NCBI GenBank assembly: GCA_017443965.1
Contig: JAFSXP010000079.1
Span: 1 to 39,208 of the forward strand
Source: Oscillospiraceae bacterium
GTDB lineage: Bacteria; Bacillota; Clostridia; Oscillospirales; Oscillospiraceae
Direction: 5' to 3'
Length of the DNA stretch: 39,208 bases
Shown here: positions 1 through 39,208 of the stretch, piece after piece
Layout: every line of letters begins with the position of its first letter
Numbering within the stretch: the first letter of the stretch is position 1
Notes under the pieces: model-generated
What the model was told of the DNA's origin: nothing
The model's database searches: none
What the model saw: only the letters and a program-made list of their open reading frames with translations
Made by a program: the position numbers and the translations under genes

Positions 1-149
1 GCCAAAAACTCCTTGCACTTGCCGCAGGCGGTGCCAGCGCCGGTTATGCGGGCGACATCGTCCACGGTCCTTGCGCCGTTTGCCACGGCTTCACGGACCT
101 TTGCGTAGGTGACGTTATGACACGTACACGCGAGCTTGTTCTCGTTCAC
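1..149 (-). CDS. BFD-like [2Fe-2S]-binding domain protein (partial; 3' end beyond window start)
   Basis: Manual minus-strand translation gives (GTG)NENKLACTCHNVTYAKVREAVANGARTVDDVARITGAGTACGKCKEFL. It carries the C-x-C ... C-x2-C cysteine pattern and the ITGAGT.CG.C signature of BFD-type ferredoxin domains. The GTG start overlaps the engB stop (GTGA). It is absent from the ORF track because it is truncated and short. Confidence 0.55.
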   Translation of the reverse strand, partial: MNENKLACTCHNVTYAKVREAVANGARTVDDVARITGAGTACGKCKEFL

Positions 150-739
150 GCCGTCACCCCCGCAGCGCGGAGGATGATCGACAGCAGCTCTTCCCTGCCC
201 GTCCCCTTTTCCGCGGAGAACGGGATCACCGTGACCTCCTCCGGCAGCTTCAGCGTTTCGCGGATGCGCGCCATATTCGGCGCGATCTCGCTCTGCTTCA
301 GCTTGTCCAGCTTGTTTGCCACAACGCAGAACGGCTTGCGCGTCTGCAAAAACCAATCCGCCATCGTGACGTCGTCTTGCGTCGGCTTGTGCCGCGCATC
401 CACGATCAGCACGCCGAACGTCATCAGCGCGGGATCGGACAAGTATGCGTCGATCAGCTTTCCCCACCGCGCGCGCTCCGCCGCGGAGACCTTGGCGTAG
501 CCGTAGCCGGGGATATCGACGAAATAAAGCGTCTGGTCGATCTTGAAGAAGTTCAGCTGCACCGTCTTACCCGGCTGCGCGCCGACGCGCGCCATGTTTC
601 TGCGCTGCAGCAGCCGGTTGATGACCGACGATTTGCCGACGTTGCTGCGTCCTGCAAACACGATCTGCGGCAGCCCGTCGTGCGGGCAGGCGACGACCGA
701 CGCCGCCGACAGCACGAATTCCGTCTTTTGCAGATTCAT
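146..739 (-). CDS. engB: Ribosome-biogenesis GTPase EngB/YsxC
   Basis: 197 aa. G1 motif GRSNVGKSSVINRLL, then DIPGYGYA and NKLDK motifs. Sits downstream of lon, as in Bacillus and Clostridia. Confidence 0.9.
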   Translation of the reverse strand: MNLQKTEFVLSAASVVACPHDGLPQIVFAGRSNVGKSSVINRLLQRRNMARVGAQPGKTVQLNFFKIDQTLYFVDIPGYGYAKVSAAERARWGKLIDAYLSDPALMTFGVLIVDARHKPTQDDVTMADWFLQTRKPFCVVANKLDKLKQSEIAPNMARIRETLKLPEEVTVIPFSAEKGTGREELLSIILRAAGVTA

Positions 740-747
740 ACCGTCAC

Positions 748-3165
748 CTACTGGCGGATGCCCGCCTTGCGCTTGCCGCGCGGGGCGGGGATCGCGTCGC
801 TTTGCGTCAGGTCAAGCGCCTTCGGCAGCTGCGGCACGTCGGTGAAGTCCAGCGCCGCCTCGATCACGCTGTCCGCGTGGCTGACCGTGATGAAGTTCAG
901 CGCCTTGCGGACGTTCTGGTCGATCTCCTCCAGATCCTTGGCATTGTCCTGCGGGATGACGACCATCTTGATCCCGTGCCGCAGCGCCGCCATCGTCTTT
1001 TCTTTCAGACCGCCGATGGGCAGCACTCTGCCGCGGATCGAGATCTCGCCCGTCATGGCGATATCGCGCCGCACGGTCGCGCCCGTCAGCGCGGAGACCA
1101 TCGCCGTGCAGATCGTGATGCCTGCGGACGGGCCGTCCTTCGGGATCGCGCCCTCCGGGAAGTGGACGTGGATGTCCTTCTTCTTGTAAAACTCGGGATC
1201 AATGCCGTACTGCGCCGTCCGCGAGCGGATGTAGCTGAGCGCGCAGCCCGCGCTCTCCTTCATCACGTCGCCGAGGTTGCCTGTCAGCTCCAGCTTACCG
1301 GTGCCGTCGACCACGTTGACCTCGACCTCCAGCGTCTCGCCGCCGACCGACGTCCACGCAAGTCCCGTCACAAGTCCCACGGGATCGCGCTCGGGCATCT
1401 TGTCCGGCAGATACTTGCGGATGCCGAGATACGTTTCCAGATTGCTGCCGGTGACGGTGACCTTCCCGGGCGCGTCGGGCGCAACAAGCTCCACCGCCGT
1501 CTTGCGGCAAACCCTCGCGAGCTCGCGCTCCAGATTCCGCACACCGGATTCGCGCGTGTAGCAGGTGATGATCTCGCGGATGGCGCCGTCCGTCAGACGC
1601 AGGCGTCCGCGCGTGATGCCGTGCTTTTTCATCTGCTTCGGCAGCAGATGTCCCTTGGCGATGCGCAGCTTTTCCTCGTCCGTGTACGAGCCGAGCTCGA
1701 TGACCTCCATACGGTCGAGCAGCGCGCGCGGGATCGTCTCGGTCGTGTTGGCGGTGGTGATGAACATGCAGTCGCTGAGGTCGAACGGCACTTCCAGATA
1801 ATGATCGCGGAAGGCGGTATTCTGCTCGCTGTCCAGCACCTCCAGCAGCGCCGCCGAGGGATCGCCGCGGTAGTCGCTGCCCATCTTGTCGATCTCATCG
1901 AGAAGCAGCAGCGGATTGCGCGTCTTTGCCTGCAGCACGCCGCTGATGATCCGCCCGGGCATCGCGCCGATGTACGTCTTGCGATGTCCGCGGATGTCCG
2001 CTTCGTCGTGCACGCCGCCGAGGGAGATGCGCGCGAGATTGCGGTTGAGGCAGCGCGCGATGGAGATGGCGACCGACGTCTTGCCGACGCCCGGAGGTCC
2101 GACAAGGCAGAGGATCGGTCCCGGCATATCGGGCGCAAGCTTCTTGACCGCCAGCATCTCCATGATGCGCGTTTTGACCTGCTCCAGCCCGTAGTGATCC
2201 TCGTCGAGGATGCGCCGCGCGGCGCGCAGGTCGAGCCGCTCTTTCGTCGTCTCGTTCCACGGAAGATCAAGGCAGGTGTCCAGATAGTTGCGCAGCAGCG
2301 ACGCCTCGGAGGAACCGGCAGGCTGCTTCGCCATGCGGGAAACCTCTTTGAGCAGCTTCTCCTCCGTCTCCTGCGGAAGACCGAGCGCGGCGATCCGCAG
2401 GCGATACTGCTCCGGCTCGTCCTCTTCGTCCTCGTCGCCGAGCTGCTCGTGGATCACGTGCAACTGCTCACGCAGGTAGTAGTCGCGCTGACCGCGATTG
2501 ACGTTCTCCTGTACCTTCTCCTGCAATTCTGATTGCAGCTGCAGTACGTCCAGCTCCTTCGCCAGCATGTGGATGACCATTTCCAGCCGCTTGACCGGGT
2601 GGAGCTGTTCCAGCGCCTTTTGCTTTTCCATATAATGGAAAGAAGCGTGCTGCGCGATGAAGTCCGAAACATAGGCGGGATCGGTCGAGCCGAGCGCCTG
2701 CGACAGCATTTCCTGCAGTCCGTGCGGCGCAAGGTCGATGAAATCGGAAAACAGCTCAAGCGCCTCGCGCACCAGCGCCTCCACCTTCGGCAGAGACGGG
2801 TTATACGAACGCTCCGCGACCTCGTCCACAAGCGCACGGAGATACGGCGCGGTCTGCGCCGCGGAGGCGACGACCGCGCGGTAATTGCCCTCGACCAGCA
2901 CGCGCACGACGTCGCCGGGCAGCTTCAGGACCTGCTTGATCGTGGCGACCGTGCCCATGGCGCACAGACCGGAAAAGCCGGGATCGTTCTTCTGCACGTC
3001 GCGCTGCGCGATCAGCAAAATCTGCTGGTCGCCGTGCATCGCCTCGTCGATCGCCTTGACCGACTTCGGGCGCTCCACGTCGAAGTGCGTCGTCATCATC
3101 GGGAAGACGCACATACCGCGCAGCGCCAGCACGGGCAGTGTGCGCGAGATCAGTGTTTCATTCAT
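748..3165 (-). CDS. lon: ATP-dependent Lon protease (LonA type)
   Basis: 805 aa. N-terminal LON substrate-binding domain, Walker A GPPGVGKTS, and a C-terminal protease domain with PKDGPSAGIT (catalytic Ser). RBS aaggagga lies upstream of the ATG. Confidence 0.95.
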   Translation of the reverse strand: MNETLISRTLPVLALRGMCVFPMMTTHFDVERPKSVKAIDEAMHGDQQILLIAQRDVQKNDPGFSGLCAMGTVATIKQVLKLPGDVVRVLVEGNYRAVVASAAQTAPYLRALVDEVAERSYNPSLPKVEALVREALELFSDFIDLAPHGLQEMLSQALGSTDPAYVSDFIAQHASFHYMEKQKALEQLHPVKRLEMVIHMLAKELDVLQLQSELQEKVQENVNRGQRDYYLREQLHVIHEQLGDEDEEDEPEQYRLRIAALGLPQETEEKLLKEVSRMAKQPAGSSEASLLRNYLDTCLDLPWNETTKERLDLRAARRILDEDHYGLEQVKTRIMEMLAVKKLAPDMPGPILCLVGPPGVGKTSVAISIARCLNRNLARISLGGVHDEADIRGHRKTYIGAMPGRIISGVLQAKTRNPLLLLDEIDKMGSDYRGDPSAALLEVLDSEQNTAFRDHYLEVPFDLSDCMFITTANTTETIPRALLDRMEVIELGSYTDEEKLRIAKGHLLPKQMKKHGITRGRLRLTDGAIREIITCYTRESGVRNLERELARVCRKTAVELVAPDAPGKVTVTGSNLETYLGIRKYLPDKMPERDPVGLVTGLAWTSVGGETLEVEVNVVDGTGKLELTGNLGDVMKESAGCALSYIRSRTAQYGIDPEFYKKKDIHVHFPEGAIPKDGPSAGITICTAMVSALTGATVRRDIAMTGEISIRGRVLPIGGLKEKTMAALRHGIKMVVIPQDNAKDLEEIDQNVRKALNFITVSHADSVIEAALDFTDVPQLPKALDLTQSDAIPAPRGKRKAGIRQ

Positions 3166-3190
3166 GTTTATTCCTCCTTTCGAGGATCAG

Positions 3191-3213
3191 AAAAGGGGGC
3201 GTCGCCCCCTTTT
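3191..3213 (-). terminator. GC-rich hairpin with flanking A/T runs immediately after clpX stop
   Basis: aaaagggggc-gtc-gcccccttttt palindrome. On the minus strand the stem is followed by ttttctg. The symmetric A/T flanks could make it bidirectional. Confidence 0.6.
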
Positions 3214-3217
3214 GATG

Positions 3218-4480
<1,263 letters not shown>

Positions 4481-4493
4481 AAGTTCTCCTCAC

Positions 4494-5075
4494 TTAACGC
4501 TTTTCGATCACCTTGTCGATCAGACCGTATTCCTTCGCCTCTTCGCTGGACAGCCAGTGATCGCGCTCGGAATCCGTCTTGATCTGCTCTGGCGTCTTGC
4601 CGGTGTTTGCCGCAAGGATGTGGTTCAGGCGTTCCTTGATCTTCAGAAAATGCTCCACGTCGATCTCCATGTCCGTCACCTTGCCCTGCGTGCCGGCGGA
4701 CGGCTGATGGATCATGACCTCGGCGTTCGGCAGCGCCATGCGCTTGCCCTTTGCGCCGGAGGACAGCAGAAACGCGCCCATCGACGCCGCCATGCCGATA
4801 CAGATGGTGGCAACGTCGCACTTGATATACTGCATGGTGTCATAGATCGCCATGCCAGCCGTCACGCTGCCGCCGGGGCTGTTGATGTAGAACTGGATGT
4901 CCTTGTCGGGGTCCTGCGCCTCCAGGTACAGAAGCTGCGCCACGATCAGACTTGCCGTGGTGTCGGTGACCTCCTCGGACAGGATGACGATTCGATCGTT
5001 GAGCAGACGGGAAAAAATATCATACGACCGCTCGCCGCGGCTGGTCTGCTCGACAACATACGGGACCAAACTCAT
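4494..5075 (-). CDS. clpP: ATP-dependent Clp protease proteolytic subunit ClpP
   Basis: 193 aa. Begins [25 protein letters not shown], with [11 protein letters not shown] (active-site Ser) and MIHQP (His). RBS aaggagg. Confidence 0.95.
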
Positions 5076-5103
5076 ATGTTTGCCTCCTTACTTCACGTAG
5101 TCC

Positions 5104-5136
5104 AAAAGATAGCATGATGCGCTCATGCTATCTTTT
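5104..5136 (-). terminator. Rho-independent terminator after tig
   Basis: 13-bp stem aaaagatagcatg/catgctatctttt followed by ttttgg on the minus strand. A second small hairpin (aaccgtt...aacggtt) lies at about 5151-5171. Confidence 0.55.
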
Positions 5137-5169
5137 GTGACAAAACAGTGTAACCGTTCGATAAACGGT

Positions 5170-6687
5170 TTATTCCTCATTCTTCTTGGCTGCCGGTTTC
5201 TTCGCCGCAGGCTTCTTGGCGGCAGGCTTTTTCGCGGCGGGCTTCTTCTCCGCAGCGGGCTTTTCCTCCGTCTTCTTCGCAGCCGGCTTCTTTGCCGCAG
5301 GCTTCTTTTCCGCGGCGGGCTTCGCCTCGGACTTCTTGGCAGCAGGCTTCTTCGCGGCAGCGGGCTTTTCCTCCGGCTTCTTGGCGGCGGGCTTCTTCTC
5401 CGCCGTCTTCTTCGGCGCAACTGCCTTGGCGCTGTCCGCGATGATCTTGACCGCTTTTCTCGCCTCCAGATCGCTGCGGACGGCAGCCTCGTCGATCGCC
5501 GCCTTCACGCGGTCGACCTCCATGCCGTACTGTTCGGCAAGCTTACCGTACTCTTCCTCGATCTCCTCAGCCGTGATCTCGATCTTCTCGATCGTGACGA
5601 TCTCGCTTAAAAGGATGTTGGACTTGACGGTCTTTTCCGCCATCGGACGCATGTTGGCGCGCAGTGCCTCCATATTGCCGCCGGTCATTTTCATGTAGTC
5701 CTCGAACTTCATGCCGTTCATCTGGAGCTGATAAGCAAACTGCTCCATATGACGGTCGACCTGTTCGTCGATCATGCAGGCGGGGATGTCGCACTTCATC
5801 TGCTCGGCAGCCGCCTCGACGGCGTCGTTTTCGAACTGCGTCTGCGCCTGCTGCTCGCGCTCTTTCTTGAAGCGCGCCTTGATGTCCTTGCGCAGCTCCG
5901 CCATGGTGTCGAACTCGGAAACGTCCTTGACGAATTCATCGTCCTTCTCGGGCACGATGGTCTCCTTGACCTCGTGGATCCTGCACTTGAACGTTGCGTC
6001 CTTGCCGGCAAGCTTCTTGTCGTACTGCTCGGGGAACGTCACGTTGACGTCGCGGTCCTCGCCCGCCTTTGCGCCGACGAGCGCCTCTTCAAAGCCGGGG
6101 ATAAACTGCCCCGAGCCGAGCTTGAGCGTATAGTTCTCCGCCTTGCCGCCCTCAAACGGCTTGCCGTCCACAAAGCCCTCGAAATCGAACACGACGCTGT
6201 CGCCCATCTGCGCCTCGCGCTCAACGGTGACGATCCGCGACGCGTTCTGCGCCATGCGGTCGACCTCCGCATCGATCTCCGCCTCGGTGACCGTGACGGG
6301 CGTCTTCGGCACTTCCAGACCCTTGTACTCGCCCAGCTTCACCGTGGGATACAGCGCAGTCACGACAGTCAGCACCAGCGTGCCGTCCTCCGCAACGTCC
6401 ATATCGCTGAGCGACGGGCTGCCGACGACTTTGAGCTTCTTCGACTTTACGGCGTCGCCGTAGAGCTCCGGGAAGATCTCATTGACGGCGTCTTCATAAA
6501 ACACGGATTTGCCGTACATACCCTCGATGACCTGCCGCGGGGCGTGACCCTTTCGGAAGCCGGGGACGAAAATGTTCTTTTTCGCCTTCTTGAACGCCGT
6601 GTTGATCGCATTGTCAAACTGTTCCTTGGTCGCCTCGATCACGATCGTGGCATTACCTTTTTCTTTCTTTACACTCTTGACACTCAT
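5170..6687 (-). CDS. tig: Trigger factor (ribosome-associated PPIase chaperone) with Lys/Ala/Pro-rich C-terminal tail
   Basis: 505 aa. N-terminal ribosome-binding motif GFRKGHAP, a central FKBP-type PPIase segment (DFEGFVDGKPFEGG), and a C-terminal chaperone arm. About 84 extra residues of AAKKP-type repeats follow. RBS aaggagga. Confidence 0.93.
   Translation of the reverse strand: MSVKSVKKEKGNATIVIEATKEQFDNAINTAFKKAKKNIFVPGFRKGHAPRQVIEGMYGKSVFYEDAVNEIFPELYGDAVKSKKLKVVGSPSLSDMDVAEDGTLVLTVVTALYPTVKLGEYKGLEVPKTPVTVTEAEIDAEVDRMAQNASRIVTVEREAQMGDSVVFDFEGFVDGKPFEGGKAENYTLKLGSGQFIPGFEEALVGAKAGEDRDVNVTFPEQYDKKLAGKDATFKCRIHEVKETIVPEKDDEFVKDVSEFDTMAELRKDIKARFKKEREQQAQTQFENDAVEAAAEQMKCDIPACMIDEQVDRHMEQFAYQLQMNGMKFEDYMKMTGGNMEALRANMRPMAEKTVKSNILLSEIVTIEKIEITAEEIEEEYGKLAEQYGMEVDRVKAAIDEAAVRSDLEARKAVKIIADSAKAVAPKKTAEKKPAAKKPEEKPAAAKKPAAKKSEAKPAAEKKPAAKKPAAKKTEEKPAAEKKPAAKKPAAKKPAAKKPAAKKNEE
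5173..5425 (-). repeat. Low-complexity tandem repeat encoding (P)AAKK(P/S/T)E units at the 3' end of tig
   Basis: Visible iteration of a roughly 15-nt unit (gccgcaggcttcttg, ggcggcaggcttttt and so on). The protein tail is KKPAAKKPEEKPAAAKKPAAKKSEAKPAAEKKPAAKKPAAKKTEEKPAAEKKPAAKKPAAKKPAAKKPAAKKNEE. Confidence 0.9.
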
Positions 6688-6733
6688 TGGTTTTCCTCCT
6701 TGCGGCGAACGCTCCGCCGTATTTTGCCGTATT

Positions 6734-6762
6734 ATTTTAGCAGAAAACGATCGGGATTTCTA
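6734..6762 (-). promoter_or_regulatory. Candidate sigma-A promoter of tig (TAGAAA-17 nt-TAAAAT)
   Basis: Minus-strand hexamers with a 17-nt spacer in the AT-rich gap upstream of tig. Motif match only. Confidence 0.3.
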
Positions 6763-6794
6763 CTGTTTTTTTCAAAAAGTTTCGATTATTTCGT

Positions 6795-7481
6795 TCAGAG
6801 CACACGATACGGTCGGAAATGCAGATAATCGGCGGACAAAAGCCGCAATTCAAGACCTCCAGAAGCGCCCTCGACCGCCAGCTTATGGCTGTCGCCGTGC
6901 AGATGACCGTAAAAACATCGCTTCACGCCGTACTGCGAAAGAAGTTGCAGGATCTCCGGGCATTCATAGCCGCGGTATTTGGGCGGATAGTGGAGAAAGC
7001 AAAGCTTTTCACGATCCCCCGCAGCCTTCAGCGACGTCTCCAGACGTCCGAGCTCGCGGCGGAAGACCTTCTCGTCGTGCGTGCCCTGCTTGTCCTCCTC
7101 GTAGAACCAGCCGCGCGTGCCGCAGACGGCAACGTCGCCGTAAAGGTGGCAGTTGTTGTGCAGCAGGAACATATTCTCCCAGCCGTTTTCCGCACAGGCG
7201 GCATAGAACTTCGCCGCCGTCGTCCACCAGTAGTCGTGATTGCCCTTGAGCAGCAGCTTCCTGCCGGGGATCTGCGCCACAAACGAGAGATCCTGAATCG
7301 CGTCGTCCATATCGGACGCCCAGCTGATATCCCCCATCAGCACCGTGGTATCGTCCGGCGTGATAACGGAAAGGCTCTCGCGCAGCTTGTCCACGTAGCC
7401 CTCCCATCTGCCGCCGAACACCTCCATGGATTTATCGGTGCCGAGCGACAGATGAAGATCGCCGATTGCGTAAAGCGCCAT
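6795..7481 (-). CDS. Calcineurin-like metallophosphoesterase
   Basis: Starts MALYAIGDLHLS and contains GDISW and GNHDYWW metal-binding motifs. I moved the start to the ATG at 7481, one nt after the upstream stop. The track's 14-aa N-terminal extension overlaps the upstream gene. Confidence 0.8.
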   Translation of the reverse strand: MALYAIGDLHLSLGTDKSMEVFGGRWEGYVDKLRESLSVITPDDTTVLMGDISWASDMDDAIQDLSFVAQIPGRKLLLKGNHDYWWTTAAKFYAACAENGWENMFLLHNNCHLYGDVAVCGTRGWFYEEDKQGTHDEKVFRRELGRLETSLKAAGDREKLCFLHYPPKYRGYECPEILQLLSQYGVKRCFYGHLHGDSHKLAVEGASGGLELRLLSADYLHFRPYRVL

Positions 7482-7482
7482 C

Positions 7483-8433
7483 TTATCTCTCCAAGCTCTG
7501 TGCGCCGGACTCCTCCAGCACACGCAATATCGCGCCGGACGTCAGCCGGTCGATCGTATCGTCGGCGATCCCGCGCTCGCGCAGATGCGGCGGCAGCAGC
7601 GCCCAGCCGTCCACGCCCTCCATGCCCTCCGGCAGTCCTTCGATCCCGTCCCAATCGCCGCCGAGGCAGATATGTCCGTCTCCGCCCAGCTCGAGCCAGC
7701 GATCGATGTGCCGCCGGATATCGTCGACCGTCACCGGGCTTTTCCAGCTCAGGAATTCCGGACACAGATTCAGTCCCGCGCAGCCGCCCAGCTCCACAAG
7801 GCAGCGGAACTGATCGTCCGCCAGATTGCGGCTGACCTGCGTGCAATAGCGGCTGTTGGAGTGGCTGGCGACGATCGGCTTTTCCGCGATCTCGCAGACG
7901 TCGTAAAACAGACGGTCCGAGCCGTGGCTGACGTCGATCAGGATGCCGAGCTTCTGCGCGCGGCGGACGAACTCGCGCCCCTGCGCGGTCAACCCCGTGC
8001 CCGTTATGTGCGATCCGCCCAGCGCGTTTTCATGATTCCACGTCAGCGAGATCATGCGCACGCCGTCTCGCGCCGCCTCCTCCAGCCTGCCGGGATCGCA
8101 GCCGATCGCCTCCGCGCCCTCCAGCGAGAGCAGCGCGGCGCATTTGCCGCTTTTCCACGCGGCTTCCACTTCTTCGCGGCTGCCGCACGCTGCGAGCCAA
8201 TCCCTGTTTTCCTCCAGCTCTTTCCGGTACAGCGTCAGGCAGTCGGCGTAAAGCTGCTCCGAATCGGGGCGTTTTTTCCAGCACGTCGTGCAGATCGAAA
8301 AAAACTGCGCGTAACGCCCGAGCTTCTGCGCCCGTGCGCGGTCAATGTGAAACGCGCAATCGCGCAGACGCCGATCCTTGAGTAGCAGCATCGGCAGCGT
8401 GTCGCAGTGCAGATCGATATAGCCGTAATTCAT
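7483..8433 (-). CDS. Membrane dipeptidase (peptidase family M19, renal-dipeptidase-like)
   Basis: Starts MNYGYIDLHCDT (the HxD metal motif), with later ISLTWN, VSHGSD and ASHSNS motifs. The ATG at 8433 forms an ATGA overlap with the yraN stop. The track start at 8451 is a TTG. Confidence 0.8.
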   Translation of the reverse strand: MNYGYIDLHCDTLPMLLLKDRRLRDCAFHIDRARAQKLGRYAQFFSICTTCWKKRPDSEQLYADCLTLYRKELEENRDWLAACGSREEVEAAWKSGKCAALLSLEGAEAIGCDPGRLEEAARDGVRMISLTWNHENALGGSHITGTGLTAQGREFVRRAQKLGILIDVSHGSDRLFYDVCEIAEKPIVASHSNSRYCTQVSRNLADDQFRCLVELGGCAGLNLCPEFLSWKSPVTVDDIRRHIDRWLELGGDGHICLGGDWDGIEGLPEGMEGVDGWALLPPHLRERGIADDTIDRLTSGAILRVLEESGAQSLER

Positions 8434-8795
8434 GTAAACGCATCCTTCCAATGGGTGATCTTCGGTTTTTTTGTCGCCATGCCGTACGGCGCGTAGATCT
8501 CGATAACGTCAAAGCGCGGCTGCAGCTCGGTCGGGTGCTCCGCCAGATACAGCGCGGCGGTCTGCCGCAGCTTCCGCTGCTTTACCGGCGTGACGAATTC
8601 CCGCGCCGCGCCGTGGCTTTCGTCCTTGCGGAGCTTGACCTCTACGAACGCGATACAGCCGCCGTCGCGGGCGATCACATCGATCTCGCCGAGGCGCGTC
8701 GTGAAATTGCAGCCGATGATCTCACAGCGGTGACAGCGGAGATACTCCGCCGCAAGCGCCTCGCCCCAGGCGCCGAGCAGCTTACCCTTCGCCAT
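8430..8795 (-). CDS. YraN-family (UPF0102) endonuclease-like protein
   Basis: GAWGEALAAEYL...GEIDVIARDGGCIAFVEVKLRK is the restriction-endonuclease-like core of UPF0102. Start chosen at MAKGKLLG. It follows rnhB, the conserved gene order. Confidence 0.8.
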   Translation of the reverse strand: MAKGKLLGAWGEALAAEYLRCHRCEIIGCNFTTRLGEIDVIARDGGCIAFVEVKLRKDESHGAAREFVTPVKQRKLRQTAALYLAEHPTELQPRFDVIEIYAPYGMATKKPKITHWKDAFT

Positions 8796-9390
8796 AGAAC
8801 GTGCGCAGGAACGTCCTGCGATGGATCGGGCACGCGCCGTATTCGCGCAGCGCCTCATAGTGCCGCTTCGTGCCGTAGCCCTTGTGGATTTCGAAGCCGT
8901 ACTGCGGGTACTGCATCGCCAGCTTTTCCATCAGCTCGTCACGCGAGACCTTGGCAAGGATCGACGCCGCTGCGATATTCGCGCTTCGGCTGTCGCCTTT
9001 GACCACTGTCTGAACAGGCAGACTGAAATCCTTTGCGCGGTTGCCGTCGATCAGCGCAAGCTCCGGACGCACCGAAAGACCCGCAAGCGCGCGCTCCATG
9101 GCAAGGAACGGCGCCTGCAGGGTGTTCTTTTCATCGATCTCCTCCACGCTTGCCCAGCCGATGCCGTAGGCGAGCGCCTTTTCACAGATCACGGGAAACA
9201 GCTCCCTGCGCTTCGCGTCGGAGAGCTTTTTGGAGTCGTTCAGACCGTCGATGATCGTTTCCGGCGGCAGGATCACCGCCGCGGCACACACCGGTCCCGC
9301 AAGCGGTCCTCTGCCCGCCTCGTCCACGCCGCAGATCGTGCCGATCCCGTCGGCAAAGTATCCGCGTTCGATCTCCCACAGGTCCGTCAT
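8782..9390 (-). CDS. rnhB: Ribonuclease HII
   Basis: GVDEAGRGPLAGPV catalytic motif, then DSKKL and SIVAKV-like ASILAKV. The ATG at 9390 gives an ATGA overlap with the rbgA stop. An alternative ATG at 9423 would overlap rbgA by 37 nt. Confidence 0.9.
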   Translation of the reverse strand: MTDLWEIERGYFADGIGTICGVDEAGRGPLAGPVCAAAVILPPETIIDGLNDSKKLSDAKRRELFPVICEKALAYGIGWASVEEIDEKNTLQAPFLAMERALAGLSVRPELALIDGNRAKDFSLPVQTVVKGDSRSANIAAASILAKVSRDELMEKLAMQYPQYGFEIHKGYGTKRHYEALREYGACPIHRRTFLRTFYGEG

Positions 9391-10253
9391 ACCAAATCCT
9401 CCGGCATTTCCAGTGTAAAGCATCCGATCTTTCCGCTGCGGTATTCCTCCAGCAGCACGCGCGCGGCACGCTCCGTGTCGATCTCGCCGCCGCTGACGAG
9501 AAATCCGCGCCTTTTCCCGAGTGCGCAGAGCAGATCATACCCATCGGCTTCCGTCGGCATATCGAGCTTATAGCGGGCGCGTACGGCGTCGGGATAGTGA
9601 CGCCACAACATCTCGATCAGATCGCAGGCAAGTCCTTCGACGTCCAGAACGTCGTCCTTGACCGCGCCGGTGTAGGCAAGGCGCAGCCCGACCTTCGGAT
9701 CGTCGAACTTCGGCCACAGGATGCCCGGCGTGTCGAGCAGCAGCATGCCGCTCTCCAGCGTGATCCACTGCTTGCCGCGCGTGACGCCTGGGCGGTTTTC
9801 CACCTTGGCGCCCTTTTTTCCCGCGACATGATTGATGAATGTGGATTTTCCGACGTTGGGGATGCCGACGATCATCAGCTTCAGCGGTCTGCCGCCCATG
9901 CCCTTCGCCTCGTAGGCGGCGAGCTTTTCCTTCAGCAGCGACCGCACCGCGGGCGCAAAGTCCGCAATCCCGCGGCGAGTTTTGCAGTCGGTCGCGATGA
10001 CTGCCATCCCGCGCTCGCGGAAATACGCCGCCCAGCGTTTGACAGCGGCGGGATCCGCCATGTCGATGCGGTTGAGCACGATCAGACGCGGCTTCGCGCC
10101 GCAGATGGCGTCCACGTCGGGATTGCAACTCGATATGGGGATCCTCGCGTCGAGGATCTCACACACCGCGTCCACAAGTCTGACGTCTTCCTCCATCATA
10201 CGGCGCGTTTTTGTCATGTGACCGGGATACCACTGGATGTTCAGATCGCTCAT
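9387..10253 (-). CDS. rbgA: Ribosome biogenesis GTPase A (YlqF/RbgA), circularly permuted GTPase
   Basis: 288 aa. Begins IQWYPGHMTK. The motif order is permuted: NRID (G4) comes before GIPNVGKST (G1) and DTPG (G3). Confidence 0.9.
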   Translation of the reverse strand: MSDLNIQWYPGHMTKTRRMMEEDVRLVDAVCEILDARIPISSCNPDVDAICGAKPRLIVLNRIDMADPAAVKRWAAYFRERGMAVIATDCKTRRGIADFAPAVRSLLKEKLAAYEAKGMGGRPLKLMIVGIPNVGKSTFINHVAGKKGAKVENRPGVTRGKQWITLESGMLLLDTPGILWPKFDDPKVGLRLAYTGAVKDDVLDVEGLACDLIEMLWRHYPDAVRARYKLDMPTEADGYDLLCALGKRRGFLVSGGEIDTERAARVLLEEYRSGKIGCFTLEMPEDLV

Positions 10254-10903
10254 TTCACAACACCGAGGCGGCTGAAATCTCTGCCGCCGGTCACAGCGCC
10301 GCGCGCATCGGTCGTTCTGCCCGGGAACACGCGCAGCAGCACAGACCCGACCACATAGCGCGTATCGACCATGCCGACCGGCGCGTAGCGGCTGTCCGTG
10401 GAATTGTTGCGGTTATCGCCCATGACGAAGATACAGCCCTCCGGCACGGTGGCGGGATAGGTCAGACCGTCGCCGTAGTTCAGATGCGTCAGATCGTTGA
10501 TATACGGCTCGTCCAGCTTCACACCGTCGACCGTGACCGTGCCGAGATCGAAGTCAATGTCCACCGTCTGCCCCTCAGTCGCGATCACGCGCTTGACGAT
10601 CGGCGTGGAATCGAGCTGCGGCACCTCTGGGATCGACTTGGACAGCACGACGATATCGCCATTTTCAAAATGCCGGTCCAGCACGTTGCTGGTCAGCAGC
10701 AGATAGTCGCGGTCGTACAGCGTCGGGTACATACTGCTGCCGTCGACGCCAACAAGTCGGATCACGAACACAAACAGGATCGTCACGATCGTGAGGATCC
10801 ACACAAAATCGCGGAGCGTCGAATAGACCTCAAAGCGCCAGCCGCCGGGCTCCTCCGGCGTCTGCTCTTCCTCCTGCTCCAGGATGATCTCATCGTCCTG
10901 CAT
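10250..10903 (-). CDS. lepB: Signal peptidase I
   Basis: 217 aa. One N-terminal TM helix, GSSMYPTL (catalytic Ser box), KRVIA (Lys box) and GDNRNNSTDSR. ATGA overlap with rbgA. Confidence 0.88.
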   Translation of the reverse strand: MQDDEIILEQEEEQTPEEPGGWRFEVYSTLRDFVWILTIVTILFVFVIRLVGVDGSSMYPTLYDRDYLLLTSNVLDRHFENGDIVVLSKSIPEVPQLDSTPIVKRVIATEGQTVDIDFDLGTVTVDGVKLDEPYINDLTHLNYGDGLTYPATVPEGCIFVMGDNRNNSTDSRYAPVGMVDTRYVVGSVLLRVFPGRTTDARGAVTGGRDFSRLGVVK

Positions 10904-10980
10904 GATCTTCCCTCTTTTCCATGCTGTTCTTCATTCTATTATACACGCTAAGGCGCATAAATGAAAGACTATTTTTACAA

Positions 10981-11013
10981 AAACAGAGCAGGTGCCGAAG
11001 CACCCGCTCTGTT
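10981..11013 (-). terminator. Rho-independent terminator after rplS
   Basis: On the minus strand: aaacagagcgggtgc-ttcg-gcacctgctctgttt followed by tttttgt. Confidence 0.6.
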
Positions 11014-11022
11014 TCCGAAAGC

Positions 11023-11364
11023 TCAGACCTTTTCCCGAACTTTCGCCGCCTTGCCCATGCGGCCGCGCAGATAGTACAGCTTCGCCCTGCGGACCTTGCC
11101 GTGGCGGACGACTTCGACCTCCACAACGTTGGGACCGTGCAGTGGGAAGACCTTCTCGCAGCCGACGCCGTAGGAGATACGGCGGACGGTGATCGTCTCC
11201 TCGATGCCGCCGTGCTTTCTGGCGATGACGGTGCCCTCAAAGACCTGGACACGCTCGCGGGAGCCTTCCTTGATCTTGATGTGCACACGCACGGTGTCGC
11301 CGATGCTGATCTTCGGCAGCTCGGGCTTCATGTACTGGCTGGTGAGAGCCTGCATAAGATCCAT
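11023..11364 (-). CDS. rplS: 50S ribosomal protein L19
   Basis: 114 aa from [13 protein letters not shown]. Contains [22 protein letters not shown] and [13 protein letters not shown] gaaggagg. The track start at 11433 lies in the leader. Confidence 0.95.
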
Positions 11365-11456
11365 GATATTGTCCTCCTTCAATTTCAGGTGTTCATGCCG
11401 GCGCGAAACGCGCTCCAGATGGCAGAGGACCACTCTTTATTTTCACAGGCTCGGAT

Positions 11457-11485
11457 ATTTTAACACGGCGTTTTTGAAAAATCAA
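11457..11485 (-). promoter_or_regulatory. Candidate sigma-A promoter of rplS (TTGATT-17 nt-TAAAAT)
   Basis: Near-consensus hexamers with a 17-nt spacer, about 90 nt upstream of the rplS ATG in an AT-rich gap. Confidence 0.45.
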
Positions 11486-11539
11486 GCATTATTTTTGCTT
11501 TTTTCCTGTTTTTTATCCCGCAAATCGGCAAGCCTCCGC

Positions 11540-13939
11540 TTAAAGCGGGTATTCCAGCAGATCCGTCTCCGTTACGACGCCGCCGCAGATACGGAACGTC
11601 TTGATCTCGAACGGTGAAAAATGCGCCGTGAACGACGTATCGGCAAAACGGATCGCCGCGTCGGCAGTCTCGCCGCGCGTCTCGAACAGACGCAGCACGT
11701 CGCCGCCGTCCTGCCCCTGCTTGAGAGCCGTCAGCAGCACGTTTTCCGCGCTGACGGAGACATGCCCCGCGCGCTGCGGCAGCGCGCCGCCGTGGAACGT
11801 CTCGAGCATGGCGTACGGCTTCTGATTGAGCAGCATCGCGTCGCGCCACACAGCCGCCGCGTCAAACGCGCCGTGCGGTTTCAGCGCATAGGCAAACGTC
11901 TGCACGCCCTGATCCATGTAGTTGTAATCCGTGTCCGGCTCGACCGGACGCGGGTCGTGATGCGTATAGATCGGACTGCGAAGCGCCGTGAGACCGATCA
12001 CGTTTCCGCGGAAATCCACGCTGTACTTCCCGTCGTTCAGCAGCGCCAGACCGCAGTCGATGCCGGTGATATCCGCCCAGCTCTGCATCGGCTCTTCGTG
12101 TCCCTTATTTGCCTTTTCAATGTACCCGAACGGCATTGCGGCTCTCGCGATGGGAGACGCGGTATTCACGGGATAGTCCAGCTTCAGCGCACAGCGCTTC
12201 TCGCGCCAGTCGAGTTTGACGTCGACGCGCAGTTTGTCCTCGCCTGCATAGAGCGCGTAAGTCTGCGTCAGGATCGAGTCGCCGTAATACGAACGGTAAC
12301 GGATCGCCGTGCGCACCGCGCCCGTGTCGAGCGGGATGCACTGCGCGTTTCCGAACTCGCCGATCTCATTGTCCAGCGATTTCAGCGTATGCCCCCAGGT
12401 GTCGGTATCGTCGAAGATCACACGGGCGCGGGATGCGCCGACGACCTCTTTTCCGAGGCGCTTATCGAAGATCGACGCGACCGTGCCGCGTTTTTCGTCG
12501 AACATCACACGCAAAAACTCATTTTCCAGCGCATGCGCGTCGGTGACGGTATACGGCTGCATCGACTCCGCCTCGACAAAGCGGAACGTCGCCCAGCCGA
12601 GCGCGGGAACGGACGCGCGGAACGTCACCGTGCAGCGTGTAAAGACCTTGGATGGGCAGTCAACGAACTGGAACGGGACTTCCCTGCCCTCGCTGTCGAG
12701 CAGCTTGTAGGCAGACGGAAGGCGCAGCGTCCGAAACATGCCCATCTCCAGCTCGACCGGCTCGCAGACGTCCCACCCATGCGGATTGAAGACCACGACC
12801 GGCAGCGTGTTTTCGAGTTTCGGGATATCGATGCGGGACGAGATCGCCTGCATCGCGCCGTTTTCGCAGCGATCTGCGATCGCGATCGCTTCGCCGAGTT
12901 GGTTGCGTGCGTCGAAATACGCCGCCTCCGTCGCGGAGCCAGCCAGTGTATCGTGGAATTGGTTGAACAGCACGTTTTTCCACGCGCGGTCGAGACCCTC
13001 TCTGCGGGTATAGACGCCGAGCGCCGTCCCCAGCGCATCGAACTTCTCCGCAGACAGCAGCGCGTTTTCCGCGCGGCGGTTCATGCGTTTGATCATGGAG
13101 CACGCTGCATAGGAGCCCGCCGCGTGATAATGCAGTTCGCCGCGGTAGACGGGCAGCGACGCTTCGTCCAACTCGTCAAAGAACGCGTCGGTGCCGGACA
13201 ACTTGACGTCCAGCGAATCCTTCCGCGCCTCGGCGTACGCCTCGATATCGCGCAGATGCTGCACAGTCGGACCGCCGCCGTGGTTGCCCACGCCGTAGAA
13301 GCCGAGCATATTGCCGACGCCGTACGGCGGCTCGTCGACGATCTGATCCATCAGATCCGCCATCGTAAAGCCCTTTTTCGGCTGCGCGCCGAGGTGATAC
13401 GTGACCGGCAGCCGATACGTCACGACGCGGCTGCCGTCGGGCGACTCCCACAGGAACAGACGCGACGGCAGATCGTCCTTCTCGCCGGGCATCGGACGCA
13501 TGAAGATATAGCGCGACATGCCGGATTTTTTCAGAAGCTGCGGCAGCATGGCGTTGTGCCCGAAGCTGTCCGGACAGAGTCCGCTGACTGCCGTAACGCC
13601 GAATTTCTCCGAAAAATACCGCTGCGCCAGAAGCGCCTGCCGCGCGAACGATTCGCCGCTCGGCACATTGCAGTCCGGCTGGATCCACCAGCCGCCGCAG
13701 ATGTTCCAGCGTCCCTCGCGGACGCGAGCACGGATCTCCTCAAACATCGCGGGATCGTTCTCCTCGATCCACTCATAGAACTGCGCGGAGGTCGTGGTGA
13801 AAACCATGTCGGGAAAATCCTTCATGCGGTCGAGCGCTGAGCGCAGCGTAGCGCGATTTGCCTGATAACCCTCTCGCCAGCTCCACAGCCACACGGGATC
13901 CAGATGTCCCGCGCCGGTCAGATACAGCGTTCGTTTCAT
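11540..13939 (-). CDS. Glycoside hydrolase family 38 alpha-mannosidase (cytoplasmic type)
   Basis: 799 aa with no signal peptide. The N-terminal GAGHLDPVWLW, WWIQPDCN and DSFGH motifs are typical of the GH38 catalytic domain. Confidence 0.85.
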   Translation of the reverse strand: MKRTLYLTGAGHLDPVWLWSWREGYQANRATLRSALDRMKDFPDMVFTTTSAQFYEWIEENDPAMFEEIRARVREGRWNICGGWWIQPDCNVPSGESFARQALLAQRYFSEKFGVTAVSGLCPDSFGHNAMLPQLLKKSGMSRYIFMRPMPGEKDDLPSRLFLWESPDGSRVVTYRLPVTYHLGAQPKKGFTMADLMDQIVDEPPYGVGNMLGFYGVGNHGGGPTVQHLRDIEAYAEARKDSLDVKLSGTDAFFDELDEASLPVYRGELHYHAAGSYAACSMIKRMNRRAENALLSAEKFDALGTALGVYTRREGLDRAWKNVLFNQFHDTLAGSATEAAYFDARNQLGEAIAIADRCENGAMQAISSRIDIPKLENTLPVVVFNPHGWDVCEPVELEMGMFRTLRLPSAYKLLDSEGREVPFQFVDCPSKVFTRCTVTFRASVPALGWATFRFVEAESMQPYTVTDAHALENEFLRVMFDEKRGTVASIFDKRLGKEVVGASRARVIFDDTDTWGHTLKSLDNEIGEFGNAQCIPLDTGAVRTAIRYRSYYGDSILTQTYALYAGEDKLRVDVKLDWREKRCALKLDYPVNTASPIARAAMPFGYIEKANKGHEEPMQSWADITGIDCGLALLNDGKYSVDFRGNVIGLTALRSPIYTHHDPRPVEPDTDYNYMDQGVQTFAYALKPHGAFDAAAVWRDAMLLNQKPYAMLETFHGGALPQRAGHVSVSAENVLLTALKQGQDGGDVLRLFETRGETADAAIRFADTSFTAHFSPFEIKTFRICGGVVTETDLLEYPL

Positions 13940-13968
13940 AACAGCGCCTCCGTTCTCTTTTCAAATCG

Positions 13969-13977
13969 AGTATAGCA
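13969..13977 (-). promoter_or_regulatory. Candidate extended -10 promoter element (TGcTATACT) for the GH38 gene
   Basis: Minus-strand TGCTATACT about 30 nt upstream of the RBS (ggaggc) and ATG. Motif only. Confidence 0.35.
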
Positions 13978-14016
13978 CATCCGTCGGTATTTATCCACAA
14001 AAAAAGCGACCTCGTT

Positions 14017-14508
14017 TTACAGGATCGCTTCGCGCCACGCGCTCGTCAGCCGGTCAAGCGACCACGCTGCGTTCGCGGGGCTTGTGGACGGCAGCTTGAC
14101 CGCCGCAGCGCCGCTGACCGGATAGATATGTTTTTCGTAAAGAGCATACGCCGTGCCGCCGTTGCAGAACACGCGGCTGACGCGGCTTCCTGCAAGGATC
14201 GGGCGGATATCCGCCGCCCTGACGTCGCGGATCGAGCTGTCGCTCGAGCCCACGATGGTGCACGCTTCGATCACGTCGTAAAGCGCGATATGATGCGCCG
14301 ATAAAAATGCTTTCTTTTCTTCGAGCGTCTGCGGCGCAGGCACGTCAAAAACCGCCGCGATCACGCGCCAGAAGCGATTTTGCGGATGCCCGTAGAAAAA
14401 CTTCGCCTCGCGCGATTTGACGGACGGAAAGCTGCCGAGGATCAGCAGCTCGGAATCCGCGTCGAAAAACGGACCGAAATCGGAATGGTCCAGCTTCTGC
14501 GGCTGCAT
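14017..14508 (-). CDS. UDG-superfamily DNA glycosylase (hypoxanthine/deoxyinosine-DNA glycosylase-like)
   Basis: ELLILGSFPSVKS...FFYGHPQNRFW matches the GSFPS-type UDG family. The ATG at 14508 overlaps the thiN stop (TGATG). Confidence 0.7.
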   Translation of the reverse strand: MQPQKLDHSDFGPFFDADSELLILGSFPSVKSREAKFFYGHPQNRFWRVIAAVFDVPAPQTLEEKKAFLSAHHIALYDVIEACTIVGSSDSSIRDVRAADIRPILAGSRVSRVFCNGGTAYALYEKHIYPVSGAAAVKLPSTSPANAAWSLDRLTSAWREAIL

Positions 14509-15125
14509 CACAAGCCCTCCTCCCAAACGACGAGCAGCGTTCCCTCACCCACGGAGATCTCCGCCGATTTTCCGACGAATGCGTTACTGACGCCGAGCGG
14601 GAACGTGTTTTGCAGCGCGACGTGCTCGCATTCGTAGGAAAGTCCGCGGACCGTGACGTCCTCGCAGCGGTCGGTCAGCGAGAACACCGACACTCTGCCG
14701 CTCTCCCGCGCAGGAAGGCGCACGGAGCCGCTGCGGATCGTGCAAAACCGCTCGCTGTCGCCGTAAAACGTGACGGACGCGCCCTTTGCGGCAAGCTCCG
14801 CCGCGATCTGCACGTTGGCAAGCGTGTGGTCCAGCTTGCCGCCGACCGCGCCGAAGATGTGAAAATCTTCGCAGCCGCGCTCAAGCGCAAGGCGCACGGC
14901 GCAGCCGACATCCGTCTCATCCTTGCGGACAGGTAGGCGGATCACATTCTCCCCGACCGGAACATAGCCGAGCGAATCATAATCCCCGATGATCAGATCG
15001 ACGTGAACGCTGAGCTTTTGCGCAGTTTCCAAGCCCTTGTCCGCAGCGATCACATAATCGTTTTCCGTGACCGCAAACGGCAACCGCGCGACGGGCAGCG
15101 CGCCGATGATAATGCACCGCATCAC
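14508..15125 (-). CDS. thiN: Thiamine pyrophosphokinase
   Basis: 205 aa. IAADKG...DLIIGDYDS is the catalytic-domain signature, followed by a C-terminal thiamine-binding beta domain. ATGA overlap with thiT. Confidence 0.85.
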   Translation of the reverse strand: MMRCIIIGALPVARLPFAVTENDYVIAADKGLETAQKLSVHVDLIIGDYDSLGYVPVGENVIRLPVRKDETDVGCAVRLALERGCEDFHIFGAVGGKLDHTLANVQIAAELAAKGASVTFYGDSERFCTIRSGSVRLPARESGRVSVFSLTDRCEDVTVRGLSYECEHVALQNTFPLGVSNAFVGKSAEISVGEGTLLVVWEEGL

Positions 15126-15931
15126 GCTTTTTTCGAAGCGCCGCGCCTGATAAACAAGAAGATCACGGCAAGCGCAACGGTCGCGGCGGCGACGATCAGC
15201 ACCGCTCTGCCGTCCACGGCGGAGAGTCCGGTGATGTCAAATTCGCCGCTTTCGGCGTTCTGCAGATGCGGGAAGACCATGACAGCGAGCACGGCGACTC
15301 CGGCGAGCGCGACGATCCCGGCAAGCCAGCCGAAGACGTTACCGGCGGACGACGCGCCGCGCTGACGCACGATCAGATCGGCGCTGCGAAAATCCAGCAC
15401 CGAACCAAGGAAACTTGCTGCCACGACAGTTACGATCGTCTCAGGGATCATGTAGGTGGCGTTGTAGGAAATCGAATACAGCAGCGCGTCCTCCGTGGGG
15501 ATGGAGAGCCCCGCCCAGACCGTACAGCCGGAGATCACGTGGAAGAGATAGCGGATCACGCAGGCGCACAGTGCACCGAGCGCAAGTCCGGTGCCGCCGT
15601 TATTCACTCTGCGGTACGCCGCGCCCAGCACACAGGACGTGAACGCAAAGAGATAATCAAGGAAAATGATTGCGACCACGGCGGCGGCGGACGTCGCGTA
15701 GGACAGCATATTCAGTCCGAGCAGTACCTGGATCAGGCCGTTTGCGACCGCCGCCAAAAGTCCCCATTTGAAGCCATGGCGGTAGGAAAAGATCACGATG
15801 GGCAACATGGAAGCAAACGTGATGCTTCCGCCGTAGGGCAACTCAAACAGTTTGAGAAGACTGAGGATCGTCGCAAGCGCGAGCATCAGTCCCGCTTCGG
15901 TCAGTTTTCTTGACGTTTTGACTTCTTTCAC
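15122..15931 (-). CDS. thiT: ECF-type thiamine transporter S component ThiT with extra C-terminal 2-TM extension
   Basis: LTEAGLMLALATILS..LPYGGSITFASMLPI is ThiT-like, and the gene lies directly behind a TPP riboswitch. GTG start at 15931 with RBS ggagg 9 nt upstream. The track's ATG at 15967 sits inside the riboswitch terminator stem. Confidence 0.75.
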   Translation of the reverse strand: MKEVKTSRKLTEAGLMLALATILSLLKLFELPYGGSITFASMLPIVIFSYRHGFKWGLLAAVANGLIQVLLGLNMLSYATSAAAVVAIIFLDYLFAFTSCVLGAAYRRVNNGGTGLALGALCACVIRYLFHVISGCTVWAGLSIPTEDALLYSISYNATYMIPETIVTVVAASFLGSVLDFRSADLIVRQRGASSAGNVFGWLAGIVALAGVAVLAVMVFPHLQNAESGEFDITGLSAVDGRAVLIVAAATVALAVIFLFIRRGASKKA

Positions 15932-15954
15932 GGAAATACACCTCCAAAGATAAT

Positions 15955-16085
15955 CGGAAAGCACCACACGCGATCGTATGGTGCTTTCCGAAACGCTCCC
16001 TACGACGGCATGATCCGTATCAGGTCAAAGGGTCCGGGAATCGTCCATCCCATCTCAGCCGGCTTTCGCGCCGACACCCCCGCTG
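15955..16085 (-). promoter_or_regulatory. TPP (THI-box) riboswitch with terminator-type expression platform
   Basis: The minus strand reads GGGGTGTCGGCGCGAAAGCCGGCTGAGATGGGATGGACGATTCCCGGACCCTTTGACCTGATACGGATCATGCCGTCGTAGGGAG. It contains the conserved CTGAGA and ACCCTTTGAACCTGAT..GGAT.ATGCC..CG elements. An 11-bp hairpin follows (ggaaagcacca/tggtgctttcc, 15956-15989) and then a U-rich tract. Confidence 0.85.
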
Positions 16086-16108
16086 TGCAGTTGTGGTGTT
16101 CCGAACAG

Positions 16109-16137
16109 ATGATAGCGCAGAGGGCGCAGATTGTCAA
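16109..16137 (-). promoter_or_regulatory. Candidate sigma-A promoter of the thiamine operon (TTGACA-17 nt-TATCAT)
   Basis: Consensus -35 overlapping the SDR stop codon, a 17-nt spacer and a -10 about 25 nt upstream of the riboswitch P1. Confidence 0.55.
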
Positions 16138-16982
16138 GTTTTTTCGAGGAATCTCTCGGTCGCGCTGCCGTACAGCTTCAGCATCAGCGCGTCGTACCAC
16201 GCAGTCGGCAGCAGCGTCTTGCCGACGACCAGCGCCTTTCCGCCGAAGCCGAACAGATAGCGCGGTCGCGGATGCTTCGCCGCTGCGGCATGATAGATCT
16301 TTTTTGCGACGGTCAGCGGCTGCGTCAACCCCTTGAAGCGCACCGAGCCGGACAGAATGCCCGCGGCGCTGCGGCAGGTCTTTTCGTAGACCGTTCTCGT
16401 GCCCGCCTTGACGAGATTCTCCGCCGCGATCTTCTCCCAGCCGGTGTTGACAAGTCCCGGTTCAATGGCGCTGACGCGAACGCCGAACGGACGCAGCTCC
16501 ATGCGCAGCGCGTCGGTCAGCGCCTCCGCGGCGTACTTGCTGGCGTGATACCAGCCGCCGAAGCCCGTCGTGGCTCTGCCGCCCGCCGACGTGACGTTGA
16601 CGATGCGTCCGCTTCCCTGCGCACGCATGATCGGCGCGGCGAGCGCCGCCATCTGCGCGAGCGCGTGGACGTTGACGTCCATCTGCCGCTTGGCGTCTTC
16701 GTCGGTCACGCACTCAATGGGACCGTATTCGCCATACCCTGCGTTGTTGACCAGCACGTCGAGCCGTCCGGCTTCCGACATAATGCGCCCAAACAGCGCG
16801 CGGCGCTGCGCGTCGTCGCAGACGTCGCAAATCGCCGTGACCGCGCCAAGCTCCGCCTGCAGCTGCAAACGCGCCGCATTTCTTGCGGCGGCATAGACCG
16901 TCCAGCCGTTTTGCAGAAACAGCTCCGACGCGGCGCGTCCGATGCCGGAGCTTGCGCCGGTGATCAAAACCACTCTCTTCAT
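16134..16982 (-). CDS. Short-chain dehydrogenase/reductase (SDR) family oxidoreductase
   Basis: 282 aa. TGASSGIG cofactor motif, NNAG, and the catalytic YxxxK (YHASKYA). Confidence 0.85.
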   Translation of the reverse strand: MKRVVLITGASSGIGRAASELFLQNGWTVYAAARNAARLQLQAELGAVTAICDVCDDAQRRALFGRIMSEAGRLDVLVNNAGYGEYGPIECVTDEDAKRQMDVNVHALAQMAALAAPIMRAQGSGRIVNVTSAGGRATTGFGGWYHASKYAAEALTDALRMELRPFGVRVSAIEPGLVNTGWEKIAAENLVKAGTRTVYEKTCRSAAGILSGSVRFKGLTQPLTVAKKIYHAAAAKHPRPRYLFGFGGKALVVGKTLLPTAWYDALMLKLYGSATERFLEKT

Positions 16983-18343
16983 ACGTCACTCTCCTGTTTC
17001 TCTTCTGCGCGCGTGAGCTTCTTTACCCACCGGTAGCTGTTCACGCGGAGCGACGCGGGAACGCACTTAAAGACCTGATCCGAGTTGAGGAGGATCACCA
17101 CAATGACAGGACTCAGATTCCAGCGGAATGCAGCGAGATACGAAAGCGGCAGCACGATCATCCAGATCGAGATCACGTCCTGCCAGAAGACCCAGCGCGT
17201 ATCGCCGCCGCCGCGAATGATACCGGTGTTGACGGGCATCTGATAGGACATGCCGAGCATCGTGACCACCTCGATAAGGAAGAACGTATTTGCAAGGCGA
17301 TACGTTTCCGGCGAGACGGCGTAGAGGCTTAAGATCGGGACGCGCACCGCGAACAGCAGCGCGCCTGCGACGGCGCCGATGGCAAGAAACAGCACCTGCA
17401 TTGTCCGCACCGCGGGACGCAGGTCCTCCTCCGCGCCGATCTTGCGCCCGATCAGGATGGACGCGGCGTTTGCCGCGCCGACGGAGCCGACCTTGAGCAG
17501 CAGATAGACCGTCGTGGTGATGGAATACGCCGTCATCGACTGCGTGTTCAGGTGTCCTAGGATCGCCGTCTGCAGCGCGTTATTGAGTCCCCACATCGCG
17601 CTCGTCGCCATGATGACAGGCGTGACGCGGGAGTAATCCGCAAGAAGCTGCCGGTCGATCCGCACAAGATCGCGAGAGCGCAGACAGAGCTTCCGATCGC
17701 GGAGCAGGACGTACCCGACGACGATCAGAAATTCCAGGATCCTCGCCACGAGCGTGCCGACCGCCGCGCCGACGACGCCGAGCTCCGGCGAGCCGAAGCG
17801 TCCGAAGATCAGCACGTAATTGACGACGCAGTTGACGACAAGCCCGACCAGCGACGATACGACCGCAAGGCGCACCGTGCCGACGCTTCGCATTGCGCCG
17901 AGCAGCGCGACCGTCAGCACGAACGGCAGATAGGAAAACCGCACGACGGAAAGATACCGCGCCCCCTCAGTAATTACGTCTGGATCGTCCACGAACAGCC
18001 GGACACAGCCGCTCGGCGCAAACGTGACCGCCGCAAAGAACGCCGCGCCGAGCGCCAGCGCGTACAGAAGCGATATTGCTGTCAGCCTGCGGATCGGCTC
18101 CGGACGGTTCTGCCCCCAATACTGGCTGGCAAGCATGACAAGTCCGCCCGAGATGCCGTAGGCGATCTGCTGCAGCACAAACTGGATCTGGTTGACCGCC
18201 GCAACGCCGGAAAGCGCCGTCTCGCTGTAACTGCCGATCATCACGTTGTCCGCCAGATTGACGCTGAGCACGACGATCTGCTCGAGGACAAGCGCCATCA
18301 TCAGCACGAAAAACTCGCGGTAAAAGGACTTTTCGCGTATCAT
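16979..18343 (-). CDS. MATE-family efflux transporter
   Basis: 454 aa, about 12 predicted TM helices. The N-terminal pattern ...LEQIVVLSVNLADNVMIGSY is typical of MATE/NorM proteins. ATGA overlap with the SDR gene. Confidence 0.88.
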   Translation of the reverse strand: MIREKSFYREFFVLMMALVLEQIVVLSVNLADNVMIGSYSETALSGVAAVNQIQFVLQQIAYGISGGLVMLASQYWGQNRPEPIRRLTAISLLYALALGAAFFAAVTFAPSGCVRLFVDDPDVITEGARYLSVVRFSYLPFVLTVALLGAMRSVGTVRLAVVSSLVGLVVNCVVNYVLIFGRFGSPELGVVGAAVGTLVARILEFLIVVGYVLLRDRKLCLRSRDLVRIDRQLLADYSRVTPVIMATSAMWGLNNALQTAILGHLNTQSMTAYSITTTVYLLLKVGSVGAANAASILIGRKIGAEEDLRPAVRTMQVLFLAIGAVAGALLFAVRVPILSLYAVSPETYRLANTFFLIEVVTMLGMSYQMPVNTGIIRGGGDTRWVFWQDVISIWMIVLPLSYLAAFRWNLSPVIVVILLNSDQVFKCVPASLRVNSYRWVKKLTRAEEKQESDV

Positions 18344-18353
18344 AATGCCTCCG

Positions 18354-18392
18354 AAAAACGACCTTCGAAGCAGATGCTCCGAAGGTCGTTTG
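18354..18392 (-). terminator. Rho-independent terminator after the ABC permease gene
   Basis: On the minus strand: aaacgaccttcg-gagcatctgctt-cgaaggtcgttt followed by tttttc. Confidence 0.55.
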
Positions 18393-18401
18393 GATCAAAT
18401 G

Positions 18402-19448
18402 TCACTCGCCGTGCTTTTTGCGAAGCTGCGGACCGAGGACCTGGATGACGATTGCAACGAGCAGGATCGCACCCTTGATAGAGTCGTTGACGAGCGACGA
18501 CACGTTCATGGCGTTGATGATCTTATCGATCAGCGTATAGCTGAAAGTACCGAAGACGATGCCCAGCATCCTGCCCTTGCCGCCCGACATGGCAATACCG
18601 CCGAGCACGACCGCCGCAATGGCGTACATCTCGTTGCTGACGCCGGCGGTCGAGGGATCGACGCCGCTCTGCTGACCGAGCCACATAATGGCGCCGATGC
18701 CGCAGAGAAGTCCCGTGATCGTGAAGACCGAGGTGCGGTTCCACTCGACGTTGACGCCCGCCATGTGCGCCGCCTTGGCGTTGGAGCCGATGGCATACAG
18801 ACGCTTGCCGTACTTGGTGGAGGTCGAGATGTAGATCAGGATGACCGCGATCACAAGGAACAGCAGTCCGATATACGGCAGCGCGCCGAACAGGTCGCGG
18901 TTGCCGAAGGCGTACATGCCGTCTCTCGCCGGACCGTTGAGCAGCTTATACACGTTGCCGCTGCCGGTGCCGCCGGTCACGCTGTTGTCGATGATGTTGC
19001 AGGCGTATTTGGAGACCGAGCGGTAGATCAGCTGTGTGGCGAGCGTTACGATGAACGCAGGCAGCTTCAGTTTGCCGATCATCGCGCCGTTGACGAAACC
19101 GAGCAGCGTGCCGCCGACAATGCAGAACAGAACGGTGATCGTGATCACCAGACCGCTCGGCACGTTCGCAAGCACCAAAAGGTTGAAGATGACGCAGGCG
19201 AACGAGGCGATGCAGGACAGGATCGCGCCGACCGAAAGGTCGATGTCGCCCGTGATGATGATCATGCCCATGCCGAGTCCGAGCACGCCGATGATCGCAC
19301 TGTGGTACATGAAGATGTTGGTGAAGAGCTTCAGCGACATCCTGCCGTTGATGATCCAGTATGCGGCAAACAGGACGAGGCAGATCAGAATATAGGAGTA
19401 CTGCCCGATCGAAAAACTATTTTTCTTTTTCAAGGTTGTGGTGCTCAT
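18402..19448 (-). CDS. Monosaccharide ABC transporter permease (CUT2, RbsC/YtfT-like)
   Basis: 348 aa, polytopic. Carries the GGIDLSVG-like motif TGDIDLSVGA characteristic of the RbsC/BPD_transp_2 family. Confidence 0.88.
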   Translation of the reverse strand: MSTTTLKKKNSFSIGQYSYILICLVLFAAYWIINGRMSLKLFTNIFMYHSAIIGVLGLGMGMIIITGDIDLSVGAILSCIASFACVIFNLLVLANVPSGLVITITVLFCIVGGTLLGFVNGAMIGKLKLPAFIVTLATQLIYRSVSKYACNIIDNSVTGGTGSGNVYKLLNGPARDGMYAFGNRDLFGALPYIGLLFLVIAVILIYISTSTKYGKRLYAIGSNAKAAHMAGVNVEWNRTSVFTITGLLCGIGAIMWLGQQSGVDPSTAGVSNEMYAIAAVVLGGIAMSGGKGRMLGIVFGTFSYTLIDKIINAMNVSSLVNDSIKGAILLVAIVIQVLGPQLRKKHGE

Positions 19449-19451
19449 ACG

Positions 19452-20951
19452 TTATTCCTCCGAATCTTCCGCGGCGTTTGTCGCGTACATCATGACGGTG
19501 TGCTCCGTGATCTGATCGTGCGGCAGCGTTTTGACGATGCGCCCCGAGTAGAACACGACGCAGCGGTCCGCCACGCGCTGGATCTCCGGGATCTCCTGAC
19601 TGTTGATCACGATGGTCTTGCCGCTCTCCGCAAGCTTCAGGATCAGTTTGTAGATCTCCGCCTTGGCGCCGACGTCGATGCCCTGCGTGGGGTTGTCCAG
19701 CAGCAGGATCTCCGCGTCGGTGTTCAGCCAGCGGGCAAAGAAGACCTTCTGCTGGTTGCCGCCGGAGAGGCTGAGGATCAGATCGCTGTAGTGCTCCGCC
19801 TTGATGCTGAGGTTCTCTTTCTGTGCGTCGTACTTGGCGATCTCGCTCGCTCTATTGATGATCGGTTTTTTGCCGGAAAGCGTATGCTCGGAGATGTACA
19901 TATTCTCCAGGATCGAGAGATCCGGCATCGCGGATCGCTCTCTGCGGTTTGTCGGCAGGTACGCGATCTTGCGCTTCATTGCAAGATGGATGGTGTTCTT
20001 TGTCAGCTCCTCGCCCTCGACCGCGATCGTGCCGCTGAACGAGGGCAGCTCGCCGAATACGCACTGCATCAATTCGCTGCAGCCCGCGCCCTGCAGACCG
20101 GTCAGCGCCAGCACCTCGCCGCGCCGGACCGAAAGACTGACGTCGTGGAAATCCTTGCCGTCCAGCGCCCGCATTTCGAGGATCGGCTCGCCGAGCTCAC
20201 GTGTGCGGTAGATCTCCGCGTTGGAGAACGTCGCGCCGACCATGGTGGAGGTGACCTCCTGCGCGTTCGTCTCCGCGATATTGCCCGCCTTGATGAATTC
20301 GCCGTTCCGCAGTACCGTATAGCGGTCGGCGATCCGGAAGATCTCGGGCATCTTATGGGAAATGAAGATGAAGGATTTTCCCTCCGCCTTCAGGTTTTCT
20401 ATGATTTGGAACAGATGGTCGATCTCCGCGTTGCTCAGCGCGGTAGTCGGCTCATCGAGGATCAGCAGCTTTGCTTCAAAGAAAATCGCCTTGGCGATCT
20501 CCAGCGTTTGTTTCTCGCTGGCGGTGAGATGCTCCACCGTAACGGAGGGATCGATGTCCACTCCGAGTTTTTCAAAGACCTCGCGGCATTTGGCGATCAT
20601 CTCGTTCTTTTTCAGAGAACCGCCCTTTGTCGTAAGCTCCTTGTTGAAGAAGATGTTTTCGTAGACCTTGAGATCGTTGAACAGGCTCAGCTCCTGATGG
20701 ACGAAGGCAATACCCTTGTCCTCGCTTTCGCGGATCGAGCAGTTGGAGATATCCTCTCCGTCAAAGATGACCTGTCCCTCGTCCATGCTGTAAACACCCG
20801 TCAGGATGTTCATCAGCGTGGACTTGCCTGCGCCGTTTTCGCCCAGCAGCGCATGTACCTCGCCGCGGCCGATGGTCAGATCGACGCCCTTTAAGACCTT
20901 GACACCCACAAACGCCTTGTGGATATTTCGCATTTGCAGAATTTCATCCAT
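19452..20951 (-). CDS. Monosaccharide ABC transporter ATP-binding protein (duplicated ATPase, RbsA-like)
   Basis: Two ABC halves: Walker A GENGAGKST, signatures LTASEKQ and LSGGNQQK, Walker B LLILDEPT and LLLDNPT. Start moved to MDEILQMRNIHKAF (ATG at 20951). Confidence 0.9.
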   Translation of the reverse strand: MDEILQMRNIHKAFVGVKVLKGVDLTIGRGEVHALLGENGAGKSTLMNILTGVYSMDEGQVIFDGEDISNCSIRESEDKGIAFVHQELSLFNDLKVYENIFFNKELTTKGGSLKKNEMIAKCREVFEKLGVDIDPSVTVEHLTASEKQTLEIAKAIFFEAKLLILDEPTTALSNAEIDHLFQIIENLKAEGKSFIFISHKMPEIFRIADRYTVLRNGEFIKAGNIAETNAQEVTSTMVGATFSNAEIYRTRELGEPILEMRALDGKDFHDVSLSVRRGEVLALTGLQGAGCSELMQCVFGELPSFSGTIAVEGEELTKNTIHLAMKRKIAYLPTNRRERSAMPDLSILENMYISEHTLSGKKPIINRASEIAKYDAQKENLSIKAEHYSDLILSLSGGNQQKVFFARWLNTDAEILLLDNPTQGIDVGAKAEIYKLILKLAESGKTIVINSQEIPEIQRVADRCVVFYSGRIVKTLPHDQITEHTVMMYATNAAEDSEE

Positions 20952-20976
20952 AAGCCATTCTCCACAATCGGGAAAT

Positions 20977-21004
20977 GGTATCCCGCAGTTACCTGCGGGA
21001 TACC
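20977..21004 (-). promoter_or_regulatory. Intercistronic 12-bp stem-loop between the binding-protein and ATPase genes
   Basis: Perfect palindrome ggtatcccgcag-gtaa-ctgcgggatacc. A second hairpin, gaataatc...gattattc, lies at about 21026-21047 and overlaps the SBP stop. Confidence 0.5.
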
Positions 21005-21041
21005 ATCCCACTTAGTTTTCAGCCGGAATAATCAGACCGGA

Positions 21042-22166
21042 TTATTCAAAGCCCTTGTAGTTGGCAACATTGTCCTTCGTGACGCACTCAGCGGACTGGG
21101 TGTTGTCCTTCACGACGTCCTTGCCGTCGAAGTAATCGATCAGAGCCTGGATGGTGGTCTGGATCATTGCGGGCGGATAGGTGACGGACATGATGCCGCC
21201 GAACTGCTCCGCGCAGGTGTAGTTGTGATAATCCGTGCCGGCAATGATGTCATACAGAGCCTGCGAGCCGCCGCAGCCGGTGATGAACGGAGCATTCGCA
21301 AGGAACGCTTCCTTCGTGCTGGCTTCCACAGCGGAGCCTTCCAGAGCGGCGAACACACCGGTGGACAGACCGTCGTCCCAAGAAGCGATGTACTTGGTGT
21401 CGGCATTGTCCGCATTGCCCAGATAGTCCTCGAAGAACTTCTGCGAGTTGGCGGGGTTCCAGCCGGTGACGCCGGAGTAGGTCACGGAGCTCAGATCGGT
21501 CCACGGGGTCTCGATGGTCTTGCCGTTGTAGGCGACCTCGCCCTTCAGGTACTGATCGAAGCCGGCAGTACGGTCGGTGTCGGCGGAGGAGCCGTCGCCC
21601 TCGATAACGACGACCTTGTCGCCTTCCTTCAGACCGTTCTCGGTCAGCCACGCAGCGGCGGCAGCGCCGATCTCGATGTTGTCGTACTTGATGTTGGAAA
21701 CAGCGCCGTCAGCAACGCCCGGGATGATGCGGTCGGCAGCGGTATAGGGGATGCCCGCGTCGATCAGCTTCTGGATGGCGTTCTCAACGTCGGTGTTCGC
21801 CGGCAGCATGGCAACGCCGATGTTGCCGTCGTTGTTGGCGATGATGTCCTCGATCTGATGGATCTGATCCTCGGGAGTGGCAAACGCCTGAAGCTCAGCC
21901 TTGTATCTGCCCTCGGCATTGATCTCGTCGACCTTCTCCTGTGCGAAGACGCCGACAGCACCGGTCCAGCCGTGGTCGGGAGACGGAGACAGGACGTAGA
22001 TGGTCTTGCCGCCGGCTTCCGCAGCGGGTTCGGTGGTTTCGGTCGCAGCGGGTTCCGTGGTCTCGGTGGTTTCGGCAGGCTCAGTCGTCGTGGTGGTGGT
22101 CTCGCCGCAAGCGACCAGAGCCAGAACCATGACGAGCGCTAAGACAAGTGCGATGATCTTTTTCAT
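21042..22166 (-). CDS. Sugar ABC transporter substrate-binding lipoprotein (PBP type I, CUT2)
   Basis: 374 aa. Signal peptide with lipobox LALVAC|G, a Thr/Glu/Pro linker, then a periplasmic-binding-protein type I fold pattern. Confidence 0.88.
   Translation of the reverse strand: MKKIIALVLALVMVLALVACGETTTTTTEPAETTETTEPAATETTEPAAEAGGKTIYVLSPSPDHGWTGAVGVFAQEKVDEINAEGRYKAELQAFATPEDQIHQIEDIIANNDGNIGVAMLPANTDVENAIQKLIDAGIPYTAADRIIPGVADGAVSNIKYDNIEIGAAAAAWLTENGLKEGDKVVVIEGDGSSADTDRTAGFDQYLKGEVAYNGKTIETPWTDLSSVTYSGVTGWNPANSQKFFEDYLGNADNADTKYIASWDDGLSTGVFAALEGSAVEASTKEAFLANAPFITGCGGSQALYDIIAGTDYHNYTCAEQFGGIMSVTYPPAMIQTTIQALIDYFDGKDVVKDNTQSAECVTKDNVANYKGFE
22013..22104 (-). repeat. Tandem repeat encoding T/E/P-rich lipoprotein tether (TTTTTEPAETTETTEPAATETTEPAAEAGG)
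   Basis: Repeated ggtttcggt / ggttccgtggtctcggtggtttcgg units are visible in the DNA. Confidence 0.8.
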
Positions 22167-22222
22167 GATACTACCTCCAAAATGTGTTTTTTATTTCAAC
22201 CGCAGAGCGGTCAAAACCGTGT

Positions 22223-23221
22223 TTATTCCGTCTTGATGGCGCTGTCGAACGCCACGTCGGACGCGTTGAAGTTGTACTTCTTGATGTACTCGCAGGCCTC
22301 GGTCGCGCCGTAGACGCGCTCCATGCCGGAGTCTTCCCACTCGATGGACAGCGGGCCCTGATAACCGCCCTGATTCAGCACGCGGCAGATGCCGTCGAAA
22401 TCGACGTCGCCGTGACCGAGCGAGACGAAGTTCCAGCCGCGGTCCATGCTGCCGAAGGTGATGTGCGAGCCGAGCACGCCGGTGCGGCCGTTGAAGTTCA
22501 GCTTGACGTCCTTCGCATGCACGTGATACACGCGGTCGATGAAGTCATGGCAGAACACGACGGGATCGACACCCTGCCACAGCAGGTGGCTCGGGTCGAA
22601 GTTCGCGCCGAGGGTAGGACGGTAGTCGAACTCTTCGAGCAGACGCTTGAAGCTGTAGTAGTCGAACGCGATCTCGGTGGGATGCACCTCGAGGGCAAGC
22701 TTGACGCCGCAGGCGTCGTACTCGTCCATGATTGGGCTCCACAGCTCCTTGACCTTGGCATACGCCGCGTTGACCTGCTCTTCGCTGGTCTGCGGGAAGG
22801 AATACCAGAACTTCCAGATCGGGCTGCCCATGAAGAAGGTGACGACCTTCACGCCCATGTTCTTCGCAGCGTGCGCGGTGTACTTCATCTCCTGGATCGC
22901 CCACTTTTGGATCTCCTCGGGCTTGCCTGCCAGCTCGCCGGGAGCGAAGCCGTCCAGACGGGAGTCGTAGGCGTCGGGCAGCGTGTCGCAGACGCACTGA
23001 CCGGCGAGGTGATGGCTCAGCGCCCAGCAGCCGAGATCGTACTTCTTCAGCAGATCCTTGACGTACTGCACGTAGGCGGAATCGGTGGCGGCCTTCTTCA
23101 TGTCCAGATGGACGGCGGAAAGCTCCAGACCCTCAAAGCCCATCTTCTTTGCCAGCGGGCAAAGCTCTTCCAGAGGGATATCGCCCCACTGAATGGTAAA
23201 CAGGGTAATCGGTCTTGCCAT
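22223..23221 (-). CDS. Sugar phosphate isomerase/epimerase (xylose-isomerase-like TIM barrel)
   Basis: 332 aa. GFEGLELS, LALEVHP, and HVHAKD...SLGHGDVDF metal-ligand-type motifs of the AP_endonuc_2/XylA-like TIM-barrel family. Confidence 0.85.
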   Translation of the reverse strand: MARPITLFTIQWGDIPLEELCPLAKKMGFEGLELSAVHLDMKKAATDSAYVQYVKDLLKKYDLGCWALSHHLAGQCVCDTLPDAYDSRLDGFAPGELAGKPEEIQKWAIQEMKYTAHAAKNMGVKVVTFFMGSPIWKFWYSFPQTSEEQVNAAYAKVKELWSPIMDEYDACGVKLALEVHPTEIAFDYYSFKRLLEEFDYRPTLGANFDPSHLLWQGVDPVVFCHDFIDRVYHVHAKDVKLNFNGRTGVLGSHITFGSMDRGWNFVSLGHGDVDFDGICRVLNQGGYQGPLSIEWEDSGMERVYGATEACEYIKKYNFNASDVAFDSAIKTE

Positions 23222-23253
23222 AGTTATATCCTCCTAATTAAAAATCTCAAAGA

Positions 23254-24384
23254 TCACAGATCGACCCAGACGCTGCCCTGCTCGTTGGACTTCAGGCAGG
23301 CATGGACGAACTTGACGCCCTCAAGACCGTCCTCGACGGTCGGATAGTCGATCTCATAGGGCTTGCCTTCCTTCTTCGCCGCAACGCAGGTGATGAAGGA
23401 CTTGTAGAGGTTGCCCATGGACTCGAGCCAGCCCTCGGTGTGACCGGAGGGCAGACGACCGTACGCCGCGGCGCAGTCCTCGATGCCGCCGTTGCCGCGG
23501 TGGCGCTCGACGATGGTGCCGTCGCGCGAGATCATGATGACCTTCTCACACTCCTCCTGCTTCCACAGGATCGAGCCGTTCTCACCGTAGATGCGGACGC
23601 GCAGGTCGTTGTCGTGACCGATGGCGACCTGGCTGGTCCAGTAGGTGCCGACCGCGCCGCCCTCGTACTCGACGAGGACCATATCGTTGTCATCCAGCAC
23701 ACGGCCGGGAACGAGCTTATCCATACGCGCAAGCACACGCTTGATCTTCAGACCGGTCATGCGGGACACGGCATTTTCCACATGCGTGCCGAGGTCGCCG
23801 AGGCAGTTGACGCCGCCGGACTGCTTGGGATCGCAGCGCCATTCGCCCTGCTTGCCGCCCCACTCGCCCTCATAGGCGAGCCAGCCCTGCGGATACTCCG
23901 CCTGGACGGTGCGGATCTTGCCGAGCTTGCCATCGGCGATGAACTTGCGGATGTGCTTCGCCGTCACGTGGCCCATATAAGTATAGGTGACGAGGAACAG
24001 AAGATTCTTTTCCTTGGCGAGCTTGACCAGCGCTTCGCCCTCTTCGACCGTCAGGCACAGCGGCTTGTCGCAGGACACGTTGATGCCCGCTTCCAAAAAC
24101 GCCTTGCAGACGGGATAGTGGCTGACGTTCGGCGTGACGACCACGACGAAATCGATGCCGTCGGGACGTGCCGCCTCCGCCTTTGCCATCTCTTCAAAGC
24201 TGGCGTAGCAGCGATCGGGGTCGATGCCCAGCTCGGCGCCGGTCTGCCGGCACTTCTCCGGGGTACGGGAGAAGCAGCCTGCGACAAGCGTCGCCATGCC
24301 GTCGATGTTGATGGATTTTCTGTGCGCGTCGCCGATGAAGGAGCCGGGGCCGCCGCCCACCATGCCGTAGGTAAGTTTCTTCAT
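23254..24384 (-). CDS. Gfo/Idh/MocA-family NAD(P)-dependent oxidoreductase
   Basis: Starts MKKLTYGMVGGGPGSFIGDAHRK (Rossmann GxGxGxxG), then CDKPL and a C-terminal alpha/beta domain. Start moved to the ATG at 24384 with RBS gaaaggacgg. The track's 46-aa extension runs into AT-rich non-coding DNA. Confidence 0.88.
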   Translation of the reverse strand: MKKLTYGMVGGGPGSFIGDAHRKSINIDGMATLVAGCFSRTPEKCRQTGAELGIDPDRCYASFEEMAKAEAARPDGIDFVVVVTPNVSHYPVCKAFLEAGINVSCDKPLCLTVEEGEALVKLAKEKNLLFLVTYTYMGHVTAKHIRKFIADGKLGKIRTVQAEYPQGWLAYEGEWGGKQGEWRCDPKQSGGVNCLGDLGTHVENAVSRMTGLKIKRVLARMDKLVPGRVLDDNDMVLVEYEGGAVGTYWTSQVAIGHDNDLRVRIYGENGSILWKQEECEKVIMISRDGTIVERHRGNGGIEDCAAAYGRLPSGHTEGWLESMGNLYKSFITCVAAKKEGKPYEIDYPTVEDGLEGVKFVHACLKSNEQGSVWVDL

Positions 24385-24453
24385 GGGATACCGTCCTTTC
24401 TTCATTCGAGCAAAGACATAAACACAAATCTTCGCCCACATAATCGCATTATG

Positions 24454-24482
24454 ATGATAGCCCATTTTACAATTTTTTTCAA
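24454..24482 (-). promoter_or_regulatory. Candidate sigma-A promoter of the sugar operon (TTGAAA-17 nt-TATCAT)
   Basis: Hexamers with a 17-nt spacer about 70 nt upstream of the oxidoreductase ATG. Motif only. Confidence 0.4.
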
Positions 24483-24561
24483 TCATTGCGCAAGGCGTTT
24501 TCTGCGATTTGTATGTTCCCATAGTTTTGATTTCTCGATTTTGTATATTTTGCCATTTAAT

Positions 24562-24579
24562 GATTTAGCGCGTTAAATC
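24562..24579. promoter_or_regulatory. Imperfect 18-bp palindrome GATTTAGCG|CGTTAAATC (possible regulator site)
   Basis: 8 of 9 positions are symmetric. It lies in the middle of the AT-rich divergent intergenic region. Confidence 0.25.
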
Positions 24580-24683
24580 GCCGTGTTTTCGCGGTTTTCG
24601 GCAGTCATACGAATAATGTGCGATATGACGATTTTAACATTGTCCGCCGTATGCGTCGAGACTGACCGTCCGCAGCGTTCCGC

Positions 24684-24713
24684 CTTGACAACGATCGGCG
24701 GATATCATTATAA
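24684..24713 (+). promoter_or_regulatory. Candidate sigma-A promoter of the lipoprotein gene (TTGACA-18 nt-TATAAT)
   Basis: Both hexamers are consensus. A G-rich RBS (gggggcgg) lies just before the ATG at 24740. Confidence 0.5.
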
Positions 24714-24739
24714 TCATATCAAAGAACGGGGGCGGTAGG

Positions 24740-26140
24740 ATGACGGATCGGAAACGACTTTGCGCGGCAGCGCTTCTTTTTGCGCTGCTGTTTGCGCTCG
24801 CCGGCTGTGCGAAACGTCCCGTGCGTGTGCTGCCGCTGACAGACGGCGATATCCGCGTTTTTGAAACGACCGAGGACGGGCTTTCAACGCGCTCGTATGA
24901 GGACGCAAACGGCATCCGCCTCGACATGATGCGTCTGACGCACGGCGGTGTGGAAAACACATACTGCTTTTACAGCGAAACGGTCCCCGAAGGATCCGTG
25001 CTGCGCGTCTACGACGCCGTCTCCGAGGGCTGGACCACTGCGCCGGTCACGGCGGGCACTTACACGACAAGCTGCGCCGTGCTGGAGCTGCCGGACGGAG
25101 AAACGCGGTTTTTCTTCCTGCCGGTGACGTATCTTGCGCACGGGCACGACGTGCTGGAGCAGCAGACCTCCCTGCCCGGCTCGCTGGATGTGCGGCAGTC
25201 GGACGGCGGGTTTGCGATCACAGTAAACGGACAGACGGACGCGGACAGCTTCTGCACCGACTTTACAATGGTCACAGCGCCGATGCTGCTGCTGGATTGG
25301 AACAGCGACAACTGGGCGTCGGTCTGGGGACGATACACCGACGACGGCGAGGCAAAGTGGTGCTATACCGGCTACTACCGCTTCACATCGGATAACTACG
25401 ATCCGACCGGCGACAACTGCTACTATCGCTGTCCGGCGACGTTTCTCGCGCGCGAGATCCGCTGGCAGCTCGGAAAGAGCGTCGCCGCGCCGCTTGTGAC
25501 GCTTGCGATGCTGGACACCGTGATGCAGACACAGAATGCGGCGGGTTACTTCCCCACCATGCCGAAAAGCGGCTGGCTCTCCGCCGACTACGGGATCGGG
25601 TACGATTTCTATGACACGCGCTTCAACACCGATCTGATGGATGCGGTGCTGGAAGCTCGGGCGCAGCTCGACGGCAAGCTGTTTCAGCGCGAGCTGGAGC
25701 GATACGCGGCGTTCTATACGGAATTTGCAAACGCGCATCACACGGAGACGGAAAATGGTGGCTGGCTCGTGGCGGATTATTGGTCCGCGGACATGACCGC
25801 CGAGCCGCACACGTCGCTCAATCATCAGCTTGCCGAGTGTCTGCTGCTGTACCGTTTGCAGGACGACAGCGGCATCGGCGCGTACGGCGAGCTGGCAGAC
25901 AAGCTTCTGCAGGCAGTAGACGACACCGCCCCGGATTGGGTGAAGGACGATCACGATCTGCACTACTGCCGCTACGCGGACGGCAGTTACGGCGCGAAGG
26001 ACTATCCCGATCTGACGCAAAAGGATCTGGTCGCGCTGCGCAGGTATCTGATCCGCGAGCGCTACCGCACGGACACGGCGCTTGACGAGCTCATCCGCGA
26101 GAAGCGGATCTGGATGGATGCGAACGGCATTTCGTATTAA
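24740..26140 (+). CDS. Uncharacterised lipoprotein (466 aa), possibly a glycan-active alpha/alpha-toroid-like protein
   Basis: Signal peptide with lipobox MTDRKRLCAAALLFALLFALAG|C. Balanced composition rich in Y/W/D, consensus promoter upstream and terminator downstream. The competing antisense ORF (24884..26146) is Arg-rich and looks like an artefact. The functional guess is weak. Confidence 0.7.
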   Translation: MTDRKRLCAAALLFALLFALAGCAKRPVRVLPLTDGDIRVFETTEDGLSTRSYEDANGIRLDMMRLTHGGVENTYCFYSETVPEGSVLRVYDAVSEGWTTAPVTAGTYTTSCAVLELPDGETRFFFLPVTYLAHGHDVLEQQTSLPGSLDVRQSDGGFAITVNGQTDADSFCTDFTMVTAPMLLLDWNSDNWASVWGRYTDDGEAKWCYTGYYRFTSDNYDPTGDNCYYRCPATFLAREIRWQLGKSVAAPLVTLAMLDTVMQTQNAAGYFPTMPKSGWLSADYGIGYDFYDTRFNTDLMDAVLEARAQLDGKLFQRELERYAAFYTEFANAHHTETENGGWLVADYWSADMTAEPHTSLNHQLAECLLLYRLQDDSGIGAYGELADKLLQAVDDTAPDWVKDDHDLHYCRYADGSYGAKDYPDLTQKDLVALRRYLIRERYRTDTALDELIREKRIWMDANGISY

Positions 26141-26147
26141 GAGCAAA

Positions 26148-26186
26148 ACACAGGAACGGGAAAAACTCCCGCTCCTGTGTTTTTTT
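26148..26186 (+). terminator. Rho-independent terminator after the lipoprotein gene
   Basis: acacaggaacggga-aaaac-tcccgctcctgtgt (one mismatch) followed by tttttt. Confidence 0.6.
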
Positions 26187-26192
26187 GCGTAA

Positions 26193-26226
26193 AAACAGGC
26201 GGTGCTTCCGAATGAAGCACCGCCCG
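26193..26226 (-). terminator. Rho-independent terminator after the giant gene
   Basis: On the minus strand: ggcggtgcttc-attcg-gaagcaccgcc followed by tgttttta, about 20 nt after the stop at 26244. Confidence 0.55.
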
Positions 26227-26243
26227 CTTTATGGAGTTATGCG

Positions 26244-29200
26244 TTACGTCAGCACGATACCGTAACCGCCCGCCATGTACTGGCGCAGCCGCAGCACGTC
26301 GCGCATGTTGATGCTGCCGTTGTGGTCGACGTCGCCATCTTCCTGATCGACCGTCACGCCGTAGCCGCCCGCCATGAATTGGCGCAGCCGCAGCACGTCG
26401 CGCATGTTGACGGTGCCGTTGCCGTCCACGTCGCCGGGCACGTAGATCCGGAACGTCGTCACGGCAGTCGCGCCGCCCGCCGTGATCGAGGCGGTCGCCG
26501 TGCCGAAAGCGGTGTTGTTCGCGTAGGCGATCTCAAGCTCGCCGCCGAGCCAGCCATCGGAATACTCGACCGTCGCGGCTGTGACCGGCTCGCCCGTGTA
26601 CCGCGAGCGCACCGCGCTGATCGTGGCGGAAGCCGTATGATCGCAGCGCGAGCAGATCTCGGTCAGCACAGCGCCCTCCGCGCTGTAGCTCAGATCGTGA
26701 CCGAGCGCGGCGATCGGCTTTGTCACGCGGCTGAGCTCCGCATGGCAGACCGAGCAGTAGACGACCTCGTCGTAGCTGCCCGCCGCCGTGCAGGTCGGGG
26801 CGATCTCATTCTCGCGCACCGCCGCGCCTGCCGTGTGTCCCATCGCCGGGATCGGCTTCGTCACGCGACTCAACTCCGCATGGCAGACCGAGCAGTAGAC
26901 GACCTCGTCGTAGCTGCCTGCCGCCGTACAGGTCGGAGCAGTCTCATTCTCACGTACCGCCGCATCCGCTGTGTGTCCCGTCGCCGGGATCTCGGCGTAC
27001 GTCGTATAGTCGCAGCGCGTACAGGTGTCATATGCCGCCCATCCGATCCCGGTGCAGGTCGGCACCTTTGCGTCGTGATGCACGAGATCATGCCCGAGCG
27101 CAGCCGTCTCATCCGCGACATAGCTGTCTCCGCAGCGGGTACAGGTGTAAGTCGTATAGCCCGTCGCGGTACAGGTCGGCGGCGTCACAACAGCCGCATA
27201 GTCGTGACCGAGCGCCTCGATCCGATACGGCGTACGGTCGCCGGAAGCGTTTTCGATGTAGACGATCACGTCTTCCGTGCAGTTGCCGACAGTCTCGCCG
27301 CCGAGCTCTTCGCCGCCGCTTGCCGCCGTCCACGCCGTGTAGCCGCTTTCGAGCGTCAGCGTTTCGGTGAGCGGATCGAACGAAGCGCCCTTCGCCTGCA
27401 GCGCGATCACCTGCACGTTGCCGGTGGCGTCGACCGTCACGCTGTCCGCGTAGGTCTGATACAGCGCCGCTTCCGCCGTGACGTCGTAACTGCCGACGTT
27501 CTTCAGGAACAGCACCTCGCCGTTGGCGTCCGTCTGCTGCGTCTCGCCGTCCAACGTGACGGCGGCATCGCAGATCGGCGTTTCCACGGCGTCCGTGATG
27601 CGCAGGTATGCCGAGAACATGCCGGAGCGATCCACGTCCAGACTGACGACTAACGGATCGTCAGTGAGCGCCGTGAACGAGAAACTGCCGTTTTTGCCCT
27701 TGTAGCCCACAGCGCTGACCGTCCAGCGGTACGTTCCGTACGGGATCGTCAGTTCGGCGACGCCGTCCGCGCCGCTGACGGCGCTGTGATCGCCGAACGT
27801 CACCGCGGCGCCGGGAACGCTGCCGCCGTTGCCGTTTACGATCACGCGCACCGTGCCGCCCGTCGCAAGCGCGACGCTCTCGGTCCTCGAAACGGCGCTG
27901 AAGGCCGCCGTGCCGCTCGCCGGCAGATAACCGTCCTTTGTCACGGTGTATTCGTATTCGCCCGGGAGCAGATTGATCGTCGCCTTGCCGTCCGCGCCGG
28001 TCGTTACGCTCTCGCCGTTGACCGTCACGGTCGCGTCCGCGGCGGCGACCCTGTCTGCCGTCACGGAGAAGACCGCTTCGATCTGCTCGCCGACGATGAC
28101 CGTGTAGGTGTTTCTTGTACGGCCGCCGCCGCTGACGGCTGTGATCACGACCGTGTGCGTGCCGTCGCCGACGCTGCCGCCGGCGGGAACCGCGCGGTAG
28201 CGTCCCAAAGACGTCTCGGTGACCGTCGCTGCGGTGCCGTCCACCGTTAGGACCGGAACTCCGTCAAGCGCGCTTTCGTCGTCGCTCACCGTGAAGATGA
28301 ACTCCTTCACGTCCGTGCCCAGCAGGATGTCGGTCTGCGGCGTGAGCAGTGTGACGACGGGGGCTGTGCTGTCACCGACCGCGGTCGTAACGGGAACGCG
28401 CTCGCTCTCCTCGCCGAGCTTTCCGTTACTGCCGATCACACGGGCATAAACGTAGCTGACGCCGTTATACTGCGGTATCAGGGCGGCGTCATAGCTGCCG
28501 TCCGCGTTCGCGGTGACGATCCCCTCAAACACGCCGGCGTCGCTCTCGTCTTCCGCCAGGAAGATCGCGACGGTCGCGTCGGGCTGCGCGGTACCCTGCA
28601 CGGCGATGGTGCCGTCCGAAGCGTTCCCGGCTTTCAACTCGGTCGCGCCGGGAACAGCGGTGTCAAGGCGGACCGTGACCGGTACGGTCAGCTCCCATCC
28701 GCCATTGACAGGCGTCCATTCATAGGCGCTGACGTCGGTATTGAAGCGATCCGCCACGATCCGGATTGTCACGCTGCCGGTGTAATCGCCGTCAGGCGTG
28801 TCCGCATCGGGATAGTAGTTCAGGATCATCTGTTTGCCGCCGCCCGCGTCGAGGGTGAAGACGCTTTCCGTCTCCGTGCCGTTTGCCGCAGTGATCGTCG
28901 GCGCAGGGATCGTCCGGTCTGCGCCGGTCAGCGCCGTGGCGCTGACGGTGACGTTCATGCCGGTGGTCTGTCCCGTCTCGTAGACCGACAGCGGCAGCGC
29001 CGCCTTCACGCCGCTTTCTCCGCTCTTGTCGCTGTACTCGCCCGCCAGTGCCGCGATATAGGGCATATCCAGCCCCGCCACAGCGCCGCAGTCCGGCGTA
29101 ACGACCGTGGAAAGATCAAAGGTCAGCTCGCTGTCGCCCGCGTTGACGACCGTGATCGTATAGTCGCCGGTGGCGTCGGGGATCAGGACAAAGTCGTCGT

Positions 29201-32200
29201 CACCGATGAGCGAAAGCTTCTGCTGCGTGCCTGCGCCGGTCACAGTCAGGCGGAGGTTCTCCTCGCCGGACAGTGCCGCCGCGAAGACGTAAAGCACAGA
29301 GCCGTCGGGTGCGGACACGGTCGCAGTCCGGCTCTCGCCTGCCGCCAGTGTGCCGCCGAGCGGCTGCGTCGCCATGGCGTTGGTCCTGAGGTACTCGACC
29401 GTCTTCTTCGAGCCCACGTTGAAATGCGTGACGTACGGTCCGAAGGTCGGCGCGATGGTCATGGTATCCGCTTCGGAGGCGGCGAAGGTGAACACGGCGG
29501 TATAGCCGCCCGCGTCGCGCAGGAGATTGATCGGTACGGCGATGCTCGCGGTGAAGTCCGCCGTTGCGCCGGCAGCAACAGTCTGAGTACCCATGCTCGC
29601 TGTGGTGACGAAGCCGAAGCTGTCGTAGATGTCCACAGTCGGGGCGACGGTGACAGTGCCCGTATGCCCGTTGTGGACGGAGATCGCCGCCGTGACGTAG
29701 TCGAAGTCCTTCGCATCGGTCACGAGATCGCCCACGTCTGCGGTCACGATCTCGATGGGCAGCTCGGGGTCGATCTTGCGCCAGCGTTCCATCGTCTCAA
29801 ATACGCTCTTGAGGTCGCCTGCGACAGCCGCCTCCTTGGAGAGCATGAGATTGGTCGTCGCAGCCAGATCTGCCGTCGCCTTGGAGAGGTTGAAGAGATT
29901 GCCGTCGTCCAGCGTATTCAGAGCGGTGGCGATCCCCTCGTTGCCGATGGAGAGCACGTTACCTGCCATGCCCAGCATCGTGCCGGTGACGACACCTGCA
30001 GGCGTAGCGGGCGCCACGCTCAGCGCCGTACCGATGAGGGACCAACTCGTCTCCGCCGCCTTGAGCGAATTGAGCTGATAACGGGAATCCACGTTCATCC
30101 AGCCCTCCGCCAGCAGGGAGTCGACGACCTGCTGCGCCTTGTAGAGCTCGCCGAGGGTGATCTCGTTCGTGGTCAGATCGTATCCGCCGCCGGAATACGT
30201 CCACAGGCTGCGGTAGCGCCCGACGCGGCTTGCCGGGATCGGCTCGCCGTTGCTCTGCCGCACCATGGCGCTGATGGAAGCGTTGAGTCCCTTCACGTAA
30301 TCCAGCAGCTGCGTGGAGGGATAGTAGCCGGTCAGCATATCCGGGTCGTTCAGGTAGCGGTCGATCATGCCGCTGATCTCGGTCAGCGTCGCGTTCGCCC
30401 CATTCTGGATGTTGTAGACGTTCGTAGCGGCACCGAGAGATGCCTCGGTCGCCGCGTCGAGCGTCAGGCGATAATCGCTCTTTCCGCCTGCGATCGTCAG
30501 CTTGCTGTAAGCCGCCTTGAACTTTGTCTCGTCGATCAGCTTCCGCAGTGAGAGCTTAACGATCGCCGTGGCAACGCAGCGGTACTTATCGGTCTTGCTG
30601 ACGCACTTGCCGTACTCGGCGCTGAAATCGGAAGTGAACTGTGTCTGATTGAACCACTCGTTGGCGGACGGATCGTTTCCGACCACGGTACGGACGATCT
30701 CGCCCGCAAGTTGTCCGTCGCTGATCTCGCCGCGCTCGAGCTTGCCCAGCACCGCGCCCACGGTGTTGACCATCTCGGGCGTCGAAGCGTTCACGCTCTT
30801 CAGGTGCGCGGCGTCGACGACCTGGAAGTCGCTCGCCAGCCACTTGAACGGGATCAGATAGAAGTTTGTCACCGTTTCGTTCCATGCGTTTCTGTTCTTG
30901 CGCAGGGCATCGAGTTTGTCCTTCGCGGAGCCGTTGGGGTCGTAACCGATGCTGGTAAAGATCTGCCTGGCTGCCGTGGAAAGCGCCTTGGCGTCGCTCG
31001 TGTAAGCTTCCTCACCGCTGAGAAGGTCGCTCATGCCATCCGCAGACTTCTGCATCGTGTCGACCTTTTCCTCCAGATCCGCCAGCCTTGTGAGCTGCGC
31101 AAGCGCGGCGACGACGTTGTTGATCTGCGGCGCGAGCATACTCTCCGCCTTCGCGAGATCCAGGTAAGCCGCCTCTTCCAGCTTGTAACGGTTCATCTGC
31201 GCCATCAGCCCGTCGCCGGAAAGCTCGTCGCGCTGCTTCGCCAGCTCCTCCAGCATGGGCTCGCGCAGCGCATGCGCTTCCTTCGCCAGCTCCGCCGCCT
31301 TCTCCATGTTGACGCGTGCGAGCTTGATCTTCTCGGCGCGAACGGCGGCGTCGGTGGTTTCCATGGCGGTGTTGACGTCATTGCAAGCCTGCGCCAGCAG
31401 CTCTGCCGCGGCGCTGATCTTGGCGCGGTAGGCAGAGGCGACGGCGCCGAATTTGAACATCGTCTGATTGACGTCGTCAACGTTCAGCAGCTCTTCCACA
31501 GTTCCCTGCCAGTAGGGAATGTCCTTGGGCACGAAGTTCACGATCCAGTCCATATCCTGCGAAAGGACTTCCATGGCTTTGCTGAAGTTGCTGCGATACG
31601 CATCGAGCTGTCCGAATTTGGTGGGCTCGAGTTTCATCTCACTGACGCCCTTGCCGAGATCGGAAAGGCTCGACCGCAGATCGACGTAGCCCTTGAGCGT
31701 CATGAACAGATTCACCAGCTTGCCGATGCCGGAATAGACTTCGCCGATGGAGATCGCCCGCTTGAGATTGGACGTGTAATCGTAGATGTCGCCGAGCGAA
31801 CGTCCCAGCTCGGACGCAGTCTTGTCCGTGAGCAGCGTCAGGTTGGTGCTCAGCTCTCCGAGCTCGGTCTGGATGCTCCGCAGGTTGTCTGCGGTGCGCA
31901 TCGTATTCATCTGCTCAAGCTGCATCGGTGCAACGATGACGTCCGCGCCGAGCGAGGACTTGATCGGCAGCGACGGCAACGCCGCCAGCTTGCCGAGCGA
32001 GAGCTGCTTCGCGTTGCTCATCTCGCCGATGATCGCAAGCTCGTAGGAGATCACGGCGGTATCGCCCGCGTGCAGTACGCTGATCTCCACGCGATCCTGC
32101 TCCGCAGTGACGCGGTTGCTCATCATCACGACGCCCTTCGTGCTGCTCACGCCGACGACGCGCATCTCCATGCCGTCCACGGCGGGGATGGTCGGGACGC

Positions 32201-35200
32201 CGATCGTGACGTTGTTGGCGTCGCCCGCGCCGAGATTTGTCACGGTCGCGGTCAGGAAGTACTTCCCGGACGCATCCTGCAGGAGATCGTAACTGACATA
32301 CAGCTTCGGCTTTTCCCTGACCTCGTATTCGCGCGCGGAGGTCGTGTAGCTGTATTCCTTGCCGTCGATCTCAAACGTCATCTCAAAGCGTGCGTAGACC
32401 TTACCGGAAGCGCTCTGCTTCGTGACATACTGCATCAGCGACTCGTCGTATTCTTCGATCCACCCGTAGTCGCGGATCAGCCGGTCGAGGCGGAAGCGGC
32501 AAGTGACCTCTGTCTCCTCGCCCGGTTCGATGCGTCCGCCGATGGCGTCGCCGTCCACGGTCATGCTGCCGCCCTTGCAGGTGATGTTGACGTTCGGCGT
32601 CAGCGGCTCGCTGCCCTCTTCGGGTCCGTCCGTCAGAACGAGGCGCAGCCTGACGTTCTCCATCGGGTGCATCTTCGACGGGTTCTTGAGCGAGAACTTC
32701 AGCGAAGTGATCTGTCCCTCATAGCCCACGGAGCCGGCAAAGCCGAAATCGACGGACACGTCCTCGTTGTCCTCGGGCAGATCGGGTACGCTCTGCTGGA
32801 GGCGGTTCAGGAAGCCGGTGCTGTATTTCATCTTGCTGACCGTGCCGGAGGCGGGATCGAACGCGGGATCGACCTGCACCTTTTGCTCGATGTCGGGATG
32901 GACGTCGTAGATGCTGCCTGCCTTGTAGCCGGTGTAGTTGCCGTCCGCGTCATAGGGATCGGTCTCGCCGGCGCTGACGTAGTAATCGGGCGCGACGTAG
33001 TGCACGCGCACGGGCACACGGGTCTCGATCAGTTCGCCCGTCTCGGCGTTGGTGCCGGAGGCGAGAATCACGAAATCGAACCAATACGGCTTTTCGCCGT
33101 AGAAGACCGGCACGCGGTCAGACGGCGGCGAAGACGTGCCGTCCTCCGCGACCGCAGTCCGGTAAATACCGGTATTGGTCGCGGCGTCGAAGCTCACAAG
33201 CGTGAGCGAGCCGACAGAAGCAGGATCGTTGGCAGCCAGATATGCCTTGCGCTGCGCCTCCGTCACGCCATCCGGGAAGCGAACGGCATACTCACCGGCA
33301 GTCTCCGTCGCGCTGACGTCGGCGATCAAGAAGAAGCTGTCGATATCCAGACTCCACACGACATCGAACACGCCGTTCGGCTTGACGGTGCCGATGTTTT
33401 TCACGGGGCTGAGCGATCCGCCCGTGCTGATCGACACCGCGCCGGTTGGGATATCGGTATCGAGATCGGTGATACGGACCGTCACGCCGCTGACGCTTTC
33501 CGCCGCGTGCTCGGGGTTCATGAACGACACTTTGCCGATCATTTTGCCGCTCTGATAGAAGAACTCCTTCTCATCGCCGACGAAGTTGGGCACGAGCGAC
33601 GTCTGATTGCCGTCCGCAAGCAGCTTCGCCTTGAACGTGAGGTTGTTGTAATTCGGCGAAGCGGCGGTGGCGCTGCGAAGCTCTTCCATGGTCTCCTCGT
33701 CCACGCTGAACGTGAACAGGCTGCGCTGCAGCGTCACAATGCGCGGCGTCCTGTCAATGAGCGCAGCGATGGCGACGGTCGTCTCCAGCGTGCTGTGATC
33801 GGCGGCCGTGACGGTGAGGCTGTAATCGCCCGCGGGGATATTCTCGAACGTAACAAGACCGTTTTCATCGCTTGTCTGTCCGAACACGACGGGATCGAGC
33901 TGCTCGTCGAGTCCGACAAGCGTCATCTCGGCGTTTTGCAGTAGCGTGTTGTCCTGATTGCGGATCTCGAACACGGCGGTGCCGATCATGCCCGCGCCGA
34001 CCGAAACCTTGATCGGTACGGTCACAGGCTCGCTGAGCGACGGCGAGGTGATGGTCACCGTGCCGTCATACACGCCAGTCAGGCAGGAGTCGGTAGGCGA
34101 CGCCGTCGCCACGATGGACATGCTGCCCTGCGGGTCGCGGATCGAATAACCGCGGCTGACGGGCTGGATGACCGCCTCGGGATCCACGCCTGTCAGCAGC
34201 ACGAACGGCAGATCGGTCGAAGCCGATACGCCGGTGATCGGCGCTGTGCCGATGTTGGTCAGACGGATGACCGCGCTTGCCGCCGCGCCCTGCCGCAGAG
34301 ACATGGTGATGCTCGGCGTCTGCAGACCTTCGCTTTCCGCCTCGCCGCTGCCGATCACGTTCACACGCGCTCTTGCGACCGCACGCTCACAGGTGATCTT
34401 CACCGTCTTCGTGCCGCCGCCAGCGTTCACCGTGACGTCGTAGTCGTTCGGCGCGAGCGTATTCGACGCTGTGAAGCGGATCGTGACCGCCGCGCCGCTT
34501 TCCGCGGCAAGCGTGCCGTTCGGCGCCGAAACGATCTCGTAGGTCAGCCCGTCGGGCAGACCGCTGACCGTGACGCCGCCGATTTCCGTGGCGGTGACGC
34601 CCGGATTGTTGAGATAGCCCGCCAGCACGGCGTCGCTGCCCTGCACGACAGTCAAGCGGTCATCCACGTCCACGCTGACGCCGTCCACGTAGAACGTCAC
34701 GCGGTCGGAGCGCCGTTCGACGGCGCTGTAGGTCGCCGCCGCGCGGAGCGCGAATGCGCCGCCGACGCCCTCGGGCAGCTCGATCGCAGCGCTGTAGCTG
34801 CCGTCCGACGCGGTCACGGCATCGGCGCTGAAGCGTTCGCTGCCGACGGCTGTGACCGTCACCGCGGCGCCCGCGATGCCGGAGCCGTCCGTGTTACTGA
34901 CAAAGCCGGTCACAAGGACAGCGTCGCCGAGGCGGTAGCTCTGTTCGTTTGCATTATCCAGCGTCACGCGGAAGTCGTCGGCGACGGTAAACGCCGATTC
35001 GACGCTCTTCGTAACGCCGTCCTTTTCGGCGGTGAGACTAAGCGTATAAGAGCCGGTCTGCGTCATCACGGCGCTGCCGGTATACGTGCCCGTCGAGGCG
35101 TCGTAGCGCATCTCGACCGCGGTATCTCCGCCGCCCGCCTTGGTGATGACCGCGCTGAAGCTGTCCGCCTCGACCGGCAGATACGAAGCGTCGCTGGATG

Positions 35201-38200
35201 CGACCGACGCCGTGATCTCCACCGTGTCGCCGACGCAGTAGGAAGCGCCGTCCGTGCCGCCCGTCAGGATCAGACCGGAAGCGATCTCGATCGTCCTGAC
35301 CGCGCTCGCCGCCGAGCGATCCGCAAGGACCAGCTTGCTTTCGGCGTCCGCGTAGACGCGCATCGTGCAGCTCCCGCTGACCTGCGCCGTCCAGTCGATC
35401 GTGACCGGGGCGCTCTCGCCAGCCGCAAGCGCGCCGCACTCCGCGACGCCCACACGACTGCCGCCGACGTAGAGCACGACCTTGAACGGCTGCTCGATGG
35501 CGCGGTCGCCGCTGTTGCGAATGGTGACGACCGTTCTTGCGCTGTCGCCGTATTTTGCCGCGCCGGTGGTCGTGATATCGGTAATCTCGAGCTTACTGCT
35601 GCTGACCTTGATCGGCGCGGCAAAGCGCGTCGTTGCGATATTGTTGGTCTCGGAACGCTCGGCAAGGACCTCGCCCGCGTCGGCGACCGCAGTGATCGAC
35701 GAAACGGAGATCGCGGGATCCTTCCAGACGAAGCTGACCAGCGTGCTTTCGCCGCAGCGCAGCGCCGTCACTTCCGTGCTGCCGATGAAGCGGCTGTCGG
35801 CGTAGAAGCTGAGACGCGTCGCCTTTGTCGCGTCGCCCGCGCCGATGTTCTTCACGGTGGCGTACAGGACGATGTTCTGTCCCGGTGCAAGCGTCGCCGC
35901 GGTCATGCCGGTGTCGATCCCCGTCACCTCAAGGTCGGGATACAGGATCGTCAGCGACGAGTAGACCGCCGCCGCAGTATTGTTCTCCTCGTCCATCTCA
36001 ACAACGCTGGAGATCGGGCCGTCGGCAACGAACTTCAGCACATGACCGCCGCCGTTTTCCGGCTTCCACGTGAAGCTCACGTTTTCGCCGGCGCCTGCCG
36101 CCAGACCGTCGATCAAACGGGAGACGACAAGTTTGTCGTTATCGTACAGCAGGACCTTGAACGCCGGCGCTGCCGCCGTTCCGTTATTCCTGACGGTCGC
36201 GCTGACCGTGATCGGCGCGCCCCAGGAGACCGTATCGCCGTCGGTGACGGCTGCACTGAAGCCGGACACCGCCAGATCGGCAAAGTCCGTCTCGCTTCCG
36301 CTGAGCACGGTATCAAAGCGGTTGTTGTCGTAGTTGACTTCGCGGATATTGCGGCCGATGTCGTTGACGACGGCGCTGAGCTTCTGCGCGCCCGCCTCCG
36401 CCTTGAAATCAATGGACGCCGTCGCAGTCGAGCCGACCTCGAGGTCGCCGTTCATCTCGGCAAAGCCGATGTACTTGTCGTTGAGATAGAAGCCGACCAG
36501 ATAATACGCGTCCGCGCCCGTCGGCGTCAGACCGCCGGTGTTCGGCAGCGTGCCGTTCTGGATCGTCGCAGTCGCCGTGACCGTATCGCCCTTGTTCGGG
36601 CTGTCATTGCTGAACGCGATGTTGTTGATGAACAGATCGGGGCAGTCGGCGTTGACCGTGACCTGGATCTCCGAGAAGTAGTTGTACTCCGTCCTGCTGG
36701 ACGCGATGATCTCGTCCGTGACGGGATCGCGCAGATACGGCTCCGTGGACGACAGATTGCTGTCGGTCACGTAGAGCGACGCACGGTAAGTGCCCGCGTG
36801 CTGATACACGTGGGTGGGCGTCGGACCGTAGCCGCTTTCGCCGTCGCCGAAGTCCCAGACAAAGCTGCCGATATAGCCGTCTGTGTCATAAGAGCGGCTG
36901 CCGTCAAAGCGGACCTGCTGCCCCATGACTGCGTCGGTGATATCCGCGCCGGCGTGGCTGTACGGCAGATCGTTGACGGTCGCCTTGCCGGTTGCGGTGC
37001 TGATTAGGCTGCCGCCGTTGTCGTGAAGCTCCGCCGTGATCGTATAGGTCGTGCCGCGTGCCGGCGTCCAGTCGGTGCAGTAGACCGCCTGCACGGCATA
37101 CGGTATGATGTTTGCAAACGCGATCTCCGCGCTGCGGAACTCCGGCGTATCGCTGTCTGTCGGCGTCGCGGTGAACACGACGTACCCGCTGAGATTCTCC
37201 TTGCCGCGGTTATCGATCGTGGCGCGCAGCGTGATATCGCGGTCGCCGACGTCGGGATAGACACCGGTGTCATAGTACGCCGTTTGCTTGAGATACCAGC
37301 CGGTCGTGCCCTTGCCGAGCTGCACGGCGCCCGGGGTGTCGGGATCCGCCGCGACGTAGGTAAAGCGCGAATAATCCACGGCGCTGATGAACGCGGCGCT
37401 GCCGAACTCGACCGTGTAGTAACCGTCGGGATAACTGCGCGTCAGATCGTCGGCATAGCGGATGGGGATCTCGCTGACGATGTAGATGTAGCCGTAATCC
37501 TTCCAGTAGTTGCCCGGCGAGAGCGTCACGGCGTCGGAGCCGTCGGCGCGCACGCCGAACTTGACCGCGGCGATGCTGCCGCAGCCTTCGGGCTCGGGGA
37601 TCATAACGACCTGATAGCGCGCGGATACGTCTGTCTTCGGGCCGGCGGCAACGACCGTCATGGCGCTGCCGTCATAATCGGAAGTCACGCGGACGCTGTC
37701 CGGCACGTAGATGGGAACGCGGAGTCCGGTATCCAGATTCAGCAGATAGTCGCAGAAGCCGGTATCGCCCTCGTTGACGAGCGCGAGTCCTTTCTCTCCT
37801 TCCGATCCGGCGAGGACGCCGTCCTTGCCGATGATGCTGGTGTTGGCGGCGACGATCAGCGGGTTGAGTTGGACGCCCTTGTAATCCTTGTGCGTCAGCG
37901 TCGCCTTGAATTCGCGGAACTCGCCCTCATAGGGATCGCCCTCGGTGATCGGCATATTCCAGCGCACGATCCAGTAGCCGCTGACCTTGCCGGGCACAAG
38001 ATCCCACTCGCCCGTCTCTTCGTTATATTCGCGGGTGGCGGCGGGAACGTTGCCGAAGGACAGTTTGAATTCGCTGCCGCTGCTGCTGCCGAACGAACTG
38101 TCGAGGATCTCAAAGTCGGTGATCATGCCGCTCTGGTTGCTCTCGACCTTGAGCTGGCCGGAATTGATGTTCAGGTTCATCGCTTCGCCGTAGCCGTGGT

Positions 38201-39208
38201 TCTCCACGGTGACGCCGAGGCGGAACGGCGTGTTGGAGAGGATGTTGTGCGGGACGTAGTAGTTGAGCGTCAGCTTCGGCTGGGGCAGGATGGTAATGGG
38301 AACGCCCTCCGTCTCCGTCTGCACCAGCTGTCCGTTGACGTAGTAGGACACCAGCGCGGAGGCGTAGTACACGCGCCCCTCCGGCTCCGTGCCGCCGAGG
38401 TCCGCGCCCGGAATGATCTGCCAGGTGGCGGTCAGTGCGCCGCCCGAGGGCAGGCTGCCGTTGCCGTCTACGTCGGAGATGCCGCTCACGCCCGTGGCGA
38501 TGATGAAGTTCCTGCCGCTCACGTCCGTGCCGTTCTCGTCCTTGACCAGAACGTCCACGCGCAGGTTGTTCAGCGCGAATTCGGGGTAGCCGTTGGTGAC
38601 CTTCAGCGTCGCGTCAAACGCCTGGCGCTCCAGCGTCGCGGTCTGGTTGAGGCTGAGCTTGACGATCTCGTAGACGGAGCCGCCGTCCTGCGCGAGCTCC
38701 TTCTCCCTGTCGATTTCCTCCGGCGCGATGTAACGCAGCTCCTCGATCTGCCCCTCGGGCAGGAGGACGGTCTCCTCCCTGACCTCATTGTTGTTCTCCG
38801 GCATACGCACCTCAAGCTTCACGGGCTTGTCGCTCGGATTGTAGAGGGGCAGGCTGCCGGTGATCTTCGGTGCGGGGTCGACGGGCATGCCCGTGTCGGG
38901 GTCGAAGGACACATATGAGCCTTCCAGCCGGATGTAGTTCTTTGCGTTGCCCGCGGCGTTCACGCCGTAGGGCAGGTTGTAGACGCCGGGCTGCACGAGC
39001 AGCTTGATGCGCGCGCTGCTCTGCGCGGGGATCTCGCCGATGTAGCCGCCGCCCACGATGCTGATGCCCATGTCGGAGGCGTTCTCGCGCACGACGGACG
39101 CGACCACGTCCGTAATGGCGATCAGACCGGTGTTGACCACGTTCGCCTCGACATAGACCGGCTCGGTCACGTTTTTCGGGATGTTGACCCACGGCGGGTT
39201 GAAGCCGA
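26244..39208 (-). CDS. Giant dockerin-terminated multidomain extracellular protein (>4,320 aa; 5' end beyond window)
   Basis: One uninterrupted frame. The track's first residue is a GTG at 39170, but the frame stays open to the window edge (GFNPPWVNIPKN|VTEPVYVEANVV...). The protein holds PKD, CARDB-like and carboxypeptidase-regulatory-like beta-sandwich modules, a long helical insert, Cys-rich repeats and a C-terminal dockerin. A terminator follows the stop. Confidence 0.9.
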   Translation of the reverse strand, partial: GFNPPWVNIPKNVTEPVYVEANVVNTGLIAITDVVASVVRENASDMGISIVGGGYIGEIPAQSSARIKLLVQPGVYNLPYGVNAAGNAKNYIRLEGSYVSFDPDTGMPVDPAPKITGSLPLYNPSDKPVKLEVRMPENNNEVREETVLLPEGQIEELRYIAPEEIDREKELAQDGGSVYEIVKLSLNQTATLERQAFDATLKVTNGYPEFALNNLRVDVLVKDENGTDVSGRNFIIATGVSGISDVDGNGSLPSGGALTATWQIIPGADLGGTEPEGRVYYASALVSYYVNGQLVQTETEGVPITILPQPKLTLNYYVPHNILSNTPFRLGVTVENHGYGEAMNLNINSGQLKVESNQSGMITDFEILDSSFGSSSGSEFKLSFGNVPAATREYNEETGEWDLVPGKVSGYWIVRWNMPITEGDPYEGEFREFKATLTHKDYKGVQLNPLIVAANTSIIGKDGVLAGSEGEKGLALVNEGDTGFCDYLLNLDTGLRVPIYVPDSVRVTSDYDGSAMTVVAAGPKTDVSARYQVVMIPEPEGCGSIAAVKFGVRADGSDAVTLSPGNYWKDYGYIYIVSEIPIRYADDLTRSYPDGYYTVEFGSAAFISAVDYSRFTYVAADPDTPGAVQLGKGTTGWYLKQTAYYDTGVYPDVGDRDITLRATIDNRGKENLSGYVVFTATPTDSDTPEFRSAEIAFANIIPYAVQAVYCTDWTPARGTTYTITAELHDNGGSLISTATGKATVNDLPYSHAGADITDAVMGQQVRFDGSRSYDTDGYIGSFVWDFGDGESGYGPTPTHVYQHAGTYRASLYVTDSNLSSTEPYLRDPVTDEIIASSRTEYNYFSEIQVTVNADCPDLFINNIAFSNDSPNKGDTVTATATIQNGTLPNTGGLTPTGADAYYLVGFYLNDKYIGFAEMNGDLEVGSTATASIDFKAEAGAQKLSAVVNDIGRNIREVNYDNNRFDTVLSGSETDFADLAVSGFSAAVTDGDTVSWGAPITVSATVRNNGTAAAPAFKVLLYDNDKLVVSRLIDGLAAGAGENVSFTWKPENGGGHVLKFVADGPISSVVEMDEENNTAAAVYSSLTILYPDLEVTGIDTGMTAATLAPGQNIVLYATVKNIGAGDATKATRLSFYADSRFIGSTEVTALRCGESTLVSFVWKDPAISVSSITAVADAGEVLAERSETNNIATTRFAAPIKVSSSKLEITDITTTGAAKYGDSARTVVTIRNSGDRAIEQPFKVVLYVGGSRVGVAECGALAAGESAPVTIDWTAQVSGSCTMRVYADAESKLVLADRSAASAVRTIEIASGLILTGGTDGASYCVGDTVEITASVASSDASYLPVEADSFSAVITKAGGGDTAVEMRYDASTGTYTGSAVMTQTGSYTLSLTAEKDGVTKSVESAFTVADDFRVTLDNANEQSYRLGDAVLVTGFVSNTDGSGIAGAAVTVTAVGSERFSADAVTASDGSYSAAIELPEGVGGAFALRAAATYSAVERRSDRVTFYVDGVSVDVDDRLTVVQGSDAVLAGYLNNPGVTATEIGGVTVSGLPDGLTYEIVSAPNGTLAAESGAAVTIRFTASNTLAPNDYDVTVNAGGGTKTVKITCERAVARARVNVIGSGEAESEGLQTPSITMSLRQGAAASAVIRLTNIGTAPITGVSASTDLPFVLLTGVDPEAVIQPVSRGYSIRDPQGSMSIVATASPTDSCLTGVYDGTVTITSPSLSEPVTVPIKVSVGAGMIGTAVFEIRNQDNTLLQNAEMTLVGLDEQLDPVVFGQTSDENGLVTFENIPAGDYSLTVTAADHSTLETTVAIAALIDRTPRIVTLQRSLFTFSVDEETMEELRSATAASPNYNNLTFKAKLLADGNQTSLVPNFVGDEKEFFYQSGKMIGKVSFMNPEHAAESVSGVTVRITDLDTDIPTGAVSISTGGSLSPVKNIGTVKPNGVFDVVWSLDIDSFFLIADVSATETAGEYAVRFPDGVTEAQRKAYLAANDPASVGSLTLVSFDAATNTGIYRTAVAEDGTSSPPSDRVPVFYGEKPYWFDFVILASGTNAETGELIETRVPVRVHYVAPDYYVSAGETDPYDADGNYTGYKAGSIYDVHPDIEQKVQVDPAFDPASGTVSKMKYSTGFLNRLQQSVPDLPEDNEDVSVDFGFAGSVGYEGQITSLKFSLKNPSKMHPMENVRLRLVLTDGPEEGSEPLTPNVNITCKGGSMTVDGDAIGGRIEPGEETEVTCRFRLDRLIRDYGWIEEYDESLMQYVTKQSASGKVYARFEMTFEIDGKEYSYTTSAREYEVREKPKLYVSYDLLQDASGKYFLTATVTNLGAGDANNVTIGVPTIPAVDGMEMRVVGVSSTKGVVMMSNRVTAEQDRVEISVLHAGDTAVISYELAIIGEMSNAKQLSLGKLAALPSLPIKSSLGADVIVAPMQLEQMNTMRTADNLRSIQTELGELSTNLTLLTDKTASELGRSLGDIYDYTSNLKRAISIGEVYSGIGKLVNLFMTLKGYVDLRSSLSDLGKGVSEMKLEPTKFGQLDAYRSNFSKAMEVLSQDMDWIVNFVPKDIPYWQGTVEELLNVDDVNQTMFKFGAVASAYRAKISAAAELLAQACNDVNTAMETTDAAVRAEKIKLARVNMEKAAELAKEAHALREPMLEELAKQRDELSGDGLMAQMNRYKLEEAAYLDLAKAESMLAPQINNVVAALAQLTRLADLEEKVDTMQKSADGMSDLLSGEEAYTSDAKALSTAARQIFTSIGYDPNGSAKDKLDALRKNRNAWNETVTNFYLIPFKWLASDFQVVDAAHLKSVNASTPEMVNTVGAVLGKLERGEISDGQLAGEIVRTVVGNDPSANEWFNQTQFTSDFSAEYGKCVSKTDKYRCVATAIVKLSLRKLIDETKFKAAYSKLTIAGGKSDYRLTLDAATEASLGAATNVYNIQNGANATLTEISGMIDRYLNDPDMLTGYYPSTQLLDYVKGLNASISAMVRQSNGEPIPASRVGRYRSLWTYSGGGYDLTTNEITLGELYKAQQVVDSLLAEGWMNVDSRYQLNSLKAAETSWSLIGTALSVAPATPAGVVTGTMLGMAGNVLSIGNEGIATALNTLDDGNLFNLSKATADLAATTNLMLSKEAAVAGDLKSVFETMERWRKIDPELPIEIVTADVGDLVTDAKDFDYVTAAISVHNGHTGTVTVAPTVDIYDSFGFVTTASMGTQTVAAGATADFTASIAVPINLLRDAGGYTAVFTFAASEADTMTIAPTFGPYVTHFNVGSKKTVEYLRTNAMATQPLGGTLAAGESRTATVSAPDGSVLYVFAAALSGEENLRLTVTGAGTQQKLSLIGDDDFVLIPDATGDYTITVVNAGDSELTFDLSTVVTPDCGAVAGLDMPYIAALAGEYSDKSGESGVKAALPLSVYETGQTTGMNVTVSATALTGADRTIPAPTITAANGTETESVFTLDAGGGKQMILNYYPDADTPDGDYTGSVTIRIVADRFNTDVSAYEWTPVNGGWELTVPVTVRLDTAVPGATELKAGNASDGTIAVQGTAQPDATVAIFLAEDESDAGVFEGIVTANADGSYDAALIPQYNGVSYVYARVIGSNGKLGEESERVPVTTAVGDSTAPVVTLLTPQTDILLGTDVKEFIFTVSDDESALDGVPVLTVDGTAATVTETSLGRYRAVPAGGSVGDGTHTVVITAVSGGGRTRNTYTVIVGEQIEAVFSVTADRVAAADATVTVNGESVTTGADGKATINLLPGEYEYTVTKDGYLPASGTAAFSAVSRTESVALATGGTVRVIVNGNGGSVPGAAVTFGDHSAVSGADGVAELTIPYGTYRWTVSAVGYKGKNGSFSFTALTDDPLVVSLDVDRSGMFSAYLRITDAVETPICDAAVTLDGETQQTDANGEVLFLKNVGSYDVTAEAALYQTYADSVTVDATGNVQVIALQAKGASFDPLTETLTLESGYTAWTAASGGEELGGETVGNCTEDVIVYIENASGDRTPYRIEALGHDYAAVVTPPTCTATGYTTYTCTRCGDSYVADETAALGHDLVHHDAKVPTCTGIGWAAYDTCTRCDYTTYAEIPATGHTADAAVRENETAPTCTAAGSYDEVVYCSVCHAELSRVTKPIPAMGHTAGAAVRENEIAPTCTAAGSYDEVVYCSVCHAELSRVTKPIAALGHDLSYSAEGAVLTEICSRCDHTASATISAVRSRYTGEPVTAATVEYSDGWLGGELEIAYANNTAFGTATASITAGGATAVTTFRIYVPGDVDGNGTVNMRDVLRLRQFMAGGYGVTVDQEDGDVDHNGSINMRDVLRLRQYMAGGYGIVLT
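26247..26445 (-). other. Type-I dockerin module (C-terminus of the giant protein)
   Basis: Two duplicated Ca-binding loop-helix segments: GDVDGNGTVNMRDVLRLRQFMAG and GDVDHNGSINMRDVLRLRQYMAG. The two DNA segments are also nearly identical, about 99 nt apart. Confidence 0.85.
26640..27225 (-). repeat. Five tandem Cys-rich mini-domains (GH-x7-12-PTCTxxG-x5-8-C-x2-C), two of them a near-identical 138-bp duplication
   Basis: The five units are ALGHDYAAVVTPPTCTATGYTTYTCTRCG, ALGHDLVHHDAKVPTCTGIGWAAYDTCTRCD, ATGHTADAAVRENETAPTCTAAGSYDEVVYCSVCH, AMGHTAGAAVRENEIAPTCTAAGSYDEVVYCSVCH and ALGHDLSYSAEGAVLTEICSRCDH. DNA copies at about 26712-26849 and 26850-26987 differ only by scattered transitions. Confidence 0.8.
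27395..28092 (-). other. Three consecutive carboxypeptidase-regulatory-like (CarboxypepD_reg / Cna-B-like) beta-sandwich modules
   Basis: The pattern V.V.....A.V......T...G...L.L..G.Y.Y.V...GY recurs three times, for example ATVTVNGESVTTGADGKATINLLPGEYEYTVTKDGY. A fourth copy lies at about 33775-33990 (ENGLVTFENIPAGDYSLTVTAADH). Confidence 0.55.
29760..31925 (-). other. Alpha-helical insert of about 720 aa (track residues about 2415-3137) within the giant protein
   Basis: The composition switches abruptly from a G/T/V/D-rich beta-type sequence to an A/L/E/K/Q-rich sequence with heptad-like stretches (AAELLAQACNDVNTAMETTDAAVRAEKIKLARVNMEKAAELAKEAHALREPMLEELAKQRDEL). Secondary structure is inferred from composition only. 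Confidence 0.5.
35290..36650 (-). repeat. Four tandem CARDB-like domains
   Basis: Each unit of about 110 aa starts with (P/A)DL.(V/I) and contains V.(N/I).N.G...A.. Three end in (E/D).NN: PDLFINNIAF...NYDNNRFD, ADLAVSGFSA...EMDEENNTAA and PDLEVTGIDT...ERSETNNIAT. The fourth begins KLEITDITTT. Confidence 0.7.
36740..36965 (-). other. PKD domain
   Basis: VRFDGSRSYDTDGYIGSFVWDFGDGESGYGPTPTHVYQHAGTYRASLYVTDSN contains the canonical WDFGDG and HxY..xGxY.V.L.V.D PKD signature. Confidence 0.8.

Follow-up and report, generated by a model that had tools for sequence, protein, structure and literature searches.

A giant dockerin-terminated protein of a rumen Oscillospiraceae bacterium, a candidate surface fibre

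A giant reading frame cut by the contig end

The DNA analysed here (the window, 39,208 nucleotides) comes from a rumen Oscillospiraceae bacterium, and about a third of it is filled by the C-terminal part of a giant ORF. Translation of the minus-strand frame at 26244-39206 gives 4,321 codons with a sole stop at the end, and the residues GFNPPWVNIPKN, upstream of the listed GTG, belong to the same open frame. Since the window is the entire contig, the truncation is an assembly break. The gene is followed by a terminator-like hairpin and a convergent lipoprotein gene, which is not conserved next to the orthologs. Its G+C content is close to that of the flanks, as the sequence-only reading had said. 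The features are the following, with residues numbered in the window protein:

26150..26172, minus strand: terminator-like hairpin separating the giant gene from the convergent lipoprotein gene (consensus match only)
26244..39208, minus strand: C-terminal part of the giant ORF, 4,320 residues and stop, 5' end cut by the contig end
37257..39206, minus strand: aa 1-650, string of all-beta sandwiches without Pfam family, motif VYEIVKLSLNQTATLERQAFDA (conservation, model)
36750..36959, minus strand: PKD domain, aa 750-819 (Pfam PKD_4, 1.7e-16; PDB match to ColH PKD domains)
35334..36608, minus strand: four tandem CARDB, aa 867-1291 (Pfam)
34740..34937, minus strand: MG2-like beta-sandwich, aa 1424-1489 (Pfam, sub-threshold, 24.4 bits against a cut-off of 32.8)
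33762..33965, minus strand: CarboxypepD_reg / SpaA-like prealbumin-fold domain, aa 1748-1815 (Pfam)
32067..33719, minus strand: beta region without annotation, aa 1830-2380, containing a paralogous segment
29757..32066, minus strand: helical bundle, aa 2381-3150, long antiparallel helices (model)
28287..29756, minus strand: conserved beta domains after the helical block, aa 3151-3640, no Pfam family, 55-69% identity
27408..28052, minus strand: three tandem CarboxypepD_reg, aa 3719-3933 (Pfam)
26610..27215, minus strand: Cys/His-rich repeats, aa 3998-4199, four GH...C...CxxC units and one partial, no Pfam family
26274..26438, minus strand: type-I dockerin, aa 4257-4311 (Dockerin_1, 2.7e-10)

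In six related rumen genomes at least 3,333 more upstream codons are still open, and a frame of 20.9 kb (6,966 codons) is uninterrupted in 6 independent rumen MAG contigs from different ruminant hosts. The true start is present in two relatives, at a point 4,880-5,000 codons further upstream than the window reaches, and in both a ribosome-binding site accompanies a Sec signal peptide. That the N-terminus lies outside the window, as previously proposed, is borne out by the open frame and these starts. From their position the full protein is estimated at ~9,200-9,300 residues, near 1 MDa, with the window holding the C-terminal 47%; the N-terminal half is taken in this estimate from orthologs, whose N-terminal parts are only 34-52% identical. 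The earlier size of more than 4,320 aa was thus correct as a bound, but it is under half of the real length.

Over its 3' 9.9 kb the gene recurs with 99.96-99.97% identity and without gaps in 2 independent assemblies from other samples, and in one of them a gene of 6,026 aa is called, likewise cut by the contig end. Broken copies occur in two genomes: the copy of the closest relative is split into four ORFs, and that of another relative is frameshifted and stops early. One source is a noisy long-read assembly that splits housekeeping genes too, the other a contig with 9x coverage. Values of dN/dS are 0.17-0.47 outside the helical block, indicating purifying selection on the protein, and 0.58-0.71 within it. 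The window protein is acidic (pI 4.4) and has no hydrophobic membrane-spanning segment (no 19-residue window with a Kyte-Doolittle mean >1.6) and no hydrophobic hairpin.

Domain layout and the helical block

Homologs were sought segment by segment, and structure prediction was run on the alignment of database hits. The sequence-only reading had listed a PKD domain, four CARDB-like units and at least four CarboxypepD_reg-like sandwiches, and these are borne out by Pfam, with a single PKD, four CARDB and four or five CarboxypepD_reg. The CARDB domains span aa 867-964, 995-1079, 1102-1192, and 1216-1291 (jointly 2.5e-49; on its own the first scores weakly), and the CarboxypepD_reg domains aa 1748-1815, 3719-3769, 3789-3846, and 3869-3933 (6.6e-18 in total), with a partial one at 1432-1474. 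A faint MG4 domain is listed in an ortholog. Tandem domains of stalk type are the four CARDB and three of the CarboxypepD_reg; they are joined by PKD, and further upstream orthologs have fn3, Big_13, and another five CARDB. The Cys-rich repeats noticed before are real; their units follow the pattern GH-x(n)-C-x(n)-C-x2-C, two of them form a 138-bp twofold tandem duplication at 26712-26991, and they are probably metal-binding mini-domains. A PPC-like segment, placed within aa 3151-3640, found no database support. About two thirds of the protein (~2,900 of 4,320 residues) have no Pfam family assignment.

Among these unassigned regions, aa 1-650 are the best-conserved part, with aa 1-500 being 80-90% identical to orthologs, dN/dS of 0.17 and distant homologs in other phyla. 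Residues 1-650 are modelled as all-beta (pLDDT 58), and only generic Ig/MG-like structures match them. Residues 182-347 of this region are paralogous to aa 2152-2335 (hhalign, probability 78%, E 1.8e-5), so that the core contains two super-modules; BLAST detects no long-range internal duplication, and the pair is visible only by profile-profile comparison. The consensus of aa 3151-3640 is conserved even in P0029 and P0030, which are distant homologs.

The most unusual part of the protein is the hypervariable helical block of 770 residues (aa 2381-3150), which the sequence-only reading overlooked. A search of 1.84 billion representative proteins gave just 16 relatives of it, and another search 1. 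Its model (pLDDT 75.5, pTM 0.57) has no match in structure searches or in the PDB. It is the fastest-evolving part, with 12-40% identity to orthologs and dN/dS up to 0.71. The ends, which presumably form the base, are conserved, and the hypervariable spots fall at helix turns as predicted by the model. Likeness to ESCRT-III/CHMP1B (19 bits, E 0.0026 against the PDB) was judged to be due to chance or composition, given the long helices, and phage tape-measure-like matches in BFVD (all E >0.005, TM-score 0.1-0.18) to generic long helices.

Searches of the window's 4,320 aa in Pfam, NCBIfam, PHROGs, PADLOC, and the PDB revealed no enzyme, toxin or defence family, and NCBIfam, PHROGs, and PADLOC gave nothing beyond a chance-level PADLOC match to JetC (E 0.056). 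Catalytic, toxin and defence families are likewise absent from 3,333 upstream aa of two orthologs and from the N-terminal 2,335 aa of another. Modules of the GH, CE or PL classes and carbohydrate-binding modules are absent from the window protein as well as from ~5,000 ortholog residues upstream of it. The protein has no HExxH, as stated earlier, and no thioester CxEQ motif; three GxSxG matches are present, none within a hydrolase-family match, and a profile search against PDB sequences came back empty. The description of a giant, dockerin-ended protein with no recognisable catalytic module therefore stands, and it extends to the ~5,000 upstream residues of the orthologs. No known adhesive family was found in the window protein. 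The MG2 match and fold matches to C5/C3 prompted a comparison with alpha-2-macroglobulin and complement, in which an MG array is combined with a helical thioester domain. This likeness was rejected because the window protein has a sub-threshold MG2 only and no thioester motif, the C5/C3 TM-scores are ~0.1, and the helical block is unlike the thioester domain.

A family with exchangeable C-terminal modules

The relatives form a small family of giant Clostridia proteins, which NCBI names only 'PKD domain-containing protein', and literature searches found no paper describing it. The family core consists of the two paralogous beta-sandwich super-modules and the 770-residue helical bundle. TYQ18185.1 (Acetivibrio alkalicellulosi, 6,894 aa), MBP5166947.1 (Oscillospiraceae MAG), and NLO21083.1 (Syntrophomonadaceae MAG) run in one and the same order, from the conserved module through PKD, the CARDB array, an MG-like domain and CarboxypepD_reg to the beta region, the helical block, and the beta domains after it, and differ from the window protein in their C-terminal modules and N-terminal regions. 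The full-length A. alkalicellulosi homolog starts with a signal peptide and has no dockerin; its gene lies 3 kb from two GH9-CBM3-dockerin genes. N-terminal parts of orthologs contain CHB_HEX_C_1, Fn3_assoc, GH85_C, and a PPC-like region. An orthologous fragment named 'cellulose 1,4-beta-cellobiosidase' by NCBI carries CarboxypepD_reg alone, and the name is therefore probably an annotation artefact.

The canonical two-loop type-I dockerin described before is confirmed by Pfam (40.7 bits against a cut-off of 22.9; 2.2e-11 in a second search) and by matches to PDB dockerins. It has two near-identical Ca-binding segments, DVDGNGTVNMRDVLRLRQFMAG and DVDHNGSINMRDVLRLRQYMAG, with DxDxNGxxxxxD loops. 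On the same core, some relatives have as their tail choline-binding repeats (2.4e-70), three SLH (2e-35) or a weak dockerin (9.4e-5), and others InlB B-repeats or a small beta domain without anchor. The dockerin is thus one of several interchangeable tails, some of which are surface anchors. Since it is replaced by other tails across the family, it is not a sign of a cellulosome, and the earlier framing as a cellulosome-like component does not fit a family in which the dockerin is not conserved. Tail swapping argues for a generic cell-surface tether over enzyme-complex assembly.

The window protein has no SLH match and no C-terminal LPxTG, in line with the sequence-only reading; the one internal LPNTG, at aa 887, was rejected as a sorting signal because it lies inside the first CARDB, about 3,400 residues from the C-terminus. 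The 39-kb contig gave no cohesin, either in Pfam searches of 20 ORFs around the gene or by tblastn using the cohesin of a relative. The earlier statement to that effect holds, but it weighs little, since the closest relative encodes a gene with a single cohesin and three SLH ~3 kb downstream of its giant gene, and a small dockerin protein within 3-5 kb. The giant protein of this relative has no dockerin of its own, so the pairing of the window dockerin with a cohesin-SLH protein is a proposal.

Anchoring scaffoldins such as OlpB, SdbA, and Orf2p of Acetivibrio thermocellus are cohesin-SLH proteins that display dockerin proteins. The two-segment type-I dockerin at the extreme C-terminus and the single-cohesin, three-SLH protein of the lineage resemble this type of display. 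The difference is in the cargo, which here would be a megadalton beta-sandwich fibre and not an enzyme or scaffoldin, and in the dockerin being interchangeable within the family.

A proposed dockerin-tethered surface fibre and its alternatives

The protein is, on balance, probably a non-enzymatic surface protein of ~9,200 residues, exported by Sec and tethered by its dockerin as a fibrillar adhesin-like fibre. We infer docking, fibre geometry, adhesive function and ligand alike from domain content and relatives. Export would rely on an N-terminal signal peptide of the kind seen in orthologs. The C-terminal type-I dockerin would enter the cohesin of an SLH-anchored surface protein, placing the C-terminus at the cell wall, and dozens of beta-sandwich domains (fn3, Big, PKD, CARDB, MG-like, CarboxypepD_reg) would form a stalk holding the N-terminal part away from the cell. 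About 1,200-1,900 residues from the anchor, the chain would detour into the 770-residue helical bundle, whose conserved ends and almost neutrally evolving turns make it a candidate module for variable ligand recognition or surface variation. Candidates for the adhesive part are this block and the CHB_HEX_C/Fn3_assoc/PPC-like region at the N-terminus of orthologs. Against an adhesin speaks the position of the helical block, which is close to the anchored end; an adhesive head is not usually placed so far from the distal tip.

Fibrillar adhesin-like proteins of Gram-positives, including SasG, Ebh, Embp, and CshA, have been defined previously (PMC8286594; PMC9210967). The window protein resembles them in being a very long secreted single chain with a tandem Ig-like/beta-sandwich stalk and fast evolution, and its layout, with a putative cell-surface anchor at the C-terminus and a presumed free distal N-terminus, fits the published one (PMC8286594). 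With a full length of ~9,200 aa it would rank among the largest. Their anchors are LPxTG, SLH or choline-binding, whereas the window protein has a dockerin, a module absent from the text of PMC8286594. It also differs from them in having no recognised adhesive domain, a part that such proteins usually carry at the terminus, and a non-repetitive 770-residue helical bundle in mid-chain. Giant proteins of Clostridia and Omnitrophota, for which adhesion to cells or surfaces is proposed, were reported in 'Giant genes are rare...' (bioRxiv 10.1101/2023.11.21.568195). These are also very large and extracellular, and some of those in gut Clostridia have dockerin repeats. The Clostridia giants have 10,000-30,000 aa, a range just above the full length estimated here, and carry RCC1, Listeria-Bacteroides or YG repeats; the dockerin-type giants of Omnitrophota combine numerous dockerin repeats with membrane anchors and enzyme domains. 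In contrast, the present family carries one dockerin only, at the terminus, and combines a CARDB/PKD/MG-like core with a helical block unique to it.

The same dockerin could serve a structural or substrate-targeting subunit of a cellulosome-like complex, docked beside enzymes in a multi-cohesin scaffoldin and binding plant fibre. Its canonical type-I form, the glycosidase accessory modules at ortholog N-termini (CHB_HEX_C_1, Fn3_assoc, GH85_C), the two GH9-CBM3-dockerin genes near the A. alkalicellulosi homolog, and the rumen habitat agree with such a role. We consider it unlikely, as proteins with the same core have SLH, choline-binding or InlB repeats or nothing in its place, the A. alkalicellulosi homolog included, no CBM or glycoside hydrolase module occurs at any point of the protein, the one cohesin protein observed in the lineage is an SLH anchor with a single cohesin and not a multi-cohesin scaffoldin, and the window has no cellulosomal genes. 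It is improbable that the protein is an enzyme with an over-divergent catalytic domain in aa 1-750, 1830-2380, 3151-3640 or the N-terminal half. The large unassigned fraction leaves room for such a domain, and the 'cellobiosidase' name hints at one; however, aa 1-650 are modelled as beta-sandwiches with Ig/MG-like matches only, the PDB sequence profile search is empty, the fragment so named has CarboxypepD_reg only, and neither HExxH, a thioester motif nor a GxSxG within a hydrolase match is present.

The helical block, being family-specific, fast-evolving, and built of long helices, could also be delivered or pore-forming, the protein then acting as a contact-dependent toxin or membrane-active effector shaped by arms-race evolution. 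An action on other cells has been suggested for giant surface proteins of bacteria (bioRxiv 10.1101/2023.11.21.568195). This role is quite improbable: the block matches no toxin or pore-former family or fold, has no hydrophobic hairpin and is internal, with conserved beta domains after it, and the gene adjoins no candidate immunity gene, the downstream convergent lipoprotein not being conserved beside orthologs. Least credible is an assembly artefact or decaying pseudogene. The contig end that cuts the gene and the broken copies in two relatives would fit it, but it is largely refuted by the gap-free, near-identical assemblies, the frame open in 6 MAGs, dN/dS <1 throughout, and the poor quality of the assemblies with frameshifted copies.

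Within the preferred reading of a tethered surface fibre, the helical bundle may tentatively be seen as a new diversifying recognition module, with a conserved base set into the megadalton fibre and three hypervariable helix-turn tips binding strain-specific targets (microbes, phage, host glycans). Such a design would be analogous to that of variable helical-bundle surface proteins, although these have no kinship to the block. If this holds, the whole family, spread across Clostridia, would represent a new class of surface fibres whose cell-surface anchors can be exchanged. Being large, confidently helical, without structural relative, and hypervariable at localised spots, the block is tractable for structural work and binding screens.

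Attachment of the rumen-abundant, uncultured Oscillospiraceae to feed particles, microbes and host is largely uncharted. A protein of ~1 MDa kept intact in many rumen lineages is costly and hence probably central to their cell-surface biology. The family supports cohesin-dockerin pairs as general surface-display devices outside cellulosomes, and the dockerin, SLH or choline-binding repeats on one core are a natural case of anchor swapping. Giant genes of this kind are systematically fragmented and misnamed in MAGs, the 'cellobiosidase' fragment being one case.

Domain content and integrity of the giant protein

The minus-strand frame at 26244-39206 comprises 4,321 codons in translation, with one terminal stop, and is open at the window edge, from which residues are numbered here. 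The encoded fragment has a mass of 457 kDa and a pI of 4.4. The PKD, CARDB, CarboxypepD_reg and dockerin modules of the sequence-only reading were recovered by Pfam, and its Cys-rich repeats are real; its PPC-like segment found no database support.

Domains and repeats of the giant protein in the window (all minus strand; Pfam except the Cys-rich repeats)
aa 750-819, PKD
aa 867-1291, four CARDB
aa 1748-1815, CarboxypepD_reg
aa 3719-3933, three CarboxypepD_reg in tandem
one partial CarboxypepD_reg match, in addition to aa 1748-1815 and the tandem trio
aa 3998-4199, Cys-rich repeats, four GH...C...CxxC units and one partial
aa 4257-4311, Dockerin_1 with two near-identical Ca-binding segments

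Sequence matches in PDB were limited to PKD, dockerin and, weakly, one CARDB unit, and no informative match came from NCBIfam, PHROGs or PADLOC. Motif and domain searches of the window protein found no HExxH, terminal LPxTG or SLH, as had been read before, and the thioester motif and membrane-spanning segments are also absent. Within the Cys/His repeats, a 138-bp tandem duplication (26712-26991; two copies, 88% identical) accounts for two 46-aa units of almost the same sequence and looks like a recent internal expansion. Opposite the giant gene run antisense ORFs that reach 1,077 aa, e.g., at 30711-33944 (plus strand); no database evidence backs them, and such ORFs commonly arise where coding sequence is rich in G+C.

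The product of the neighbouring lipoprotein gene is recorded on a contig measuring exactly 39,208 nt; the window is thus a complete contig, and the 5' truncation of the gene is an assembly break. Two ENA contigs from other samples match the window gap-free over 21.4 and 14.8 kb (99.96-99.97% identity), stretches that include the gene's 3' 9.9 kb; on one of the two, a gene of 6,026 aa is called, again cut by the contig end. There is thus little support for the gene being an artefact.

Full length and family

A scan of species-representative genomes identified ten orthologous loci, in one closed Bacillota chromosome and in MAGs from the rumen of water buffalo, sheep, goat, yak and red deer that bear an Oscillospiraceae or Clostridia annotation. 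In six of them the frame is open across all 20.9 kb fetched, so that it extends upstream by 3,333 codons or more from the site matching window aa 1 (window-edge position). In an ENA contig ortholog the true start (MMTGRKNLKKLLALLLVMVQIPGFLPIYALA/DEY, preceded by AAGGAG) lies 5,002 codons upstream of the window-edge position, and in the closest relative (NODE_810, 51,939 nt; 91% identity over the first 300 residues) the start (MRRRWAKRALAFALALVMLAG...AFA/AAG, preceded by GAGGAGG) lies 4,879 codons upstream. The window protein would therefore have approximately 9,200-9,300 aa, so that the giant size read earlier (>4,320 aa) stands and the real protein is about twice as long. Scaled from the fragment, its full mass would be about 0.97 MDa. 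The upstream parts of orthologs contain fn3, Big_13, GH85_C, CHB_HEX_C_1, Fn3_assoc, PKD and five more CARDB domains, and no enzyme family.

Two ortholog copies are irregular. The 26,935-nt gene of the closest relative is divided by frame changes into four ORFs (3,077 + 1,349 + 276 + 4,225 aa) at 9x coverage, which could be assembly error or real decay. The copy on ENA contig_64 breaks off near the site that corresponds to window aa 880, followed by unrelated genes; this long-read assembly is noisy, as its housekeeping genes are also fragmented. On the same contig a 104-aa ORF overlaps the start of the giant gene by ATGA.

The helical block (aa 2381-3150) had one match in a word-indexed search of 5.8 billion proteins and only 16 among 1.84 billion representatives in a full HMMER pass; each of the 16 is either part of a giant protein of this kind or a complete copy of one.

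Examples of proteins matching the helical block
TYQ18185.1, Acetivibrio alkalicellulosi, 6,894 aa, full length with signal peptide
MBP5166947.1, yak-rumen Oscillospiraceae MAG
NLO21083.1, Syntrophomonadaceae MAG
a fragment from a Clostridiaceae MAG

Where family members are named on record, they are 'PKD domain-containing protein' or hypothetical, and a literature search found no paper on the family. The common module order (core) is conserved beta module, PKD, CARDB array, MG-like, Ig, CarboxypepD_reg, beta region, helical block, beta domains and CarboxypepD_reg array. Regions aa 182-347 and aa 2152-2335 are paralogous (profile-profile comparison, probability 78%, E 1.8e-5), and the core thus consists of two tandem super-modules with the helical block after the second. 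The conserved module of ~400 aa (motif ATLERQAFDA ... PQPxLTLDYFLP) is also N-terminal in surface proteins of ~1,100-1,300 aa from unrelated bacteria (proteins P0006-P0010, e.g., from Chitinolyticbacter albus); having no Pfam coverage in these proteins, it is a candidate new domain family. One 883-aa ortholog fragment (P0001, NCBI, Oscillibacter sp. MAG) is named 'cellulose 1,4-beta-cellobiosidase, partial', probably wrongly; its sole domain match is CarboxypepD_reg.

Structure and divergence of the helical block

Structure searches, also proposed earlier, gave only generic matches or none. For aa 1-650 the model contains only beta structure (pLDDT 58; better-predicted stretches 70-88) and resembles only generic Ig/MG-like strings (complement C5, PrgB, integrin legs, pilins) with TM-scores of 0.1-0.2. 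The helical block model (pLDDT 75.5, pTM 0.57) has long helices at block residues 56-132, 197-236, 240-281, 288-349, 640-684 and 689-761, together with a globular helical portion and a single beta hairpin, and had no match in PDB or BFVD at E <= 0.001. CHMP1B, its sole PDB sequence-profile match (19 bits), is regarded as chance.

Identity to orthologs peaks in aa 1-500 (80-90%) and is lowest in the helical block (12-40%), where dN/dS against the closest relative rises from 0.17 to 0.71. Both block ends are conserved, and the most variable stretches (block residues 121-220, 261-300 and 681-720) coincide with turns between the long helices of the model. If the helices pack antiparallel, one end of the bundle would carry these turns. 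Compared with the closest relative, synonymous divergence is 0.33 over codons 1-300 and 0.5-0.9 beyond them, which suggests a mosaic or recombinant history of the gene.

C-terminal tethers and gene neighbourhood

The C-terminal module differs among family members.

C-termini in the family
window protein, Cys repeats and dockerin
one ortholog cluster, weak dockerin
yak-rumen ortholog, ten choline-binding repeats (2.4e-70)
JGI homolog, three SLH domains (2e-35)
A. alkalicellulosi protein, InlB B-repeats
closest relative, small beta domain only

SLH domains and choline-binding repeats both anchor proteins to the cell wall. That they stand in the dockerin's place points to the C-terminus as the end nearer the cell and to the dockerin as one of several interchangeable tethers. 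At 3-5 kb 3' of its giant gene, the closest relative encodes a 390-aa signal-peptide protein with one cohesin (4.2e-6) and three SLH domains (3e-34), and a 236-aa dockerin protein; the lineage thus has the parts for cohesin-dockerin surface display. The genes at 22901-32678 of that relative's locus as fetched (L013) are a small surface-display gene cluster, which also includes genes for a secreted protein of 847 aa that belongs to no known family and for a YDG/MBG_2 protein of >1,600 aa with SLH recorded for the full product. None of these genes is present in the window.

The dockerin and the lack of a catalytic module had been read correctly, and a dockerin had led to a cellulosome-like framing. 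That framing is weakened by the exchange of the C-terminal module, the absence of any CBM or catalytic module, and the cohesin proteins seen in the lineage, which amount to one single-cohesin anchor. A toxin or a hidden enzyme has little support. We infer the function of the giant protein, and a Sec-exported fibre of fibrillar adhesin type, tethered C-terminally to the cell surface, is the reading with the best support. Such a layout is described for Gram-positive fibrillar adhesin-like proteins (PMC8286594), from which the giant protein differs by its dockerin tether and its novel, variable helical module. As a concept, giant adhesin-like proteins are no rarity, and earlier work (bioRxiv 10.1101/2023.11.21.568195) mentions in a general way large proteins of Clostridia that carry dockerin repeats; proteins of this kind are therefore known, whereas the present family and its helical block have not been described. 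Both the helical module and the swapping of anchors are new, and both can be tested.

Neighbours of the giant gene differ between species. Its convergent 3' neighbour in the window encodes a lipoprotein without Pfam domain or known family, which is kept in conspecific contigs and is not found beside orthologs in other species.

Other features of the window
24740-26140, plus strand, 466-aa lipoprotein gene, signal sequence ending in the lipobox LFALAGC
748-6687, minus strand, tig-clpP-clpX-lon housekeeping cluster, ordinary
11540-13939, minus strand, GH38 alpha-mannosidase gene, ordinary
15980-16091, minus strand, TPP riboswitch (RF00059, 63 bits)

The riboswitch lies upstream of genes for a thiamine transporter (Thia_YuaJ) and thiamin pyrophosphokinase, an ordinary arrangement.

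Follow-up and report, generated by a model that had tools for sequence, protein, structure and literature searches.

A predicted all-alpha insertion domain with a conserved uncharged hairpin in giant surface proteins of Clostridia

What might a single helical domain of about 720 residues do in the middle of a giant surface protein that appears to be built otherwise from Ig-like beta domains? The question is raised by an open reading frame on contig JAFSXP010000079.1 of a rumen-type Clostridia bacterium (Oscillospiraceae; assembly GCA_017443965.1), whose 39,208 nucleotides are referred to here as the window. A sequence-only reading of the window had likened the helices, and an uncharged segment near their C-terminal end, to the layout of alpha-helical pore-forming toxins, with a rigid spacer or an oligomerisation stalk as the fallback. 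Here we describe the module, its family and its hairpin, compare them with known systems, and weigh what the domain may be for.

Results

A giant secreted protein as host

The protein is longer than the 4,320 residues encoded in the window, because its reading frame continues past the window end (Table 1). Pfam recognizes four CARDB domains, a PKD domain, five CarboxypepD_reg-like domains, and SpaA-like and other Ig-like domains; prealbumin-like beta domains are also among the building blocks, and MG2 matches elsewhere in the protein stay below the cut-off. The type I dockerin at the C-terminus is matched with E = 2.7e-10 and 40.7 bits (cut-off 22.9). Pfam thus matches all three domain types named in the sequence-only reading (dockerin, CARDB and PKD), and that reading's description of the remainder as entirely beta is suggested by the beta-sandwich matches and by composition.

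Orthologs of the window protein share 53–61% identity with it across ~4,000 residues. Dockerin-like tails with DVNGDG repeats, recognized by eye rather than by a Pfam scan, occur in three of them (L003, L006 and L007) and were not seen by eye in four others (L001, L002, L004 and L008); a Pfam scan of a further relative, P0015, found no dockerin. A complete homolog of 6,894 residues, TYQ18185.1 from the cultured species Acetivibrio alkalicellulosi, carries the module at approximately residues 5546–6060, together with a Sec signal peptide and otherwise solely Ig-like domains. Its source record is flagged UNVERIFIED_CONTAM, and the presence of the gene in that strain therefore needs caution. The A. 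alkalicellulosi gene is monocistronic, with unrelated neighbours and no partner-component genes. The neighbours of the window gene are Lon, ClpX, trigger factor and a sugar ABC transporter, a chromosomal housekeeping setting rather than a prophage. Neither the window protein nor the complete homolog contains an enzymatic or toxin domain matched by Pfam. These features fit a giant secreted Clostridia surface protein of the adhesin type, in which the single non-repeat domain would be a functional site. Conservation is highest in residues 1–500 (~85–90% identity), so the main functional site may lie outside the helical module.

Table 1 Features of the giant surface protein and its helical module (window coordinates)
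Feature	Position	Strand	Basis or remark
Giant surface-protein ORF	26244..39208	-	At least 4,320 aa; N-terminus beyond window end
Type I dockerin, C-terminus, aa 4245-4299	26274..26438	-	PF00404
Predicted all-alpha, non-repetitive insertion module, 721 aa (aa 2416-3136), MQLEQMNT...WRKIDPE	29763..31925	-	Composition, AF2, repeat search
Conserved N-terminal long helix, module residues 1-90	31656..31925	-	Conservation; AF2 helix 2-79, pLDDT up to 84
Fast-evolving, length-variable helical middle ("head"), module residues 91-500	30426..31655	-	Ortholog identity, AF2
Conserved C-terminal subdomain, module residues 501-721	29763..30425	-	9 divergent sequences share 19 invariant columns
Short predicted beta-hairpin, module residues 574-589, YRSLWTYSGGGYDLTT	30159..30206	-	AF2; pLDDT low (33-51)
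37-residue uncharged stretch, aa 3041-3077, TSWSLIGTALSVAPATPAGVVTGTMLGMAGNVLSIGN	29940..30050	-	Charge scan, alignment, AF2
Junction motif WRK[IV]DP[EP] at alpha-to-beta boundary, near-invariant	29763..29783	-	Alignment

Composition and predicted structure of the module

The module lies mid-chain, with Ig-like domains on both sides and ~1,170 residues between it and the dockerin end. Compared with the remainder of the chain, its composition is sharply different (chi2 112, p 3e-15), making it the most deviant 721-residue segment of the protein: Leu (1.8-fold), Lys (2.3-fold), Met (2.8-fold) and Gln (1.7-fold) are enriched, and Val (0.6-fold), Thr (0.7-fold), Gly (0.7-fold) and Pro (0.5-fold) are depleted. 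The compositional switch coincides with the boundaries of the all-alpha prediction. Both AlphaFold runs return only helices and one short beta-hairpin, which bears out the sequence-only reading in the size, the predicted all-alpha nature and the composition of the module. The run on an 11-sequence alignment reached a pLDDT of 62.7 and a pTM of 0.37, with values below 50 at the hairpin tip, and its tertiary arrangement is unreliable; the single-sequence run (pLDDT 41.9) is worthless for three-dimensional interpretation. With these scores the model is too weak to decide between a pore-former and a spacer.

The long helices are predicted to span 42–78 residues, the first having 78 and the last 76. 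The last long helical hairpin, formed by residues 592–637 and 643–718, would carry the uncharged stretch at its tip. The strongest heptad window scores 0.60, against 0.63 for the 95th percentile/maximum of shuffled sequences, and 8% of windows exceed the 1% threshold; this signal is weak and points to amphipathic helices rather than a canonical coiled coil, so the heptad-like character claimed earlier does not stand. An all-against-all hhalign comparison of seven blocks detects no internal repeats (best probability 2.3%), a value that also disposes of spectrin-like repeats. Each relative has one copy per protein; an apparent second copy in P0013 is a spurious 2.6-bit match.

Three parts can be distinguished. 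The N-terminal helix bears the motif L..N...L.DKTA.ELGRSL.D.YDY, immediately preceded by a beta strand ending in VIVAP, and is kept in the distant relatives P0014 and P0015. The middle is predicted to contain long helical hairpins at module residues 135–301, followed by about 12 short helices; its identity to orthologs drops to 20–38%, and its length is ~410 residues in the window protein versus ~197 in P0014 and P0015. The C-terminal subdomain, the only part that phmmer matches in those two relatives, contains in order YYPS.QLL.YVKGLN, GRYRSLWTY, LAEGY.NVA.RY.LN, the uncharged hairpin, NL..A.ADL..TTNLMLSKE and SVFETME.WRKIDPE. The predicted beta-hairpin, YRSLWTYSGGGYDLTT, is the sole non-helical element and overlaps the best-conserved motif. 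At the junction with the following beta domain, W215, K217, D219 and P220 are invariant in alignment A3 (C-terminal alignment numbering).

A rare and lineage-restricted family

An exhaustive HMMER search of 1.84 billion (1.84e9) representatives yielded 16 relatives, all within giant Clostridia proteins of 4,300–6,900 residues. A word-index protein homology search found none with the module alone or with the 11-sequence alignment, and two fragments only with the C-terminal alignment. The conserved core comprises the first ~90 and the last ~220 residues (~300 in all), between which ~200–410 residues vary in sequence and length; accordingly the module measures ~720 residues in the window protein and ~510 in P0014 and P0015, which keep the core and halve the middle. 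Identity to orthologs is 41% in the module (with a trough of 20%), versus 63% in the N-terminal and 52% in the C-terminal flank, making the module the least conserved part of the protein's conserved body. This faster divergence would suit a contact domain that is exposed, and it can also mean relaxed constraint on a spacer.

Literature searches returned no account of this protein family, nor of a natural ClyA-like domain joined to a dockerin. On the strength of the sequence comparisons, we conclude that the module is a real, conserved and non-repetitive domain, all-alpha by prediction, and that it defines a previously undescribed, very rare and lineage-restricted family.

The uncharged hairpin

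The stretch TSWSLIGTALSVAPATPAGVVTGTMLGMAGNVLSIGN, rich in Gly, Ala, Ser, Thr, Val, Leu and Met, is the longest uncharged run in the whole protein and sits close to the C-terminus of the module, where the sequence-only reading had placed it. Uncharged runs of at least 37 residues arise in 0.8% of shuffles of the module and in 17% of shuffles of the whole protein. Of 14 relatives (19–44% identity), 12 have an uncharged run of 25–35 residues at this position of the alignment, and in P0002 and P0005 the run is split by a single central Asp at the predicted turn. Going by the shuffles and the alignment, the non-random aspect of the stretch is its position. The AF2 model proposes two helical arms of ~12 and ~18 residues joined by a turn, APATP; the central Asp at that turn in P0002 and P0005, together with the uninterrupted runs elsewhere, fits such a two-armed hairpin. 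Its sequence drifts between relatives, and its uncharged, small-residue-rich character is kept.

The "glycine zipper" of the sequence-only reading has to be dropped in its literal sense. Small-xxx-small pairs in the module are about as frequent as composition predicts (88 observed versus 81 expected; GxxxG, 13 versus 8.2), and the only spacing kept in register, in close orthologs only, is a loose S-phi-x-G-T-x-phi-G motif in the first arm. Nor does "hydrophobic" describe the segment well: a mean Kyte–Doolittle value (KD) of 0.91, a best 19-residue Hessa sum of +5.0 kcal/mol and a Wimley–White value of -1.0 characterize it as uncharged and small-residue-rich rather than strongly hydrophobic. 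The best 19-residue Hessa insertion sums of all relatives range from +2.9 to +7.2 kcal/mol. A charge-free segment of 25–37 residues is unusual for a soluble, exposed pair of helices, which makes a membrane role possible.

Searches against known families

Neither the window module nor any of 10 relatives matched a Pfam family at E<=10, HlyE, Bacillus_HBL and Colicin included; NCBIfam gave no match for the module, and sequence and profile searches of the PDB with the module returned nothing, toxins included. A 15-sequence profile aligned by hhalign reached a probability of 0.2% with E. coli ClyA and 0.3% with colicin E1. Structural comparison with toxins was equally negative: Foldseek of the AF2 model (pLDDT 62.7, pTM 0.37) found nothing in the PDB at E<=1e-3. 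AhlB (6h2f, 6grj) ranked 26th with E 1.2–1.8 and TM 0.10/0.20, a score no better than those of SMC, dynein and tape-measure proteins, and the top matches were generic long-helix proteins.

Several other identities were considered and rejected. Phage tape-measure proteins resemble the module in their long helices and Gly/Ala-rich uncharged segments and lead the matches in the viral fold library BFVD, but these matches are not significant (E>=0.015, TM ~0.1), no PHROGs family matches at E<=1, and the chromosomal housekeeping context differs. An alpha2-macroglobulin/complement thioester domain (TED) would be expected to show a CxEQ motif; the three cysteines of the module lie in QACND, GKCVS and YRCVA, and no TED/A2M family is matched in Pfam. 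An (alpha/alpha)-toroid glycoside hydrolase or lyase is countered by helices of 42–78 residues, by the lack of a CAZy-type Pfam match and by the short-helix middle being the least conserved part. A chemoreceptor (MCP) signalling hairpin finds no MCPsignal match in Pfam.

Comparison with pore-forming proteins

Going by the low-confidence AF2 model, the module may form an elongated bundle of very long helices like that of the ClyA/HlyE family (including Hbl, Nhe, AhlB and YaxAB/XaxAB), and ClyA is similar in size to the conserved core of the module. The ClyA tongue, AYAGAAAGVVAGPFGLIISYSIAAGVV, and the window stretch, SWSLIGTALSVAPATPAGVVTGTMLGMAGNVLSIG, are both uncharged and G/A-rich, with ~27–37 residues and a Pro/Gly turn. 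Measured on the real E. coli sequence, the ClyA beta-tongue has 27 residues, a KD of 1.61 and an interfacial value of -2.1; hairpins in most of the module family have 25–37 residues, KD 0.9–1.46 and interfacial values of -1.9 to +0.4. Composition, G/A/S/T fraction and marginal hydrophobicity are close, although the window hairpin is the less hydrophobic. The differences are substantial: ClyA-family toxins are free proteins of 300–400 residues, often encoded next to partner genes, with the hairpin in the middle, whereas the module has both of its ends fixed within a chain exceeding 4,300 residues, lacks a partner-gene operon, carries the hairpin near its C-terminal end and has an additional variable helical region of 200–410 residues. 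Sequence, profile and fold comparisons with the ClyA family detected no similarity.

Colicin pore domains (E1, A and Ia) share an uncharged hairpin of 35–40 residues between amphipathic helices. They are compact ten-helix globules of ~200 residues, whereas the helices flanking the module hairpin are predicted to have 46 and 76 residues, and the colicin E1 hairpin is far more hydrophobic (KD 1.85, Hessa -0.6, Wimley–White -8.2, versus 0.91, +5.0 and -1.0).

Discussion

We tentatively favour a single-copy insertion domain, placed between two Ig-like domains, that projects as a stalk and head and bears an uncharged hairpin for contact. In the AF2 model, the first and last helices are almost equally long and could pair into a stalk of ~11 nm; if they do, the two ends of the module would meet and the domain would stick out laterally from the chain of Ig-like domains. 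The far end of the stalk would then bear the variable helical head together with the uncharged hairpin, and the domain might work as a protruding head for contact or recognition. The hairpin could touch a hydrophobic surface or a membrane shallowly and without lysis, or its small residues could let it pack tightly, concealed against the head. Unique ligand-binding regions are found in giant repeat adhesins, such as the ligand-binding region of RTX adhesins and the non-repeat helical parts of the serine-rich-repeat adhesins of Gram-positive bacteria. As in the module, the unique domain there interrupts an Ig-like array of a surface-anchored giant protein and outpaces the scaffold in divergence; the module differs in having no known homology to any described one, in being predicted all-alpha with 721 residues, and in its conserved uncharged hairpin.

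A passive structural role, which takes up the fallback of the sequence-only reading, would make the module a stiff helical spacer, a hinge or a stalk for self-association, the small residues of the hairpin only permitting tight antiparallel (alacoil-like) helix packing near the turn. The fallback is only partly supported, and we regard this role as rather unlikely. It would account for the elongated helices of the model and the generic long-helix proteins that lead the Foldseek matches, for a module less conserved than the Ig-like scaffold with a middle that tolerates halving, and for small-xxx-small spacing that does not exceed expectation. The absence of repeats and the weak heptad signal argue against it. 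So do conserved motifs that are specific and polar or aromatic (DKTA.ELGRS, YYPS, GRYRSLWTY, WRKIDP), which a spacer would not need, and the exclusion of charge from 25–37 residues across relatives of 19–44% identity, which exceeds what a turn demands; moreover, these proteins already hold dozens of Ig-like spacer domains. Quite a different placement, anchoring mid-chain in the cytoplasmic membrane of the producing cell, would have a re-entrant hairpin leave SecYEG sideways with both beta arms outside the cell. The segment is the sole long uncharged one in the protein, and some orthologs have no recognizable C-terminal anchor or dockerin; yet the Hessa sums of the family (compared with -0.6 for the colicin hairpin) make stop-transfer unlikely, the arms lack the length of transmembrane helices and the window protein already has a dockerin, so that this placement seems very improbable.

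Of the toxin-like layout, the long predicted helices, the conserved uncharged hairpin, modelled at a helical tip, and the ClyA-like hydrophobicity hold up, but the sequence, profile and fold tests of family membership all failed, and the module as a pore-former is not demonstrated: no test links it to pore-forming toxins. A tethered membrane-insertion or pore module of the ClyA/AhlB/YaxB type, whose hairpin would be packed on the head and swing out at a target membrane, with several giant proteins perhaps assembling into one pore, is in our judgement improbable. Selection keeps the hairpin uncharged and small-residue-rich despite sequence drift; its length, G/A/S/T fraction and Wimley–White values lie near those of the ClyA tongue; and positive Hessa sums would allow Sec to export the segment without its stalling in the producer's membrane. 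The two termini of AhlB/YaxB-type toxins stay clear of the membrane, and by analogy a double tether would be compatible in principle with insertion. Against this stand the negative Pfam (11 members at E<=10) and PDB searches, the hhalign probabilities of 0.2–0.3% and the AhlB match at E = 1.2 and TM 0.2. The window hairpin falls below the ClyA tongue and far below the colicin E1 hairpin in hydrophobicity, its arms are too short as bilayer-spanning helices, the A. alkalicellulosi gene is monocistronic without partners, and the module sits mid-chain, far from the dockerin end. A ClyA-type mechanism also requires a free N-terminal helix, which the module lacks. There is a slim chance that the module is instead a new, structurally independent class of tethered membrane-insertion or pore domain within a giant adhesin anchored to a cellulosome, with which rumen Clostridia would breach or fuse with a neighbour's membrane on contact; the target would be a bacterium, protozoan or fungus, and the hairpin would act like the ClyA tongue or a viral fusion peptide.

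If the module is a contact head only, as the stalk-and-head proposal has it, it adds one more orphan domain, yet one that founds a new family without a Pfam, NCBIfam or PDB relative. As a family marker it tags an uncommon lineage of giant surface proteins from fibre-degrading Clostridia, and as a contact head it would offer a handle on what proteins of 4,000–7,000 residues bind. The complete homolog in a cultured species, TYQ18185.1 (subject to the UNVERIFIED_CONTAM flag on its record), opens the question to bench work. Should the hairpin insert into membranes, the module would be the first of its kind, an alpha-helical membrane-attack module, to come from a dockerin-anchored Ig-repeat adhesin, and it would suggest a so far undescribed route to contact-dependent antagonism or attachment in the rumen.

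A 721-residue all-alpha module in a giant beta-rich protein

The module sits in a reading frame that is still open where the window ends, which makes the protein more than 4,320 residues long. The only Pfam matches are to beta-sandwich families and, at the C-terminus, to a type I dockerin: CARDB (four copies), PKD, CarboxypepD_reg-like (five copies), SpaA-like and HYDIN-type Ig lie above the curated cut-off, and MG2 lies below it. Around the giant gene lie chromosomal genes for housekeeping and sugar uptake (Lon, ClpX, trigger factor, RNase HII, an ABC sugar transporter and GH38 among them), and the locus is not a mobile element. The 466-aa gene that adjoins the giant gene on the opposite strand, which has no Pfam family, is also called in an independent assembly (ENA ERZ27256819). 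Two antisense ORFs (375 and 1,077 aa) overlie the module region; such frames are typical of a high-GC coding strand, and sequence conservation supports the − strand frame there.

The module stands apart in composition from the remainder of the giant protein (chi2 112, p 3e-15; the most deviant among 721-aa windows), being enriched in L, K, M, Q, N and W and depleted in V, T, G and P. AlphaFold2 predicts nearly all helix from the single sequence (pLDDT 41.9) as well as from an 11-sequence alignment (pLDDT 62.7, pTM 0.37). The first predicted helix begins at module residue 2 and the last extends to 718, and the module boundaries are therefore sharp. The composition switch and the helices in both runs bear out the all-alpha module proposed by the sequence-only reading, whose coordinates for the module and its uncharged stretch match the recomputed ones within a few bases. 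Its finer descriptions fared less well. The supposed glycine zipper is accounted for by composition (88 small-xxx-small pairs observed vs 81 expected; GxxxG, 13 vs 8.2), and the heptad-like signal is weak, its maximum of 0.60 falling below the 95th percentile of shuffles (0.63). A search for internal repeats in the module found none, and each protein holds one copy.

Features of the giant protein, its module and the adjoining region
Feature	Window position	Strand	Residues	Description
Giant ORF with module	26244 to beyond 39208	−		Frame open to window end
N-proximal beta region	~37670–39208	−	aa 1–500	
Module	29763–31925	−	aa 2416–3136, numbering from 39170	MQLEQMNT...WRKIDPE
Core part 1			module 1–90	One long helix; L..N...L.DKTA.ELGRSL.D.YDY
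Core part 2			module 501–721	YYPS.QLL.YVKGLN, GRYRSLWTY, LAEGY.NVA.RY.LN, hairpin, NL..A.ADL..TTNLMLSKE, SVFETME.WRK[IV]DP
Very long predicted helices			module 2–79, 135–189, 193–234, 240–301, 592–637, 643–718	11-sequence AlphaFold2 model
About a dozen short predicted helices			module 306 to 555	11-sequence AlphaFold2 model
One predicted beta-hairpin			module 574–589	11-sequence AlphaFold2 model
Uncharged stretch, 37 residues	29940–30050	−	aa 3041–3077	TSWSLIGTALSVAPATPAGVVTGTMLGMAGNVLSIGN
Uncharged stretch as two predicted arms			module 626–662, turn 638–642	11-sequence AlphaFold2 model; turn pLDDT below 50
Alpha-to-beta junction	29763–29783			WRK[IV]DP
Cys-rich repeats	~26650–27200	−	aa ~3990–4170	HD....V..PTCT..G...Y.C..CG and CSVCH
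466-aa gene	24740–26140	+		
Antisense ORF, 375 aa	29424–30551	+		
Antisense ORF, 1,077 aa	30711–33944	+		

A rare family with a bipartite core

A word-indexed protein search misses the family; its relatives come from HMMER, run exhaustively against 1.84 billion cluster representatives, of which only 16 matched. All lie within very large proteins or fragments thereof, and five span the module end to end at 37–43% identity. A scan of GTDB species genomes gave 8 loci, each in a Clostridia/Oscillospiraceae MAG from the rumen or gut of a ruminant (buffalo, deer, goat, sheep), and a metagenome scan adds 6. The named members, annotated merely as 'PKD domain-containing protein' or 'hypothetical protein', come from an Oscillospiraceae MAG (5,082 aa), a Syntrophomonadaceae MAG (4,897 aa), a Clostridiaceae MAG and the cultured cellulolytic alkaliphile Acetivibrio alkalicellulosi (TYQ18185.1, record flagged UNVERIFIED_CONTAM). 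The last is complete at 6,894 aa, with a Sec-type signal peptide and fn3, PKD, CARDB, Big and InlB-B-repeat domains; a domain scan of its full length gave no enzyme or toxin domain, and Pfam no dockerin. The monocistronic gene stands between unrelated neighbours, and a paper on the A. alkalicellulosi cellulosome does not mention it.

The conserved core, defined from a 15-sequence alignment, consists of two parts, and the ~410 residues between them are the least conserved of the module. In the two most distant relatives this middle is cut to ~197 residues, with both core parts and the same flanking beta domains retained. In an alignment of six orthologs over ~4,000 aa, identity is 41% in the module, 63% in the N-terminal flank and 52% in the C-terminal flank, and within the module it is lowest (20%) at aa 2501–2600. 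The junction motif WRK[IV]DP is near-invariant in all relatives, even at 19% identity. The Asp-Pro bond that it contains is acid-labile and is a self-cleavage site in some secreted proteins.

The uncharged hairpin

The 37-residue stretch is the longest uncharged run in the giant protein, with a chance of 0.8% in module shuffles and 17% in whole-protein shuffles; in one sequence alone, its length is only moderately unlikely. Twelve of 14 relatives (19–44% identity) have an uncharged run of 25–35 residues at the corresponding alignment position, and in the other two (P0002 and P0005) the stretch is split by a single central Asp, exactly at the predicted turn. The run recurs at the aligned site while its own sequence drifts, so its character is under selection and does not reflect chance.

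The segment had been read as hydrophobic; it is uncharged but not strongly hydrophobic (mean Kyte-Doolittle 0.91; best 19-residue Hessa sum +5.0 kcal/mol; Wimley-White interfacial −1.0). For calibration, the real ClyA tongue (E. coli K-12; 27 aa) scores 1.61, +3.2 and −2.1 on these scales, and the colicin E1 hairpin (plasmid ColE1; 35 aa) 1.85, −0.6 and −8.2. The family hairpins (25–37 aa) score 0.9–1.46, +2.9 to +7.2 and mostly −1.9 to +0.4, with P0014, one of the two most distant relatives, as the single Wimley-White outlier (−6.6). By these measures the family hairpin thus resembles the ClyA tongue and not the colicin hairpin, and it does not qualify as a Sec stop-transfer segment either.

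Other regions of the giant protein

The N-proximal beta region, without a Pfam match, is 85–90% identical to the orthologs that cover it, which come from MAGs with GC of 44% to 65%, vs 40–65% identity in the remainder; functional constraint on the protein may be strongest here. The Cys-rich repeats just upstream of the dockerin, among them two near-identical copies (...AAVRENE.APTCTAAGSYDEVVYCSVCHAELSRVTKPI...), look like the zinc-ribbon type and have no Pfam match. The anchoring tail (window 26244–27200) is not conserved among the ortholog loci L001–L008: identity beyond aa ~4000 falls to about 12–22%, dockerin-like tails are confined to the window protein, L003, L006 and L007 (orthologs judged by eye, without a Pfam scan), and L001, L002, L004 and L008 end in other sequences. 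In L004, the closest ortholog (CAMKFK010000006.1), an in-frame stop at nt ~737–740 splits the giant gene, and the upstream piece is homologous to N-terminal parts of other orthologs; the stop marks a pseudogene, stems from an assembly error or makes a genuine split gene.

Relation to known families and possible role

Neither a recurrent family nor a toxin family emerged from Pfam searches at E<=10 with the window module and all 11 alignment members, and NCBIfam and PHROGs searches with the module gave nothing. PDB searches by sequence and by profile reached unrelated helical proteins at best (E 0.03–0.065), and hhalign of the family profile gave 0.2–0.3% probability for ClyA and for colicin E1. 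Foldseek with the 11-sequence model found no match at E<=1e-3 in PDB or BFVD; its top matches were SMC/MukB, dynein, vinculin and tape-measure proteins, with AhlB at rank 26 (E=1.2, TM 0.10/0.20). This negative is not decisive, because the query model is of low confidence. The module represents a domain family that is new, rare, non-repetitive and all-alpha; its conserved core has two parts, its middle varies, and selection maintains its uncharged hairpin. It belongs to a kind already known, in which a giant surface protein built of Ig repeats carries one unique domain that is not a repeat.

The first and last predicted helices are equal in length (78 and 76 residues, about 11 nm). Since they are equally long, are conserved together and each abut an Ig-like domain, they probably pair into a stalk; the module would then stand out laterally from the Ig-like chain, its variable head and hairpin lying distally. 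We tentatively favour a non-lytic contact or recognition projection, in which the hairpin would either make shallow contact with a hydrophobic surface or membrane or pack tightly and stay hidden against the head; that the module is a passive stalk or spacer seems less likely. The alpha-helical pore-forming layout of the sequence-only reading retains a cartoon resemblance and the ClyA-like hairpin chemistry, but it fails all tests of homology and fold, the module is tethered at both ends, helices as short as the hairpin arms could not cross a bilayer, and partner genes are absent. We regard pore formation as improbable, and the toxin interpretation as a lead that falls short of a finding. Anchoring in the membrane of the producer itself, against which the positive insertion energies speak, is the least probable of these readings, and some probability falls to none of them.

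In sum, the observation of the module is real and in part well characterised. Proof of membrane activity would greatly raise interest in it, and the cultured A. alkalicellulosi homolog puts such a test within reach.
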